Origin: Candidatus Roizmanbacteria bacterium RIFCSPHIGHO2_02_FULL_37_13b
GTDB lineage: Bacteria; Patescibacteriota; Microgenomatia; UBA1406; HO2-37-13b
Direction: 5' to 3'
Length of the DNA: 52,682 nucleotides
Assembly (NCBI GenBank): GCA_001789395.1
Contig: MFZK01000017.1
Location: 1-52,682 of the forward strand
A program made the position numbers and the translations under genes. Shown here piece by piece: positions 1 to 52,682 of the stretch; positions within the stretch are counted from its first letter, which is position 1; each line of letters starts with the position of its first letter. The notes under the pieces were generated by a model. The model was given only the letters and a program-made list of their open reading frames with translations, ran no database searches and was not told the DNA's origin.

Positions 1-1118
1 CGATTCGCTGCGGCCGTTATCTCAGGCCACCAGTAGGCTACAGAGTCTGGAAGCCAGGCCACTCCACTGTTGTTCGGGATCCCCCGGAAGGGAACCCGAC
101 TTATCAACTCCAGCTTGAAGTTCTGGGCGAAGATAACGATGTCTGTACCTGTCTCCATCGCCCAGATCGATACAGCGCAGAAGACAGCGGGGATGGCCGC
201 TGAGAGGAACACACTCAGCGCCCACTTGAACGCACCCCACCACCTTCGACGCCTCACTCTTGCATGGACCTGTCGTAGTAGACGTAGCGCTGTGATGACC
301 AGCTTTACGCTTACTTCAACCACCGTCTTCGCTGCCTCAACCACGAGACCGAAGTTGAAGATCGCGACGACGATTATCACGATCAGAGCCACGATGATGA
401 AGATCTCGAGCCAGTGTTGACCAGAACCAACCCAGCTTACCACTTGCCGCGACATGTTCGTAGCTTGGAGCGTAAAAGGATTGTACTCCTTATCCTCTGT
501 CCACTCTTCACTAGTCTCACAGCACAAGCAGTACGTTAGCTTACTTGTGTCGAAGTAGTTTTCGGGTTCTACTGACACACCATCTTTCATAATGACGAAA
601 TGGACGTGAGTCCACGCCGTCATCCCCGTAAGAGACACACGACCGATGACTGTGTTCTGATCTACCCTATCCCCTACTTGAGCCAGGGGACGACCATCCG
701 CCTTAGGGTACCGGATGATGTTGTTACCGACGATGGTGATCGGCGGAAGGTAGTCGGGTCGAGTTTCGTCCAGAAGATGTCCGTAGATGGTAACGATTCC
801 GTTACCATTGTTTACCCATACTTGACATCCTCTGTTTCCTGCGTTTTTGCAGTCAGATACGTCTACTACTCCGGATGCCATCGCCCTCACAGGTGCCCGA
901 TAAACAGCAGACAGATCGACTGCATACTCACCACCCCGACCGTGGTGATCTGCAGAGTTTGAACTTTCAATTCCCGATGCAACAGGAAGAAACCAACGAC
1001 CGTCTTTTGAAATCAGACGACCCTTGCTGAATCCTCCCTGCGCATATGAAGTTGTTGTGATGAAAAGGCACAGCCCGATGAGGAGCAGTGCCACGACACA
1101 GCGCCGCACTGTCTTCAT
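1..1118 (-). CDS. Secreted M23-family metallopeptidase with two downstream TM segments; 3' end runs off the window (at least 372 aa)
   Basis: Hand translation from ATG 1118 is open to base 3. It gives signal peptide MKTVRRCVVALLLIGLCLFITTTSYA and M23 motifs HHGRGGEYAVD, APVRAMASGVV, TIYGHL, VGDRVDQNTVIGRVSLTGMTAWTHVHF. Hydrophobic segments WLEIFIIVALIVIIVVAIFNFGLVV and WALSVFLSAAIPAVFCAVSIWAM follow. SD AAGGAG lies upstream. It is absent from the ORF track because there is no stop in the window. Confidence 0.85.
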   Translation of the reverse strand, partial: MKTVRRCVVALLLIGLCLFITTTSYAQGGFSKGRLISKDGRWFLPVASGIESSNSADHHGRGGEYAVDLSAVYRAPVRAMASGVVDVSDCKNAGNRGCQVWVNNGNGIVTIYGHLLDETRPDYLPPITIVGNNIIRYPKADGRPLAQVGDRVDQNTVIGRVSLTGMTAWTHVHFVIMKDGVSVEPENYFDTSKLTYCLCCETSEEWTEDKEYNPFTLQATNMSRQVVSWVGSGQHWLEIFIIVALIVIIVVAIFNFGLVVEAAKTVVEVSVKLVITALRLLRQVHARVRRRRWWGAFKWALSVFLSAAIPAVFCAVSIWAMETGTDIVIFAQNFKLELISRVPFRGIPNNSGVAWLPDSVAYWWPEITAAAN

Positions 1119-1217
1119 CAGACTCTCCTTTCTTTCTATTTCGAATGCCGGATTATCAAAGTACCACCCCTGTTCGGGGGTAGCACAAAACTCACCCCCG
1201 GTAAGAGCTTAGCGGAA

Positions 1218-1246
1218 ATTATAAACTGTTATTAATTTTTTTTCAA
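1218..1246 (-). promoter_or_regulatory. Sigma70-like promoter for the M23 gene
   Basis: Minus strand TTGAAA (1246-1241), 17-nt spacer, TATAAT (1223-1218). Confidence 0.6.
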
Positions 1247-1399
1247 CTTATAGGATATCTTAATTTTTATATTAAGATGTTTCATTGATGTAAATGACAT
1301 TTTAATTTTAATTATGGGCTATGAAAATTTAGCTGTTTATTTTTTTGTAATAATTTGATAGAAACATATATGAGTCATAATATGGTGAAGGAAGAGTAT

Positions 1400-1556
1400 A
1401 GATCCTGAAACAAGTTCAGGATGACAGTTTCTCATCGTTTAGGATGATAGTTTATGGAGATTGCTTCGTCGTTATACTCCTCGTAATGACAAGAAATTGT
1501 CATCCCCGACTAGATCGGGGATCTATTAGATAGATTCCCGCCTTCGCGGGAATGAC
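1400..1556. repeat. Cluster of four REP-like palindromes (GAT-stem-loop-stem-ATGAC, i.e. TGTCAT-tagged)
   Basis: agatcctgaaacaagttcaggatgaca (1400-1426), gagattgcttcg...cgtaatgaca (1457-1491), tgtcatccccgactagatcggggatct (1498-1524, inverted), tagattcccgccttcgcgggaatgac (1531-1556). Confidence 0.8.
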
Positions 1557-1563
1557 CTTTATT

Positions 1564-2772
1564 ATGAAAAATAAAGAAAAAATACGATTAATAATTTTTT
1601 CATCTATTTATTTTTTGACAATCGCTATATTACTATCGACAAATTATTATTTCTTTAAATCATCCAATACATCGATAAAACAAATAAACACTTTATCTGC
1701 AAAAGAAATTGTTTTAAAAAAAGATTTAAATCATCTAACTACCAAATTTAGTGAAACTGAAAAAGCATTGATTGATCTGCAAAATCAAGACCAGCTGAAA
1801 ATTAACCAAAATCTTACGGAAGAAATTAAGAATATCAATACTACATATAATAGTAGTGTCAAGACTTATGAAAATTTGCTTGATCTTAAAAGCATTTCAA
1901 AAAAGACTGAAAACTTCGACAAAACCTTTGCTGAGATTTTATCTCTTCTCTCTGAAAAAAATTACATTAGTGCATCGGCTTTACTTGCTCAATTGGATAA
2001 AGACATAAAAACAGAATCAGATAAAATCTCGTCTTCATTTGTGATTCCGCAAAATGTGAAGGCAGTTGATGCTGCACCCGGTTCAGGATACAGTCAGCAA
2101 AAAGTGACAACTGACGTCGGCGATTTTTTAGTCGACGTCTTAGCAGCTGACCTAAATTCAACACGAGTCATGGTCGATACTGCATCAGATTCCACATGCG
2201 GAAATGACTGCCCGGTCCTTTCCCTATCCACCTTTATATCCCGTTCCGGTGGATTTGCAGGAATTAACGGTCCATATTTTTGTCCTGCCAGTTATCCAGC
2301 ATGCAGTGGCAAAAAAAATTCTTTTGATACTCTGTTAATGAACAAAAACAAAGTCTATTTTAATTCCGATAATAATATTTACTCAAATGTACCTGCAGTA
2401 ATCTTTACCGGAAATTCGGCCCGATTTGTCGGAGCTTCCTCCCAATGGGGCCGCGATACCGGTGTCGATGCTGTGATAGCATCACAACCAATGTTACTAT
2501 CAGGTGGGAATGTGACTTTTTCCGGTGATTCGGAAAGCAAAAGAGCTTCAAAAGGAAATAGAAGTTTCATCGGTAATAAAGGCAATACCGTTTATATTGG
2601 CGTCGTTCATAATGCTTCAGTTTATGACGTCGCTCAAGTTCTCAAAAAAATGGGATTGGAAAATGCTTTAAATTTAGACAGTGGTGGATCAACAGCTTTT
2701 TATACCAATGGTCATTTTGTCGCCGGACCGGGTCGCGATCTACCATTTGGCATCGTATTAGTCCACAAATAG
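1564..2772 (+). CDS. Membrane-anchored coiled-coil protein with C-terminal phosphodiester glycosidase (NAGPA-like) domain
   Basis: N-terminal TM, helical stalk, motifs GINGPYF, RSFIG, ALNLDSGGST. Start moved to ATG 1564 because ATG 1552 lies inside a palindrome. Confidence 0.75.
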   Translation: MKNKEKIRLIIFSSIYFLTIAILLSTNYYFFKSSNTSIKQINTLSAKEIVLKKDLNHLTTKFSETEKALIDLQNQDQLKINQNLTEEIKNINTTYNSSVKTYENLLDLKSISKKTENFDKTFAEILSLLSEKNYISASALLAQLDKDIKTESDKISSSFVIPQNVKAVDAAPGSGYSQQKVTTDVGDFLVDVLAADLNSTRVMVDTASDSTCGNDCPVLSLSTFISRSGGFAGINGPYFCPASYPACSGKKNSFDTLLMNKNKVYFNSDNNIYSNVPAVIFTGNSARFVGASSQWGRDTGVDAVIASQPMLLSGGNVTFSGDSESKRASKGNRSFIGNKGNTVYIGVVHNASVYDVAQVLKKMGLENALNLDSGGSTAFYTNGHFVAGPGRDLPFGIVLVHK

Positions 2773-2777
2773 CCCCC

Positions 2778-2793
2778 CGTAACCTTCAAGGTT
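2778..2793. repeat. Left 16-bp inverted repeat of RAYT element (CGTAACCTTCAAGGTT)
   Basis: Exact reverse complement of 3585-3600; internally palindromic (AACCTT-C-AAGGTT). Confidence 0.8.
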
Positions 2794-2823
2794 AAGAATC
2801 TTGTCAAAATAGGCTAATCCTGT

Positions 2824-3501
2824 TTATTTCCACCTGGATGCATGCTTTACCGTTTCTAAAGTCCTTTGATAATCCGCATGATTTTCAACGAAATCGCGAT
2901 AACTTTCTCTTTTATTATTAAATAGAGACATTACAGGATTAATATTGCATAATCTTTTTTCGCCAGCTATATATTCACGATAGGATGTCCAAGGATACTT
3001 ATTCAACGCAGATATATTATTTACTAACTTTGATGTATAAGGATTTAAATGAATATACCGTGATACGTGTTTTAGTTCTTCGTCATTATCAATCTGCTCT
3101 GATTTAAATTTAGTTAAAAAAATAGGTCCGAGTCCATCAGTTTCCAAATTAACATGTCGTGTAAACGAATTCATTACGAGACTGATGAAATGTGAAAGTC
3201 CCGAATCAATATTTTGCTTTAAAAGAAAATGATAATGCGTTGGCATTAAACAATAACTAAGTAACTCAACTCTAAAAAATTTCGCATCGCCAAGCTGAAT
3301 AATAATTCGATTACGATCAGATTCAGGTAAATCTAGAAAACGAGAAAAACTTAGACGAGCTTTCATTGATCGATAGTAGTGAATTATTTTAATAAAAAGA
3401 TGACAATTATGTATATCTAGGAATATCTTGTTCGAATGAATTGTTTTATTAAACACATGATAGATTCCATCGGTATATATTTTCTTTCTTCTTCCTGCCA
3501 T
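2824..3501 (-). mobile_element. REP-associated tyrosine transposase (RAYT; IS200-like Y1 HUH family)
   Basis: IYHVFNK, YCLMPTHYHFLL (HUH), RYIHLNP (catalytic Tyr), YPWTSY. Likely start ATG 3501 (the track uses 3516). Confidence 0.85.
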
Positions 3502-3584
3502 ATCTAAATTTTCCACAAAGTTACACTAAAGTCAAGATGAATATAAATAAATACAACGATTTAGTTTGTAATAACGCCAATTTC

Positions 3585-3600
3585 AACCTTGAAGGTTACG
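3585..3600. repeat. Right 16-bp inverted repeat of RAYT element (AACCTTGAAGGTTACG)
   Basis: Exact reverse complement of 2778-2793. Confidence 0.8.
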
Positions 3601-3642
3601 TAAATTATTATAGAGCCAAAAACAGGATTGTAATAAATTCAT

Positions 3643-3705
3643 TTGACAAAGTTTTTTTATTTTGTAGAATCTTTTTTGAACTATTATTGTGACACTAATA
3701 GTTCA
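3643..3705 (+). promoter_or_regulatory. Candidate promoter followed by a 10-bp inverted repeat (operator or hairpin)
   Basis: TTGACA 3643-3648, 16-nt spacer, TAGAAT 3665-3670; TGAACTATTA-N9-TAATAGTTCA at 3677-3705. A second TTGACA-N18-TACAAT lies at 3798-3827. Confidence 0.5.
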
Positions 3706-3890
3706 TAGTGAAATATGTTGATACATTACGATAACATAAATATCAAATTAGATAGATTTAGAATATGATAGCACCAGAAAGTTATAAAGATACTATCTTG
3801 ACAGGAAAAAAGCCTTATGTATACAATCACAACAGACGTTAAAAATGGATCGATTATCCTTTATATTAAGCGCAAGGATAAAATAAGCAG

Positions 3891-5849
3891 ATGAAAAATA
3901 AACAACTTCTAGCTAAACTTATTTCAATTTTTTTGAGTTTCAATTTAATTTCCTTCAATGCATTACCGACTTTAATCTTCGCCGCTGATATGCCAAATAG
4001 CGACACCTTAAAACAACAAATCATCGATAAAGCGTCTACTAAAACAGATACTATAAATGCTGATACATCAAAAGCGACGGGTGCAGTCCCTACTCAACCA
4101 CCAGCAACAAACAGCAATACTACAAATACTGGTGATAATGTCAATAACACCACATCAACTAACAATGATCAAACCACTCAAGTGAATAACACCACTGATA
4201 CAACTGTTAATCAAGATATAAATGCAGAAGCTAACACCGGTGATAATACCACTGATGGAAATATTTCGATCTATGGAACTGGAGCTGGCGTAATCGATTC
4301 AGGAGATGCGACTATTAATGCAACGGGAGTTGTCAAAGCCGGAAACAACGAGACAACTATAATTGGTTCCGGAAATGGCGGTTCAGCCGGCAGTAATGTC
4401 GTAAATACCGGAAATAGTCTAACCACGTCAACTAACGCGAATAACTCAACAACAACGATGGTTAATAGTGGAAATACTACAGTAATTAATCAAAATTCCA
4501 ACCTTTATGCCAACACTGGTGGAAACAGATCTAGAGGGAATATCGCCATCGGTGGTGGACCAGCTGGTGCCGTCTATACCGGAAATGCTACAGTTAATAG
4601 TAATTTCTTAGTGACTGCTAATGGCAATGTCACGCTTATTGGCGGAACAGGCGGAAATGGACCAGGAAACGGTGCATCAATAATTCTTGCCAATTCAGGC
4701 AATCGTGGATATTTTTTCACCAGAGCAAATACTACTCACTTTATCTTAGTGAACAATAGTAATCGCGCTCTCGTATCTCAAACCTGTGGATATCCTGTTG
4801 CTCCCACCACCAATATGGTCGATGCATCATCATGCGCAGCGATTACGGGAGGAAATAATTCTTCGGCCAATATCGCCTTCGGAGGCGACGCTGGAAGAAT
4901 CACTACCGGAAACGCTACCGTGAACGTCACCATGGTCGCTGATGTCAACAACAATTCAACAACTATAAATGGTGCTGGTTCAGGTAGTAGTGCGAATTCC
5001 GACGTCCTTAACACGGGAAATGATGTAAATATAGATACTACATCTAATAATACATCCAATACCACTGTCAATAATCGTAATTCTGCAACAATTAATCAAA
5101 GAGTCAATGCAAAAGCGATTACCGGTAAAAATATCGCCAATGGAAATATTTCATTTGGCGGTTGTGCAGGATGTATCACAACAGGTGATGCCACTGTCAA
5201 TGTCACCCTTGTTGCAGATGTAAACAATAACAAAACCTTAATTGACAATGGTAGTCTAAATGGTAACGTTGGTGGTTCAAATTCACAAGTCGTCAATACA
5301 GGAGATGATGTAAAAATATCAACTGAAACCAATAACAATACTCAAATTACATCAAACAGCACTAATTTCTTAGATCTTGCCCAAAATGTATTTGGACGTG
5401 TCATAACAGGTTTTGTCAAAGCAATTGGAAATATAGGCAGAAGCGCCGGAATAATTGTCACTGGTGATGCAGAACTAAATGTTAATCAAAAAGTCACCGG
5501 TAATAATAATGAAACAGTCATAATCGATCCTGTTCAAATTGGTGGTGCAGAAACCGCAAACCCAACGCCAACTCCTCAACAAGAAGTTGCGCGTGGTGGT
5601 ACAACGGATCCTGTTGTCACCAATAATTCGACAACGCCATCTAATCCATCACCAAGCAATTCATCGACCAATTCTACTATCTCCTCTTCTTCAGTAGGTA
5701 GCGTATCGGATGGAGACATATTAGGAGCAGCAACAGCAATCCTGCCTGCATCAGGTCCGGAACTATTACTTTGGATTTTGGCAATCGCGTTGTCATCATT
5801 AATATTAGGAAATTATTTAAGAAATTATAAAGCGGAGAAATCCAGCTAA
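3891..5849 (+). CDS. Secreted Asn/Thr/Gly repeat protein A (five ~95-105 aa repeats) with LPxSG-TM-basic tail
   Basis: Signal peptide; recurring N[TS]G...N.A...TG.N...GNI...TG[DN]A; S/T/P linker; C-terminus LPASG-hydrophobic helix-RNYKAEK. Confidence 0.8.
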   Translation: MKNKQLLAKLISIFLSFNLISFNALPTLIFAADMPNSDTLKQQIIDKASTKTDTINADTSKATGAVPTQPPATNSNTTNTGDNVNNTTSTNNDQTTQVNNTTDTTVNQDINAEANTGDNTTDGNISIYGTGAGVIDSGDATINATGVVKAGNNETTIIGSGNGGSAGSNVVNTGNSLTTSTNANNSTTTMVNSGNTTVINQNSNLYANTGGNRSRGNIAIGGGPAGAVYTGNATVNSNFLVTANGNVTLIGGTGGNGPGNGASIILANSGNRGYFFTRANTTHFILVNNSNRALVSQTCGYPVAPTTNMVDASSCAAITGGNNSSANIAFGGDAGRITTGNATVNVTMVADVNNNSTTINGAGSGSSANSDVLNTGNDVNIDTTSNNTSNTTVNNRNSATINQRVNAKAITGKNIANGNISFGGCAGCITTGDATVNVTLVADVNNNKTLIDNGSLNGNVGGSNSQVVNTGDDVKISTETNNNTQITSNSTNFLDLAQNVFGRVITGFVKAIGNIGRSAGIIVTGDAELNVNQKVTGNNNETVIIDPVQIGGAETANPTPTPQQEVARGGTTDPVVTNNSTTPSNPSPSNSSTNSTISSSSVGSVSDGDILGAATAILPASGPELLLWILAIALSSLILGNYLRNYKAEKSS

Positions 5850-5902
5850 CTTAGCTGTTAGAAATTATTAAGTTCTCGAACGGAAAGGGGGTGAAATATA
5901 AA

Positions 5903-7159
5903 ATGAGAAAAACAATTGCATCTTTAAGCTGCGCAGCGATTCTTTTATCAAACGCAGCAGGTGTTTTCGGTCAGACATATACTGATATCACCAATAGTGG
6001 ATCAGGTCTGGATGTAAAAAACACAACCAATACAACTACTGTTGTTACTATTGATCAAACCAATAGTGCCTTTGTCAAACAAGATTCAACCAATGTCGTA
6101 AAGACAGGTGATGTTGAAGTAAAAGGCAATATTGCAACTGGAACTGGATGTGGTACCTGTACCTTAGGTACAATAGGTGTCACAACCGGAGCCGGAACTG
6201 CAACGACAGTCCAAGAAGTTGATGTAAATAATAATACCGCCGCCGCAGAAGTAACAGGTGGCAGCGCTACATCTGTTCTTGGTTTAGTCAACACTGGAAA
6301 AGACGTCACTATTGATACTAGTGCCAATTCAACGACTGTTCTTACTGAACAACAAGCTAATAAAGCTTTTGTGTCTCAAAGTAGCATGAATCTTGTCGAT
6401 ACAGGAGGCGTCGTTGCCAGTAACAATATCGGCAATGTCGATGTAACCACTGGTCCAGGTACAGCAGTAACTGTACAAAAAATCAAGGCTAATGAAAATA
6501 CAGCTTTGGCAGTAGTTAAACCAGCCCCCACAACAGTTCTTCCACCTATGTGTGGATTAAATCCATGTGGTGCTGGCTTAGTCGGTGCTAATGGTGCTTA
6601 CACCATGATAACCAATACTGGTAATAAACTTATTGTCGACAATCACACAAACAATACCACCGTTTTAGGATTATTGCAAAGTAATTTGCTTTACTCCTCT
6701 CAAAAGGCTGGTAATTACGTCACAACAGGTGATGTCGTTGCTAAGAAAAATATTGGTGGTGTAGACATAACCACTGGTGCTGGTGTTGGATCAACCTTGA
6801 TGGAACTGGTTGCCAACAAAAACACTGCAGCCGCTTCAATCGGTTCAGATGAAATGCCTTTAGGAGGATCATTACTTCAACTTGTCAATACAGGTGTGAA
6901 TGCTAATGTTGATGCGAGCGCTAACGACACAACTGTTGTCGGTGGCAAACAAAACAACCTTTCATTCATATTTGAAAAGACCTGTAATTATGTCCAAACT
7001 GGTTTAGTTGGAGTTTTGAAGAATGTCGGCATGGTATCGACCCTTACTGGAGTAGGAGCTAGTGGAGTCGGTCAATCAACCACAGCTAATACCAATACGT
7101 TCTTGGTAACAAGTTCACCATTGGGATTACTTGGTTTATTGCTCGCTCTTACGCTTTAA
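5903..7159 (+). CDS. Secreted repeat protein B (four repeats of the same family)
   Basis: Strong SD AAAGGGGGTGA places the start at ATG 5903 (MRKTIASL). Signal peptide, N[TS]G / N.A.V.Q / TG.V / NIG / TTG.G motifs, CGTC, short hydrophobic C-terminus. Confidence 0.8.
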   Translation: MRKTIASLSCAAILLSNAAGVFGQTYTDITNSGSGLDVKNTTNTTTVVTIDQTNSAFVKQDSTNVVKTGDVEVKGNIATGTGCGTCTLGTIGVTTGAGTATTVQEVDVNNNTAAAEVTGGSATSVLGLVNTGKDVTIDTSANSTTVLTEQQANKAFVSQSSMNLVDTGGVVASNNIGNVDVTTGPGTAVTVQKIKANENTALAVVKPAPTTVLPPMCGLNPCGAGLVGANGAYTMITNTGNKLIVDNHTNNTTVLGLLQSNLLYSSQKAGNYVTTGDVVAKKNIGGVDITTGAGVGSTLMELVANKNTAAASIGSDEMPLGGSLLQLVNTGVNANVDASANDTTVVGGKQNNLSFIFEKTCNYVQTGLVGVLKNVGMVSTLTGVGASGVGQSTTANTNTFLVTSSPLGLLGLLLALTL

Positions 7160-7213
7160 TCTGATTTTTTGTGATCATTTTTTTTAGATCTAAAAAAAGA
7201 TTAAAGATAAGAG

Positions 7214-7256
7214 AAACAAAATACCCGCCACGTCAAACGTGGCGGGATTTTGTTTT
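7214..7256 (+). terminator. Rho-independent terminator after protein B
   Basis: Stem CCCGCCACGT-caa-ACGTGGCGGG (7224-7246) followed by ATTTTGTTTT. Confidence 0.85.
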
Positions 7257-7364
7257 AGAGCAGATTTCGCTTTAGCTTGTTGCAGTATGATGACCTTAAA
7301 TACAGTTTAAGCTTTAAAGACGTTCATATATCTATATTGATACCCTTTTTTACTCTTTTATAGG

Positions 7365-7393
7365 TTGCATTTAAAATTTATATAATTTATAAT
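7365..7393 (+). promoter_or_regulatory. Sigma70-like promoter for repeat protein C
   Basis: TTGCAT, 17-nt spacer, TATAAT. Confidence 0.6.
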
Positions 7394-7420
7394 ATCGCCA
7401 AGTTCTTTGGCTCTTAACAC

Positions 7421-9772
7421 ATGAATTCTATAGCTTTACGTATAATATTATCGGTTTTGATATGTTTTAATATAGTATTTTATCCTCTTTCAATATATTC
7501 ACAGGAAGTCGAACCAACACCAACTATAGATGAATCACCTACGCCTACGACGGTTGTTGAAAGTACGCCAACACCATTTTCAGAATTCGTTGACCTATCA
7601 CCTACTCCGGTTGATGAGATAACGCCAATAGTTGATATCACTCCGACCCCGACAATACCACTTGACGCTGATCTACAAATCGTCAATAGTGGCGATGATA
7701 CAAGCGTAAGTGCGACAGACAGCAGCAGTCTAACTGTAAATATAGAAAGCACCAATAGCGCTCAAGTAGATAATTCTGTGAATCATGACGTAAATACGGG
7801 TGATAACATTTCCGACAATCCTGTCTCAAACTCAGATGTCAAAACAGGCGAGGCTAAATCAGATGTTGTTATAGTTAATGAAGTCAATCAAGCTATAGTC
7901 GGAGGTGAAATCACTCCTGTTTTAGTCAATATCACAGAGGATCATCAAGGAGAGATAGATTTATCGATGATTCAACCATGTCTTGATAAATTATTCGGAT
8001 CAGAAGGTCAACAATCATATATCGTCAATACAGGTGACAATGTTGACATTCAAAATGATAAAAAGGAAACTACGGATACAACTATCACTGTAAATAACGA
8101 CGCGACAATTAATAATGATGTTAAGGTAAAGATCAACACCGGATCAAACGATGTCAACGGATTAAATGCTTCCCTTACTACAGGCGATGCTCAATCAAAT
8201 GTATTTATCTATAATGGAGCAAATACAACGCTTGTAGGTGATTGTAACATTTTTACAATAATCAATCTTTTTAAAGATCAAAATGGAAACATCATTCTTC
8301 CCTATGAACTTGGTATGACCGAGCTTGATTCCGGGTTGCCGGCTATATACTACAAATTAGATGTCACAAATTCCGGTGATAATCTTGATATAAATCAACA
8401 ATCATCAACTAATGATTCAACAACAATTGATACTCAAAACAATGCTGATGTCACAAGCAATGTCAATTCTGACGTCAATACCGGCGGTAATCAGATTTCA
8501 GGTATCTGGAATGGACTCATTTCGACGGGAAATGCCACTTCAACAGTCAAAATGGTTGATGCCATCAACACGACAATTGTCGGTGACCGATGGATGATGC
8601 TAAAAATTAATATTTTGGGTAATTGGTCGGGCAATATCATCGGCTTTGATGGCCCATATATTCGAGGTGAGAACTACATTATTCTTTTTTTCAGAATTCC
8701 TGCGAGTGATGGATCGGGCAACGCGCAATCAACTAATATCGTAAACAGTGGCGATAATTTATCGCTTGATCAAATAAATGAATATTCAAACACTCTTAAA
8801 GTCAATACAAATAATACCGCATCCGTGACAAACAATGTCGACGTCACCGCAAATAGCGGAAATAACCAAGTGTCAGGCATAAATACTTCGCTTAAAACAG
8901 GAGATGCCACCTCAAATATCAGCATTTTCAATTTCTTGAATACGACCATAATCGGCAATAATTGGTACTTTGCCATAATAAATATCTTTGATAACTTTGT
9001 TGGCGATATAATCTTTCCTCGTCCTGACCTTGCTATAGCAAAATTTGTTGATAAAACTACTGCCTTGAAAAATGATCAACTGACATATACGATCAAATAT
9101 GCTAATATAGGGCGATACTATGCCAATAAAACGGTTTTGACTGATGTATTACCTCAAGATGTAGAATTCGTCACATCTTTACCTGCTCCAACCATTAATG
9201 GAAATAACTTATCTTTTTCTTTAGGACGACTAAAACCAGGATCTGTCGGTGAAATTTCGATTCAGGTAAAAGTAAAAGATATTGATGCATCATTTGATTT
9301 GATAAACAATGCCATAATCAAGACTGATACACCGGAATCAGATAAATCAAATAATAGTTCATCTGCCGTGACTAAGATAAGTTTCGCACCACCGCAAATA
9401 CAAACAAATGACAATGCCAATAATAATAATTCAGGTAATTCTTCAAACCAAAATAATCAATCGACGTCTACACCATCTAGTCAATCTAGTACGACTAATA
9501 TCATTCCGACACCAACTGAGATGCCGGTAATTGATACAAAAATCCCGGCTCCTTTATCTTACATCCGTTATTTATCAAAAACTAAGGAAAATCCGGCAGA
9601 AATCAATCAAGGATCAATTTTGGCTATTTCGGATAAAAACAATTGCGGGTTTATGTGTATGTTACGCAGTCTATTTTATAAGTACTGGATAATACCTGTG
9701 TTGTCATTGCTTTTGGTACCTTTAATTAGAAAAAGATACAAACTTAAAAAAATTACCTCCCGAAAAACCTGA
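7421..9772 (+). CDS. Secreted repeat protein C: PT-rich linker, four repeats, DUF11-like Ig domain, C-terminal TM anchor
   Basis: Signal peptide, SPTPT linker, IVN[ST]GD / N.A / NTG.N / TG[DE]A repeats, DLAIAKFVDK...LTYTIKYANIG...LTDVLP (DUF11 pattern), terminal TM plus RKRYKLKK. Confidence 0.8.
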   Translation: MNSIALRIILSVLICFNIVFYPLSIYSQEVEPTPTIDESPTPTTVVESTPTPFSEFVDLSPTPVDEITPIVDITPTPTIPLDADLQIVNSGDDTSVSATDSSSLTVNIESTNSAQVDNSVNHDVNTGDNISDNPVSNSDVKTGEAKSDVVIVNEVNQAIVGGEITPVLVNITEDHQGEIDLSMIQPCLDKLFGSEGQQSYIVNTGDNVDIQNDKKETTDTTITVNNDATINNDVKVKINTGSNDVNGLNASLTTGDAQSNVFIYNGANTTLVGDCNIFTIINLFKDQNGNIILPYELGMTELDSGLPAIYYKLDVTNSGDNLDINQQSSTNDSTTIDTQNNADVTSNVNSDVNTGGNQISGIWNGLISTGNATSTVKMVDAINTTIVGDRWMMLKINILGNWSGNIIGFDGPYIRGENYIILFFRIPASDGSGNAQSTNIVNSGDNLSLDQINEYSNTLKVNTNNTASVTNNVDVTANSGNNQVSGINTSLKTGDATSNISIFNFLNTTIIGNNWYFAIINIFDNFVGDIIFPRPDLAIAKFVDKTTALKNDQLTYTIKYANIGRYYANKTVLTDVLPQDVEFVTSLPAPTINGNNLSFSLGRLKPGSVGEISIQVKVKDIDASFDLINNAIIKTDTPESDKSNNSSSAVTKISFAPPQIQTNDNANNNNSGNSSNQNNQSTSTPSSQSSTTNIIPTPTEMPVIDTKIPAPLSYIRYLSKTKENPAEINQGSILAISDKNNCGFMCMLRSLFYKYWIIPVLSLLLVPLIRKRYKLKKITSRKT

Positions 9773-10214
9773 ACTTTAACCGATTGAATATACTTTGAAT
9801 TTGATTGTGAATATAATCACTTAAACTCGTAGTCTTAATTTTGTCTATATATGAGATAGTATCTGTGTTTAAAACGATATTATTTTTTTTTGATTCGTCG
9901 GTTGCTTGGGTTTGCGTTGTATAATTTCCGTTCTTATATTCAACAGAGTATAACCCGGGCTTATCACTTTCAACAATTTTTTTTTGACCATTAACATCGA
10001 CTTCTATTCTTGTTTTGGTTGTACCTGATTCTTTTTTTTCAACTTTTCCATTATTTTCGATAGTTACACTCTGACTACTTTGAGAATTTACATTAGTTTG
10101 AACTTGTACCTGTCCACTGCCTTGCTGAGTTACTTTTGTCTCAATTTTATTTGTCGCAGTTTCTGAAACCAGAAACAGAGGTAATAAAAAAATTGGTGAT
10201 AGCTGCTTTTTCAT
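9753..10214 (-). CDS. Small exported Gln/Asn/Thr-rich hypothetical protein (153 aa)
   Basis: True start MKKQLSPIFLLPLFLV at 10214; the longer ORF call overlaps the tRNA. Confidence 0.65.
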   Translation of the reverse strand: MKKQLSPIFLLPLFLVSETATNKIETKVTQQGSGQVQVQTNVNSQSSQSVTIENNGKVEKKESGTTKTRIEVDVNGQKKIVESDKPGLYSVEYKNGNYTTQTQATDESKKNNIVLNTDTISYIDKIKTTSLSDYIHNQIQSIFNRLKFRFFGR

Positions 10215-10216
10215 AG

Positions 10217-10288
10217 TGGCCGCTGGAGGATTTGAACCTCCGACATCTGCAATGTGAATGCAGCGCTCTACCACTGAGCTAAACGGCC
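10217..10288 (-). tRNA. tRNA-Val(CAC), CCA not encoded
   Basis: GGCCGTT acceptor pairs with AGCGGCC-A; D-arm GCTC/GAGC; anticodon stem CTGCA-TTCACAT-TGCAG; T-arm GGAGG-TTCAAAT-CCTCC. Confidence 0.95.
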
Positions 10289-10292
10289 ATAC

Positions 10293-10342
10293 AGCACCCT
10301 TCCTGCCTGCAGGTGCAGGTCTTCTATTGAGCTACGGGTGCT
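10293..10342 (-). pseudogene. tRNA-like remnant (GCACCCGTAGCTCAATAG...) with internal CCTGC/GCAGG hairpin
   Basis: AGCACCC pairs with GGGTGCT; TAGCTCA D-arm start; no anticodon arm or T-arm. Confidence 0.5.
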
Positions 10343-10598
10343 CCGCTTTTAAAAAATAATTTTTTAATATTCTCCGCAAATAATTTCTTCCCCATTGAGT
10401 TTTAAAGAATTTTTCTCTTGATGTTGCATCTTGTTGATTTAAATACGCCTCATAATAAATGACTTTCCAAGGTATTTTATATTTTGTACTATCAACTTCT
10501 CTATGATTATGTTCTTGGAGTCTTCTTTTAAGATTGTCTGTATACCCTTTATAAAGACTCTTATCTTTTAAACTCTCTAAAACATAGGTATAATACAT
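10332..10598 (-). CDS. Small stand-alone GIY-YIG nuclease (YhbQ/UPF0213-like, 88 aa)
   Basis: MYYTYVL...LYKGYTDNLKRRLQEHN...YYEAY...ATSREKFFKT. Confidence 0.88.
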   Translation of the reverse strand: MYYTYVLESLKDKSLYKGYTDNLKRRLQEHNHREVDSTKYKIPWKVIYYEAYLNQQDATSREKFFKTQWGRNYLRRILKNYFLKAEHP

Positions 10599-10607
10599 AT
10601 TTAACAA

Positions 10608-10680
10608 CGCTCTTCACCCGCGCAAATTTCATATATACTGTATTGAAATTTGAACGGGTAAACCACTGAGCTACGGATCA
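10608..10680 (-). repeat. Copy 1 of a 66-bp direct repeat (10608-10673): tRNA 5' fragment TGATCCGTAGCTCAGTGGT-[48-nt hairpin]-AGAGCG
   Basis: 10608-10673 is identical to 10728-10793 (period 120 bp). Confidence 0.85.
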
Positions 10681-10727
10681 ATAACATTAATTATAACGAA
10701 CTAAACATCTAGTTAAACTCTACTTGC

Positions 10728-10800
10728 CGCTCTTCACCCGCGCAAATTTCATATATACTGTATTGAAATTTGAACGGGTAAACCACTGAGCTAAACGGCC
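10728..10800 (-). repeat. Copy 2: tRNA-Val 5' fragment GGCCGTTTAGCTCAGTGGT-[48-nt hairpin]-AGAGCG
   Basis: 10782-10800 is identical to tRNA-Val 10270-10288; the insert 10734-10781 is palindromic. Confidence 0.85.
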
Positions 10801-10853
10801 TACCCTCCAAATTCTATTGTTATTTTACCAGAATTTAGCTAGAATCATAAGTT

Positions 10854-11462
10854 ATGGATCTTTTAAAAAAGGTTATCGAGTTTGTCATGGATATTCTGGA
10901 AACTGTGGTCTTTGTCGGCTCACTTTTCATCGTCAGCTACCTCTTTTTAATTGCTCCAAACCAGGTCAAAGGTGCTTCGATGGAACCAACTTTTGATTCG
11001 GGTGATTATATATTAACAAGCAAAATTTCTTATAAATTTTCTCATCCAAAAAAAGGAGATATTATCGTATTTGCATCCTTGAGAAATAAGGACATTGATT
11101 ATATAAAAAGAATTATTGGCATCCCGGGAGATAGAATAGTTATTAAAGATAATGAAGTTTACTTAAATGGCAATCTGATCAAAGAAGACTACATATCAGC
11201 AAAAACAACTATATTTGAAAGCGGTTTTATGAAGAATAACGTCGAGGTTACCGTACCGGAAGATTATTTATATGTCATGGGCGACAATCGACCTCGTTCC
11301 TCAGACTCAAGAGATTTTGGATTTATTCCAGCGACCAATGTCATTGGAAAAGTCATTTATCGCTATTTTCCTTTTAATAAATTGGGCGGAGTCAAAAACC
11401 CATTTCAAAGTATAATATTGCAGTATTTATTATCTGACAAACAAATCATTAATCTTTTTTAA
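10854..11462 (+). CDS. lepB: Signal peptidase I
   Basis: GASMEPT, YIKRIIGIPGD, MGDNRPRSSDSRDFG. Confidence 0.95.
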   Translation: MDLLKKVIEFVMDILETVVFVGSLFIVSYLFLIAPNQVKGASMEPTFDSGDYILTSKISYKFSHPKKGDIIVFASLRNKDIDYIKRIIGIPGDRIVIKDNEVYLNGNLIKEDYISAKTTIFESGFMKNNVEVTVPEDYLYVMGDNRPRSSDSRDFGFIPATNVIGKVIYRYFPFNKLGGVKNPFQSIILQYLLSDKQIINLF

Positions 11463-11972
11463 GACTTGAGTAGTCTTGTCTAAATTACCTCTTACCTGAA
11501 TGATTATTTTTGCTCTAACTCTTGTTTGGATAAATTCTATCTCCAAATATGGATCGACTTTTTTAAATAGATCGATAATATTTTGCCTAACTTCAGTTGA
11601 AAGTTTTTCTCCTTTGGGATCAATTTTGTAAATGTGTTGTCTTACTAAATCCTCAGTCTGCATCGTTGATAAATCATTCGTTAAAATTTTCTCATAAATA
11701 TGAATCAAAGTATTTTCGTTTTTGATTCTTGAGAGAATGATTAAATGTGTTATCGAAATAGTCTTTGATAAATAACCCTCGATAACAATATCGGGCAATC
11801 GTAGGACTCTTAGAAGTTGACAAATTTTCGATGGTGATTCTGAAAGAAGTCGACTTATATCGACTATTCGAAGACTTTTATCATTTTTCAATGCAAGTAT
11901 CAATGAAGCTTTTTCAAAAACATTATTTTCGTTTTTGATTTTATTGATAATTACCTCAACATCTTCATTCAT
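11430..11972 (-). CDS. ParB/Spo0J-like HTH protein lacking the N-terminal ParBc domain
   Basis: NVFEKA...ISRLLSESPSKICQLLRVLRLP...ISITH follows the Spo0J HTH region pattern. Confidence 0.6.
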   Translation of the reverse strand: MNEDVEVIINKIKNENNVFEKASLILALKNDKSLRIVDISRLLSESPSKICQLLRVLRLPDIVIEGYLSKTISITHLIILSRIKNENTLIHIYEKILTNDLSTMQTEDLVRQHIYKIDPKGEKLSTEVRQNIIDLFKKVDPYLEIEFIQTRVRAKIIIQVRGNLDKTTQVLKKINDLFVR

Positions 11973-12006
11973 GGCATTGTAAAGCGGAGAAAGATAAATA
12001 TCTTAA

Positions 12007-12261
12007 TTATTGACGAGGAACTACACTCACATACTGTTTATCATCACGTTTCTTAAACTGGACAATCCCATCCACAACAGCATATATTGTATAATCTCGA
12101 CCAAGTCTTGTCCCCTCTCCGGCCTGGCATTTAGTTCCTCTCTGGCGAATGATAACGTTTCCTACCTTGGCTTTTTGATTTCCATAAATCTTTACGCCTA
12201 ATCTTTTAGAGACGCTGTCCTTATTTCCCCGCGTTGTTTTTTGTGATTTAGTATGGGCCAT
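12007..12261 (-). CDS. rpmA: 50S ribosomal protein L27
   Basis: MAHTK...DSVSKRLGVK...GNVIIRQRGTK...GRDYTIYA. Confidence 0.97.
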   Translation of the reverse strand: MAHTKSQKTTRGNKDSVSKRLGVKIYGNQKAKVGNVIIRQRGTKCQAGEGTRLGRDYTIYAVVDGIVQFKKRDDKQYVSVVPRQ

Positions 12262-12269
12262 ATCTAGTT

Positions 12270-12297
12270 ATGAAACATGAAGCATGAAACTTGAAAC
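12270..12297. repeat. Heptamer tandem repeat (ATGAAAC-like, four units)
   Basis: atgaaac atgaagc atgaaac ttgaaac between rplU and rpmA. Confidence 0.7.
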
Positions 12298-12304
12298 ATT
12301 TTTT

Positions 12305-12613
12305 TTAAATTTTTAATATCTTTATTTTTGATAACTTGGCTCGAAAACCTTTGACTTTGTGATAACGAGTTTTGGATTTAAACCGAGCCACTCTGACTTT
12401 ATCACCCTTCAGGTTTTGAAGAACCTGAACTGAAACTTTTGACTTTGCATTTGGTGTTCCTAAGTCCAACTTTGCTCCATCATCGTCACTTATCAGCAAT
12501 GTTTCGAGTTCGATCTTTTCACCCTCCTTTTTGTTTAAGTTATCAACATATATCTCTTCTCCCTCACGGACAAAATATTGCTTATTACCTGATTTAATTA
12601 CTGCGAATGTCAT
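12305..12613 (-). CDS. rplU: 50S ribosomal protein L21
   Basis: MTFAVIKSGNKQY...KGDKVRVARFKSK...GFR; start at ATG 12613. Confidence 0.95.
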   Translation of the reverse strand: MTFAVIKSGNKQYFVREGEEIYVDNLNKKEGEKIELETLLISDDDGAKLDLGTPNAKSKVSVQVLQNLKGDKVRVARFKSKTRYHKVKGFRAKLSKIKILKI

Positions 12614-12669
12614 TTTCTCTATTATAAACAATATCACAAGGTTTCACAACTGAAATTGAAGTCAATTCA

Positions 12670-13704
12670 TCATAGAGAAAGGCAGAGTCCCAACATAATT
12701 AGGGTTGATACTATCGAAGAACCACCATATGAAATCAAGGGTAATGCTATTCCGGTGATCGGCAACATTCCCAAATTCATGCCTATATTGATGACTATTG
12801 ATGAAAAAATCATAAATACAACGCCATATAAAAACATATAGGTAAATCGACTATCAGAGCGCTTTTCTGCTTTTTTTACTAATCGATAAATAAGCAGCCC
12901 ATATAAAATAATTACTGTCAAACCACCAATGAAACCAAATTGTTCTGTCAAAGAAGCGAATGCAAAATCGGTATGATATTCCGGTAAAAAAAGGTAGCGT
13001 GCTTGAGTACCCAAACCTAATCCTCTACCCATAAATCCTCCTGAACCAACTGTTATCACTGATTGAATAAGGTTATAAGCTATTCCTTGAGTATCTATTT
13101 CGGGATTAACGAAGCTGATGATTCTATTTTTCTGGTAATCCTTTAAGAAATGCCAAAAAATGGGCAGACATATCAGACTGATTGCTGATATTGAAAGAAA
13201 ATTTCTGATGGAAAAACCTGCTAAATATAGAAGTCCGAAGAATGCTGAAGTATAAATTAGTGCATTTCCTAAATCCGGTTGCTTAAATATGATTAATGTT
13301 GGAATAAGAAACAGGAGAAAATATTTCCACCACTGATGTACACTTCCAGGCCTTTTTTTTGAGAATACTTCACATATAAAAATTAAGAAAAAAACTTTAA
13401 AGAATTCTGACGGTTGAAATTGAAAAAAATATAAATCTATCCAACGTCGACTACCTCTTACCAAAGACCCAAAAATAAAAGTTAATATCAGTAAAAATAA
13501 AGAAATTATATATATCGCTCGTGCATTTAGCCTAAAAAAACTTAGTCCTAAAAAATAGAATACAAATAGCAATCCATAACCAAAAAAGAAAAAAATTAAT
13601 TGGTTGCCAAAAAGATCCTTTTTTGTTCCAAGAATCGTGAATAGACTAAAAATTGCAAGTCCAACTGTCGAAATAAACATCCAAATATCGAAACTTCTTT
13701 TCAT
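12670..13704 (-). CDS. rodA: SEDS peptidoglycan glycosyltransferase, RodA type
   Basis: GSRRWI, QPSEF, QPDLG, GSGG, LPEYHTDF, TGIALPLISYGGSS; lies outside the dcw core. Confidence 0.85.
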   Translation of the reverse strand: MKRSFDIWMFISTVGLAIFSLFTILGTKKDLFGNQLIFFFFGYGLLFVFYFLGLSFFRLNARAIYIISLFLLILTFIFGSLVRGSRRWIDLYFFQFQPSEFFKVFFLIFICEVFSKKRPGSVHQWWKYFLLFLIPTLIIFKQPDLGNALIYTSAFFGLLYLAGFSIRNFLSISAISLICLPIFWHFLKDYQKNRIISFVNPEIDTQGIAYNLIQSVITVGSGGFMGRGLGLGTQARYLFLPEYHTDFAFASLTEQFGFIGGLTVIILYGLLIYRLVKKAEKRSDSRFTYMFLYGVVFMIFSSIVINIGMNLGMLPITGIALPLISYGGSSIVSTLIMLGLCLSL

Positions 13705-16700
13705 TTAATCAAGGTCCACTGCCTCTTTTATGACTAATTTATCTCCAACACTGATATTAACTGCCAAAACTTTTCTTTTAATCATAGATTCATATTTCTT
13801 TGGATATTCCGGTAAAGTGAGAGAAATTTTGGTATCAGATCGCAGATTCATTTGCTTTCTTTGTTTTTGAATGTTTCTTATTAATTCTCTAATCTTCCCT
13901 ACCTCTAATAACTCATCGGTTAATCTAGTATCGAAACCAACTTCAATATCTTCCTCTACGTGATAAGTAAGATCGATTGCTGTGGTATTTAACTCATCTT
14001 TAATCAGATTGAGATACTGTATTTCAAAGTTAGATTTCATGAATTTTTTATTTTGGGGCATTTTTATCATTACTTTGCTTAATTTCTGTCGTACCTTTAT
14101 TTGCTCTTCTTTTCTGATTCGATGACCAACCTCAACGATTTCTCGAATTGTATTCATATCATGTATTAAATTCTGATCAACTTTCATATCTTTCACTTCT
14201 TCAGGCCACATCGCCAAATGGACCGATACTTCATCGGTCAAATTGGTAAATATTTCTTCGGAAACAAATGGTAATATCGGTGAAAGAACAAGAGAAACCT
14301 GCACCAAAACAAAATGGAGAGTTTGATAAAAAACCTGCTTATCCTTTGTAGATTCAGAATTGACCCATACCCGGTCACGACTACGACGAATATACCAAGT
14401 TGACAGATCGGAAACAAACTTTTCTGCCTCCAGCGCCACGTCTTTTACGTTATAATTCTTTAGGTTTTCTTTGACAAAATCGATTAACCAATGAAGTCTA
14501 TTGACAATCCACAAATCAAGAACCTGTTGATTTTTTTCATCATACTTAATACTTATTGCCTCATACTTATCTAAATTCGCATATTCAATAAAATATTTAT
14601 AAATATTCCATAGCATAAGATAAAATTGGCGCCGAACTTCATCTGCGTGTTTATAGCCAAACAGCATATTATCCTCCGGACTTTGTCTGGCATACATCCA
14701 TCTCATTACATCAACACCGATTTTATCAGCCCCTTCGTTAAACTCTATCGCGTTACCCCAACTTTTGTGCATTGGTCGACCATCTTCCCCAAGCAGAGTC
14801 CCAAACCCGAGAACTGTCTTAAACGGCGGCTCATTTTCAAGAGCTGTTGACATGGCTACAAGAGCATAAAACCAATTTTTAAACTGACCTGGAAAAGATT
14901 CTGTGATAAAATTAACCGGAAACCATTTTTTCCATTCTGCATTATTTTCTAAATACAATGGATCGCTTTTGTTATCTTTTGATATAGTAGAATATGGTAC
15001 GATCCCAGCATCAAGCCACGGATTACCTACATCTGAAATTCTTGATACAACCGCATTGCATTTAGCACATTTGATTTTAACTTCATCAATCCAAGGTTTA
15101 TGAGGACTTTTACCTTTCAAAAGTTCCCATCCTGAAATAGCTCTTTTTTTTAGTTCTTCTTTTGAGCCGATCACTTCAAAATGATGACATTTTTTACACT
15201 CATAGATGGGTAAGGCTAATCCCCAATATCTATTTTTCTTGCTGATTAACCAATCGTGCATGTTGTTTAGCCAATCTAATTCACGGTTCCTACCAAATTC
15301 CGGCAGCCACTTGATTTTCTTGATAACCTCAATCATCATTTCTCTAAATGTTTTATTCTGTAGTTTTGACTTTTGACTTTTGATTTTTGAACTCGATGGA
15401 CGAATGTCCATCGCTATATACCACTCTTCCTCTACTTTCCAAACCAGCTCTGTCTTGCATCTCCAGCACGCCGGATAACGGTGTTTATATTCGTGAATCC
15501 TGTAAGCCCAATTATTATTCTCCATATAGTCAAGAATAATACGGGGATTTTTTTTGGCATTTTTGCCTGATAAAAATCCTAAATGTTCAAGATAATCTGC
15601 ATTATCGGCAATAACTGGTATCATCGGCAGTCCAAGTTTCTTACCCAGTTTGAAATCTTCGGCACCAGCTGAAACTGCCGTATGGACCATTCCCGTCCCT
15701 TCGGTCAATGTTATCGGCATGATGCGGGAATCAGTAGGGATAACCGTGTGAAAATTCTTATTTTGTTTAGCTACTTGTTGAACGGCTGGCAAATCATCAA
15801 ATGGGCCTTCATATTTTATACCAACTAACTCTCTGCCTTTTACTGTCTTGACAATTTTTTTGTAATTATTTTGTAAAACGCTGTCGATTAATTCTTTAGC
15901 TAACCAATATAAATCGCCGGATTTCATCTCAACCAGAGCATATTCAAAACTTATATCAACGGCAACAGCAATATTAGCCGGAAGCGTCCAGGGAGTTGTT
16001 GTCCATACCAATAAATATGTTTTCGTATCGTGTAACGTGTTACGTGTTACGGGTAACTTGAAATACACCGATTCATGGATTACTTCTTTATAATCTTCAG
16101 TCAGCATTTCATGTTGTGATATCGCCGTCTCGCATCGAGGACACCAAGGTACGCTATCCGGGGCTTTATAAATCCACCCAAGCTCAAAACATTTTTTTAA
16201 AAAATGCCAAATCATATAATTGTTTTCATCGCTCATGGTAAAATAGGAATTATCCCAATCCATGAAATTGCCTAGGCGTTTTGTCTGCTCTGTTTGAATA
16301 TCGGCAAATTTTCTAACCCGTTTCTTACAGAGTTCGACAAACTTAGCTATTGACGCTTTAGAATCACCGACAACTAGATTCTCTATATCTCTTTTAGTCT
16401 TCAATTTAAGTTCCTTTTCTACCTCAACTTCAACCCATAAACCCTGACAATCAAATCCATTTTGAAATCGCTGTCTATACCCTAAAAGATTAAAAAAACG
16501 CTGCCAAACGTCCTTATAAGTTCGGCCCCATGCATGATGTACACCCATGGGATTATTGGCAGTTATCGGCCCATCTTGGAAAGAAAATCGTTTATCAGAT
16601 TTATCATTTTTATGAAGATATGCCGTCACAACGCCCTTTTCATACCAATGCTGTAACCACTTCTTCTCCATCTCAACAAAATTGGGATTTGGATCTACAG

Positions 16701-16710
16701 GTTTGAACAT
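13705..16710 (-). CDS. ileS: Isoleucyl-tRNA synthetase (IleRS2-like)
   Basis: DGPITAN, GFDCQGL, WTTTPWTLPAN, GTGMVH, DWLIS..RYWG, PMHKSWGN, WYIRRSRDR. Confidence 0.95.
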   Translation of the reverse strand: MFKPVDPNPNFVEMEKKWLQHWYEKGVVTAYLHKNDKSDKRFSFQDGPITANNPMGVHHAWGRTYKDVWQRFFNLLGYRQRFQNGFDCQGLWVEVEVEKELKLKTKRDIENLVVGDSKASIAKFVELCKKRVRKFADIQTEQTKRLGNFMDWDNSYFTMSDENNYMIWHFLKKCFELGWIYKAPDSVPWCPRCETAISQHEMLTEDYKEVIHESVYFKLPVTRNTLHDTKTYLLVWTTTPWTLPANIAVAVDISFEYALVEMKSGDLYWLAKELIDSVLQNNYKKIVKTVKGRELVGIKYEGPFDDLPAVQQVAKQNKNFHTVIPTDSRIMPITLTEGTGMVHTAVSAGAEDFKLGKKLGLPMIPVIADNADYLEHLGFLSGKNAKKNPRIILDYMENNNWAYRIHEYKHRYPACWRCKTELVWKVEEEWYIAMDIRPSSSKIKSQKSKLQNKTFREMMIEVIKKIKWLPEFGRNRELDWLNNMHDWLISKKNRYWGLALPIYECKKCHHFEVIGSKEELKKRAISGWELLKGKSPHKPWIDEVKIKCAKCNAVVSRISDVGNPWLDAGIVPYSTISKDNKSDPLYLENNAEWKKWFPVNFITESFPGQFKNWFYALVAMSTALENEPPFKTVLGFGTLLGEDGRPMHKSWGNAIEFNEGADKIGVDVMRWMYARQSPEDNMLFGYKHADEVRRQFYLMLWNIYKYFIEYANLDKYEAISIKYDEKNQQVLDLWIVNRLHWLIDFVKENLKNYNVKDVALEAEKFVSDLSTWYIRRSRDRVWVNSESTKDKQVFYQTLHFVLVQVSLVLSPILPFVSEEIFTNLTDEVSVHLAMWPEEVKDMKVDQNLIHDMNTIREIVEVGHRIRKEEQIKVRQKLSKVMIKMPQNKKFMKSNFEIQYLNLIKDELNTTAIDLTYHVEEDIEVGFDTRLTDELLEVGKIRELIRNIQKQRKQMNLRSDTKISLTLPEYPKKYESMIKRKVLAVNISVGDKLVIKEAVDLD

Positions 16711-16740
16711 ATTTGTCTATTATAATATAAAAACAGCTGC

Positions 16741-16775
16741 GATTCTTCGGTCGCTATCGCTCACTCAGAATGACA
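16741..16775. repeat. REP-like palindrome of the same GAT...ATGACA family as 1400-1556
   Basis: gattcttcggtcgctatcgctcactcagaatgaca between divergent ileS and typA. Confidence 0.7.
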
Positions 16776-16844
16776 CGAAGAAGGAATGAATGATGATAAA
16801 GGCAAAAGTATGATATAATTTGTTTTTCTTTTATATAGAATTAT

Positions 16845-18674
16845 ATGGATATATATAATATTGCTATCATAGCCCATGTCGATCATGGCAAAACCACGCT
16901 TGTTGACGGTATGTTGAAACAAACACATACATTTCGAGATAACCAAAAAGAGATGAATCAGGTTCTGATTATGGATTCAAATGATCTTGAACGGGAGAAA
17001 GGTATCACTATTCTTTCCAAAAATACCAGTGTTTGTATTAATGATAAAAAAATTAACATTATCGATACACCTGGACATGCTGATTTTGGCGGTGAAGTTG
17101 AACGAGTTCTAAACATGGCTTCAGGCGCAATTCTTTTGGTTGATGCAGCTGAGGGACCACTGCCTCAGACTCGATTTGTTTTAAAAAAAGCATTGGAGGC
17201 TAAATTAGCAATGATCGTGATTATAAATAAAATAGATAAAAAAGATGCCAGGCCTTTGGAAGTATTGCATGAGGTTGAAAGTCTGTTTCTTGAGCTTGTC
17301 TCTAACGAATCAGCTCTTCATTTCAAGACTTTATTTGGAGTCGGTCGTGATGGAAAAATGTATAAGGAACTACCTGCAAAGTATACATCAGAACTTCCTG
17401 GTAACTTAAATCCACTATTTGAGTTAATTATAGAGTCTGTTCCTAACGCAACTCATGATAAAAATAAACCGTTTCAAATGCTTATTTCAACACTTGATTA
17501 TGATAATTATGTTGGCCGACTTTGTATTGGAAAGGTTAATCAAGGAATGTTAAAGAAAGGTGGAAAAATTGCCTTGATTGAAGATGAGAAGCTGATGGGA
17601 ACGTATACGGCGATGAAATTATTTACCAGCGTAGGCCTTATTCGTACTGAGGTCGATATGATTACCTGTGGTGATATCGTCGCTATAGCTGGTATTGCCG
17701 AGTTAAACATCGGTCAAACTGTCACTGACCCACATTTTCCGATAAGCCTACCGAATATTGAAGTTGAAGAACCGACTATTAAAATTACAATTGGTCCAAA
17801 TACCAGTCCATTTTCAGGAAAAGAAGGAACCTACACCACATCACGTCAGATACGGGAAAGATTGGTAAAAGAAATCCAAACCAATTTAGGACTCAAAATG
17901 GAAGAATCTGATCAATCGGGAAGTCGGTTTACAGTCAGTGGTCGAGGCGAGCTTCATTTAGCAATTCTCATTGAAACGATGCGTCGGGAAGGATATGAAC
18001 TCGAGGTCTCTAAACCTCAGGTTATTTATAAAACTATTGACGGAAAAACCGTTGAACCCTACGAGGAAGTTACTATTGATATCAATAAAGAATATTTAGG
18101 AGTGATAAGTCAAGAACTTGGAAAAAGAAAAGGAGAACTACAAAATATGACTACCGATCATAATGATAACGCAAGACTTGTATATAAAATTTCAAGCCAA
18201 AATCTCATCGGTATCCGAAGTAGTCTATTGACAAATACTAGAGGAACAGTCGTAATGAATAGCTTTTTCTTAGGCTACGAACCAAAAGGCGAAAAAATGG
18301 ATTCAATGCGATCGGGTGCTCTTATCGCCAGCCAATCAGGCACAACATTCACATATGGATTGGCAAACGCACAAGAGCGAGGCACCTTGTTTGTGGGTCC
18401 TGGTATCGTGGTCTATGAGGGTATGATTGTCGGCATAACGCCAAATGAAAAAGATATTGAGGTAAACGTTTGTAAAGCAAAAAAATTGACTAATAACCGA
18501 TCATCCGGTGAAGGTGTATCCGTTTCAGTTGAACCACCAACAATATTAAGTCTGGAACAGTGTCTGGATTTTTTGAATGATGATGAGCTTCTCGAGGTTA
18601 CTCCTAAATCACTTCGACTACGTAAAACATTACTGTCCATAACTGCTCGACGCGTCGAAAGTCGGATGAAATAA
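16845..18674 (+). CDS. typA: Translational GTPase TypA/BipA
   Basis: NIAIIAHVDHGKTTLVD, ERGIT-like EKGITI, DTPGHADFGGEVER, GRGELHL, EVTPKSLRLRK. Confidence 0.97.
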   Translation: MDIYNIAIIAHVDHGKTTLVDGMLKQTHTFRDNQKEMNQVLIMDSNDLEREKGITILSKNTSVCINDKKINIIDTPGHADFGGEVERVLNMASGAILLVDAAEGPLPQTRFVLKKALEAKLAMIVIINKIDKKDARPLEVLHEVESLFLELVSNESALHFKTLFGVGRDGKMYKELPAKYTSELPGNLNPLFELIIESVPNATHDKNKPFQMLISTLDYDNYVGRLCIGKVNQGMLKKGGKIALIEDEKLMGTYTAMKLFTSVGLIRTEVDMITCGDIVAIAGIAELNIGQTVTDPHFPISLPNIEVEEPTIKITIGPNTSPFSGKEGTYTTSRQIRERLVKEIQTNLGLKMEESDQSGSRFTVSGRGELHLAILIETMRREGYELEVSKPQVIYKTIDGKTVEPYEEVTIDINKEYLGVISQELGKRKGELQNMTTDHNDNARLVYKISSQNLIGIRSSLLTNTRGTVVMNSFFLGYEPKGEKMDSMRSGALIASQSGTTFTYGLANAQERGTLFVGPGIVVYEGMIVGITPNEKDIEVNVCKAKKLTNNRSSGEGVSVSVEPPTILSLEQCLDFLNDDELLEVTPKSLRLRKTLLSITARRVESRMK

Positions 18675-18729
18675 TTTTAGACACCCGTCGGGCCTACGGA
18701 TTTTAATTATATTAAATTAATTAAAAGAT

Positions 18730-19914
18730 TTAAAAAGGCATTTCGTCTTGATTGTTGGATTCTTCTTCAGATGCAGATGGAAGCTCAAGTCTTTCGATTT
18801 TTGGCAATGCATCATCTGTTGCTCCCTGTAAATCCCCATAGAGACTGGCTGTGGATGCTATTACCCGTTCTATTTCTTTTTCCCTTCTTGCCCATATCGT
18901 CGTCATTGCTCGCTTTTCCCGATCCAATTCACCTTTCAGATTTGAAAATGCATTGATGATATTCTCAATTTTACTTTTGAATTCCGGACTTAATAAATAT
19001 TGATAAAGATACTCCATTTTTTTGTTCCCACCATCGATTGATTGACGAAGTTTGTACATAGCAATTAAATTGCCTCGAACTACATGGATCAGCGGTAATA
19101 TATAAGCTAAATCAACGACCAAGATTCCCTTGATTTCACCAAATATCTTGATTGAATCGGGCATAGTCTTCGATACCAAAATAGCAATATCTGCCTTGGC
19201 TTTTGCCAGATCATCTCTCAATTTATCAACCCATTCGTTACTGAATGCCTTAGTATTTTTGAACTCCCATAATATCATTCCGGAGCGTAGACCTGATCGT
19301 TGGTTCACTTCTTGAATCAGATCTGCGCCCGTTATCCCTGTTGGCACATCATAAATTTTGTCAGTTGGAAAATTCTGTGAAAGTAAGTTTTTTAAATCGG
19401 TCTCAAGAGCATCACCCTGGATTTGCATTGAACCTTGGTCTGATTTTCTTTTCAACTCCTCTATAGTCTTTCGCATTTGATCAATTTGTTTTTCCTTTTC
19501 GGCTAATTTTAGCCTGGAGTTATCTTCAAGTTCTTTTTGCAATTTCTCTGTCATATCGCGACGAATTTCGTCTATTTTTCGCTCTAAGACTAATTCCATC
19601 TGCTTTTTTTGTTCTTCTATTTCTCTTTTTGATCTTCTTAACTCCAATTCCTGCTTCTGAAATTCCTCAAGACGCCTCTTTTGATCTTCAAGAATTTCAT
19701 TTTTATCTTTCAGCTCCTTTGTCACTTTTTCGCTTGCTTTTTGTTGCGCCACTTCCCACATTTTTGCTTTTTCTTTTTGAAGAAAATTTTGTTTTTCTTT
19801 TTCAAAATCCTGGCGTAATTTAATCTCGACTGCATCATGCATCTGTTTAGTTAGAGTCTCAGACAGAGGTATTTGAGTTCCACAATTTGGGCATTTTATA
19901 TTTTGATCCGTCAT
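18730..19914 (-). CDS. DUF2130-like coiled-coil protein with N-terminal CPNC
   Basis: IKCPNCG, long coiled coil, SMQIQGDALE, GADLIQ, WEFKNTK; start MTDQ at 19914. Confidence 0.75.
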   Translation of the reverse strand: MTDQNIKCPNCGTQIPLSETLTKQMHDAVEIKLRQDFEKEKQNFLQKEKAKMWEVAQQKASEKVTKELKDKNEILEDQKRRLEEFQKQELELRRSKREIEEQKKQMELVLERKIDEIRRDMTEKLQKELEDNSRLKLAEKEKQIDQMRKTIEELKRKSDQGSMQIQGDALETDLKNLLSQNFPTDKIYDVPTGITGADLIQEVNQRSGLRSGMILWEFKNTKAFSNEWVDKLRDDLAKAKADIAILVSKTMPDSIKIFGEIKGILVVDLAYILPLIHVVRGNLIAMYKLRQSIDGGNKKMEYLYQYLLSPEFKSKIENIINAFSNLKGELDREKRAMTTIWARREKEIERVIASTASLYGDLQGATDDALPKIERLELPSASEEESNNQDEMPF

Positions 19915-19921
19915 GACAGAA

Positions 19922-21091
19922 TTATTTTCTACGCAAGAAAGTAGGTACATCAAATTCAGTATCTGCTAAATCTGAACCTGAATTATCATCCTCTATGTCT
20001 TTTGAGTTGACATCAACCTTCTTCTGTTCTTTATTTATATCTTTTTTTGCGACAATAAAATCTTCTAAGTCATCTTCTTCACTTTCATCCTGCAGCATCG
20101 ATGTCGATCTGTTTTGTAATCTTAATAGTCTTAATCGATTTTCATCAAATTTAGTCGCAATAACTGTAATTTTAACCTGATCCATCATTTTTTCATCTAT
20201 CACAGCCCCAAAAATTATTTCGGCGTCAGAATCAACAATTTTAGATATAATTGACGCTGCTTCATCGACCTCAAGCATGGATAAATCAGGCCCCCCAACA
20301 ATATTGAAAAGGACTCCCTTTGCACCTTCTATAGATGTCTCCAAAAGCGGTGATGAAATTGCTTGCTTTATGGCAATCCCGGTGCGTTTATCTCCCGACC
20401 CTACTCCAATACCCATCAAAGCAGTCCCGGCGTCTTTCATGATAGAACGAACATCAGCAAAATCAACATTGATAAGTCCGGGAGTAGTTATAAGTTCAGC
20501 AATTCCTTTTACACCTTGATGGAGTATCGAATCAATTTTCTTAAATGCCTGGGTAACACTAACTTTGTTATCGATTATTTCCAATACTTTTTGGTTGGGA
20601 ATAATTATTAGCGTATCAACCTTATCTTTAAGCTTGGTGATACCATCATCAGCAGCCACTTTTCGTCTGGATCCTTCAAAGTTAAAGGGTCTGGTCACGA
20701 CCGCTACGACTAACGTATTAATTTCTTTGACTATTTCAGCAACAACTGGTGCTGCTCCCGTTCCAGTCCCACCGCCTTCTCCACATGCAATAAAAACCAT
20801 ATCTGCTCCATCGACAGCTTCTTTTATTTTATCACGCGACTCTTCAGCGGCCTTTAATCCTATTTCTGGATCTCCCCCCGATCCCAGACCTTTAGTCAGA
20901 TTTTCTCCTATCTGAATCTTGACATCTGCTTTGGTTTTAAGTAATGCTTGAGCATCGGTATTTAATGCAATGAACTCGACGCCCTGAATATCTTCTTCCA
21001 ATACCATGGTCGATATGGCATTACCACCCCCACCACCTATACCTACAACTTTAATTTTTGCCGGTTGTCCAGCCTTTGGTTTTATTAGCAC
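19922..21091 (-). CDS. ftsZ: Cell division protein FtsZ
   Basis: GIGGGGGNA, GGGTGTG, INVDFADV, C-terminal FDVPTFLRRK. Confidence 0.98.
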   Translation of the reverse strand: MLIKPKAGQPAKIKVVGIGGGGGNAISTMVLEEDIQGVEFIALNTDAQALLKTKADVKIQIGENLTKGLGSGGDPEIGLKAAEESRDKIKEAVDGADMVFIACGEGGGTGTGAAPVVAEIVKEINTLVVAVVTRPFNFEGSRRKVAADDGITKLKDKVDTLIIIPNQKVLEIIDNKVSVTQAFKKIDSILHQGVKGIAELITTPGLINVDFADVRSIMKDAGTALMGIGVGSGDKRTGIAIKQAISSPLLETSIEGAKGVLFNIVGGPDLSMLEVDEAASIISKIVDSDAEIIFGAVIDEKMMDQVKITVIATKFDENRLRLLRLQNRSTSMLQDESEEDDLEDFIVAKKDINKEQKKVDVNSKDIEDDNSGSDLADTEFDVPTFLRRK

Positions 21092-21111
21092 GTGTGAATT
21101 ATATCTAAATT

Positions 21112-22395
21112 TTAAGGGATATACGATTTAAAAATCCCAATTACTTTTTTTACTGATCCTTTAACTGAAAAGCTTCGCAAGATTGAGTTAAAATCTTTAA
21201 TATTTAATTTTGCTTTCTCCTCCACGTAATCTTTAGCGTAAAGAAGCAAACCAACAACAGCTGAATATTGCGGATACATTATTTCATCTATTAGACCCGT
21301 GACATGTTGAGGTGTTCCCACTCTAGCACTCATACCAATTATATGTTTAGCGACTTCAACTGATGATACGGTCGATGCACCACCACCAACGATAACTAAA
21401 CCCGATGGTACTTGATTTGATAGCTCACTTTTTTCTATCTCAGAAAATACTTTTTCGTATATCTCTTCGAGCCTTGGTTTCATAATTCCATCGATGACGG
21501 TTTTATAAGAAACAGTTGATAGTCCTTCCAACAAATTAAGATCCGACACATCTATATCATCTTTTTTTGAAAGATTGTCTTTATCTAACTTCTTTTTTAA
21601 ATTCTTTTTATCCATTAAAAATAATTTGATTTTTTCTGACGACTCAAGCGATATCCTAAGTCCCACGGCAATATCATTTGTTATATGTCTGGCGCCAATG
21701 GGAATAGATGATGAATAAGATAGTGCTCCATCTACAAATATACAGATGTCTGTCTTACCGCCTCCGATATCAATCAGTACAACTCCCAATTCTTTTTCAG
21801 TTTCAGAGACGACGGCAAGTGATGAAGAAAGTCCTGAAAATACAAAACCATCGACAGCTATCCCGAGATCAGTAAGACATCTTTCAATATTTTTTAGATT
21901 TGTAACCGAGGCAGTAATAATATGAGTGTTGACTTCAAGTCGCACACCACTCATTCCAATAGGATTTTTGATACCCGATTGACCGTCAACAATATATTCC
22001 CGAGGTATTACTTCGATTACTTCTCTGGTTGAGGACAATGAAATAGCTTTAGCAGCTTCTATTGCTCTTTCTATATCTGATGCATTTATATCCGCGTCAG
22101 GTTGGGATACGGCAACAACTCCATGTGAATTTATAGAGCTTATATGTGGACCACCGACGGTTACATATGCTGAATTTACCTTAATTCCTGCCATTCTTTC
22201 AGCTTTTTCGATACAATCTTCCAAAGCTGAAGAAACATGGGCAATATCAACAATTTGCCCTTTTCTTACTCCTTTAGAATCCACAGTGGCAAAACCCATG
22301 ATTCTTGGTGTTCTATCTTCTCCGGCTACAGAAGCAATAATTGAGACGATTTTACTGGTACCAATATCAATACCAGTGATTATTTGTTCAGCCAT
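21112..22395 (-). CDS. ftsA: Cell division protein FtsA
   Basis: GIDIGTSK, PIGMSGVRLEV, IDIGGGKTD, ITNDIA. Confidence 0.97.
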   Translation of the reverse strand: MAEQIITGIDIGTSKIVSIIASVAGEDRTPRIMGFATVDSKGVRKGQIVDIAHVSSALEDCIEKAERMAGIKVNSAYVTVGGPHISSINSHGVVAVSQPDADINASDIERAIEAAKAISLSSTREVIEVIPREYIVDGQSGIKNPIGMSGVRLEVNTHIITASVTNLKNIERCLTDLGIAVDGFVFSGLSSSLAVVSETEKELGVVLIDIGGGKTDICIFVDGALSYSSSIPIGARHITNDIAVGLRISLESSEKIKLFLMDKKNLKKKLDKDNLSKKDDIDVSDLNLLEGLSTVSYKTVIDGIMKPRLEEIYEKVFSEIEKSELSNQVPSGLVIVGGGASTVSSVEVAKHIIGMSARVGTPQHVTGLIDEIMYPQYSAVVGLLLYAKDYVEEKAKLNIKDFNSILRSFSVKGSVKKVIGIFKSYIP

Positions 22396-22397
22396 AT

Positions 22398-23102
22398 TTA
22401 CTTCAATTTAACCACAGGCTTATTAAATCTCAAATCGATAGATTTGAAGTCAATCTTTTCAACTTTTATCTTTATCATTAAATTCTTTAAATCTATTACT
22501 TGTTCTTCTAGTTTTTTTTCATTACTTATAATTATTTCTTTATCATCACTTGTTCTAAATACTAACATATCAGGTCCATTAATATCAAGTCTCCTAACAT
22601 CAATATTCATTTCGTTTAAAGCTGATATGAATGATAAACCGGTTAATATATCTTCTTGATTTATTAAGTCAGAAACCTGAAAATCGTCGTAATTAAAATT
22701 CTGGTAATAGACAATTTGAGGATGAATGTCGTTACTCATACTTTTGAGTCGAGATATGACTTTGCCTTCCTTAGATAGAGAATAAAAACCTTGATCAACT
22801 TTCAAATAACCTAATACTGAACTAAGCTTTACAGTTAAACGTATAGTTGAGGGATACTGTTTCACTATTTCTATGTCGGAAATACCAGGATTTAATTTAA
22901 GTAGATTTTTTTTAATTTTGGAGGTATCCAAAAACAATAGCGTTTCACCTTGAAGCGCACTTAAACCATACAAATTATTTGTTCCACTAAGTGTAATAGT
23001 TTTAATTACTAAATGATTTGTAATTAAATAAAATGACGCGACAAAAAAAATGATTAATAAGAAAAAAATAACTATTTTTTTAATGAAAGATATTCGGACC
23101 AT
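22398..23102 (-). CDS. ftsQ: FtsQ/DivIB-like protein
   Basis: Single TM, POTRA-like KQYPSTI, C-terminal IDLRFNKPVVK, upstream of ftsA. Confidence 0.8.
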   Translation of the reverse strand: MVRISFIKKIVIFFLLIIFFVASFYLITNHLVIKTITLSGTNNLYGLSALQGETLLFLDTSKIKKNLLKLNPGISDIEIVKQYPSTIRLTVKLSSVLGYLKVDQGFYSLSKEGKVISRLKSMSNDIHPQIVYYQNFNYDDFQVSDLINQEDILTGLSFISALNEMNIDVRRLDINGPDMLVFRTSDDKEIIISNEKKLEEQVIDLKNLMIKIKVEKIDFKSIDLRFNKPVVKLK

Positions 23103-23160
23103 CCTAATTTAGTATAACAGAATAGACTATTTCAGAAAGATTTTACAAAAAAAATTTGTG

Positions 23161-24243
23161 TCAATCATTCATTAAAATACTGATTATTTTTTTTGCTGCG
23201 TCAGGATGATAATAGAACATGAGTTTAGAAAAATTATTTTTATATTTATTTAAATCTGCGTCCATTGTTTTAATGATCTGATAAAGTTCTTTACTACTTC
23301 GCTCATCGGATAAAATTTCTGCAGCCCCGGCAGTCTTTAAAAGAAGCGCCTGTTCTCTCTGTTCTTGAAATGACGCTATCGACAATGGAATTAGTATCGA
23401 TGGTAACTGAAAGGCTATTAGTTCCATCACAGTATTGGCACCGGAACGTCCTATCACAAGATTGGCTTTTTTGTAAATCTGTCCAACTTGCCAATCGTCA
23501 AAATGCGGCTTAACAAGATAATTTCCTTTTTTGTAACTTATCAAACGATTATAATTTTCATTATTATTATACGATCCACACTGATGAATGACAAAAAAAT
23601 CCTTTGTCAGAAGGGGTAATATTTCTTCTATCAACTTATTGATGGTTTTTGATCCTAGAGATCCTCCTGTAATGTAAATGATTTTTTGCTTGGGTTTTCT
23701 TATGAAATCTGAATGATTTGTGGTATTTAAAAGAGACTGGCGCAACGGATTGCCTGTAATAATAGTTTTATTACCAGAAAATGCAGTCTTAGTTTCGGGA
23801 AAGGAAAGTAAAATATATTTAGCGAATAACCCACTTAAACGATTGGCAATTCCCGGCTTTAAAGTTTGTTCGTGAATTATAACAGAAATTCGAAGTAAAA
23901 AAGAAGCCATGACTACAGGTAATCCTAAATATCCTCCAAAAGACAAAACTCGATCTGGACGATATCTTAAAACAATGAAGAAGGCCTGAATAAAACCAAT
24001 TGGAATAAAGAGAATATTAATAAAAGAAATTAGATTAATACTACGTGTTAAACGCCCTGCGTTGAGATTTACAAATTTAATTCCCAATTTAGTAATTTGT
24101 TGATATTCATAGGACTGCTCTTTATCAAAAAGAAGTGCATGCTTTCTGCCGACAAAAAGTACTTGTTGTTTCTCATTTGAAATTAGTTCATCAATGACCG
24201 CTAGTGCCGGCGTCACATGTCCGCCAGTAATAAGAATTTTCAT
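23161..24243 (-). CDS. murG: Lipid II GlcNAc transferase MurG
   Basis: TGGHVTP, FGGY, HEQ, TGNPLR, GGSLGS, RSGANT. Confidence 0.95.
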   Translation of the reverse strand: MKILITGGHVTPALAVIDELISNEKQQVLFVGRKHALLFDKEQSYEYQQITKLGIKFVNLNAGRLTRSINLISFINILFIPIGFIQAFFIVLRYRPDRVLSFGGYLGLPVVMASFLLRISVIIHEQTLKPGIANRLSGLFAKYILLSFPETKTAFSGNKTIITGNPLRQSLLNTTNHSDFIRKPKQKIIYITGGSLGSKTINKLIEEILPLLTKDFFVIHQCGSYNNNENYNRLISYKKGNYLVKPHFDDWQVGQIYKKANLVIGRSGANTVMELIAFQLPSILIPLSIASFQEQREQALLLKTAGAAEILSDERSSKELYQIIKTMDADLNKYKNNFSKLMFYYHPDAAKKIISILMND

Positions 24244-24971
24244 TTTAAATAAGAAAATTTCTTAATTTCGTAAATGACATCTTTGCGTTCAATGACTATC
24301 TTCCAGTGCTTTTTCTTTGCATAATCTGCTAACTGTTGATTAGGATTAAAAGCTATCGGATTTCCTACTTGTTCAAGGAGTGGTATATCAATATCAGTAT
24401 CACCGACGGCGACTGAGTTTGCCCAATCAGGTTTAAGCTCATATTTTTCAATAATATGGTTTAAGACAAGTTCCTTATGAGACACTGGATTCATATTAAG
24501 TATCCTACCCGTAAATTCGCCATTAATTACTTCATAATGCAGACCGTATGCTACGTGAAATCCCATATTGATCGCAAATTTCTTGACTATATATGACGGT
24601 GATCCGGAGATAGCAATAAGATAATATTTTTTTCGACGTAATTTCTTAATCAAATCCCTTGGATAACGATAAACACGATCTTGTTGCCATTTAATAACTT
24701 GCTCAACAATAATATCAACCCTATCTTTGTTAAGTCCCGGCAAATATGCAAGAAGAATTTCGATTAATTTCTTGGAAAATGTATCATAATCCCCTTTTCG
24801 ATTGATCCAAGCGAGATAATCATTTTCCATGTCCTTCTTTGCTGTCTTGGGAAATAATCCAGCACGAAAAAAGCTATTGACTAACTCTACGGTTAAACTG
24901 GATCGAAATATAGTTCCATCGATGTCAAATAGAGCTATATTATGTTTATTTGGCCCATTCATTAACTCCAT
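24240..24971 (-). CDS. HAD-IB family (SerB-like) phosphatase
   Basis: FDIDGT, ISGS, GDTDIDIPLL, AFNP; start may be the second Met at 24962. Confidence 0.85.
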   Translation of the reverse strand: MELMNGPNKHNIALFDIDGTIFRSSLTVELVNSFFRAGLFPKTAKKDMENDYLAWINRKGDYDTFSKKLIEILLAYLPGLNKDRVDIIVEQVIKWQQDRVYRYPRDLIKKLRRKKYYLIAISGSPSYIVKKFAINMGFHVAYGLHYEVINGEFTGRILNMNPVSHKELVLNHIIEKYELKPDWANSVAVGDTDIDIPLLEQVGNPIAFNPNQQLADYAKKKHWKIVIERKDVIYEIKKFSYLK

Positions 24972-25001
24972 TTTACTAAATTAATTGAACTACTGCCACC
25001 T

Positions 25002-26096
25002 TTATGAATACTTACTTATGCTTATCAAAATACCCATTAAAGCAAAAAAAACCATCAGACTCGATCCTCCATAGGAAATAAAAGGTAATGGAATCCCCGT
25101 CAAAGGGATTAAATTGACCATGCCACCCAAATTAATTACCACTTGAAGTCCCAAGACTGAAAAGATTGCGCCGGCCAAAAGCTGTCCAAACTTATCATTT
25201 GATTCTCTAGCGACCTTATAGGCTTGTAAAATCAAAGCTATATACAACACGATGATAACAATAGCTCCCAAGAATCCGAATTCTTCGCCTAAAATTGCAA
25301 AAATTGAATCTGTATGAGCCTCTGGCAAAAATTGGTATTTCTGCCTTGATGCAGAAAAGCCTCGTCCGATAATTCCACCATTAGCCAGTGAAATGAGAAT
25401 TTGCTTGATGTGATAGCCTATCCCCAATGGATCTGAGTCTGGATTTAAAAAAGCCGTAAATCTCGCTGCCCGATAAGTAGATGATTTAACCAATAACAAA
25501 AATCCGGCTAACGCCGTTGGAATCAAAAATAATAAATACCCAACTTTATAACCTGACAAAAAGTAGACTGTAATAAACAAACCAAAGATGACAATTGCCG
25601 TACCCATATCAGGCTGCATCATAATTAGAACAATTGTAAATATCAAAAGTCCAAAAAAAGATATGAATCTGTTTTTCTCTTTATGTGAGAACCATGATGA
25701 TAAATATAGGATTAAAGAAAACTTAATAATCTCACTTGGTTGTATATTGATAAATCCAATTTCAATCCAACGTCGAGCCCCACCTATTTTTTGACCGATG
25801 CCAGGTATCAGAACCAATATTAATAGAATCATTCCGATTATCAATGATGGATAAGATAATCGATGAAATAAACGATAATTAATTCTTGAAAAAATAATCA
25901 TCAAGACTATTCCTAAACCAAACCAGATTAATTGACGCTTTAAGTAAAAATAGCTGTCTCCAAGTTGACGAAATGCTACGACAGATGATGCTTCAAAGAT
26001 AAATAATAAACCAATTATCGTTAATAATATCGGAATAAAAAAAAGTAGATTAAATTGAGTTTGGTCTTTTTTTAGATGTCGAAGTTTTTTATTCAT
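25002..26096 (-). CDS. ftsW: SEDS protein FtsW
   Basis: GARRWI, QPSE, QPDMG, LPEAHTD, LTGIPLPFISYGGSS; in the dcw cluster. Confidence 0.92.
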   Translation of the reverse strand: MNKKLRHLKKDQTQFNLLFFIPILLTIIGLLFIFEASSVVAFRQLGDSYFYLKRQLIWFGLGIVLMIIFSRINYRLFHRLSYPSLIIGMILLILVLIPGIGQKIGGARRWIEIGFINIQPSEIIKFSLILYLSSWFSHKEKNRFISFFGLLIFTIVLIMMQPDMGTAIVIFGLFITVYFLSGYKVGYLLFLIPTALAGFLLLVKSSTYRAARFTAFLNPDSDPLGIGYHIKQILISLANGGIIGRGFSASRQKYQFLPEAHTDSIFAILGEEFGFLGAIVIIVLYIALILQAYKVARESNDKFGQLLAGAIFSVLGLQVVINLGGMVNLIPLTGIPLPFISYGGSSLMVFFALMGILISISKYS

Positions 26097-26104
26097 TGAT
26101 GATT

Positions 26105-27337
26105 TTAAGGGGCATATTTTAAGACATAATATTTAAATTGATCACCTTTCTGATTGAAATTTTTCCAGATACTGTATGATGGAGAAGCCATCGATAGCAA
26201 ACACGTAGTATTTGGTTTTGTAATTTTGTAAGCCCATGACACTCCCTGTTTCAAATCATTGGCCGTTAAATAATTAAATTTCCTCTTAGATAATTTACTA
26301 AGCAACTGCTTTATTTTCTCACCAGTGTCTTTATAAAGAACAATGTTTTCTATGCTGCTTTGATCGATAATATGACAAAGATCATCAAATCGGTAACCCC
26401 GATCTTGCCCACCTAAAAAAATTGTATTGACATTACAAATGGTCTTTATTGCATAAATTGTTGATTGTGGTGTCGTCGCTGCGGCGTCATCAATGAAAGT
26501 GATATTTGAGAAACGACCCAGATTCTGCATTCTATGAGGTAATCCTTCAAAATCCATTATGACCCGTGATACTTTATCATTTTTCACGCCAAATAATCTC
26601 GTGGCAGTTAACGAAGCTCGAATATTATCAATATTATGATCACCTTTAATTTTTAAATCATCACTTGAAACTGGAATTTTTTTACTAAACGGAATTTTTT
26701 GTGATTTAATCTGAGGTAGGTATTTATCAATCGAAGTTATTTTTGGATTATAAATAAAAAAATCATCTTCAGTTTGATATCGAGTTATGTTCATCTTTGC
26801 GTTTACATAATCTTCAAACGATGAATGATAATTCATGTGATCGGGAAAAAGACTAGTCAAGACACCAATGTGTGGTGAAAAATTAATATCATCAAGTTGA
26901 TAGCTTGATAATTCATAAACACATATTTGTTCTTTCTTTTTTGATGTCATAAGATATGCTAGCGCAGGTAAACCGATATTACCTGCCGGAAATGCATCAA
27001 AACCGGACGCTTTCAAAATTCTATAGATCAAAGTCACGGTCGTACTTTTGCCCTTTGTACCAGTAACGCCTATTATTTTCCCTTTAAAATTGGCAAAAAA
27101 TATGTTTGTCGCTGTCGTATATTTTGTTTTTACGAGATTTTTTTGAATCCCCGGGGTTTTAATCACTAAATCAAATTCGTACTGTTTTTTTAAATAATCA
27201 AGGTCATCTTTCTCATCAGCATAAGCGACTTTAGCTTCCGGATGAATTTTTTTTAAATAATCATAACTTGCCTTTCCTTCAACGCCATAACCTAGAATCA
27301 AAATTTGTTTAAATTTAACCAATTCGTCATTTCTCAT
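26105..27337 (-). CDS. murD: MurD-family ligase (probably L-Glu-adding MurD2)
   Basis: GYGVEG, TPGI, GVTGTKGKSTT, GNIG, ELSSYQL, DHMNYH, GLPHR; directly follows murL. Confidence 0.88.
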   Translation of the reverse strand: MRNDELVKFKQILILGYGVEGKASYDYLKKIHPEAKVAYADEKDDLDYLKKQYEFDLVIKTPGIQKNLVKTKYTTATNIFFANFKGKIIGVTGTKGKSTTVTLIYRILKASGFDAFPAGNIGLPALAYLMTSKKKEQICVYELSSYQLDDINFSPHIGVLTSLFPDHMNYHSSFEDYVNAKMNITRYQTEDDFFIYNPKITSIDKYLPQIKSQKIPFSKKIPVSSDDLKIKGDHNIDNIRASLTATRLFGVKNDKVSRVIMDFEGLPHRMQNLGRFSNITFIDDAAATTPQSTIYAIKTICNVNTIFLGGQDRGYRFDDLCHIIDQSSIENIVLYKDTGEKIKQLLSKLSKRKFNYLTANDLKQGVSWAYKITKPNTTCLLSMASPSYSIWKNFNQKGDQFKYYVLKYAP

Positions 27338-27339
27338 AA

Positions 27340-28632
27340 TCAATCTGACAAGACTTGTCTTCGCATCTCTTTAATATTTTTAATTTTTGGGTAAACTTCA
27401 CGTTCAAACATCTGCATAACGATATCATTTTTATATTCACTCCTTCTTGATGCTGCATAAAAAGCCACCATTGTCTCTTCAGGTGTACCGACACACTCAA
27501 AGGGTTTAATTTTCTCAAGACCTAACAGTTCACGATAAATATGGATCAGATCAGTTTTGGCAAATAAATTTTCCTTAAATATTTTGATTAACTCATTTTT
27601 TGAAATAAAAGATGACATAAGTGTAAAAATAAAGCAACACTTGGCACATGATCCACACCATTTTTTCTTCCCAACATTTTTTTTAATTTGAAAATTGACG
27701 TTGCAGCTGGAAAAAAGCGGAAAATATTGTGGCCATTTCACAAATTGATGTATCACTTCGATTTCATAAAATGGCCTAAGTAATGAATAATAATTAATAT
27801 CACCCGTTACAAATTTATTTATATAGTCGTGAAATAAACGTTCAAATTCTTCTGACTTGCTCCACTGATGATTAATTTCAGATCCAAGATACTCAACATT
27901 GCCGAAGCTTGCGCTTTTTTCATTTGACATGACTATTTCGTTAAATCCATACATGTATGCCACGATGATCGCCACAAATGAATAAATTGCCGTAATGGGA
28001 ATGTGGCCGTTGTATACACCTTTATGTTCGTTTAATACAAAGAGTTTTGGATCTAATTCTCTCATAACTATAATATTATTAACATTCAGGAGTTTGATTA
28101 AATCTTGCTGCAAGCGCGTCGTATTAAGAGTAAATGTCTCAAAGGGAATATTTTTTTCTTTCAGTATTTGGGCTGTGACAATAGAGTCTTTACCACCGCC
28201 AAATGGCACCAAGGCTTTCTGTGAAACTATTAGTTTTACAGATTCAACACCCGACGTTGAATTATGATACGGAAAATTCACCAACCCATGAAAGTCAATC
28301 TTATTTTTATAGAAAAACTCTCCTAATCCTTTTGTATAGACCGTATTCCAAAACTTGGCTTGGTCGCTGGTCAATGAATAGCCATTTATCTTTATCTCCT
28401 TTGGGCAGTATAGTTTATAGTAGCTTATACCTAACATGAGAAGTAAATTTTGAAGAATGTTATCTAATGAATTTTCAATCACCAATCTATTCTGACTTGC
28501 TATACGAAGTTTTTCGACAAACTCTTCACTCTTGCCATCGTCAAATAATATTTTGTAATAAAACTCGAATTTACCCTCATTGAGATAAGCCTTATAACCT
28601 ACAAATTCAAAAACCGTAGCTTTGGTTCTCAT
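27340..28632 (-). CDS. murL: UDP-MurNAc-L-Ala-L-Glu epimerase MurL
   Basis: GISYYK, GLGEF, GGGKDS, NGHIP, SNEKSA, NHQWSKS, SSCN, WCGSCAKC, KPFECVG. Confidence 0.8.
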   Translation of the reverse strand: MRTKATVFEFVGYKAYLNEGKFEFYYKILFDDGKSEEFVEKLRIASQNRLVIENSLDNILQNLLLMLGISYYKLYCPKEIKINGYSLTSDQAKFWNTVYTKGLGEFFYKNKIDFHGLVNFPYHNSTSGVESVKLIVSQKALVPFGGGKDSIVTAQILKEKNIPFETFTLNTTRLQQDLIKLLNVNNIIVMRELDPKLFVLNEHKGVYNGHIPITAIYSFVAIIVAYMYGFNEIVMSNEKSASFGNVEYLGSEINHQWSKSEEFERLFHDYINKFVTGDINYYSLLRPFYEIEVIHQFVKWPQYFPLFSSCNVNFQIKKNVGKKKWCGSCAKCCFIFTLMSSFISKNELIKIFKENLFAKTDLIHIYRELLGLEKIKPFECVGTPEETMVAFYAASRRSEYKNDIVMQMFEREVYPKIKNIKEMRRQVLSD

Positions 28633-28669
28633 AGTGAGAATTATATGTTAACTGACTTAGAAATACCAA

Positions 28670-29707
28670 TTACTGCATGAAGGCAATCATAAGACCGATT
28701 ATGGCAAACATTACTGAGATCACCCAAGCTCTCATAACGATCTTAGGCTCCTCCCAACCGCGAAGCTGTAACCATAAATGTAATGGTGCTACGGGAAAGA
28801 ATTTCTTTTTCCTGAATTTTTTACTTAAAAGTTGAATCAAAGATGTGACAATTTCTAGCATAAAGATACCTCCGATTATTGGCAGAGCAAAGCTCTTTCC
28901 AAGCATCAATCCTATTACTGCAAAAGTAGCTCCAAAAGATAGTGAACCGGTATCACCAATAAAAATTCTCGCGGGATAAACGTTAAAATAAAGTAGCGCA
29001 ACCATTCCCCCAATCCAAACAACCAAAAAAAGTGATAGCGGTGTATCAAGTATTGATACACTTATTGCCCAAAGACCTGTTAAGGCAACTGCCAAACTTC
29101 CACTTGCAAGACCATCAAGACCATCGGTTATATTAACTGCATTGGCAAATGCAACAATGACAAATGCAGCAAATAATATATAAAACCATCCCAAATGCAT
29201 GATCCCAAAAAAGGGAATATTTATAAAATCTACTTTTAAATCCTTAAATATCCAAAATGAAACAACAAGTGCCAAAGCAATTTCTATAAATAACTTATGC
29301 CTTAAACGAAGTCCAAAAAATGAACCTTTTTGTAAAAAAAGAATTTTTGAAATATCATCATATAAACCTAAAAAAGAAAAAAATACGAAAGTAAATAGGA
29401 TAATTTTAATTTCATTAATGACTTGACCAAAATTGCTGATTACAGGGACTTTTAGAGCCGTAAATATAAATGAAAATAAAAGAAATAAAATTAAAGTTGT
29501 CACAACAAGCATTAATCCCCCACCGACAGGTGTACCAACCTTTGCTTTATGAAAACTATCAAAAATTGGCGTTCTTTTGTCAAAAGCATCTTTCGTCTCT
29601 TGCTTACCTCGTTGAAATTTAAGTTTGTATAGAAGATTGATAAAAGGAATTATAAATATGAGATTGATAATAAAAGATGTACAAAGTACAAAAAGATATA
29701 TCGACAT
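28670..29707 (-). CDS. mraY: Phospho-MurNAc-pentapeptide transferase
   Basis: KVGTPVGGG, YDD, NAVNITDGLDGLA, PARIFIGDTGS, APLH. Confidence 0.95.
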   Translation of the reverse strand: MSIYLFVLCTSFIINLIFIIPFINLLYKLKFQRGKQETKDAFDKRTPIFDSFHKAKVGTPVGGGLMLVVTTLILFLLFSFIFTALKVPVISNFGQVINEIKIILFTFVFFSFLGLYDDISKILFLQKGSFFGLRLRHKLFIEIALALVVSFWIFKDLKVDFINIPFFGIMHLGWFYILFAAFVIVAFANAVNITDGLDGLASGSLAVALTGLWAISVSILDTPLSLFLVVWIGGMVALLYFNVYPARIFIGDTGSLSFGATFAVIGLMLGKSFALPIIGGIFMLEIVTSLIQLLSKKFRKKKFFPVAPLHLWLQLRGWEEPKIVMRAWVISVMFAIIGLMIAFMQ

Positions 29708-29716
29708 ATTATTTGT

Positions 29717-30073
29717 TTAAAATTTTGGAAAAAATATACATGAAGCGATCACAATCGCACCGATGGCATATGTGAGCATCGCTCCGGCGGCAACATCCTT
29801 AGCTATTGCAATATCTTGGCGAAGATTCCGATCAATTGCGTCTGTCGTTGCTTCAATGGCAGTATTTATCATCTCAATAACTAACCCAATAAATATAAGC
29901 ATTAATATTATCAACCACTCAAAAGTCTCAAGTTGTAAATAAAAACTTAAAAAAATTGCAACAAGACTAAGAAGTAAATGGATTCTAAAATTGGGTTGAG
30001 TTTTAAAAGACCAAATTACACCATCAAACGCATGTTTAAATGATATTGTGTGCTTTTTAATAAGATGTCTCAT
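29717..30073 (-). CDS. dgkA: DgkA-family (undecaprenol/diacylglycerol) kinase
   Basis: SFKHAFDG, EMINTAIE, AKDVAAGA. Confidence 0.9.
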   Translation of the reverse strand: MRHLIKKHTISFKHAFDGVIWSFKTQPNFRIHLLLSLVAIFLSFYLQLETFEWLIILMLIFIGLVIEMINTAIEATTDAIDRNLRQDIAIAKDVAAGAMLTYAIGAIVIASCIFFPKF

Positions 30074-31041
30074 GTACGTTTATTTATTATGCTCCATAAA
30101 GCCCTTCCTAATTTCCCCGAATCATGTCTTACCAAACTTCTTAATGTGTTATCCGCTATATTTTGATGATATATCTTTTTTGCCAATAAATTTTCTCTCT
30201 TTATAAATTGATCTTGTGGTAAATCATCAACAATCTGTTTTTCATCATATTTATTGTAATACTCTCTAACCCGATTACCCATGACAGTTTTATTTACAAT
30301 CACAAGATCTATCTTTCGACCAATATAATATTCAAGATCACTGATATGATCTGATGCGAAATAATCAGTCGTTTGTCCTCGTTTTGTCATAAGATTTAGA
30401 ATATATATTATTTTCCCTTTGCCTTTTGTTATACTTTCTGAAATTCCCTTCACGAGAATATTTGGAATTAAACTGGTATATAAATCTCCTGGGCCTATAA
30501 CAATATAATCTGCCAGAAGTATTGCATTTTTTGCAGCGGGATTGACAGTTGCTTTTGGTTTTAAAAAAGCACTGACAATTCGGCTTTTTTTATGAAATGC
30601 AGTATCAATCAAATCTTCTTTAAAAATAATTTCGCCATCTTCATACTTGACTCCAAGATTTACATTATCAAAAGTCACCGGAATGACTTTACCCTGTATT
30701 TGAAGTATGTACGAAGCAACATTAATCACTTCTTGGTAATTTTTTGCATTCTTTTCTAGTGCTGTTAAAAAAATATTGCCAAAATTATGACCTTTAAAAT
30801 CACCTGTTGAAAACCGATACAAGAAAAGCTTACGCCACAGATCCGACGCTTTTGACAACGCTACCAAACACTGTCTAAGATCTCCCGGAGGTACGACACC
30901 ATATTGATCTCTAAGTCTCCCTGTAGAACCACCGCTATCCATGACGGATACAATGGCTGATATATTAACCGGATATTGTTTTAATCCCGACAGGACCACA
31001 AATGCTCCGGTACCACCACCCATGACCACGACTTTTTTCAT
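30070..31041 (-). CDS. yvcK: YvcK/GlmR (UPF0052) UDP-GlcNAc-binding protein
   Basis: GGGTG, DSGGSTGRLR, PPGDLR, GHNFGN, GPGDLYTSLIPN, RHD. Confidence 0.9.
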   Translation of the reverse strand: MKKVVVMGGGTGAFVVLSGLKQYPVNISAIVSVMDSGGSTGRLRDQYGVVPPGDLRQCLVALSKASDLWRKLFLYRFSTGDFKGHNFGNIFLTALEKNAKNYQEVINVASYILQIQGKVIPVTFDNVNLGVKYEDGEIIFKEDLIDTAFHKKSRIVSAFLKPKATVNPAAKNAILLADYIVIGPGDLYTSLIPNILVKGISESITKGKGKIIYILNLMTKRGQTTDYFASDHISDLEYYIGRKIDLVIVNKTVMGNRVREYYNKYDEKQIVDDLPQDQFIKRENLLAKKIYHQNIADNTLRSLVRHDSGKLGRALWSIINKRT

Positions 31042-31078
31042 ACTGTAATTATAAGCGATGAACGCGATATAACCAAAT

Positions 31079-32179
31079 CTAGCCGATAAAATATCCTTGA
31101 ATAAACAATGACAACATGATGACTTGTAAACAAAAAAATAAGACGGCGATAATTATTTTAATTGATCGATTTTTCAGTTCTCCCAAATAAAAAAAAATCG
31201 ACAGCGACATGACCGCATATCGAGGAATGGATGAAAAAGTACCGGTCAGTGTAGGCAATATCAAATTGACTAAAGAGAATATATTAAGTAGTGTTAGCTC
31301 TATGTTCGTTTTGTACCTTTTTTTAAAATCCAAAATCAATATAAAGAATACGAAGTTAAATATAAAAAACTCAATTAACGCTGTAAAATAGGCATTATCT
31401 TTATTTGCAGTGATAAAAATTTTTAGATAACGATAATAAACTTGAGGTAGAAAAATCAAACTTGTACTACGATGAGCGCCAAAAATGGGTTGTGAATTTA
31501 AAAAGAAAAGTGGATCCTGAACTGTCAGAAAAAGATATATCATATAAATAATAAGTCCAAAAATGGGAAAAATAATAAGCCAAACAATAGATGATTGTTT
31601 TTTCTTGAATGGCAAATAGAATATCAGAGTAAATAAACCTATTAATCTCGTTAAAACGCAAAAAAATGAAAAAATGGCGCTAATCCAATATTTCTTCTTC
31701 AGATGCAGATAAATTACCAATAAAAAAAGCAATAAAAAGAAACTTTCTGTATAAACAGTAGAAAAGTAAAAACTCGAAGGAAAAAGAAATAACAATAAAA
31801 TAAACCATGGAACATTTTGGTATTTGAGAAGATGAAGTAGCTTATACATTACTATACAAGCTAAAAGAAATGATAAATTAGAAATCAAAAGCCCGGAAAT
31901 AAGATAATTTTTGCCTACAAATATAGCAACGACTCTAATAATAATTGGGTAAAGTGGAAAGAAAGCCTGTTGATATTGATAATACCCGCTCTGGGCAATA
32001 CTTATATAATGCAACCCATCGAAATTAGCAAACGCCTTGATAAATATAGGCAAATTATAGACATTGAGCAATTCTTTGTAAGGAAAAAAACCTTTATAGG
32101 GTAATAAAAAACCCGCTATATAGGCAATTGAGAAAATAAAGAACAACCGGATAAAATAAATACTTAATACCTTTTTCAT
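31079..32179 (-). CDS. GT-C membrane mannosyltransferase (PIG-V-like)
   Basis: NFDGLHYISIA..GY, AFFPLYP, YTESFF, TRLIG, SIPRY; multi-TM. Confidence 0.75.
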   Translation of the reverse strand: MKKVLSIYFIRLFFIFSIAYIAGFLLPYKGFFPYKELLNVYNLPIFIKAFANFDGLHYISIAQSGYYQYQQAFFPLYPIIIRVVAIFVGKNYLISGLLISNLSFLLACIVMYKLLHLLKYQNVPWFILLLFLFPSSFYFSTVYTESFFLLLFLLVIYLHLKKKYWISAIFSFFCVLTRLIGLFTLIFYLPFKKKQSSIVWLIIFPIFGLIIYMIYLFLTVQDPLFFLNSQPIFGAHRSTSLIFLPQVYYRYLKIFITANKDNAYFTALIEFFIFNFVFFILILDFKKRYKTNIELTLLNIFSLVNLILPTLTGTFSSIPRYAVMSLSIFFYLGELKNRSIKIIIAVLFFCLQVIMLSLFIQGYFIG

Positions 32180-32187
32180 TAAAAAAA

Positions 32188-33393
32188 TTAGGATATATCT
32201 GTTTTAATTAGGCTTTGAGGACTGACGACCGAGCTTGGTGCGATTTTAACCCCGGGCATAATGCTACTATTGACACCGATTTTAACATTGGAGCCTATTA
32301 CGGCACCAAATTTGCTTCGTCCGGTAGATATGTATTCCCCTCGAACACGTGATGATATCAACTGTTCATCAAAGCGGTAATTAGCTATTACAGCATCCGC
32401 ACCCATTAAAATATTATTCTCCAAGACTGAATCACCGACATAATTACGGTGTAGATAAACGTGATTACCTAAATAGGAACGTGTTACTTCTGAATAACCT
32501 CCGATTAAACTGTCACGGCCGATATTACTTTCTCTGATCATACTGTATGACCCAATAATGGTATTTTTACCGATATAACAAGGACCCACAATGGTGGCAA
32601 ACGGATGAACAACAACACCTTCATCAAAATACACGCGTCCCTGGATTTCAGCGCTACCGGCTATCTTTACACTATTTTTTTTTGTATCTTTAATTTTTGA
32701 TAAGAAAAATTGCATGGCTGCTATGACATCCCATGGATATTTTATCGCTATCCAATCCTCTGAATAATCTTCGTATGTTATTTTTTTACCTAATTTGATA
32801 TATTTTGATATTGATTGTTCATATTGATCGTCTTTTATAGGTTGTGTGCTTTCTAGTATTTGAATAAACTCACTTATGTCTCTATAACCATCAACTACTA
32901 ATTTTATCCTTTCTGACGGCACATGATTTTTTTCCGGCTTTTCAATTATTTCCGTAACATTATCATCTTGACAAATGACATATCCACCAGGAAAGTAATC
33001 TGAAACGATTCTTGTTGTTATTACGCCATCGCAATCGGATAATTCCAATTTCCGGCTTAGTATTGACACAATATTTTGGTTAAAAATATCATTTGCATTG
33101 ATTATCAACGTCTTACCGTGAAGATATTTTTTTGCTGATAATATTGCCTCCCCCTGCCCATTTCCTACCTGTTCTACAAGCTTTACCTGAATATCAGTAC
33201 CATTAACAATTTGTTCAATTACAGATTTATTGCTTTTGTTTGTCACGATGATAATTTGTTGCGCAATTTTTTGAAAAGTAGAGAGCTGATATTCTAATAA
33301 GGTCAATCCAAGATAAGGCGTTAAATTTTTATCAGTTAGAGGCCAAAATCTCGTACTTGATCCTCCGCTTAAGATTAATAATGAATTAAACAT
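32188..33393 (-). CDS. Bifunctional sugar-1-phosphate nucleotidyltransferase/acetyltransferase (archaeal GlmU-like)
   Basis: LSGGSSTRFWPL, IIEKP, YPWD, hexapeptide repeats, YVGDSVL, KFGAVIG. Confidence 0.8.
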   Translation of the reverse strand: MFNSLLILSGGSSTRFWPLTDKNLTPYLGLTLLEYQLSTFQKIAQQIIIVTNKSNKSVIEQIVNGTDIQVKLVEQVGNGQGEAILSAKKYLHGKTLIINANDIFNQNIVSILSRKLELSDCDGVITTRIVSDYFPGGYVICQDDNVTEIIEKPEKNHVPSERIKLVVDGYRDISEFIQILESTQPIKDDQYEQSISKYIKLGKKITYEDYSEDWIAIKYPWDVIAAMQFFLSKIKDTKKNSVKIAGSAEIQGRVYFDEGVVVHPFATIVGPCYIGKNTIIGSYSMIRESNIGRDSLIGGYSEVTRSYLGNHVYLHRNYVGDSVLENNILMGADAVIANYRFDEQLISSRVRGEYISTGRSKFGAVIGSNVKIGVNSSIMPGVKIAPSSVVSPQSLIKTDIS

Positions 33394-33410
33394 TTTCTTG
33401 AATTATTTAA

Positions 33411-34742
33411 TTAAACTTTTTTTATTGTAGCACCAAGAGTTAAAAGTTTTTTGTCAATTTTTTCATAACCTCGATCGATAACAGAAGCACCATTAATGAT
33501 TGTTTCCCCTTGTGTACATGCAGCGGCTATCAGCAAACTTGCTCCGGCTCTGAGATCACTCACCGTTAGAACACCACCATGAAGGGTTGATCCTCCTTCT
33601 ATCCGTATTGCTTGTGGTTCACATTCCTTATTTCGATCGTTTATATTAAACTGATAAATTTTATTTGAATTTCTAACCTTAGGTTCATAAAAATCAATTC
33701 GTGCGCCTAATTTTTTTAATTCCGATACATACCCAAATCTATTTTCAAATACAGTTTCATGAATTGTAGATATTCCTTTTGCCTGCGTCATCAAGACTGC
33801 CCAAGGCCCTTGCCAATCCGTCATAAATCCCGGATGTGGTCGAGTGGTAATATTAGAGCTCAATAATCTTCTTTTATAAAAGAAACGAATACCGCCACGA
33901 ACCTCCTCAACGCCTCCACCCGCTTCTTCAAGTCTTTTTACAAAAGATCTAATGGCTTGTTTTGATATACCTTTAACACAAACATCGCCTTTTGTTGCAA
34001 TGGCAAAAGCAGCAAAAGTTGGCGCTTCATTTCGATCATTAGATATAGTAAAAACGTTTCCCGGAATTAATTTGTCCACACCCACAATATTAAAACAACC
34101 GTTTTTTCCTGTAATTTTAGCGCCTGATTGATTTAAAAAATTGACTAAATCATCAATTTCTGGTTCACAGGCTGCATTGTCTATACGGCTAGAACCGTCA
34201 GCAATTGCTGCAAACATCAATGCCAACTCTGTTCCGGTGTGGGTCGGTTTTGAAAATTTATAATGAGTAGATTGAGGTTTTTTTGATTTTAACGATGTGT
34301 GATAATATCCCGACGACGAATCATATATTACCTTAACACCGAAGGCTTTCATCATTTCTATCTGCCTATCTATTGGACGAGCGCCTAGTCGACAACCTCC
34401 AGGATTTGGAATTGAAGCCTTGCCAAAACGATATAGAAGAGGTGCAAAAAGCATAAAAGAGACTCTTATTTTTGATGCGGACAACATGTCAATTTTTTTT
34501 TCAAGAAAACCTTTAGAATCAATAGTTAAATTATGTCCATCACGTCTTAACTTTATGCCTAATGACGTCGTAAGCTCTATGAGTTCAGCAACATCTCTGA
34601 TGTATGGAATATTTCCGAGAATGACTTCACCATCGAGCAATAATGAAGCAATGATTACTTTTAAAGCAACGTTTTTAGCTCCTGATAATTGCACTTCACC
34701 ACTATATGGCTTTCCTCCAGTGATAATATAAGCATCTTTCAT
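33411..34742 (-). CDS. murA: UDP-GlcNAc enolpyruvyl transferase
   Basis: SGAKN, PGGCRLGARPID, PHPGFMTDWQ, ETVFENRF, DLRAGA, IDRGYE. Confidence 0.95.
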   Translation of the reverse strand: MKDAYIITGGKPYSGEVQLSGAKNVALKVIIASLLLDGEVILGNIPYIRDVAELIELTTSLGIKLRRDGHNLTIDSKGFLEKKIDMLSASKIRVSFMLFAPLLYRFGKASIPNPGGCRLGARPIDRQIEMMKAFGVKVIYDSSSGYYHTSLKSKKPQSTHYKFSKPTHTGTELALMFAAIADGSSRIDNAACEPEIDDLVNFLNQSGAKITGKNGCFNIVGVDKLIPGNVFTISNDRNEAPTFAAFAIATKGDVCVKGISKQAIRSFVKRLEEAGGGVEEVRGGIRFFYKRRLLSSNITTRPHPGFMTDWQGPWAVLMTQAKGISTIHETVFENRFGYVSELKKLGARIDFYEPKVRNSNKIYQFNINDRNKECEPQAIRIEGGSTLHGGVLTVSDLRAGASLLIAAACTQGETIINGASVIDRGYEKIDKKLLTLGATIKKV

Positions 34743-34745
34743 AAT

Positions 34746-35675
34746 TTAGATAAAGACAACTTCTTCCTGTAGCTTAATATTATGTTTTTGATAAACTTCA
34801 CGTTTAATGTGAGATATCAGCTTCTTAATATCGTCACTTGATGCATGATTAAAATTGATAATAAAATTTGCATGTTTGTCAGATACCCTAGCTCCACCAA
34901 TCCTAAATCCTTTTAATCCGGACTTGTCAATTAACTCTCCTGCCGATCTACCATCTGCATTTCTAAAAAAACAACCTGAAGAAAAAACACCAAATGGTTG
35001 TGTTTGTTTTCGATACAAAAAAGCTTTTTTACCTTGCTCGATAACGGCTTGAGGTTTTGCCTTTTTAAGACGAAATTGTGCCCATATTACTATTTCTTTG
35101 GTCTTTTGTAAGATGCTCTGATCATAACCAAATTGAAAATAATCACGATTAACAATTTTGATCTCACCACTGGGATTAATTAATTTGGCGCTCGTGAGAG
35201 TATCACCAACATAAGACACTGGATTAGTCCACTTTGAATTCATAAAAAGCGCGCCTCCGACTGTACCTGGTAATCCTAAATGAAATTCAAGACCAGTCAA
35301 CCCGTCTTCTGCCGTCTCTTTCGCCAGTCGTGTCATTGAGTATCCTGAGGAGACCTTAAGATACACAACTTTGTCCTCTTCGCATACGATAGTCTTATAA
35401 ATATTTCTATTAATGACCACTAGGCCTTTTATACCTGCATCAGAAATTATCACATTTGATGTACCTCCAAGAATAGTGATGGGTAACTTTAATTTTGCGC
35501 TCGATTTAACTGCATGCACTAAATCATCATCCGATAAAGCCTCGAAAAAAAATTGCGCCGGTCCACCAATTTTAAATGTAGTAAATGGAGCTAACAATAT
35601 GTTGTTACGAACGCGCTCTTTTCCAAGAATTTTTTCCAATTGTTTATGTACATCTTTTGATATAGTTTGTATCAT
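34746..35675 (-). CDS. murB: UDP-GlcNAc-enolpyruvate reductase
   Basis: TTFKIGGPA, GLEF..GLPGTVGGA, SSGCFFRN, SDKHANFIIN. Confidence 0.95.
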   Translation of the reverse strand: MIQTISKDVHKQLEKILGKERVRNNILLAPFTTFKIGGPAQFFFEALSDDDLVHAVKSSAKLKLPITILGGTSNVIISDAGIKGLVVINRNIYKTIVCEEDKVVYLKVSSGYSMTRLAKETAEDGLTGLEFHLGLPGTVGGALFMNSKWTNPVSYVGDTLTSAKLINPSGEIKIVNRDYFQFGYDQSILQKTKEIVIWAQFRLKKAKPQAVIEQGKKAFLYRKQTQPFGVFSSGCFFRNADGRSAGELIDKSGLKGFRIGGARVSDKHANFIINFNHASSDDIKKLISHIKREVYQKHNIKLQEEVVFI

Positions 35676-35717
35676 ATTGCAATAGATGTTATATGATTTA
35701 CCAAGTTTGACTTGGTT

Positions 35718-37067
35718 TCACATTACGTCATTCATGGCTCTAATTATATCAGAATGAGCTTGATATATCGACCCAGCACCCATAGTTACGATCACATCAC
35801 CCCGTTTTAAAATTGTCTTGAGTTTGATACTCAGGTCGTCTATAGGACAGAAACTTATGTTCTTGAATCCTTGATTTCGTGCTTCTTCAACTAGTTGTGG
35901 ACTAGAAATTGAAAAATTCTTTGCTGCTTCACGTTTAGAGGAATAAATCTCAGTTACTATTGATATATCCGCCTTAGCTAATGCATTAATAAAACCAGAC
36001 TTAAATGTTTGGGTTCGAGAGTAGGTATGAGGCTGAAAAATAACCAGAAGCCGTCTAGTTGGATATTGAGCTCTAGCGGCTTCTATTGTGGCGACTATTT
36101 CCATTGGATGATGTGCATAATCGTCGTATAATATCGATCCAAAGTTTTCATATATTTTTTCAAAGCGCCGTGAGGAACCTCTAAACTCAGTTATGGCTTT
36201 TTTTACCTGAGATTCATCTTCACCCATAGATCGAAATAATGCCAAAACCGCTGCCGCATTAAGTCGATTATGCTTCCCAGAAATATTAAGGGATAAATTT
36301 TGCGCGTCGTCTAGATCGTAAGTATGAATTTCAGGTATCAATAGTTGGCCGGCGATTTTTTGTAGCAGAACATCGTTTTTATAATAAATAAGCTTGCAAG
36401 TTTTTGTTGTTAATTTTTCGAGAAAATTAGTAAAAGCATCATTGACCTCGTCAAGACTTTTATAAACATCGGGGTGATCAAAATCAATGTTTGTACATAT
36501 AATAATATCGGGGTTTTGATACATAAACCGTGGAGTATTATCTATTCCAGGCGATGCAACATATTCATCTGCTTCAGAGACAAAATAATCGAAACCAGAA
36601 AATCCACCTGCATCAAATCCTGAAAATGAGGAAACACCAACATGGTAACCAAATTTTTTACCCAGTTTTGCAAAGACGAAAGCGATCATTGCGGAAACTG
36701 TCGTTTTGCCGTGACTACCACATACAGATATCTTTACTTTGAATAGATTCATAACTTGCCCCAGGGCTTGAGCATGAGTCATGACGACAATATTACGCTC
36801 CATCGCTTTTTGTACTTCGATATTTGAGAGACCACCATGTGCAGCCGTTGTAATTACCAGATCAATATCATCATTAATATTTTGCTCTTTAAATCCGAGA
36901 CTAATGGAAATATTATTTTTCTTTAACACCTCATCGGTCTTGTATTCATCTCCCAAGTCTGATCCCCAAACATTTTTGTTCATTTTCTTCAATATCAAAG
37001 CCAAAGCCGTCATGCCCACACCTTTTATCCCAACCATATAGATGTTTTGAGTTTTTTGTATGTCCAT
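35718..37067 (-). CDS. murC: UDP-MurNAc-L-Ala ligase
   Basis: GIKGVGM, GSHGKTT, EADEY, DHPD, DDYAHHP, FQPHTYSRT, MGAG. Confidence 0.95.
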   Translation of the reverse strand: MDIQKTQNIYMVGIKGVGMTALALILKKMNKNVWGSDLGDEYKTDEVLKKNNISISLGFKEQNINDDIDLVITTAAHGGLSNIEVQKAMERNIVVMTHAQALGQVMNLFKVKISVCGSHGKTTVSAMIAFVFAKLGKKFGYHVGVSSFSGFDAGGFSGFDYFVSEADEYVASPGIDNTPRFMYQNPDIIICTNIDFDHPDVYKSLDEVNDAFTNFLEKLTTKTCKLIYYKNDVLLQKIAGQLLIPEIHTYDLDDAQNLSLNISGKHNRLNAAAVLALFRSMGEDESQVKKAITEFRGSSRRFEKIYENFGSILYDDYAHHPMEIVATIEAARAQYPTRRLLVIFQPHTYSRTQTFKSGFINALAKADISIVTEIYSSKREAAKNFSISSPQLVEEARNQGFKNISFCPIDDLSIKLKTILKRGDVIVTMGAGSIYQAHSDIIRAMNDVM

Positions 37068-37120
37068 AGAGTAAAAATAAGTATACGAAAAGCGACTTCA
37101 AAGATAAAGTAAAGGAAAAT

Positions 37121-37813
37121 TTAACTAAACACCACAAAATTTGTCATCTCTTTTTTTATCGGTAACCCATCTCGTCTAAAGGAATAAAAATGTTTTTCAT
37201 GACATTTAGTGCAAAACGGAAAAAAGTCAATCTGTTCTTTGTTTAAGCCCATTTCAATAAGTTGTAGATAATTAAGGTAGCTAAGGTTCAAAAATGGTTT
37301 ATCTAGATGGATATCGAATACGGATTGAGGATATGAAGCGAATTCTACTTTAAAAATCTTCAATCTCTCTTCATCAATGTTGTAACAACAGCTCCCAATT
37401 GATGGACCGATCGCTACTCTTAGATCTTTGATCATAGAATTAAGATTTAAGAATTGGCGAATCATTTTTTGGGTAAGCCTAAGTTGAGTTCCCTTCCACC
37501 CTTGATGAGAAATACCAATAATTTTCTTCTTTTTATCTGCATATATTATCGGGACACAATCGGCTGTTTGTACTGTAATAACAACGTGTTTATCATTAGT
37601 ATACATACCATCACCCTCTTCTTGCTTATTTAAATAATTAAAACATACAATCTTATCGGAGTGAATTTGCTTTAACTGAAAAATTCTACGATCTCGTCCG
37701 ACTATTTGTTTTAATTTAGTTTTTTTTGTCCCAAAACCCGAAAAAAAATCGTTGTCATTAATCTTTGTTGAAAAATATATACCTATTTTTTTATCGTAGA
37801 TCATCATGATCAA
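37121..37813 (-). CDS. pgeF: PgeF/YfiH/YlmD peptidoglycan editing factor (purine nucleoside phosphorylase family)
   Basis: QIHS, TADCVPI, HQGWKG, GPSI..CCY, CTKC...FYSFRR. Confidence 0.9.
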   Translation of the reverse strand: MIMMIYDKKIGIYFSTKINDNDFFSGFGTKKTKLKQIVGRDRRIFQLKQIHSDKIVCFNYLNKQEEGDGMYTNDKHVVITVQTADCVPIIYADKKKKIIGISHQGWKGTQLRLTQKMIRQFLNLNSMIKDLRVAIGPSIGSCCYNIDEERLKIFKVEFASYPQSVFDIHLDKPFLNLSYLNYLQLIEMGLNKEQIDFFPFCTKCHEKHFYSFRRDGLPIKKEMTNFVVFS

Positions 37814-39017
37814 TACTATTAGAGTGCAATTTATGTAGAGCCTGTTCTACAGCATTAAATTCATCCCATGGATATTCTTTTTCACCTCGGGCAAGACTTT
37901 TTTCGTGACTTTTACCTGTGGTAATAACTACATCATCTTTTTTAGCCGTTTTTATCGCTAAAGAAATAGCATCTTCTCGATTATGAACTATACAATATGT
38001 TTTGTTTGGCTGATTTGAAAAGTCATTTACATTGTCTTTAAGGAATCCTCTTAACTCAAGACCACTACCAATTTCTACACAAATTTTATCAACATCCTCT
38101 GTTCGATAATCCTCCTCAGTCAATATAACAAGATCGGCAAATCGACCACTGGCCAGCCCCATCGCTTGTCTTTTCTTAAAATCGCGTAGTCCCGCAGATC
38201 CAAAAACATGGATAATTCTACCTTTTGGCTCATATTCATGTTTTACAGCTGCTAAAACGTTAAAAATCGCATTTGGAGTATGAGCAAAATCTATAATGAC
38301 TTTAAAGTCTTTATCATATACAACATCCATCCTTCCTTGTGGTAACTTGAAATTATTTATAGCACTGACAATTAGTCGCTCCTCAAGTCCTAGCTCTCGA
38401 CATGCCGCAAATGCAGCCAGAATATTTTGCTTATTATACTGACCGGTGATTTGAGAAGACAGAGAAGATTTCCAAATATAGTCACCGTCTCCTGATAAAC
38501 AATATTTAATAAGTTCTCGTCCCTCCATCAACTTCTTAATTGATGAGTATGAATCATCATCACGATTTATAATCTTATGATGTGATACTTGTAATAATTT
38601 AACTTTGGCAGATACGTATTCATTATAAGTTCTGTGATAATCAAGATGTTCGCGGGTGATATTGGTAACTATCCCCACCTCATATTTAATTCCCCAGACT
38701 CGATTTTGATCTAATGCATGCGACGTTGTCTCTAGAACCACATACTCTATACCTTGATCAACTGCAGCTTTTAGAAATTTTTGTGTCTCCCATGCGCGTG
38801 GTGTTGTCGTATGTAATCCTGGCGCCGAGATACTTGAAATCATCGTCGCTTTTTTACCGGCTTGAGTCAATATGTGATGAATCAGATGAGTAGTTGTCGT
38901 TTTTCCATCAGTTCCGGTGACACCAATAATTTTTAAGGATCGACTCGGGAACCCGAAACAAATATTAGCTACAACTGCTTCAAAAAGATGGAAATAATTT
39001 TTTATTTGTTGTCTCAT
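37791..39017 (-). CDS. murE: MurE ligase, short form lacking the usual N-terminal domain
   Basis: GVTGTDGKTTT, TTP, ETTSHALDQ.RV, EHLDYH, DFAHTP, GLRD..KR..MG. Confidence 0.9.
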   Translation of the reverse strand: MRQQIKNYFHLFEAVVANICFGFPSRSLKIIGVTGTDGKTTTTHLIHHILTQAGKKATMISSISAPGLHTTTPRAWETQKFLKAAVDQGIEYVVLETTSHALDQNRVWGIKYEVGIVTNITREHLDYHRTYNEYVSAKVKLLQVSHHKIINRDDDSYSSIKKLMEGRELIKYCLSGDGDYIWKSSLSSQITGQYNKQNILAAFAACRELGLEERLIVSAINNFKLPQGRMDVVYDKDFKVIIDFAHTPNAIFNVLAAVKHEYEPKGRIIHVFGSAGLRDFKKRQAMGLASGRFADLVILTEEDYRTEDVDKICVEIGSGLELRGFLKDNVNDFSNQPNKTYCIVHNREDAISLAIKTAKKDDVVITTGKSHEKSLARGEKEYPWDEFNAVEQALHKLHSNSIDHDDLR

Positions 39018-39056
39018 AAATTCTTGTATTTCTAACTATATATTTTGATACGTATC

Positions 39057-40712
39057 TTACTCTGGTGCGATGTTATAGTATAACAAAAGCTCATTTAAAA
39101 TCTCAAAAAAAACCGGCGCTGCTGTTTCTGAACCCCATGGTGAAGTTTGGGGTTCACGATATACAACTAGAATTATTAATTGGGGGTCTTCAACAGGAGT
39201 AAATCCAACAAATGAAGCAATAGTTTTTGAAGGATCATAATGTCCAGCGATTGCAACTTGAGCAGTTCCAGTTTTACCACCGATTTTATAACCTGCTGGA
39301 CGTTTCCATTTTACTTCTGCATTTTCAACTGTCTTTTGTAACATGTTCTTAATTACAATTGATGTTCGCCTACTTATCACCCTATCTACAATTGCAGGTT
39401 GAGTCGTTTTTGTTATTTTACCTTTCATTTTTGATACAACATACGGTCTCATTAAATTGCCTCCATTTATCAAAGCGGCAAATGAAGTAATCATTCTTAT
39501 TGGAGTAACAGCCAAACCTTGTCCAAAAGTCGCAGTCGCATAATCGACGTCATACCATTGAGATTTTGGTTTGAGAATTCCCGAGATCTCTCCTTGAAGA
39601 TCAATTCCTGTCTTTTTTTCAACGCCAAATTTATCTAAATAATCTATTAACTTTTCATTCCCTAGTCTACTTCCGATAAAAACCATCCCTACATTGGATG
39701 ATTTTTCTAGTATTCTCGTCATAGAAATTTCTCCCTCATATTTATTGTCCCAAGTTTGAATTTCATACCCGCCAACATTGATAGAGCCCGTTTCGTTATA
39801 AACATCTGTGGGTTTAATGGACTCACTATTCAATGCCGAAGCCATAATTATAGGTTTCCAGATTGATCCAGGTTCATAAAGCGAAGATACAGCTGGATTT
39901 TTATATATTTCTTCACTTGAAGATTGATAATTTGTAGGATCATAATCAGGTAAACATGACATCGCGATAATTTCCATAGTTTTTGGATTTGCAACTATAG
40001 CACAACCTCCCTTAGCTTTATAGCGATTAAGTCCTGCTAATAAATTTTTCTTGACGATATATTGAACATTTTTATCAAGAGTCAGTATCAAATCACGTCC
40101 ATTCTCTCCTCGCAGTAAATTTTGAACACCGACTAGAATCGGATTGCCAAGTAAGTCTCTCTCTGTCTTAACAATACCAGGTAGTCCAGCCAAATCTTTT
40201 TCATAAAAACCTTCTATACCAAAATAACCAACATTGTCTCCTACATCATTCTTACCCACAAATCCCATGATATGAGCGCTTAAGGAGCTTTCTGGATAAA
40301 ATACCCTTTGTCTTTCCTCAAACCCCAACCCAACAATTTTTTCACTCTCTATCTTTTTTTTTTGTTCTTGCGAAATACCGTCTCCGATAGCTATCCACGA
40401 CTTATCAGTGTTTAGTTTTGCCGAAATAGTTGTTTCTCCGATTTGTGTAATTGAATCGATTTTTTTTACAATTGACTCTTTGTCAATGATTTTTTTGGGC
40501 TCAGCAAAGAGCAAGTAGGTTATTTCATTAAACGCAAGAGGTCGAGACGAATGATCAAATATGGCACCTCGAAAAGGCTGAATTTTTTGCGTTTTTAAAT
40601 ATATATTGCCAGTGTATTTATCTGAAAAGACAACTTGAATTATAAATAATTTAATAATGACAGCTAATAGAAGTAGAAAATAAGCAGCAAGTATTATTCT
40701 TAACCTAGTCAT
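39057..40712 (-). CDS. ftsI: Class B penicillin-binding protein (FtsI-like)
   Basis: RGAIFD, YEPGSIWK (SxxK), SSN (SxN), GKTGTAQ. Confidence 0.9.
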   Translation of the reverse strand: MTRLRIILAAYFLLLLAVIIKLFIIQVVFSDKYTGNIYLKTQKIQPFRGAIFDHSSRPLAFNEITYLLFAEPKKIIDKESIVKKIDSITQIGETTISAKLNTDKSWIAIGDGISQEQKKKIESEKIVGLGFEERQRVFYPESSLSAHIMGFVGKNDVGDNVGYFGIEGFYEKDLAGLPGIVKTERDLLGNPILVGVQNLLRGENGRDLILTLDKNVQYIVKKNLLAGLNRYKAKGGCAIVANPKTMEIIAMSCLPDYDPTNYQSSSEEIYKNPAVSSLYEPGSIWKPIIMASALNSESIKPTDVYNETGSINVGGYEIQTWDNKYEGEISMTRILEKSSNVGMVFIGSRLGNEKLIDYLDKFGVEKKTGIDLQGEISGILKPKSQWYDVDYATATFGQGLAVTPIRMITSFAALINGGNLMRPYVVSKMKGKITKTTQPAIVDRVISRRTSIVIKNMLQKTVENAEVKWKRPAGYKIGGKTGTAQVAIAGHYDPSKTIASFVGFTPVEDPQLIILVVYREPQTSPWGSETAAPVFFEILNELLLYYNIAPE

Positions 40713-40989
40713 GATCTAGTATAAAAGCATAATGAAGCTGTTTTAGATATACTGGGTTACTAATCTTCGAAAACCCATATTTCACGGCAAGTTTGGTAAG
40801 ATTTTCAAGTGAATAATTATTCGCTAATTGTTTTTCAAGTGAAATATTTTCAATACGCAGTTGTTTAGTATCTTTTTCCAACTTTAACATTTGATCACTT
40901 AAAACAGTAGTCTTTGTATAGAGGAACATATTGATAACTAATAGAATTAGCAAACAACCCGATAATATTTTATTTAGAGATATTTTCAT
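40705..40989 (-). CDS. ftsL: FtsL-like protein
   Basis: TM plus leucine-zipper coiled coil, between rsmH and ftsI. Confidence 0.65.
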   Translation of the reverse strand: MKISLNKILSGCLLILLVINMFLYTKTTVLSDQMLKLEKDTKQLRIENISLEKQLANNYSLENLTKLAVKYGFSKISNPVYLKQLHYAFILDHD

Positions 40990-41825
40990 GATGTTGCCTT
41001 TGATACAACTCTTAGCAATGCTGTTTTTTCAAATCTATTATTACTTCTCGATCTAATTGGTCTCTGTGTTTTGAGTTCTGTTTTTTTCTTAAATATATCT
41101 TTGACAAACCGATCTTCAGTCTGATTAAAAGAAATAATTAACAATCTACCACTCGGCTTTAAAACATTAAGCGCTCCATCAATACCTTTCTCGATATTTG
41201 TTAACTCATCATTTACTCTCATTCGTAGTGCTTGAAAAATTCTTCTTAGGACGCTTTCACGCTTAGATCTCAAACTTAAACCACTAATAAGGTCGGTTAA
41301 ATCAACCACTTTATCAAATTTTTTCATATGACGGGCGCGAGAAATAGCCTCAGCAATTGGCCCAGAATCGATCTCCTGAGAATTCCTGCTAAATATCTCA
41401 TATAATTCATGCACGGACGAACTGTTAATAATATCCGCTGCCGTAGTCGTTAATTTCTGATTGATTCGCATGTCTAAAGGCTCTTCAAGTGCTAAATATG
41501 AGAAGCCTTTACCCGCGTTTCTTATCTGGTTCATTGATATCCCCAGATCAAACAAAATTCCATCAACCGGAAAAAAGTCATTTTCTCTTGCAATTCTTTC
41601 AATGTCTTTAAAATTACCATTGACCAATTTCAAATCTCCAATTTGGAACTTTGAACTTTGAACTTTGAACTGTTCAAGATCCCATTCAATTGCCAAAACC
41701 TTTCCTCCTCTTTTAATAATTTCGCGACTATGTCCGCCTTCTCCATAAGTCGCATCAATATATTTATCCTTATTTATAATTTTCAATGCATCAATTACTT
41801 GTTCTAACAATACCGGTGTATGCAT
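40986..41825 (-). CDS. rsmH: 16S rRNA m4C1402 methyltransferase
   Basis: HTPVLL, DATYGEGGHS, DLGIS, PLDMR, FQALRMRVNDEL, EDRFVK. Confidence 0.95.
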   Translation of the reverse strand: MHTPVLLEQVIDALKIINKDKYIDATYGEGGHSREIIKRGGKVLAIEWDLEQFKVQSSKFQIGDLKLVNGNFKDIERIARENDFFPVDGILFDLGISMNQIRNAGKGFSYLALEEPLDMRINQKLTTTAADIINSSSVHELYEIFSRNSQEIDSGPIAEAISRARHMKKFDKVVDLTDLISGLSLRSKRESVLRRIFQALRMRVNDELTNIEKGIDGALNVLKPSGRLLIISFNQTEDRFVKDIFKKKTELKTQRPIRSRSNNRFEKTALLRVVSKATS

Positions 41826-41842
41826 AAAATAGTTTCTAGTAA

Positions 41843-42256
41843 CTAGTTACTAGTCACTTGCTGGTTAATTTGTTTCAAATAACCTTGCCAGCTTTTAGTC
41901 TCCCAGATTTCAAAATGGTCTCCGACTCCAATGATCGTTAAAGTGCTTCTTATCAGATTTATATAACCAAATAAGGCTTTTGGTATCACGAATCTACCTT
42001 GTACATCAATTTCAATCTCACACGCTCCAGAAAATAGAAAACGTCGTTTGCTTACATTGTCAGTCTCCAGCAATGAGATTTTTGTCAACTCTCCCGCGCG
42101 ATTGTTCCAATCTTGCTTGTCATAACCGGCTAAACATATATCGTAACCTTTGGTTAATATAAAGGTGTTTCCTTTCAAATTCTCTCTTATCTTCTTTGGT
42201 AGTACAATTCTCGATCCTGCTGTTACCGATACTTCATATTCACCTAAAAATGCCAT
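41843..42256 (-). CDS. mraZ: Transcriptional regulator MraZ
   Basis: FLGEY, RIVLP, DVQGRFVIP, GVGDHFEIW; first gene of dcw. Confidence 0.93.
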   Translation of the reverse strand: MAFLGEYEVSVTAGSRIVLPKKIRENLKGNTFILTKGYDICLAGYDKQDWNNRAGELTKISLLETDNVSKRRFLFSGACEIEIDVQGRFVIPKALFGYINLIRSTLTIIGVGDHFEIWETKSWQGYLKQINQQVTSN

Positions 42257-42293
42257 TTATCACCAGTTTACATCCATATAGACCCACTGTCAA
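42257..42293 (-). promoter_or_regulatory. dcw promoter with MraZ-box-like repeats
   Basis: TTGACA (42293-42288), 17-nt spacer, TAAACT (42270-42265), 8 nt, ATG. GTGGG/ATGGA/CTGGT/ATGGC recur at ~10-bp spacing. Confidence 0.7.
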
Positions 42294-42376
42294 GGAGTCA
42301 AGGGAGTTAATAGACACTAAATGTAGCGATTTTCTTTATTGTCAAAAACTGCTATGATTATTTTAGGTGAAATTAT

Positions 42377-43798
42377 ATGTTTCTTAACGATATTACTGGA
42401 TCTTGCGTTAAATTCATCATATGCAGCAGCATATTCCTTTTTTTAGCCCTTGGTACTACTTTTGCACAACAAAATACACAGCTGTTTTCACCTAAAGTTC
42501 TTCTCGTAAATCTTGATCCGCAAGAAAACGGCAAATCGATGATGAGTGAATTCTGGAGCCATCTTTTTCCGGGTAAAACCCCCGATGAGGCTGCGGCTGA
42601 AGCTGCTTCCTCAAATATTGATGCTTTTAAAAGACTATCTAAAGACTCCATTAACTATCAAGTTGTAAAAAAAATAAAGATTACTACTTTTCCTAAATAT
42701 TTAAATGGTTTCAATTATTCATTTGCCAAATATAGGGAATGGCAATGTGCAGGTCCTGATCCAACAGGAAATTGTGAAAAGCAAAAATGGCAAATAGATT
42801 ATACGAGCTTAATAAAAGATAATAATATATGTTCCATAGCATTAGAAAATAATGTCGATGAAATATGGATCTCTAGTCCATCATATACTCTTGCCTATGA
42901 AAGTTTAATGATTGGACCCAAGTCGGGTTTTTGGGTCAATGGACCGTTTTATAAGATCGACGGTTGTAACAAAAATTACATGGTAGTAACTTCTGAATTC
43001 GGCCCACATCCCTTTACCCATGTTTATGCTCACAGGATCGAATCAACAATGATTTTTATGACCGAGAATTGGAACACTTCAGACAGACAAAAATACTGGG
43101 AAAATTTCTCTATCGTCTGCCAACTACCTATGGGAACCAATACAACACCCTGTACGATGACGTATTGTGGCTATGGACATATTCCTTCAAATGCACAAAG
43201 TCAATATGACTACAGCAATAAAAGTTATAAAAAATCAAGCTGTATCGATTGGAAAAATTTTCCTAACTTTACCGGACAAACAGAGAATCTTAATTGCGAC
43301 AAATGGAATTGCACAGACACAGATCCGAATGGGTGGGAAGAATTTTGGTTTGGCAGTTTGCCTCGGAGTGACGGTGAAATAGACATGATCAGCCGTTATA
43401 GCACTACTTTTAAAATGAAAAAAAATTGGTGGTATTATTTACTTTATCCAGAAAATGCTATACAATTCAGGCAAGCACAGCTATCCGTGCCTACGCCAAT
43501 ACCGTCAGGCATTCCAACAATTTCCCGTCCCACGCTAACCAATATCCCACCTGTCAATACTCAAATACCAGATGTACCGACTCCAACAATTATTAACAAT
43601 AACTGTCTTAGTAAAAAAAATGGTGATGCAGACTGCAATAACAGCATAAATTTAGCAGATTTTAACATTTGGCGAAGCGAATATAACTCTTCTACAAATC
43701 AACAAAATCCATTACTTAATAAAAGTGATTTCAACACAGATGGAAATATAAATTTATCTGATTTTAATCTCTGGAGAAGCAATTATTTTAAGTCATGA
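42377..43798 (+). CDS. Secreted Cys-rich protein with HxxxH metal site, PT linker and C-terminal dockerin-like domain
   Basis: Signal peptide; HVYAHRIES; GDADCNNSINLADF...SDFNTDGNINLSDF (two Ca-binding loops). Confidence 0.7.
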   Translation: MFLNDITGSCVKFIICSSIFLFLALGTTFAQQNTQLFSPKVLLVNLDPQENGKSMMSEFWSHLFPGKTPDEAAAEAASSNIDAFKRLSKDSINYQVVKKIKITTFPKYLNGFNYSFAKYREWQCAGPDPTGNCEKQKWQIDYTSLIKDNNICSIALENNVDEIWISSPSYTLAYESLMIGPKSGFWVNGPFYKIDGCNKNYMVVTSEFGPHPFTHVYAHRIESTMIFMTENWNTSDRQKYWENFSIVCQLPMGTNTTPCTMTYCGYGHIPSNAQSQYDYSNKSYKKSSCIDWKNFPNFTGQTENLNCDKWNCTDTDPNGWEEFWFGSLPRSDGEIDMISRYSTTFKMKKNWWYYLLYPENAIQFRQAQLSVPTPIPSGIPTISRPTLTNIPPVNTQIPDVPTPTIINNNCLSKKNGDADCNNSINLADFNIWRSEYNSSTNQQNPLLNKSDFNTDGNINLSDFNLWRSNYFKS

Positions 43799-43803
43799 AG
43801 CTA

Positions 43804-43820
43804 TCCACCCGACGGGTGGA
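43804..43820. terminator. Palindrome between convergent genes (possible terminator or repeat)
   Basis: TCCACCCG-A-CGGGTGGA; no U-tract. Confidence 0.4.
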
Positions 43821-43848
43821 CATTCCTTGGCACCCTACGGATTCGGTA

Positions 43849-44331
43849 TTAAATTTCAAACTCTTTTTCAAAAGACCTACTGCCGTATTCTCCATTAAAC
43901 TTCAACGCAACTTTAATGCTTTTTACACCTTTATCATACACGCATGCTCCTGAAGAACATGTTCCGAGCGTAATTCCTGTTTTTTCAACCTCTGTCTTAC
44001 CGTCAACTTCGACAGTCCCGATAACACCCTTTGGTAAATTACCATCAGCTAAATATGACATTTCATATTCAATATTATTTGTACTCTCCGGTACTCCTTT
44101 GATTGTCAATGACACTTCACGTTTTAATCTATCCGCTTTTAAATCAACTGTTGTAGAGGAGCCGACCGTCGGTATAATCTCACTTTCCGGAAGCAATTCT
44201 TCAGTCTGAGTTTTACTTGGTGAAACTTTCTTATTGCTTTTTATCAAAAAAAAACCAACGATTAACATTAGTACAATAACCACACTCACCAAGATTTTTT
44301 TGCTTTGCAAAATTTGATTTAATATTTTCAT
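43849..44331 (-). CDS. Membrane-anchored hypothetical protein (LGTCSSGACVYD motif)
   Basis: N-terminal TM, beta-rich domain with a Cys pair. Confidence 0.7.
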   Translation of the reverse strand: MKILNQILQSKKILVSVVIVLMLIVGFFLIKSNKKVSPSKTQTEELLPESEIIPTVGSSTTVDLKADRLKREVSLTIKGVPESTNNIEYEMSYLADGNLPKGVIGTVEVDGKTEVEKTGITLGTCSSGACVYDKGVKSIKVALKFNGEYGSRSFEKEFEI

Positions 44332-44365
44332 ATTTTAATGAATTAACGTTATGACTATATAAAAA

Positions 44366-45742
44366 TTATAATATTTTTTTCTTAATAAATTCTATAATGT
44401 CGTCCTGACGAATTCTTTCTTGTTTCATCGTATCTCTTTCTCTTATTGTGACTGTGTCATCTACAATTGTATCGTAATCGACGGTAACGCAAAATGGTGT
44501 ACCAATTTCATCCTGTCTTCGATACATTTTACCAATGTTGCCGCTGTCATCAAATTCACAAACGAAATGTGATTTCAATTTACTATATAATTCTTTGGCT
44601 TTTTTTTGTAACTTCTCATCCTTTTGCAATGGGAAAATCGCAGCTTTAATAGGCGCAATTTTTGGATTTAACTTCAAATATACTCGCTGTTTGCCATTTA
44701 CTTCATCCTCTTTATAAGCGTCAAATATTATTGCTCCAACCAATCGTGACAATCCAAATGTTGGTTCAATAACATGGGGAATAAAAGTTTCACCCGTTTG
44801 TGGATCACGATATGCTAAATCTTTTCCCGAGTTTTTTGCATGATTGGTTAAATCAAAATCAGTACGATATGCGATCCCAAACAATTCTTTATACCCAAAA
44901 GGATATTTGTATTCGATATCTTCTGTTTTCTTTGAATAATGAGATCTTTCTTTTTCGTCGTGCTCGCGCCAACGCACATTCTCTTTTGCAATACCTACTA
45001 TAAGTGCAAAATCAATCATTTCAGTTTTCCACATTTCATATATTGACTCCCACGCGTCTGATTTTATGAAATATTCAAGCTCCATCAAGTCAAATTCTAA
45101 AGTACGGTGTATAAACTGGCCTAAAGTGACTTCATTTCTGAAGGCTTTTCCTATTTGGGCGATCCCAAAAGGTAGACGAACTCGCATCGTGTCTAATACG
45201 TTTTTAAAGTTAACAAATATTCCTTGTGCGATCTCACCACGAAGATAAACCTTTGCTTTCTTTTCTTCAACAATACCTACCCGTGTTTCAAACAGGAGAT
45301 TAAAACGGCGTACTTCGGTGAAATCATAAGCCCCGCATTTTGGACATTTAATCTTATTTTCTCTGATAATTTTTTCCAGTTCGTCAATACTGAGTCCTTC
45401 AACTTTGATATCCGGTAACGATTCTTCAACCAAAAAATCAGCGCGAGTTCGAAATTGACATGTTTTGCAATCTATCAACGCGTCAGTAAAATTTGCCACA
45501 TGACCCGAGGCCTCCCAAACTTTTGGGTTTAAAAAAATAGATGCTTCAAGACCCACCATATCATTTCTCTCTAATACAAATTTCTTCCACCATAAATCAC
45601 GAATGTTATTTTTTAATAGCGTGCCATAATGCCCAAAATCCCAAGTATTGGCTAAACCTCCATAAATATCTGACGATGGATAGACAAAACCACGACGTTT
45701 ACAAAGTGCAGTGATTTTATCTAGCGTTGTATATGAATTCAT
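44366..45742 (-). CDS. glyS: Glycyl-tRNA synthetase, homodimeric type
   Basis: KRRGFVYP, WEASGH, LRGEIAQGIF, QIGKAFRNE, VIEPTFG, YRRQDEIGTP. Confidence 0.96.
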   Translation of the reverse strand: MNSYTTLDKITALCKRRGFVYPSSDIYGGLANTWDFGHYGTLLKNNIRDLWWKKFVLERNDMVGLEASIFLNPKVWEASGHVANFTDALIDCKTCQFRTRADFLVEESLPDIKVEGLSIDELEKIIRENKIKCPKCGAYDFTEVRRFNLLFETRVGIVEEKKAKVYLRGEIAQGIFVNFKNVLDTMRVRLPFGIAQIGKAFRNEVTLGQFIHRTLEFDLMELEYFIKSDAWESIYEMWKTEMIDFALIVGIAKENVRWREHDEKERSHYSKKTEDIEYKYPFGYKELFGIAYRTDFDLTNHAKNSGKDLAYRDPQTGETFIPHVIEPTFGLSRLVGAIIFDAYKEDEVNGKQRVYLKLNPKIAPIKAAIFPLQKDEKLQKKAKELYSKLKSHFVCEFDDSGNIGKMYRRQDEIGTPFCVTVDYDTIVDDTVTIRERDTMKQERIRQDDIIEFIKKKIL

Positions 45743-45784
45743 AAAAAAGATTATAGCAAACGAATTGATTATAATATAATCATC

Positions 45785-46696
45785 ATGACTGACTTATCGA
45801 TAATTGTTATCTCCTATAACACCAAAGTCCTGACGGAAAAATGTCTTGAAACTATCATTTCTTCTTTACACCATAAATCAACCATTACCGCAGAAATCAT
45901 TGTCATTGACAACAACTCTAATGACGGTAGCGTTGAAATGCTAAAAGACTTTCATAGCTCTATGCTCATGTCTCAAAGTCCGAATATAAAACTTAAAACA
46001 ATTTTCAGTAAATCAAATCTCGGATACGCAAAAGGAAATAATGAAGCTGTAAAACGTGCCGAGGGCAAAATAATTCTATTCCTCAATTCAGACATTGAAG
46101 TTTTAGCTGATGCGATTCCTAAACTATATCAGTTCTTTGTAAACCAGAAACGTTTCCAATTTATCGGTGGAAAACTTTTTAATCAAGACATGACATCACA
46201 AGCATCCTGCGGACCGGATTACAGTTTGCCAATTGTTTTTACCGCTCTTTTTTTAAGAGGTGATTATTATGGTCTAACACGCTATTCACCAAATCAACTA
46301 AGGCAAGTTGATTGGGTTTCGGGCGCCTGCTTTATTTGTAAAAAAACAGACTTTGAAAATATTTCCGGATTTGACAATAACATCTTTATGTATATGGACG
46401 AAATTGACCTTTTTTTTCGAGCTAGAAAACATCAATTAATAGTTGGGTTTTATCCTGATGCACAATTTATTCATATAGGATCAGGCTCAAGCCACGGCCG
46501 TACCCAACCTATCTTGCAAGTGTTTAAAGGACTTATATATTTTTATAAAAAACATCATAGAACGTCGGCGATCAACTTTCTAAAGTTTATGTTAAAATTA
46601 AAAGCACTTGTTGCTTGTCGAATTGGCCGACTTTTAGGTAACCAGTATCTCATTAGTACATATGCAAAAGCTTATAAAATTGTTGACAATAATTGA
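45785..46696 (+). CDS. GT2 glycosyltransferase
   Basis: SIIVISYN, IDNNSNDGS, NLGYAKGNN, LNSD, WVSGA, FMYMDEID. Confidence 0.9.
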   Translation: MTDLSIIVISYNTKVLTEKCLETIISSLHHKSTITAEIIVIDNNSNDGSVEMLKDFHSSMLMSQSPNIKLKTIFSKSNLGYAKGNNEAVKRAEGKIILFLNSDIEVLADAIPKLYQFFVNQKRFQFIGGKLFNQDMTSQASCGPDYSLPIVFTALFLRGDYYGLTRYSPNQLRQVDWVSGACFICKKTDFENISGFDNNIFMYMDEIDLFFRARKHQLIVGFYPDAQFIHIGSGSSHGRTQPILQVFKGLIYFYKKHHRTSAINFLKFMLKLKALVACRIGRLLGNQYLISTYAKAYKIVDNN

Positions 46697-48305
46697 TAAT
46701 AATTTATTGTTAACGGTATTATCTTTCTTTGTTTTTCTAATTTCGCTGTACCCTAAATTACCACTTATCCACGTTGAATACACCTATATCTACATCCGCG
46801 CGGACGATTTTCTTGTGGTTTTTTTGTCGGTAATTTTTTTGCTTCAACTTGTTCGTAGAAAAGTTCATTTAAATCGAAAACTGATTATTCCAATTGGAAT
46901 TTTTTGGTTGGCCGTGTTTTCAAGTTTTGTGTACCATGTTTACATTGTCAAGACAATGCCTTATGTACAAGTTGCTTTTCTTCATACTTTAAGGCGCATA
47001 GAGTATATGACAATTTTTTTTATCACAGCGTCTTTTATCAGATCAAAAAAAGATTTTTTCCTGATTTTATTTACAATTTTTTGTTCATTGACGTTAGTCG
47101 GAATTTATGGATTGGGGCAAAAATTTATTGGTTTCCCTGCGGTTCAAACAATGAATCCAGCTTTTGCTCGAGGATTAATATTGCTCCTTACTCCTGAGGC
47201 AAGAATATCCGGGACTTTTGCCGGCCACTATGATTTATCATCATATTTAGTCTTTCTTTTACCTCTGGTTTGGGGTATGTATTTAAGCCGTAGATACTTT
47301 CAAACTTTACAAAAAAGCCAGAATTTCATTTATATTGTCGGGTTTGTCTCGATTTTGATCTTGACATACAATCTTCGTATTACCAACTGGTGGATTCTTG
47401 TACTTGTCATGACAATGCCACTTTTGATCTTGTATTTATCAGATCAGAACCTGAAAGAAAAAATGCTGACTTTTCTCATATGTCTTTGTTCAATCACTGT
47501 ACTCATCTTCACTGCCTCTAGAATCTCTTTTATCTCCTACATGCTGACAACACCGATCTTTCTTCTCTTTATGAAAAAGTATCGATTGTTTGTTATTGTT
47601 TTAATTTTCACATTATCGTTATCATTTTTTAGCAAAGATCTAACCAATCGTTTCTCAAAGACATTTCAAGTAAAACAAATATTAGTTGATGACACGACTG
47701 GAAGCGTTTATGTGCCACAGCGAATCTCTACTAAAGAATTACCAGCGGGCTCAGCATATATTGATTTAAATAAACAAAAACCAATCACAAAAGAAACAGA
47801 GGCCTATAAACAACAAGTAATAAGAGATGCTACTGCATCCGGAAAAACACTGACGCAGGAAGAAAGAGATAAACTTCTTGCCTCACTTGAAGCAAACCTT
47901 AGAGCGATATCTAGCGTCGTGGCTGATATTTCTTTTGCGACGAGACTTCAAATTGAATGGCCAAGAGCTCTAAGGGCATTTAGAAAAAACATGATTTTTG
48001 GCACCGGTCCTTTTTCAATAACTGAAGCAACCGATAATGATTATCTTAGATCACTTGGTGAATTTGGTTTATTTGGTTTCCTGAGTTTTGCCTATGTATT
48101 ATTTACCATTTTCTGGCTAATTGTCAGAAATATAAAAAATACAGCACAAGACCATCGACCCATTTTCATTGGTTTTATTTTTGGATTTTTTGGTCTCATG
48201 ATCAATGCTTCATATATAGATGTTTTTGAAGCATCTAAAGTCGCATATACATTTTGGTTGGTCAGTGGATCAATGATTGGATTTATTAGCTTATCAAAAA
48301 AATGA
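46662..48305 (+). CDS. O-antigen ligase/polymerase-like membrane protein
   Basis: Multi-TM; RISGTF, TASR, FGTGP, DNDYLRSLGEFG. Confidence 0.75.
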   Translation: MQKLIKLLTIIDNNLLLTVLSFFVFLISLYPKLPLIHVEYTYIYIRADDFLVVFLSVIFLLQLVRRKVHLNRKLIIPIGIFWLAVFSSFVYHVYIVKTMPYVQVAFLHTLRRIEYMTIFFITASFIRSKKDFFLILFTIFCSLTLVGIYGLGQKFIGFPAVQTMNPAFARGLILLLTPEARISGTFAGHYDLSSYLVFLLPLVWGMYLSRRYFQTLQKSQNFIYIVGFVSILILTYNLRITNWWILVLVMTMPLLILYLSDQNLKEKMLTFLICLCSITVLIFTASRISFISYMLTTPIFLLFMKKYRLFVIVLIFTLSLSFFSKDLTNRFSKTFQVKQILVDDTTGSVYVPQRISTKELPAGSAYIDLNKQKPITKETEAYKQQVIRDATASGKTLTQEERDKLLASLEANLRAISSVVADISFATRLQIEWPRALRAFRKNMIFGTGPFSITEATDNDYLRSLGEFGLFGFLSFAYVLFTIFWLIVRNIKNTAQDHRPIFIGFIFGFFGLMINASYIDVFEASKVAYTFWLVSGSMIGFISLSKK

Positions 48306-49774
48306 AAGAAAACTCTATAAAACCGCATTTTGGGTTAAAAAAGATTGATATTTTGCTCATATTCTTTCTCATACTAATTGGTCTCGTTTTTAGACTATAT
48401 AAAATAGGAAATCCCGTTGCTGATTGGCATTCATGGCGTCAGGCCGATACCGCAGCAGTTGCGCGAAATTTTGTGAGAGGTGGCTTTGATTTATTGCATC
48501 CAAAATATGATGATTTAGGTAGAAATCAGACAGGATTAGATAATCCTCAAGGATATAGATTTGTAGAATTTCCTTTTTATAATAGTCTGTTTGCCACACT
48601 GTATAAAATATATTCTGGTGTATCTTTAGAAATTTATGGGAGATTAACATCAATTATCTTTTCACTTTTGATAATTGCGGTCATTTATATCTTGCTACTG
48701 TATGAAGATCATCAACTTTCAGCTTTTTTTGGTGCACTGGTTTTTGCTATCATGCCCTTTTTTATTTATTATTCAAGAGTTATTTTGCCTGAAATGACAG
48801 CTTTATCACTGATGTTTGTCTCTATACTACTATTGTATTTTTGGCCGGGTAACTTTCACAAAAAAAAAGGTTGGCTATTTTTCTCATTGTCCTTGATATT
48901 TGGCGCTTTAGCACTACTCGTTAAACCAACGACCATTTTTTTTCTTATTCCCTTAATTTATATTTTCATTCAAAAAAATGGAATCTATACTCTAAAAAAA
49001 GTCAGTCTATACATATTTTTGATACTTGTTTTGCTGCCGACTGGACTCTGGAGACTATGGATACAAAATTTCCCACAGGGCGTTCCTGCTTCGAATTGGT
49101 TAATATCCGTAGTCAATACATACGAAGGACCAAAAAATATTTTTTTTAGACCGGCTTTTTTTCGCTGGATATTTTATGAAAGAATTCCAAATTTAATATT
49201 GGGTAGCTATTTGATATTTCCATTATTATTGGGTTTTCTTAAAAAACCAAAAAAAAGTTGGCTGATACATTCTATTGCATTATCTTCTTTGGTATACCTT
49301 TTTACTTTTCAAGGAGGCAATGTCCAACATGATTATTATCAGACCTTGATTTTACCCTCTCTTGCCATGCTAATTGGAATCGGTTTTGGCAATATTTTTC
49401 ATGAGAAAAGACTTTTCAGTAATCAGATATTTAATATATCAACCGTTATTGTAATATTGGGATTTTCATTTGCTTTTTCTTACTATAAAGTTAAAGATTA
49501 TTATTCCACAGATCCAAATTTAATTAAAATTGCTAAAATTGTAAATACGGTAACAGCATCTAACGTCAAAATTGTTACCGATCGAGATGGCGATACTACA
49601 CTTCTCTACCTTGCAGATCGAAAAGGTGTAGCTGCAGTCTATGAAGACTTATCCATATTTAAAAATAATGGATTTAAATATTTTGTCACTCTACATAAAG
49701 AAATAGCAGACGAGGTAAAAAAGCAATATAAAACCATCTTTGAAAACGACCAAGTGTTTATCTTTAAACTATAA
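48302..49774 (+). CDS. GT-C (ArnT/PMT-like) membrane glycosyltransferase
   Basis: WRQADTA..ARNF, EFPFY, SR..LPE, LVKP, HDYY; multi-TM. Confidence 0.75.
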   Translation: MKENSIKPHFGLKKIDILLIFFLILIGLVFRLYKIGNPVADWHSWRQADTAAVARNFVRGGFDLLHPKYDDLGRNQTGLDNPQGYRFVEFPFYNSLFATLYKIYSGVSLEIYGRLTSIIFSLLIIAVIYILLLYEDHQLSAFFGALVFAIMPFFIYYSRVILPEMTALSLMFVSILLLYFWPGNFHKKKGWLFFSLSLIFGALALLVKPTTIFFLIPLIYIFIQKNGIYTLKKVSLYIFLILVLLPTGLWRLWIQNFPQGVPASNWLISVVNTYEGPKNIFFRPAFFRWIFYERIPNLILGSYLIFPLLLGFLKKPKKSWLIHSIALSSLVYLFTFQGGNVQHDYYQTLILPSLAMLIGIGFGNIFHEKRLFSNQIFNISTVIVILGFSFAFSYYKVKDYYSTDPNLIKIAKIVNTVTASNVKIVTDRDGDTTLLYLADRKGVAAVYEDLSIFKNNGFKYFVTLHKEIADEVKKQYKTIFENDQVFIFKL

Positions 49775-49782
49775 AAATAGGT

Positions 49783-50985
49783 ATGAAGATTTTGATGCTT
49801 ACCCCATACTTACCTTTCCCTCCGTCATCAGGTGGTCAAGTCAGATCTTATAATTTGCTCAAAAATTTGGGGAAAAAACACAAAATTGTCTTAGTTGCTC
49901 TGATCAAAAATGACAGTGAAAAAAAATATGTTGACGATCTCAAAGATTATTGTGAAAAAATTTATGTCTGCAAAAGATCGGAGAGTCCATGGACAATGCA
50001 AAATATTTTTCGTAGCATTTTTGGTCTTTATCCATTCTTAGTAGTCAGAAACTATTCGACAGAAGCAAAAGAGAGAGTTTACCAACTACTTCAAGAGAAT
50101 AACTTCGATCTAATACATGCCGAAACTTTTTATATCATGCCTCATATCCCGGAGACAAATATCCCTATTCTCTTAGTTGAGCAAACTATCGAATATATGG
50201 TCTACCAGCATTTTGTCAAAAACTTTAAATTATTTTTTGTGAAACCATTATTTTACTTTGACATCCTTAAGCTTAAATTCTGGGAAAAATCATATTGGCA
50301 AAAGGCAGATTTGGTTGGCGCTATGTCGGAGATAGATCGACAACAAATGGTTAAAATTATTCCTGATCTTAAGGTGGAGATTATCCCCAATGCTGCCGGG
50401 GAGGATTTAAGTCTAATTTATCAAACGCAAAAATCTGAAAAACCGATATTTCTTTATCAAGGGAATTTTTTTTGGTTACAAAATATTGAAGCAGCCAGAC
50501 TTCTCATTGATCAAATATTTCCTGAGATTATAAAAAAAATCCCATCGGCAATTTGTTATATCGCCGGACAAAAGGCGAAAGAGAAGCTGGGGAAAATTAA
50601 GACTAAGGGAATTAAAATCATAGAAATTGAACCATCGGACGTTGATACGGTCAAAAAAGTATACCGGCAGGCATCGATTTTTTTGGCACCGATTAAGGGT
50701 CCTGGCGGAACCAGGCTTAAAATATTGGGAGCTATGGCAGCAGGATTACCAGTAATCTCATCACCGACGGGAGTTAGTGGACTTGATATTAAAGATAGGG
50801 AAAATGTATTGATCGCAAAAAACAATCAGGAATTTGTGAAATTAGCAGTGGAAATTTTTGAAAGTAGAACTTTATATGAAAAGATCAGGCAAAATGCCAA
50901 AAAACTTGTCGAAGAAAAATATAATTGGAACACTGTCTCTTCAAAGCTTGAGCAGATATATTTAAAGTTAACTAAAACTAAGTAA
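49783..50985 (+). CDS. GT4 glycosyltransferase
   Basis: LPFPPSSGGQVR, IIPN, GTRLKILGAMAAGLPVIS. Confidence 0.88.
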   Translation: MKILMLTPYLPFPPSSGGQVRSYNLLKNLGKKHKIVLVALIKNDSEKKYVDDLKDYCEKIYVCKRSESPWTMQNIFRSIFGLYPFLVVRNYSTEAKERVYQLLQENNFDLIHAETFYIMPHIPETNIPILLVEQTIEYMVYQHFVKNFKLFFVKPLFYFDILKLKFWEKSYWQKADLVGAMSEIDRQQMVKIIPDLKVEIIPNAAGEDLSLIYQTQKSEKPIFLYQGNFFWLQNIEAARLLIDQIFPEIIKKIPSAICYIAGQKAKEKLGKIKTKGIKIIEIEPSDVDTVKKVYRQASIFLAPIKGPGGTRLKILGAMAAGLPVISSPTGVSGLDIKDRENVLIAKNNQEFVKLAVEIFESRTLYEKIRQNAKKLVEEKYNWNTVSSKLEQIYLKLTKTK

Positions 50986-50992
50986 ATTATTT

Positions 50993-51376
50993 TTACTTTA
51001 GTCTTACTGCAGGTGCCACTTGTCGAACTGCAACAGTTGGTGGTTTTGCACTGGCGCTTTGTGCAATCTCTTGTCTTAACCCAGTAAGAATGTCTTGCGC
51101 TCTTTGACTTGTTGCTTGTGATTGTTCAGGCCTACCCATCGCTTTATCAACTTCTTGACGCGCTCTTAATTTTGCCTCATCCAATTCAACACTCTCTCTA
51201 GCTCGAGTTCCTTGTACTGTCCCAGGTGTGGCTACACGCTCACGCATGCCTTCCATAGCTTGTCGTCCCATATCTTTTAATGCTGCAGCATTTTTTAATA
51301 TTTGCTCACGCGATATAACTGGCTTTGGTGGTTCAAAGGATCGATTACCGCTACCACCTTCTCCTACTTCAGACAT
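50993..51376 (-). CDS. Hypothetical Ala/Arg/Gln-rich helical protein
   Basis: 127-aa ATG ORF exactly filling the gap between two GT4 genes; no recognisable motif. Confidence 0.55.
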   Translation of the reverse strand: MSEVGEGGSGNRSFEPPKPVISREQILKNAAALKDMGRQAMEGMRERVATPGTVQGTRARESVELDEAKLRARQEVDKAMGRPEQSQATSQRAQDILTGLRQEIAQSASAKPPTVAVRQVAPAVRLK

Positions 51377-51473
51377 AAGATTTTAAAATAAACTTATAAT
51401 ATATTATTACACTACTTTAAAGTACTAATTTTGTCAATTATGAATTTGATCAGTCTTAGAATATAATGGAATC

Positions 51474-52586
51474 ATGATAATCGGAGTTGATGGCAATGAA
51501 GCAAATGTTGAAAAACGAGTCGGGGTTTCAGTCTACACATATGAACTTTTGAAATATTTTCAAAAAAAAGCCTCAAACGACACTCAATTCATCATCTACC
51601 TAAGAGTAAATCCCGAATCGTCCATGCCTGTAGAAACTCAATTTTTTAAATATCGCGTGGTTAAAGGCCCTCTATGGAGTCAGATTTTTTTGCCTATTGA
51701 TCTTTATCTCAACCGAAAAATTAATGTCTTCTTCTCCCCTGCCCATTATACCCCCCGATTTTGCCCTATCCCACTTGTCGTCTCCATCCACGACCTGGCG
51801 TATGAATATTATCCTGATGAATTTCTCAAAAAAGACCTCTATAAGCTTAAAAATTGGACTAAACATGCTGTAAGTCAAGCCAAAAGGATTATTGCTGTTT
51901 CAAATAACACTAAGAAGGATATTGTCAAGTTTTATAAGATACCGAAAGAGAAAATAGATGTTGTTTATAATGGATATACAAATCGCATCACACTTGACAC
52001 GTTACATGCAAGTCGATCAAATCTAAATACCAAATACCAAATACTAAATACTAAATACTTACTTTATGTTGGAACGATACAACCGCGAAAAAATTTACTA
52101 ACTCTTATTGAAGCATTCCATTTGCTACTTCACGATAAACCAGACTTTAAGCTTGTCATCGCAGGGAAAAAGGGATGGATGTATGATGAAATTTATCAAA
52201 AAGTCGAAAAACTTAAACTAACTGATAAAATAATGTTCACAGGATATATAAATGAATCAGAATTATCTTTTCTATATCAAAATGCAGCTATATATGTCTT
52301 ACCATCTCTCTATGAAGGATTTGGGATACCGATCCTTGAAGCTATGAGTCATGGATGTCCGGTCATTTGTTCCAATGTCTCAAGCTTGCCTGAAATCGGT
52401 GCCAACGCTTGTCTTTACGTTAATCCAAATGATAAAATAGAATTAAAGCTGAAGATAGTTAAACTAATAGAGGATAGAGAATTGAGGGCAGATTTGATTG
52501 AAAAAGGCAAACAAAGAATAAAGAAATTCAGTTGGGAGAAATGTGGAATAGAAACTCTCGCGATACTACAACGTGTCGCTATTTGA
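51474..52586 (+). CDS. GT4 glycosyltransferase (mannosyltransferase-like)
   Basis: IHDL, VGTIQPRKN, PSLYEGFGIPILEAM, SSLPEI, FSWEK. Confidence 0.92.
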   Translation: MIIGVDGNEANVEKRVGVSVYTYELLKYFQKKASNDTQFIIYLRVNPESSMPVETQFFKYRVVKGPLWSQIFLPIDLYLNRKINVFFSPAHYTPRFCPIPLVVSIHDLAYEYYPDEFLKKDLYKLKNWTKHAVSQAKRIIAVSNNTKKDIVKFYKIPKEKIDVVYNGYTNRITLDTLHASRSNLNTKYQILNTKYLLYVGTIQPRKNLLTLIEAFHLLLHDKPDFKLVIAGKKGWMYDEIYQKVEKLKLTDKIMFTGYINESELSFLYQNAAIYVLPSLYEGFGIPILEAMSHGCPVICSNVSSLPEIGANACLYVNPNDKIELKLKIVKLIEDRELRADLIEKGKQRIKKFSWEKCGIETLAILQRVAI

Positions 52587-52590
52587 ATTT

Positions 52591-52682
52591 ATGTTTAAAG
52601 ACAAAACAGGTCGTCAATTAACTTATAACGAATTAGTACAAAAACTTATCTCTCGATTGTATAATATCCTTCTTGAATTAGA
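52591..52682 (+). CDS. 5' fragment of the next gene (MFKDKTGRQLTYNELVQKLISRLYNILLEL...), truncated by the window edge
   Basis: ATG 4 nt after the previous stop; open to the window end. Confidence 0.5.
   Translation, partial: MFKDKTGRQLTYNELVQKLISRLYNILLEL

Follow-up and report, generated by a model that had tools for sequence, protein, structure and literature searches.

Three neighbouring genes on the + strand of an uncultured, ultra-small, Roizmanbacteria-like CPR bacterium encode paralogous proteins, A, B and C, which share one type of Asn/Thr/Gly repeat in 5, 4 and 4 copies, respectively. They differ in their anchoring signals, are conserved as a cassette and belong to a family with 1199 cluster representatives (profile search with the repeat, E<=1e-10) that is absent from Pfam, NCBIfam and PDB. 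The same trio is found in related genomes and therefore points to an undescribed cell-surface assembly. The best explanation, which we hold at slightly below even odds (about 45%), is that each repeat forms a wide solenoid rung and that A, B and C are the wall-anchored, unanchored and membrane-anchored members of a lineage-specific (Microgenomates/CPR) surface cassette that assembles via stacking of these rungs. The parallel in-register geometry of the rungs, deduced from indirect signs, how the proteins stack on one another and what the product does are what we infer in this explanation. The relevant features lie as follows in the window, that is, the whole 52.7-kb stretch of DNA analysed (46 ORFs).

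3798-3827, + strand: promoter-like site upstream of A (TTGACA-18-TACAAT, 11/12 matches)
3891-5849, + strand: gene A, 652 aa; signal peptide, conserved N-terminal segment, five repeats, Pro/Ser/Thr linker, LPASG sorting signal
4110-4388, 4389-4676, 4677-4994, 4995-5279 and 5280-5564, + strand: A repeats 1-5 (five HMM matches, alignment)
5742-5846, + strand: putative C-terminal sorting signal of A; LPASG (5742-5756), hydrophobic stretch, basic tail
5881-5892, + strand: Shine-Dalgarno-like GGAAAGGGGGTG ahead of the ATG of B at 5903, read directly from the sequence
5891-7159, + strand: gene B, GTG start, 422 aa; signal peptide, four repeats, amphipathic uncharged C-terminal tail
5978-6274, 6275-6598, 6599-6871 and 6872-7132, + strand: B repeats 1-4 (HMM matches, alignment)
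7115-7156, + strand: C-terminal tail of B, SPLGLLGLLLALTL, predicted helix
7224-7246, + strand: intrinsic-terminator-like hairpin 3' of B; 10-bp stem with 8 G-C pairs, T run
7357-7386, + strand: promoter-like site upstream of C (10/12 matches)
7421-9772, + strand: gene C, 783 aa; signal peptide, Pro/Thr-rich stretch, four longer repeats, DUF11, low-complexity linker, TM helix, basic tail
7502-7669, + strand: Pro/Thr-rich stretch of C (residues 28-83)
7670-8011, 8012-8353, 8354-8728 and 8729-9022, + strand: C repeats 1-4 (alignment, AF2)
9026-9367, + strand: Ig-like DUF11 domain of C (PF01345, residues 536-649)
9650-9769, + strand: predicted membrane anchor and basic tail of C
9753-10214, - strand: small secreted ORF, possible accessory gene, 153 aa from MKKQLSP, convergent with C

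The 13 repeat units (A, five in residues 74-558; B, four in 30-414; C, four in 84-534) can be aligned with one another; a unit has about 95-115 aa (range 87-125 aa) and the consensus VNTG..N.TT..N.A.V.Q..V.TG.N...GNI..TG.AT.NV..N.NTT. Homology was assessed by running an HMM built from the units of one protein against the repeat regions of the other proteins, with 500 composition-preserving shuffles per comparison. Cross-protein scores were 8.8-50.6 bits, shuffles gave at most -0.3 bits, and 0 of 500 shuffles reached the real score in each of the six comparisons, so the similarity is far above what composition produces. The ORFs, the alignment and the shuffles thus bear out the original prediction of three paralogous secreted genes at 3891-9772 with 5, 4 and 4 repeats. 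Each of the 4-5 units is separately conserved among orthologues, and Asn, Gln, Gly and Thr are conserved at the same position of every repeat. No unit-sized tandem repeat is found at the DNA level, and the repeats are therefore old. The statement that this is not a characterised family also stands, since the repeat has no sequence match in Pfam, NCBIfam or PDB. In particular, A and B match no Pfam family at E<=1, Curlin_rpt included, neither the 32 B-type nor the 14 A-type proteins searched have a Pfam family in common at E<=10, and every relative with a name is a "hypothetical protein" of Roizmanbacteria or Microgenomates.

The prediction that A, B and C have three different anchoring modes is mirrored by the C-terminal classes of 160 repeat proteins: 27 end in an LPxTG-like motif, a TM segment and a basic tail (median 639 aa), 46 in an uncharged hydrophobic tail (median 401.5 aa; four repeats in 43 of the 46) and 27 in a TM segment and basic tail without LPxTG (median 907 aa), with 60 in other or no class. 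In A, the LPASG motif (residues 618-622) is followed by the hydrophobic stretch and basic tail that had been described (PELLLWILAIALSSLILGNYLRNYKAEKSS). Its orthologues are 36-49% identical over their full length, and 12 of 13 that were aligned have LPxTG at the corresponding position, where A of the window has Ser for Thr. Among the anchor models, PF00746 matches 4/14 A-type proteins (best E 0.0015) and TIGR01167 matches 3/14 (best E 0.0039), with neither matching A of the window. No sortase gene is present among the 46 ORFs of the window or within 10 kb in 14 related loci (182 ORFs); one report describes sortase as near ubiquitous in Microgenomates (PMC6744442). The LPASG motif, the missing anchor-model match and the lack of a neighbouring sortase gene count against the preferred reading, as does the presence of an LPxTG-like motif in only 8 of 13 complete A genes from the window and loci, with 5 lacking it.

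B is more than the "repeats only" protein first described, since a signal peptide precedes its repeats and its hydrophobic C-terminal tail is conserved; B-type tails are mostly 14-17 aa (n=74 proteins), with K/R in 3/74. B has neither a recognisable anchor nor a sorting signal and, unless a partner held it, would come off the cell. Based on the B-type alignment and the AF2 model, B is predicted to have no N-terminal cap once its signal peptide is cleaved. The ATG at 5903 (418 aa) is more likely to be its true start, because GGAAAGGGGGTG precedes this ATG and the database and Atlas forms begin there. The terminator expected 3' of B is present at 7224-7246. The promoter-like sites of the region, taken as a set, show no excess (33 vs 27.2 +/- 5.6 in shuffles), so those upstream of A and C are weak evidence.

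For C, the predicted DUF11 domain (61.1 bits vs a gathering cut-off of 24.6; E 1.5e-16) and TM anchor (C-terminal AF2 helix, residues 744-781) were found, but the Pro/Thr stretch proposed as its stalk is N-terminal and does not adjoin the anchor. All 43 PDB matches of C in Foldseek at E<=0.001 are ~140-column alignments to Ig-like stalk domains (probability 1.00), including integrin, CLIPPER of fibrillar adhesins and Gram-positive pilins. Each C repeat contains an extra hydrophobic strand (..INIF..GNIILP). The CxxC motifs of A (425/428) and B (87/90) do lie in the same loop after GNI, as had been noticed, but Cys in this loop is sporadic (6/32 B-type proteins, 2/13 A-type orthologues); in A-types, the Cys pair that hardly varies is 299/315.

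Conservation of the gene cluster, a check named beforehand, was examined in the related-locus set (14 loci, 10 kb around the cassette). The order A-B is kept in all 12 loci with downstream DNA and A-B-C, strand included, in 9, whereas the flanking genes differ and are unrelated from locus to locus; scattered single genes are thus not the pattern seen. Recognisable C is absent from the other 3 loci, which counts against the preferred reading. DUF11 is present in 26/43 longer family members. A somewhat unlikely but serious alternative is that A, B and C are independent, capped monomeric surface proteins (adhesins or wall proteins), neighbours only through tandem duplication, each displayed by its own means and with no mutual assembly. 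This would fit the greater similarity of units within a protein type (hhalign A-A 98-175, B-B 92-137, C-C 92-161) than between types (A-C 45-73, B-C 36-79), the DUF11 stalks typical of monomeric fibrillar adhesins and the fixed repeat number of the uncharged-tail class, as expected for a defined monomer. In addition, the C-terminal helix of B (H406-417, AF2 pLDDT 58-70) and the conserved N-terminal segment of A could be caps that prevent stacking. Nevertheless, simple duplicates are expected to scatter, so the retention of order and strand despite changing flanks (9 to 12 of the 12 loci) counts against mere duplication, and so does the anchorless B.

The stacking assembly that we prefer draws on the predicted fold. 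AF2 models of B and C are all-beta, and their strand pattern recurs from repeat to repeat; strands are 31-32 residues long, and B repeats each have a return strand of 19-21 residues as well. From an input of only 32 sequences, the best AF2 model of B reached pLDDT 78.4 and pTM 0.65, with the remaining four of five poor (64, 60, 50, 49), and the ESM Atlas model reached pTM 0.71, as would suit a single rigid body better than a string of beads. For C, pTM was 0.63, the repeats were mostly at pLDDT 80-94 and the five models were similar (mean pLDDT 63-68). The models have no significant fold match in the PDB outside DUF11, and B has 0 Foldseek matches at E<=0.001 (TM about 0.05). Its nearest matches, all non-significant, are all parallel beta-solenoids, led by CsgA (8c50, E 0.023) and FapC (9u4u, E 0.084) and followed by an ice-binding protein, Ag43, RTX, pectate lyases and TPS domains. 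Covariation over 544 repeat units reveals an intra-unit ladder (i+j about 103-105, positions 24-48 vs 57-79) at mostly conserved inward positions, with values of 0.3-0.43 within the unit and only 0.04-0.21 between neighbouring units (control 0.02-0.10); a continuous meander is disfavoured by so weak an X(n)-Y(n+1) ladder. The in-register diagonal between units is strong (median 1.47 vs background 95th percentile 0.89), although it is confounded by subfamily features shared among the repeats of one protein. Together, AF2 secondary structure, the nearest Foldseek matches and covariation favour the beta-solenoid-like fold proposed originally.

The original proposal, taken strictly, is a curli/Fap-like functional amyloid, with B as an unlimited SDS-resistant cross-beta polymer and A and C as anchored nucleators. 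Like curli and Fap, the cassette encodes secreted repeats that are imperfect and rich in N/Q/G, with inward Asn and Gln conserved, and a free subunit beside homologous cell-bound paralogues; the strong Shine-Dalgarno sequence and own terminator of B, its predicted lack of an N-terminal cap, and CsgA and FapC as the two best matches of its model agree with this too. However, those matches have probabilities of 0.01-0.04 and TM of 0.04-0.07, and no kinship with curli can be detected: in hhalign, A1 and A2 align to E. coli CsgA with a probability of 0.2%, and Curlin_rpt is not matched. The repeat of curli and Fap has ~20-35 aa and a curlin rung about 20-23 residues (strand-turn-strand), as opposed to ~95-115 aa and 31-32-residue strands here, the individually conserved units resemble a defined fold and B may be capped at its C terminus. 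Moreover, anchoring here would be by sortase signal and TM helix in a probable monoderm, and, as had been stated, CsgG/E/F or FapF-type genes are lacking, none being detected by Pfam in the 46 window ORFs or the 182 ORFs of the 14 loci. We therefore consider a strict amyloid improbable.

Least probable of all is that modelling has been misled into a solenoid by low-complexity repeats and that the real fold consists of separate beta-sandwich or long-hairpin domains in a rod or 2D S-layer-like lattice. In its favour, the models of B are uneven, the covariation ladder equally fits an H-bonded long hairpin, the ESM Atlas neighbours of B include beta-barrels as well as solenoids (all TM<=0.32) and some members of the phylum are reported to have S-layers (PMC13293708). 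Against it, two predictors give B a pTM of 0.65-0.71, all five models of C are confident over the repeats, the Asn/Gln/Gly/Thr positions fit ladders and the inter-unit ladder is close to control.

Under the preferred solenoid-stacking reading, A, B and C would be exported by Sec via their signal peptides, and each repeat would be one very wide two-layer rung in which a 31-residue strand is followed by a small hairpin at the tip and then by the return strand, with inward residues that are small (Ala/Val) or at the conserved Asn/Gln/Thr/Gly ladder positions. A would contribute five rungs, which sortase would link to peptidoglycan via the LPxTG-like signal, and C four rungs set on a membrane-anchored, Ig-like DUF11 stalk. 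B, with four rungs but anchorless, and with the best ribosome-binding site and a terminator of its own, would be the free and probably most abundant subunit, held on the cell by edge stacking of rung on rung onto A, C or itself. The product may be a short surface fibre or strut with a role in envelope structure or attachment. A bolder form, which we regard as unlikely, is a previously unseen cross-beta assembly with rungs of ~95 residues, in which B is stacked between A and C as a wall-nucleated open-ended fibre or an A-B-C strut. If true, such a strut would tie the membrane to peptidoglycan, and the assembly would arise in ultra-small monoderm CPR bacteria without a dedicated secretion channel.

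Several known surface systems resemble parts of the cassette. As in Gram-positive LPXTG proteins and pili, A-types end in an LPxTG-like motif, hydrophobic stretch and basic tail, some of them matching PF00746 and TIGR01167, and stalk domains of the pilins BcpA, CppA and PilA resemble DUF11 of C. In contrast, known MSCRAMM, Cna_B and pilin domains have no relation to the passenger repeat, the cassette is not accompanied by a sortase gene, and sortase polymerisation of B is not expected because B has no sorting signal. The Pam pili of CPR, with homologues reported in Microgenomatia, are described as CPR-specific, Sec-exported, operon-encoded surface filaments with several paralogous subunits, a membrane-anchored terminator and no envelope-spanning machine (Troman et al. 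2026 preprint, PMC13278184), a plan that the cassette shares in its export, operon-like encoding, paralogous subunits, lack of an envelope-spanning machine and lineage. However, Pam pilins combine a nine-strand beta-sandwich with a truncated Ig-like domain and use donor-strand exchange and PapD-like membrane chaperones (PMC13278184), whereas, compared by description, the proteins here have 4-5 homologous long-strand repeats and no two-domain plan, and no chaperone-like family is encoded near the cassette in the window and related loci. Toastrack/DUF4097, described as a beta-helix fold (PMC11237479), is the nearest ESM Atlas structural neighbour of the C repeats (TM 0.19 by query, 0.28-0.38 by target), in line with the solenoid reading, but it is described as intracellular while A, B and C are secreted, and Pfam detects it neither in these three nor in any of the 32 B-type proteins. 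Finally, homologues of the 153-aa ORF lie directly 3' of the cassette in three related loci (L002, L009 and L010; E 4e-10 to 6e-9).

Three adjacent paralogous genes for secreted repeat proteins, here called A, B and C, form an undescribed, lineage-wide three-gene surface system whose repeat domain has no match among solved structures. Their chromosomal setting is unremarkable, the window also carrying the dcw cluster, L21/L27, IleRS and signal peptidase I. Asn, Thr and Gly are abundant in all three products, each of which begins with a signal-peptide-like N terminus.

3891..5849, same strand as B and C: gene A, ORF of 652 aa
5891..7159, same strand as A and C: gene B, 422 aa counted from GTG
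7421..9772, same strand as A and B: gene C, ORF of 783 aa

The true start of B is probably the ATG at 5903, since it has the stretch GGAAAGGGGGTG just upstream and is also where the protein starts in the database and in the ESM Atlas. B is followed by a strong terminator-like hairpin (7224-7246; 10-bp stem with 8 G-C pairs), and promoter-like hexamers stand upstream of A and of C, the region's promoter-like sites as a set being not above shuffles. The hairpin and the hexamers suggest, at the level of sequence, that A and B share one transcript and that C has its own. An Rfam scan of 3400-10700 returned tRNA-Val as its sole match.

The original prediction of three related repeat genes is borne out. 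The 13 repeat units (five in A, four each in B and C), about 95-115 aa long, align with invariant Asn and Gly positions and follow the consensus VNTG..N.TT..N.A.V.Q..V.TG.N...GNI..TG.AT.NV..N.NTT. A Hidden Markov Model (HMM) built from the units of one protein scored 8.8-50.6 bits against the repeat regions of the other two, whereas residue shuffles reached at most -0.3 bits and 0/500 equalled the real score in each of the six comparisons. Similarity between units is higher inside one protein type than across types, and TRF found no tandem repeats of unit size at the DNA level. Several details of the earlier description need amending: B had been called repeats only, and its repeats are indeed there, but it also carries a signal peptide and, at its C terminus, a conserved tail; the Pro/Thr stretch described in C is present and lies at the N terminus; and the CxxC shared by A and B does occupy the same loop in both, being sporadic among relatives (6/32 B-types and 2/13 A-type orthologues). 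Separately, a near-invariant Cys pair in A (residues 299/315; 4785-4835) brackets an insert of 12-16 residues in the third A-type repeat, and another pair in B (residues 221/226) lies in a poorly modelled loop between repeats 2 and 3. Judged by sequence, both pairs are likely disulfide loops; a thiol-disulfide oxidoreductase family is listed as enriched in CPR in a protein family survey (PMC6744442).

Pfam and NCBIfam have no match for the repeat in A, B or C, and among relatives searched at E ≤ 10 no weak repeat match was common to the 32 B-types or to the 14 A-types (relatives of B and A, respectively). Likewise, neither B itself nor the profiles of the units and of the B-types found a sequence match in the PDB (best 3c5p, E 0.39). 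The family is nevertheless large: against 1.84 billion cluster representatives, the 13-unit profile matched 2540 proteins at E ≤ 1e-3, the weakest tier, which may be inflated by composition, 1199 at E ≤ 1e-10 and 130 at E ≤ 1e-30. Relatives with source-given names are always "hypothetical protein" from Roizmanbacteria or Microgenomates, none of 59 close relatives of A carries a precomputed Pfam domain, and the ESM Atlas neighbours are unnamed Woesebacteria and Gottesmanbacteria clusters. No earlier description of the repeat family was found in the literature. CPR/Patescibacteria make up a big part of bacterial diversity and live attached to other cells, and to our knowledge little of their surface proteome is named. 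Even the plainest reading of the trio gives annotation pipelines a new repeat domain and three architectures to name.

These architectures differ chiefly in how the protein is attached to the cell. When the C termini of 160 repeat proteins were classed, 27 had an LPxTG-like motif, a transmembrane (TM) segment and a basic tail (median 639 aa; 17/27 with five repeats), 46 had a hydrophobic tail that is short and uncharged (median 401.5 aa; 43/46 with four repeats), 27 had a TM segment and basic tail without LPxTG (median 907 aa), and 60, fragments among them, fell outside all three classes. DUF11 occurs in 26 of 43 scanned matches (39 longer proteins and 4 B-sized), accompanied in some of these 26 by DUF7507 or fn3. 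A-type orthologues have full-length identities of 36-49%, with all five repeats individually conserved and an LPxTG in 12/13 at the site of LPASG in A of the window; the anchor models PF00746 and TIGR01167 match 4/14 and 3/14 A-types, and the window's A matches neither. The B-type tail, mostly 14-17 residues long (7115-7156 in the window), is conserved and rich in L, G, S, M, F and W, with D/E in 36/74 tails, and appears as a low-confidence helix in the AF2 model. It may serve for capping, for anchoring at the membrane surface or for docking. A sorting signal of the PEP-CTERM/PGF-CTERM type was rejected for this tail because the basic cluster is absent (K/R in 3/74).

To assess conservation of the cassette, i.e. 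A-B-C in order, GTDB genomes were scanned once with a 6-sequence A-type alignment, giving 14 related loci (given L numbers below), all Patescibacteria-type MAGs by gene content. Two of these stop inside A, and order was counted in the remaining 12: a B-type gene lies 3' of A on the same strand in 12/12, and a C-type gene then follows in 9/12, with DUF11 in 8 of these 9. The cassette is the sole feature common to all 15 regions, with flanks that vary between loci, and the gene-cluster conservation named as a check in the original prediction is therefore found. No sortase, chaperone or channel gene occurs among 182 other ORFs within 10 kb at the related loci or among the window's 46 scanned ORFs; sortase is near ubiquitous in Microgenomates, according to the family survey (PMC6744442). 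Seven of the 14 related contigs (L003, L004, L005, L006, L008, L009 and L013) are titled "uncultured Gammaproteobacteria", apparently a placeholder of the depositor, whereas in cassette and neighbours they match Roizmanbacteria/Microgenomates loci.

The fold of the repeat was approached by structure prediction and covariation. The best AF2 model of B, made with 32 B-type sequences, has a mean pLDDT of 78.4 and a pTM of 0.65 (the other four models: 64, 60, 50 and 49), and the ESMFold model of B in the Atlas has a pTM of 0.71. In the AF2 model, every repeat consists of a short strand, a strand of 31-32 residues, a small hairpin at the GNI..TG.A tip and a return strand of 19-21 residues that passes into the first strand of the repeat after it. 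The AF2 model of C (pTM 0.63; repeats mostly at pLDDT 80-94; similar mean pLDDT of 63-68 in all five models) keeps this plan but adds one hydrophobic strand to each unit; behind the repeats come DUF11, then a disordered linker and finally a TM helix. Foldseek of the B model against the PDB gave no match at E ≤ 0.001 (TM about 0.05); the nearest, non-significant matches are all parallel β-solenoids, CsgA (8c50, E 0.023) first and FapC (9u4u, E 0.084) next. For C, the 43 matches at E ≤ 0.001 are all confined to the Ig-like DUF11, and its repeats have, as structural neighbours in the Atlas at low TM, DUF4097/Toast_rack proteins, whose fold has been described as a right-handed β-helix (PMC11237479).

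Covariation across 544 distinct units reveals an antiparallel ladder (i+j about 103-105, positions 24-48 vs 57-79), chiefly at conserved inward Ala/Val/Asn/Gln positions. When neighbouring units are paired, the ladder proves to lie within the unit (0.3-0.43), and coupling of the return strand to the next long strand is weak (0.04-0.21, control 0.02-0.10). The in-register inter-unit diagonal stands out, its median of 1.47 exceeding both the values at offsets of one (0.20 and 0.14) and the 95th percentile of the background (0.89), a signal that is confounded by subfamily features common to all repeats of one protein and is by itself no proof of contacts. From the models and the covariation together we infer that each repeat would form one wide β-arch rung, stacked in register, with four rungs in B, five in A and four in C. 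An outer-membrane-type β-barrel was rejected, as aromatic girdles are absent, Ala/Val/Asn/Gln point inward and the lineage is monoderm.

The cassette is akin to anchored surface β-solenoid or fibre systems already known, with Gram-positive-type anchoring and a new passenger domain. The recently described Pam pili of CPR are set apart by a two-domain structure from which the cassette architecture differs (PMC13278184). A "Roizmanbacteria homologue" that a language model identified in the same preprint may belong to the cassette family, although the two-domain structure described there speaks against it (PMC13278184).

What is kept together across genomes is a set of three exported paralogues: A with a sortase-type signal, B anchorless and C with an Ig stalk and TM segment. 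B, we infer, would have no means of its own of staying on the cell and would be held by its open end rungs stacking on A, C or other B molecules. The product would be a surface fibre or a membrane-to-wall strut, serving envelope structure or attachment to a host cell. Surface layers and filaments have been seen by cryo-EM on CPR cells. If the trio does assemble by rung stacking, this would be a new way for a monoderm to build a surface fibre or envelope strut, the β-solenoid geometry would be new as well, and its members would be candidates for such layers and filaments on CPR cells.

A, B and C could instead be independent capped adhesins, a reading to be set beside the possible capping role of the B tail on one side and the joint retention of the three genes on the other. 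Another alternative, put forward in the original prediction, is a true open-ended amyloid, with B polymerising and A and C as anchored nucleators or adhesins; the observation of that prediction stands, and its interpretation does so in part. Curli and Fap are indeed closest in outline, combining a free subunit with cell-bound paralogues and Asn/Gln-rich rungs, but the cassette proteins differ from curlins in sequence, rung size and export genes, and hhalign against E. coli CsgA found no relation. Finally, the solenoid might be a modelling artefact masking a different β architecture, for which the uneven confidence of the five B models speaks, while the pTM values of B from two predictors and the confident C repeats speak against it; the covariation ladder would suit a long hairpin equally well.

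Several features surround the cassette. A small secreted ORF at 9753-10214 (-), 153 aa from MKKQLSP, converges with C, the end of which it overlaps by 20 nt; a longer 5' extension of the mechanical ORF runs into tRNA-Val. Homologues of it stand immediately after the cassette in L002, L009 and L010, and it may be a fourth, facultative component. Further downstream, signal peptidase I is followed by a ParB-HTH gene in the window (10854-11972) and in L002, L004 and L010 (3/12 loci with downstream DNA), which may be mere shared synteny of the closest relatives. Five ORFs of 127-473 aa in or beside the dcw and glycosyltransferase regions of the window (27340-28632, 31079-32179, 42377-43798, 43849-44331 and 50993-51376) have no Pfam match at E ≤ 1e-5. 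Directly upstream of A, an ORF at 2824-3516 (-) weakly matches IS200-like Y1 transposase (PF01797, E 1.9e-5, 25.2 bits, cut-off 23); before it come an NAGPA-like phosphodiester glycosidase at 1552-2772 (+), which has a hydrophobic stretch near its N terminus, and at 3-1118 (-) an M23 peptidase whose long C-terminal half is hydrophobic. The first 2 kb of the window has a G+C of 0.428, and the remainder about 0.32-0.40. Upstream of the cassette in L001 (74-2785), L004 (3246-8070) and L010 (1-3210) lies a group of secreted proteins, including camelysin/TasA-like Peptidase_M73, lamin-tail-domain and RTX-repeat proteins, that could be another surface-fibre system.

What the first reader, a model, noticed from the sequence alone, without database searches (positions are those of the whole stretch)
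10270..10800. GIY-YIG mini-element built from tRNA 5' fragments and bounded by a duplicated tRNA-Val 5' end
Seen, in minus-strand order: [tRNA-Val 5' half + hairpin], spacer with TATAAT, [different tRNA 5' half + same hairpin], 88-aa GIY-YIG gene, [third tRNA-like remnant + hairpin], intact tRNA-Val(CAC). The first 19 nt of tRNA-Val are duplicated exactly 512 bp apart (10270-10288 and 10782-10800). No integrase or transposase lies inside. Established: integrative elements usually duplicate tRNA 3' ends using integrases, and GIY-YIG domains act as homing or structure-specific nucleases. Inference: a tiny selfish element that targets the conserved TAGCTCAGTGGTAGAGC D-arm sequence, moves between tRNA genes by cut-and-recombine, picks up their 5' ends and promoters, and regenerates an intact tRNA.
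Basis: partly seen in the sequence, partly recalled or inferred. Interest (0 to 1): 0.8.

Follow-up and report, generated by a model that had tools for sequence, protein, structure and literature searches.

The report
Tiny nuclease gene lodged in tRNA-Val
A 512-base insert carrying an 88-residue GIY-YIG nuclease gene and a characteristic palindrome has split the tRNA-Val gene of a small-genome (Patescibacteria) bacterium while leaving an intact tRNA copy, and the same design recurs at dozens of different tRNA genes across the phylum, pointing to an undescribed kind of minimal selfish element.

Summary
An exact 19-nt copy of the tRNA-Val(CAC) 5' end lies 512 bp upstream of the intact gene. Between them are two identical 66-nt units (D-arm sequence with a palindrome in the D-loop), an 88-aa GIY-YIG ORF and a third tRNA-like remnant. 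Contig graphs of four runs agree with the assembly.

In 28 of 29 relatives tRNA-Val(CAC) sits 52-267 nt from lepB, against 565 nt here. The 5' fragment marks the old tRNA position, so this is an insertion.

The design is general. In 69 homologue loci from 33 related genomes, 47 ORFs lie beside a same-strand tRNA. Of 34 upstream-type loci, 25 repeat the tRNA 5' end from position +1, followed by hairpins. ORF clades follow tRNA identity: 9 of the 10 closest homologues sit upstream of tRNA-Val.

The palindrome (hpA) occurs only in the 3 of 41 relatives with the closest ORFs. It also sits in riboswitch loops. The protein folds like SLX1/UPF0213, not I-TevI.

Best reading: a selfish, tRNA-resident nuclease element that spreads by break-induced recombination. 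Cleavage, target and mechanism are inferred. Eight literature searches found no description of it.

The parts
10854..11462 (+). lepB (signal peptidase I), the conserved divergent neighbour that fixes the ancestral position of tRNA-Val
   Evidence: Pfam Peptidase_S26 at E 4.1e-48. tRNA-Val(CAC) lies next to it in 28 of 29 relatives' loci.
10801..10853 (-). 53-nt lepB/tRNA spacer, the probable native tRNA promoter region
   Evidence: Its length matches the 52-101 nt gaps in 21 of 28 relatives, which carry a TATAAT-like box there. A promoter function here is inferred.
10782..10800 (-). Fragment 1: exact copy of tRNA-Val(CAC) positions 1-19, at the ancestral tRNA position
10733..10781 (-). Palindrome hpA copy 1, inserted in the D-loop of fragment 1 (core 10736-10779)
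   Evidence: RNA fold of fragment plus hairpin: -29.9 kcal/mol, z -5.1.
10728..10733 (-). AGAGCG, tRNA positions 20-25, resuming after the palindrome
10674..10727 (-). 54-nt spacer with TATAAT at 10695-10690. Its 3' part resembles the promoter/leader in front of the tRNA-Asn-linked ORF on contig C10.
   Evidence: by eye. The consensus promoter scan did not call it.
10662..10680 (-). Fragment 2: 5' end of a different tRNA (acceptor strand TGATCCG), identical to fragment 1 from position 8 on
10613..10661 (-). Palindrome hpA copy 2 (core 10616-10659), identical to copy 1
10599..10613 (-). AGAGCG plus a 9-nt leader up to the start codon. In relatives this stretch is tRNA positions 20 to about 33.
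10332..10598 (-). 88-aa GIY-YIG nuclease gene of the SLX1/UPF0213 type. Its stop codon is the TAG of remnant 3.
10293..10341 (-). Remnant 3: tRNA-Arg-like 5' end (GCACCCG TAGCTCAAT...), palindrome hpB-like at 10302-10319, then the matching 3' acceptor strand (GGGTGC)
   Evidence: fold z -2.0, weak. The likeness to tRNA-Arg was judged by eye against the tRNA list.
10216..10288 (-). Intact tRNA-Val(CAC)

Best explanation
The stretch 10289-10781 is a composite copy of a selfish mini-element that lives inside tRNA genes. It has seen at least two rounds of insertion.

Its active part is an 88-residue GIY-YIG nuclease of the SLX1/UPF0213 branch. Its cis part is a lineage-specific imperfect palindrome (hpA).

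The element sits in the tRNA-Val gene on the tRNA's own strand. The old 5' part of the tRNA, now carrying the palindrome in its D-loop, is left upstream at the native promoter. The nuclease gene starts where the anticodon region would be. A complete tRNA-Val follows the ORF, so the host loses nothing and the ORF can be transcribed with the tRNA.

The most likely mode of spread is nuclease-induced breakage of a tRNA gene, or of the palindrome extruded as a cruciform. Recombinational repair from an occupied copy would follow. That is homing or 'ends-in' integration through a block of tRNA homology that starts at tRNA position +1. Because the intact tRNA is restored, re-insertion can occur, giving tandem and nested copies such as this one. 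ORF loss then leaves hairpin-bearing tRNA fragments.

Shown here: the anatomy, the empty site in relatives, many copies with patchy distribution, linkage of ORF lineage to tRNA identity, linkage of ORF lineage to palindrome family, and conserved catalytic-motif residues.

Inferred: nuclease activity, what it cuts, the recombination route, and which tRNA copy is the incoming one.
For: 1. Insertion with an empty site.
- tRNA-Val(CAC) lies 52-267 nt from lepB in 28 of 29 relatives, and within 101 nt in 21 of them. Here the gap is 565 nt, with fragment 1 only 53 nt from lepB.

2. Recurrence.
- The genome has 7 short PF01541 frames.
- One on C10 has the same design at tRNA-Asn: an exact 21-nt 5' repeat, a hairpin, then GAGCG.
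- 33 of 41 related genomes have homologues, 0-13 each.
- Of 69 loci taken in E-value order, 32 have a same-strand tRNA at most 70 nt downstream and 15 have one at most 200 nt upstream.
- Over all three samples, 88 of 149 loci have a same-strand tRNA or tmRNA at these distances, against 1 of 149 on the opposite strand. The chance rate is about 1.6% per ORF. L148 and L040 are the same place, so 148 loci are distinct.
- Of 16 of the 22 unlinked loci scanned with Rfam, 4 lie next to tmRNA, 1 lies inside 16S rRNA and 1 lies beside a group I intron.

3. Common anatomy.
- 25 of 34 upstream-type loci repeat the tRNA 5' end. The break is in the D-arm in 22, in the anticodon loop in 2 and in the T-arm in 1. 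GC-rich hairpins always follow.
- The repeat starts at +1 in 21 of 22 loci, and the ORF's stop codon lies inside the tRNA in 14 of 22.
- 13 of 16 downstream-type loci have strongly folded spacers.

4. Lineage specificity.
- ORF clades follow the tRNA amino acid across host families (quick tree).
- 9 of the 10 closest homologues (61-73% identity) sit upstream of tRNA-Val, and all 10 carry hpA in the D-loop of the fragment.

5. Palindrome linkage.
- hpA is found in 3 of 41 relatives, exactly those with the closest ORFs. It is found in 0 of 150 other genomes of the phylum. The reversed-pattern control gives 0.

6. The protein.
- Y5, Y16, G18, R26, H30, E62 and K66 are invariant in 29 sequences.
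- The AF2 model has pLDDT 94.8.
- The nearest solved folds are SLX1, At-HIGLE and UPF0213 BH0048: probability 1.00, TM 0.53-0.67, 22-30% identity.

7. Turnover.
- The acceptor stem of the fragment differs from that of the intact tRNA in 7 of 10 Val-lineage loci. In L141 the rest of the resident tRNA lies beyond the intact one.
- There are tandem ORFs in L050 and L052.
Against: - No cleavage, excision or transfer has been observed.
- No strain-level presence/absence was seen. One metagenome scan for the flank junction found nothing. Two short joints in run X7 are too weak to count.
- The protein has no DNA-binding domain, so a long specific target is hard to explain.
- The restored tRNA should remain a target, which raises the question of self-immunity.
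- ORF identity and intact-tRNA identity do not co-vary over 11 loci (Spearman -0.26, p 0.06). The idea that the ORF carries its tRNA along is therefore not supported over long times.
- 61 of 149 loci have no tRNA or tmRNA at these distances. At least one of them (L041) sits between ordinary genes without any hairpin.
- Related genomes are not independent samples. The ORF-tRNA link could partly reflect old vertical inheritance with losses.
Confidence: 0.68

Rival explanations
1. The mobile unit is the palindrome. The small GIY-YIG protein is its mobilising, structure-specific nuclease, a counterpart of RAYT/REP. It inserts palindromes at the tips of stem-loop-forming DNA. The tRNA fragments and duplications are by-products of repair at tRNA genes, where the nuclease gene itself is parked.
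For: - hpA has 6 copies in this genome. Three of them lie in loops of FMN and cobalamin riboswitches, far from any GIY-YIG gene.
- In G009 and G011 copies lie in a riboswitch, in the 16S leader, and in frame in a pilin-like gene.
- hpA co-occurs with the Val-lineage ORF: 3 of 3 genomes with it against 0 of 38 without.
- All 25 copies have the same fold, with 21 different centres.
- hpB has up to 21 copies per genome and none in the 8 relatives that lack a GIY-YIG hit.
- The fold is nearest to the branched-DNA nuclease SLX1.
Against: - Most hpB copies are not near a GIY-YIG gene, and no ORF clade was shown to match hpB.
- Four genomes with 7-13 ORFs have no hpB.
- The three hpA genomes are in one family, so kinship could explain the co-occurrence.
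- This reading does not by itself explain why the tRNA repeat starts exactly at +1.
- It overlaps with the best explanation rather than excluding it.
Confidence: 0.2
2. The gene is not mobile. It is a host nuclease (repair or recombination, as proposed for UPF0213/YhbQ) that happens to be co-transcribed with tRNA genes. The tRNA fragments come from unrelated local duplications and palindrome insertions.
For: - The closest solved relatives are uncharacterised UPF0213 proteins of Firmicutes.
- The gene is always on the tRNA strand.
- Catalytic-motif residues are conserved.
- Some copies lie between ordinary genes.
Against: - Copy number ranges from 0 to 13 per roughly 1-Mb genome, and 8 of 41 relatives have none.
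- The site is empty in 28 of 28 relatives' lepB loci that hold the tRNA.
- There are tandem copies and degraded copies with stop codons.
- ORFs occur inside 16S rRNA and beside a group I intron.
- The fragment geometry is the same at 26 different anticodon types.
Confidence: 0.07
3. The tRNA 5' fragment plus hairpin is transcribed as a guide-like RNA: a 5' stretch identical to the target, then a scaffold. It would direct the domain-less nuclease to the matching tRNA gene.
For: - The fragment starts at tRNA +1, matches the downstream tRNA exactly in 14 of 25 loci, and is always followed by a stable hairpin.
- The protein has no DNA-binding domain.
Against: - Fragment length ranges from 12 to 51 nt, and the hairpins differ completely between lineages.
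- Downstream-type loci have no fragment.
- The hpA arms are conserved as sequence on both arms, and G.T and A.C mismatches occur on either strand. That fits a DNA site better than an RNA scaffold.
- In 7 of 10 Val-lineage loci the fragment does not match the acceptor stem of the adjacent tRNA.
Confidence: 0.03
4. Assembly artefact: repeats collapsed or mis-joined in a metagenome bin.
For: The genome is a 23-contig draft, and the region holds exact repeats of 66 and 19 nt.
Against: - Contig graphs of 4 runs give the same path, and the 66-nt node has double depth.
- The same design is seen in independent assemblies of many genomes.
Confidence: 0.02

Closest known systems
SegB of phage T4, a free-standing GIY-YIG homing endonuclease in a tRNA gene cluster
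   Same: A GIY-YIG gene lying among tRNA genes and absent from otherwise homologous loci. SegB recognises a conserved tRNA-gene motif (the T-psi-C stem-loop), cuts at the 3' ends of tRNA genes and spreads with the neighbouring tRNA genes (PMC2330249: abstract and passages read; PMC13096335: listing and start of abstract only).
   Different: SegB has extra DNA-binding parts (its ORF was cloned on a 687-bp fragment) and belongs to the I-TevI-like branch. The protein here is 88 aa, catalytic domain only, and folds like SLX1/UPF0213. I-TevI matches only at E about 1 and TM 0.45. SegB lies between tRNA genes. This element lies inside one and duplicates its 5' part. No palindrome is described for SegB in the passages read.
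SLX1 / At-HIGLE / UPF0213 (YhbQ-type) GIY-YIG nucleases
   Same: These are the best sequence and fold matches. By the titles of the matched entries, SLX1 cuts branched DNA.
   Different: There is no RING/zinc-finger part and no SLX4 partner. The UPF0213 proteins have no published role that I could find, and no link to tRNA genes or mobility.
Integrase-borne islands and prophages in tRNA genes
   Same: Insertion into a tRNA gene with a partial tRNA copy on one side and an intact tRNA on the other (PMC9897764, passages read).
   Different: Those elements are kilobases long, carry an integrase and, from recall, usually duplicate the 3' part. This one is 0.3-0.5 kb, has no integrase and duplicates the 5' part from +1.
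REP/REPIN palindromes and their RAYT transposases
   Same: Short GC-rich imperfect palindromes in many copies, tied to one lineage-specific nuclease gene (PMC3116915 and PMC3337134: listings and abstract starts only).
   Different: RAYTs are HUH tyrosine transposases and REPs are extragenic. Here the enzyme is GIY-YIG, and the palindromes sit in loops of structured-RNA genes.
Group I intron-encoded GIY-YIG endonucleases in tRNA anticodon loops; 'fractured genes' with free-standing homing endonuclease genes
   Same: In this lineage the ORF junction is at the anticodon region. One family member lies beside a group I intron. A gene split by a free-standing endonuclease gene is the idea of PMC2677866 (listing and abstract start only).
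   Different: Rfam finds no intron RNA here. The tRNA is not spliced back together but supplied as a second full copy.
Rickettsia palindromic elements (recalled, not looked up)
   Same: Palindromic inserts tolerated inside functional genes, including in-frame inserts. One hpA copy is in frame in a pilin-like gene.
   Different: I recall no nuclease partner for them. This comparison rests on memory only.

Membership tests
GIY-YIG nuclease superfamily (Pfam PF01541) | Profile match above the curated cut-off | tested here: met
   E 1.1e-12, 48.5 bits against 22.6
GIY-YIG nuclease superfamily (Pfam PF01541) | Three-stranded sheet with flanking helices; motif residues (Tyr, Tyr-x-Gly, Arg, His, Glu) kept | tested here: met
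   AF2 model at pLDDT 94.8 with strands 2-9, 15-20 and 44-52 plus helices. Y5, Y16, G18, R26, H30 and E62 are invariant in 29 sequences. Assigning these residues to catalysis rests on recall of the family.
GIY-YIG nuclease superfamily (Pfam PF01541) | Nuclease activity | not testable with these tools
   Needs purified protein.
SLX1/UPF0213 branch | Closest in sequence and fold to SLX1 and UPF0213 rather than to I-TevI or UvrC | tested here: met
   1ywl at E 1e-4 and 1zg2 at E 2e-3. Foldseek ranks SLX1, At-HIGLE and 1zg2 in places 1-11 at probability 1.00; I-TevI and UvrC score E of 1 or worse.
SLX1/UPF0213 branch | C-terminal RING/zinc finger and an SLX4-type partner (SLX1 proper) | tested here: not met
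   The protein is 88 aa, one domain. It is therefore not SLX1 itself.
Free-standing homing endonuclease gene | Gene present in some and absent from otherwise homologous loci | tested here: met
   Empty lepB/tRNA-Val site in 28 relatives. Copy number 0-13 per genome.
Free-standing homing endonuclease gene | The enzyme cuts the ORF-less allele at or near the insertion site | not testable with these tools
   Needs a cleavage assay.
Free-standing homing endonuclease gene | A DNA-binding module giving a long recognition site | tested here: not met
   Catalytic domain only.
Free-standing homing endonuclease gene | Co-conversion of flanking markers | tested here: inconclusive
   Fragment and intact tRNA are different alleles in 7 of 10 loci, but ORF and tRNA identity do not co-vary.
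Integrase-type tRNA-integrating element | Integrase or recombinase gene within the element | tested here: not met
   The GIY-YIG frame is the only ORF of 40 aa or more between the repeats.
REP/RAYT system | Multi-copy palindrome tied to one nuclease lineage | tested here: met
   hpA has 6, 4 and 1 copies in the 3 genomes with the closest ORFs, and none in 38 + 150 others.
REP/RAYT system | HUH (Y1) transposase | tested here: not met
   The enzyme is GIY-YIG.
Group I intron with endonuclease ORF | Group I ribozyme around the ORF | tested here: not met
   No Intron_gpI match in 9700-11300 at E of 10 or better.

The most novel reading that the evidence does not exclude
The 80-90-residue SLX1-like nuclease and its lineage-specific palindrome form a two-part, structure-seeking mobile system, a GIY-YIG counterpart of RAYT/REP. 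It would recognise DNA that can extrude stem-loops, namely tRNA arms and riboswitch hairpins, and plant palindromes at their tips. It would lodge its own gene inside tRNA genes while supplying a replacement tRNA. In doing so it would drive the fast turnover of tRNA alleles seen at syntenic loci across Patescibacteria.
Probability: 0.3. Interest if true: 0.9.

Novelty: new variant of a known kind. Interest (0 to 1): 0.8.

Why it matters
- It would give a biological role to a very common family of tiny 'GIY-YIG nuclease family' genes. Homologues were found in 108 of 151 sampled genomes of this phylum.
- It would add one of the smallest autonomous selfish elements known in bacteria, about 0.3 kb at tRNA-Asn on contig C10.
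- It would explain the many 5' tRNA fragments, and the hairpin-bearing pseudo-tRNAs, that confuse tRNA annotation in small-genome bacteria.
- It suggests a way in which tRNA genes are replaced or reshuffled. Acceptor stems at the syntenic lepB-linked tRNA-Val differ widely within one family.
- A catalytic-domain-only nuclease with a defined palindromic partner site would be an attractive subject for enzymology.

Tried and rejected
- **Wide locus search with alignments.** The single protein was used instead.
- **Earlier findings.** The search of earlier findings gave one format error and then 'not open'.
- **NCBIfam.** It names nothing for the window protein.
- **Expression.** No RNA holder was listed for the stretch, so nothing can be said about expression.
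- **Strain variants.** A metagenome scan for the 38-nt flank/fragment junction, meant to find variants with or without the insert, found nothing.
- **Joints in run X7.** Two joints (10273>11096 and 10281>10873; side 25-26, depth about 4) could be relatives with an empty site. They are too short to use.
- **ORF carries its tRNA.** I tested whether ORF and intact-tRNA identities co-vary over 11 loci. They do not.
- **RNA-level selection on hpA.** This was considered because of G.T pairs. It was dropped because A.C and G.T mismatches occur on either strand and both arms are conserved as sequence.
- **Simple target-site duplication.** It was rejected as unlikely. The repeat is 12-51 nt long yet nearly always starts at tRNA +1.
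- **Chance Rfam hits.** Weak matches in the region (GAIT, MIR7533, SNORD79, Plastid-ycf2 on the antisense of the tRNA) are below gathering scores and were taken as chance.
- **Promoter scan.** The sigma-70 scan found no more sites than shuffles did, and did not call the TATAAT in the spacer.
- **hpB and the Asn lineage.** hpB was tested as a partner of the Asn-lineage ORF. It turned out to be a dispersed repeat in 13 of 41 genomes, so no clean link could be drawn.
- **Literature.** Eight searches returned no paper describing small GIY-YIG genes inside bacterial tRNA genes or tied to palindromes. Subscription journals are not covered. Supplements are closed, including the tRNA-fragment tables S2 and S3 of PMC9897764, which might list such fragments.
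Full report
**1. What is in the window**

All features below are on the minus strand.

- ARAGORN finds a single tRNA in the 52.7-kb window, tRNA-Val(CAC) at 10216-10288. Rfam scores it at 73.1 bits.
- Its first 19 nt recur exactly at 10782-10800, 512 bp away.
- A 66-nt stretch occurs twice without a mismatch, at 10608-10673 and 10728-10793.
- Read in the tRNA's direction, each 66-nt unit is tRNA positions 8-19, a 47-nt imperfect palindrome, then AGAGCG, which is positions 20-25. In other words, a D-arm with a hairpin lodged in its D-loop.
- The upstream unit carries the true tRNA-Val acceptor strand. The second carries a different one (TGATCCG) and follows a 54-nt spacer with a TATAAT.
- Nine bases after the second unit starts an 88-codon ORF (10598-10332) that matches Pfam GIY-YIG at E 1.1e-12.
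- The ORF's stop codon is the TAG of a third tRNA-like piece. That piece has an Arg-like 5' end, a second kind of palindrome (10302-10319) and the matching 3' acceptor strand. It lies just before the intact tRNA.
- No other ORF of 40 codons or more lies between the repeats. No group I intron or other Rfam family is detected.
- Contigs of four public runs tile the region in the same order, and the 66-nt node has about twice the depth of its neighbours. Two of those runs may be the source of the assembly, and they are contigs, not raw reads.

**2. It is an insertion**

- lepB (10854-11462) and tRNA-Val(CAC) are divergent neighbours in 28 of 29 related genomes' lepB loci. The 29th locus is cut by a contig end.
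- The gap between them is 52-101 nt in 21 relatives and at most 267 nt in all 28. Here it is 565 nt.
- The 19-nt fragment starts 53 nt from the lepB start codon, where the tRNA starts in relatives. The tRNA gene was therefore split, and an intact copy now lies 512 bp further on.
- One relative (G009, locus L025) has no ORF there. It does have two different tRNA-Val 5' remnants upstream of an intact tRNA-Val with yet another acceptor stem. That is a trace of earlier events at the same site.

**3. The same design recurs**

In this genome (1.16 Mb, 23 contigs):
- There are seven short GIY-YIG frames.
- One on contig C10 is a simpler twin. It has tRNA-Asn positions 1-21 (exact), a 20-nt GC palindrome, GAGCG (positions 22-26), a TATAAT 7 nt before the ATG, and a 77-codon ORF whose stop is the TAG at tRNA positions 8-10. 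The intact tRNA-Asn follows. The whole repeat unit is 295 bp.

In related genomes:
- With the window protein as query, 33 of 41 related genomes have homologues, 0 to 13 each.
- I took the best locus per genome (29) and then the next 40 rows in E-value order.
- Of these 69 loci, 32 have a tRNA on the same strand at most 70 nt downstream (type A) and 15 have one at most 200 nt upstream (type B). The remaining 22 have neither.
- Of 16 of those 22 scanned with Rfam, four lie 79-159 nt downstream of tmRNA, one lies inside a 16S rRNA gene and one lies beside a group I intron.

Further afield:
- In a phylum-wide sample, 108 of 151 genomes have such genes. Of 29 best loci there, 10 are type A and 8 are type B, two of the latter at tmRNA.
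- Of 51 loci found in GTDB contigs with the window protein, 14 are type A and 9 are type B.
- Overall, 88 of 149 loci have a same-strand tRNA or tmRNA at these distances, against 1 of 149 on the opposite strand. One locus, L148 = L040, is counted twice.
- With about 45 tRNAs per Mb, the chance expectation is about 1.6% per ORF. Related genomes are not independent, so the binomial figure overstates the significance. The effect itself is not in doubt.
- By their record titles the hosts are Patescibacteria: Gottesman-, Levy-, Microgenomates, Parcu- and Saccharibacteria and others. A few homologues are in Bacteroidota, Opitutaceae (type B at tRNA-Leu) and Planctomycetales.

**4. Common anatomy**

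Type A loci:
- Of 34 type A loci (32 plus the two in this genome), an automatic search finds the tRNA's 5' end repeated upstream of the ORF in 25.
- Identity stops in the D-arm (12-28 nt) in 22, in the anticodon loop (35-36 nt) in 2 and in the T-arm (51 nt) in 1.
- One or two GC-rich hairpins always follow, and then a few bases that resume the tRNA sequence and close the interrupted stem.
- Nine loci gave no fragment by this criterion. At least one of them (L056) has a 55-nt fragment with a different acceptor stem, seen by eye.
- In 21 of 22 loci where it could be scored, the repeat begins at tRNA +1, with at most 5 shared bases upstream. The exception, L044, is a tandem.
- In 14 of 22 the ORF runs into the tRNA and uses a stop codon inside it. 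In 7 of these it is the TAG at positions 8-10.

Type B loci:
- The ORF follows an intact tRNA. The spacer is strongly folded in 13 of 16 (z of -2.9 or lower).
- Some carry a copy of the tRNA 3' end beyond the ORF (L062, L052).

Tandem ORFs occur in L050 and L052.

**5. Lineages are tied to tRNA identity**

- A quick maximum-likelihood tree of 76 ORFs groups them by the amino acid of the neighbouring tRNA across three host families. The groups are five Lys, three Ser, and pairs for Asp, Gly, Asn, Val, Pro and Gln, several of them spanning isoacceptors.
- The A/B labels are clustered: 0 of 500 shuffles were as low for A. The alignment has only 81 columns and the careful search did not finish.
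- The ten closest homologues of the window ORF (61-73% identity) are all type A. Nine sit at tRNA-Val(GAC or CAC) and one at tRNA-Ile.
- Their common plan is: promoter, tRNA-Val 1 to about 20, palindrome hpA, tRNA 21 to about 33, start codon at the place of the anticodon, ORF ending ...KNYW, intact tRNA.
- Four of them (L141, L143, L145, L147) also have lepB upstream, read by eye.
- The window is a member of this lineage with an extra hpA unit and an Arg-like remnant. I read that as nested or repeated insertion.

**6. The palindrome**

- hpA has conserved arms (TTyACCCG NN CAArTTT ... AAAyTTG NN CGGGTrAA), a 2x2 internal mismatch and a variable centre. All 25 copies fold alike, with 21 different centres.
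- Both arms are conserved as sequence. Mismatches of the G.T or A.C kind occur on either strand. That fits a symmetric DNA site or a cruciform better than an RNA hairpin.
- In this genome hpA has six copies:
  - two in the window;
  - one in an ORF-less tRNA-Met-like fragment just upstream of tRNA-Met;
  - two in two loops of an FMN riboswitch;
  - one forming the peripheral hairpin of a cobalamin riboswitch.
- In G009 it lies in the cobalamin riboswitch and the 16S leader. In G011 it lies in frame in a pilin-like gene.
- Among 41 related genomes, hpA occurs only in G000, G009 and G011. These are the three with the closest ORFs, at 100, 60 and 52% identity.
- It is absent from 150 other genomes of the phylum. 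It is present next to all ten closest ORFs.
- The three genomes belong to one family, so kinship is a caveat.
- The other palindrome, hpB, is a dispersed repeat with up to 21 copies in 13 of 41 genomes. It is absent from the 8 relatives without any GIY-YIG hit, and also absent from some genomes with many ORFs.

**7. The protein**

- Seven positions are invariant in 29 diverse members: Y5, Y16, G18, R26, H30, E62 and K66.
- The model is confident, with pLDDT 94.8.
- Sequence search of the PDB finds UPF0213 proteins EF2693 and BH0048.
- Foldseek puts SLX1, At-HIGLE and BH0048 first: probability 1.00, TM 0.53-0.67. I-TevI and UvrC are far behind.
- So it is a bare catalytic domain of the branch known for cutting branched DNA, not an I-TevI/Seg-type enzyme with a DNA-binding tail.

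**8. How it most likely works**

Shown:
- An insertion inside a tRNA gene that preserves a full tRNA.
- Many copies with patchy distribution.
- Lineage-specific tRNA hosts and lineage-specific palindromes.
- Conserved catalytic-motif residues.
- Tandem and decayed copies.

Inferred:
- The nuclease makes a break, either in an unoccupied tRNA gene or at the palindrome extruded as a four-way junction. Repair from an occupied copy then transfers the ORF.
- A formal description that fits the geometry is integration through a block of tRNA homology running from +1 to the break point. Ends-in or Campbell-type recombination of that kind (a textbook scheme, recalled) gives a truncated copy upstream and a complete copy downstream, with the ORF's end abutting +1.

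Which copy is incoming is unsettled:
- In 7 of 10 Val-lineage loci the fragment and the intact tRNA have different acceptor stems.
- In L141 the remainder of the resident tRNA lies beyond the intact one. That looks like insertion of ORF plus tRNA as a unit.
- Yet ORF and tRNA identities do not co-vary over 11 loci.
- In the window both copies are the family-typical allele.

How an 88-residue protein finds its target, and why the restored tRNA is not cut again, are open questions.

**9. Comparison with what is known**

- The nearest studied case is SegB of phage T4. It is a GIY-YIG homing endonuclease in a tRNA cluster that recognises the T-psi-C motif of tRNA genes and spreads with neighbouring tRNAs (PMC2330249, passages read).
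- The differences here are the SLX1-like bare domain, residence inside the tRNA gene with a 5' duplication, and the palindrome partner.
- Integrase-borne islands also leave tRNA fragments (PMC9897764, passages read). They are kilobases long and integrase-dependent.
- REP/RAYT is the nearest model for a palindrome family tied to one nuclease gene (listings only), but it uses an HUH enzyme.
- CPR rRNA introns with LAGLIDADG genes are known (one passage of PMC7143001).
- Eight full-text searches found nothing on small GIY-YIG genes in bacterial tRNA genes. The library lacks most subscription journals, and supplements were closed.

**10. Verdict**

- I file it as a new variant of a known kind: a free-standing homing-type nuclease gene.
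- There is a real chance, about 0.3, that nuclease plus palindrome form a new two-part mobile system.
- Interest: 0.8.

Noticed in passing
L003:1436-1804 (G000 contig C10:50027-50395): A second, simpler element of the same design at tRNA-Asn: an exact 21-nt 5' repeat, a 20-nt GC palindrome, GAGCG, a TATAAT 7 nt before the ATG (suggesting a leaderless mRNA), and an ORF that stops at the TAG inside the tRNA. The repeat unit is 295 bp.
   Followed up: yes
L190:1044-1176 and L191:939-981 (G000 C9:19343-19475; C19:28238-28280): The same palindrome as in the finding sits in two loops of an FMN riboswitch (43 bits, below the gathering score, probably because of the inserts). It also forms the peripheral hairpin of a cobalamin riboswitch (55 bits).
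   Followed up: partly
L192:563-639 (G000 C14:154262-154338): An ORF-less remnant directly upstream of tRNA-Met(CAT): a tRNA-Met-like 5' piece, then hpA, then a piece reaching a CAT anticodon.
   Followed up: partly
G000 contig C3:98771-99092 and C5:20918-20938: A tRNA-Gly(GCC)-like 5' piece with a hairpin lies upstream of tRNA-Gly(TCC). Downstream lie a Gly-like 3' piece and an exact 21-nt copy of the tRNA 3' end, preceded by GGGCC-GAA-GGTCC-type hairpins. The same kind of 3' copy lies 64 nt after tRNA-Gly(CCC). No ORF is present at either place.
   Followed up: no
L008:1501-1811 (G000 C21:71894-72204): A downstream-type member: the GIY-YIG ORF lies 67 nt after tRNA-Glu(TTC), with two nested GC hairpins between them (z -4.7).
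   Followed up: partly
L054 and L046 (relatives G015, G026): One family member lies inside a 16S rRNA gene and one lies about 220 nt from a group I intron. This links the family to classical rRNA and intron homing sites.
   Followed up: no
L010-L038 (lepB loci of relatives): The acceptor stem of the syntenic tRNA-Val(CAC) differs widely among genera of one family (GGCCGTT, GCGCGCA, GAGCCCA, GGTCGCA, GGGTCCG, GAGCTCG ...). G009's tRNA looks mosaic. This may be a sign of tRNA allele replacement.
   Followed up: partly
L197:494-533 (G011 C25:17293-17332): An hpA copy lies in frame within the N-terminal GFTLIEV motif of a prepilin-like gene, adding 12 codons.
   Followed up: no
relatives G019, G029, G025, G003, G012: The 20-nt palindrome CCTGCCTGCCGGCAGGCAGG is a dispersed repeat with 11-21 copies per roughly 1-Mb genome. 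It is conserved exactly across three families. Its insertion sites were not examined.
   Followed up: no
window:7421-9772: A 783-aa ORF rich in N/T/S/D repeats, with a signal-like N-terminus and a C-terminal hydrophobic stretch. It was not examined further.
   Followed up: no
whole genome G000: ARAGORN finds 43 tRNAs, but no tRNA-Cys and only one CAT tRNA. The genome is 93% complete, so these may lie in gaps or be masked by inserts.
   Followed up: no
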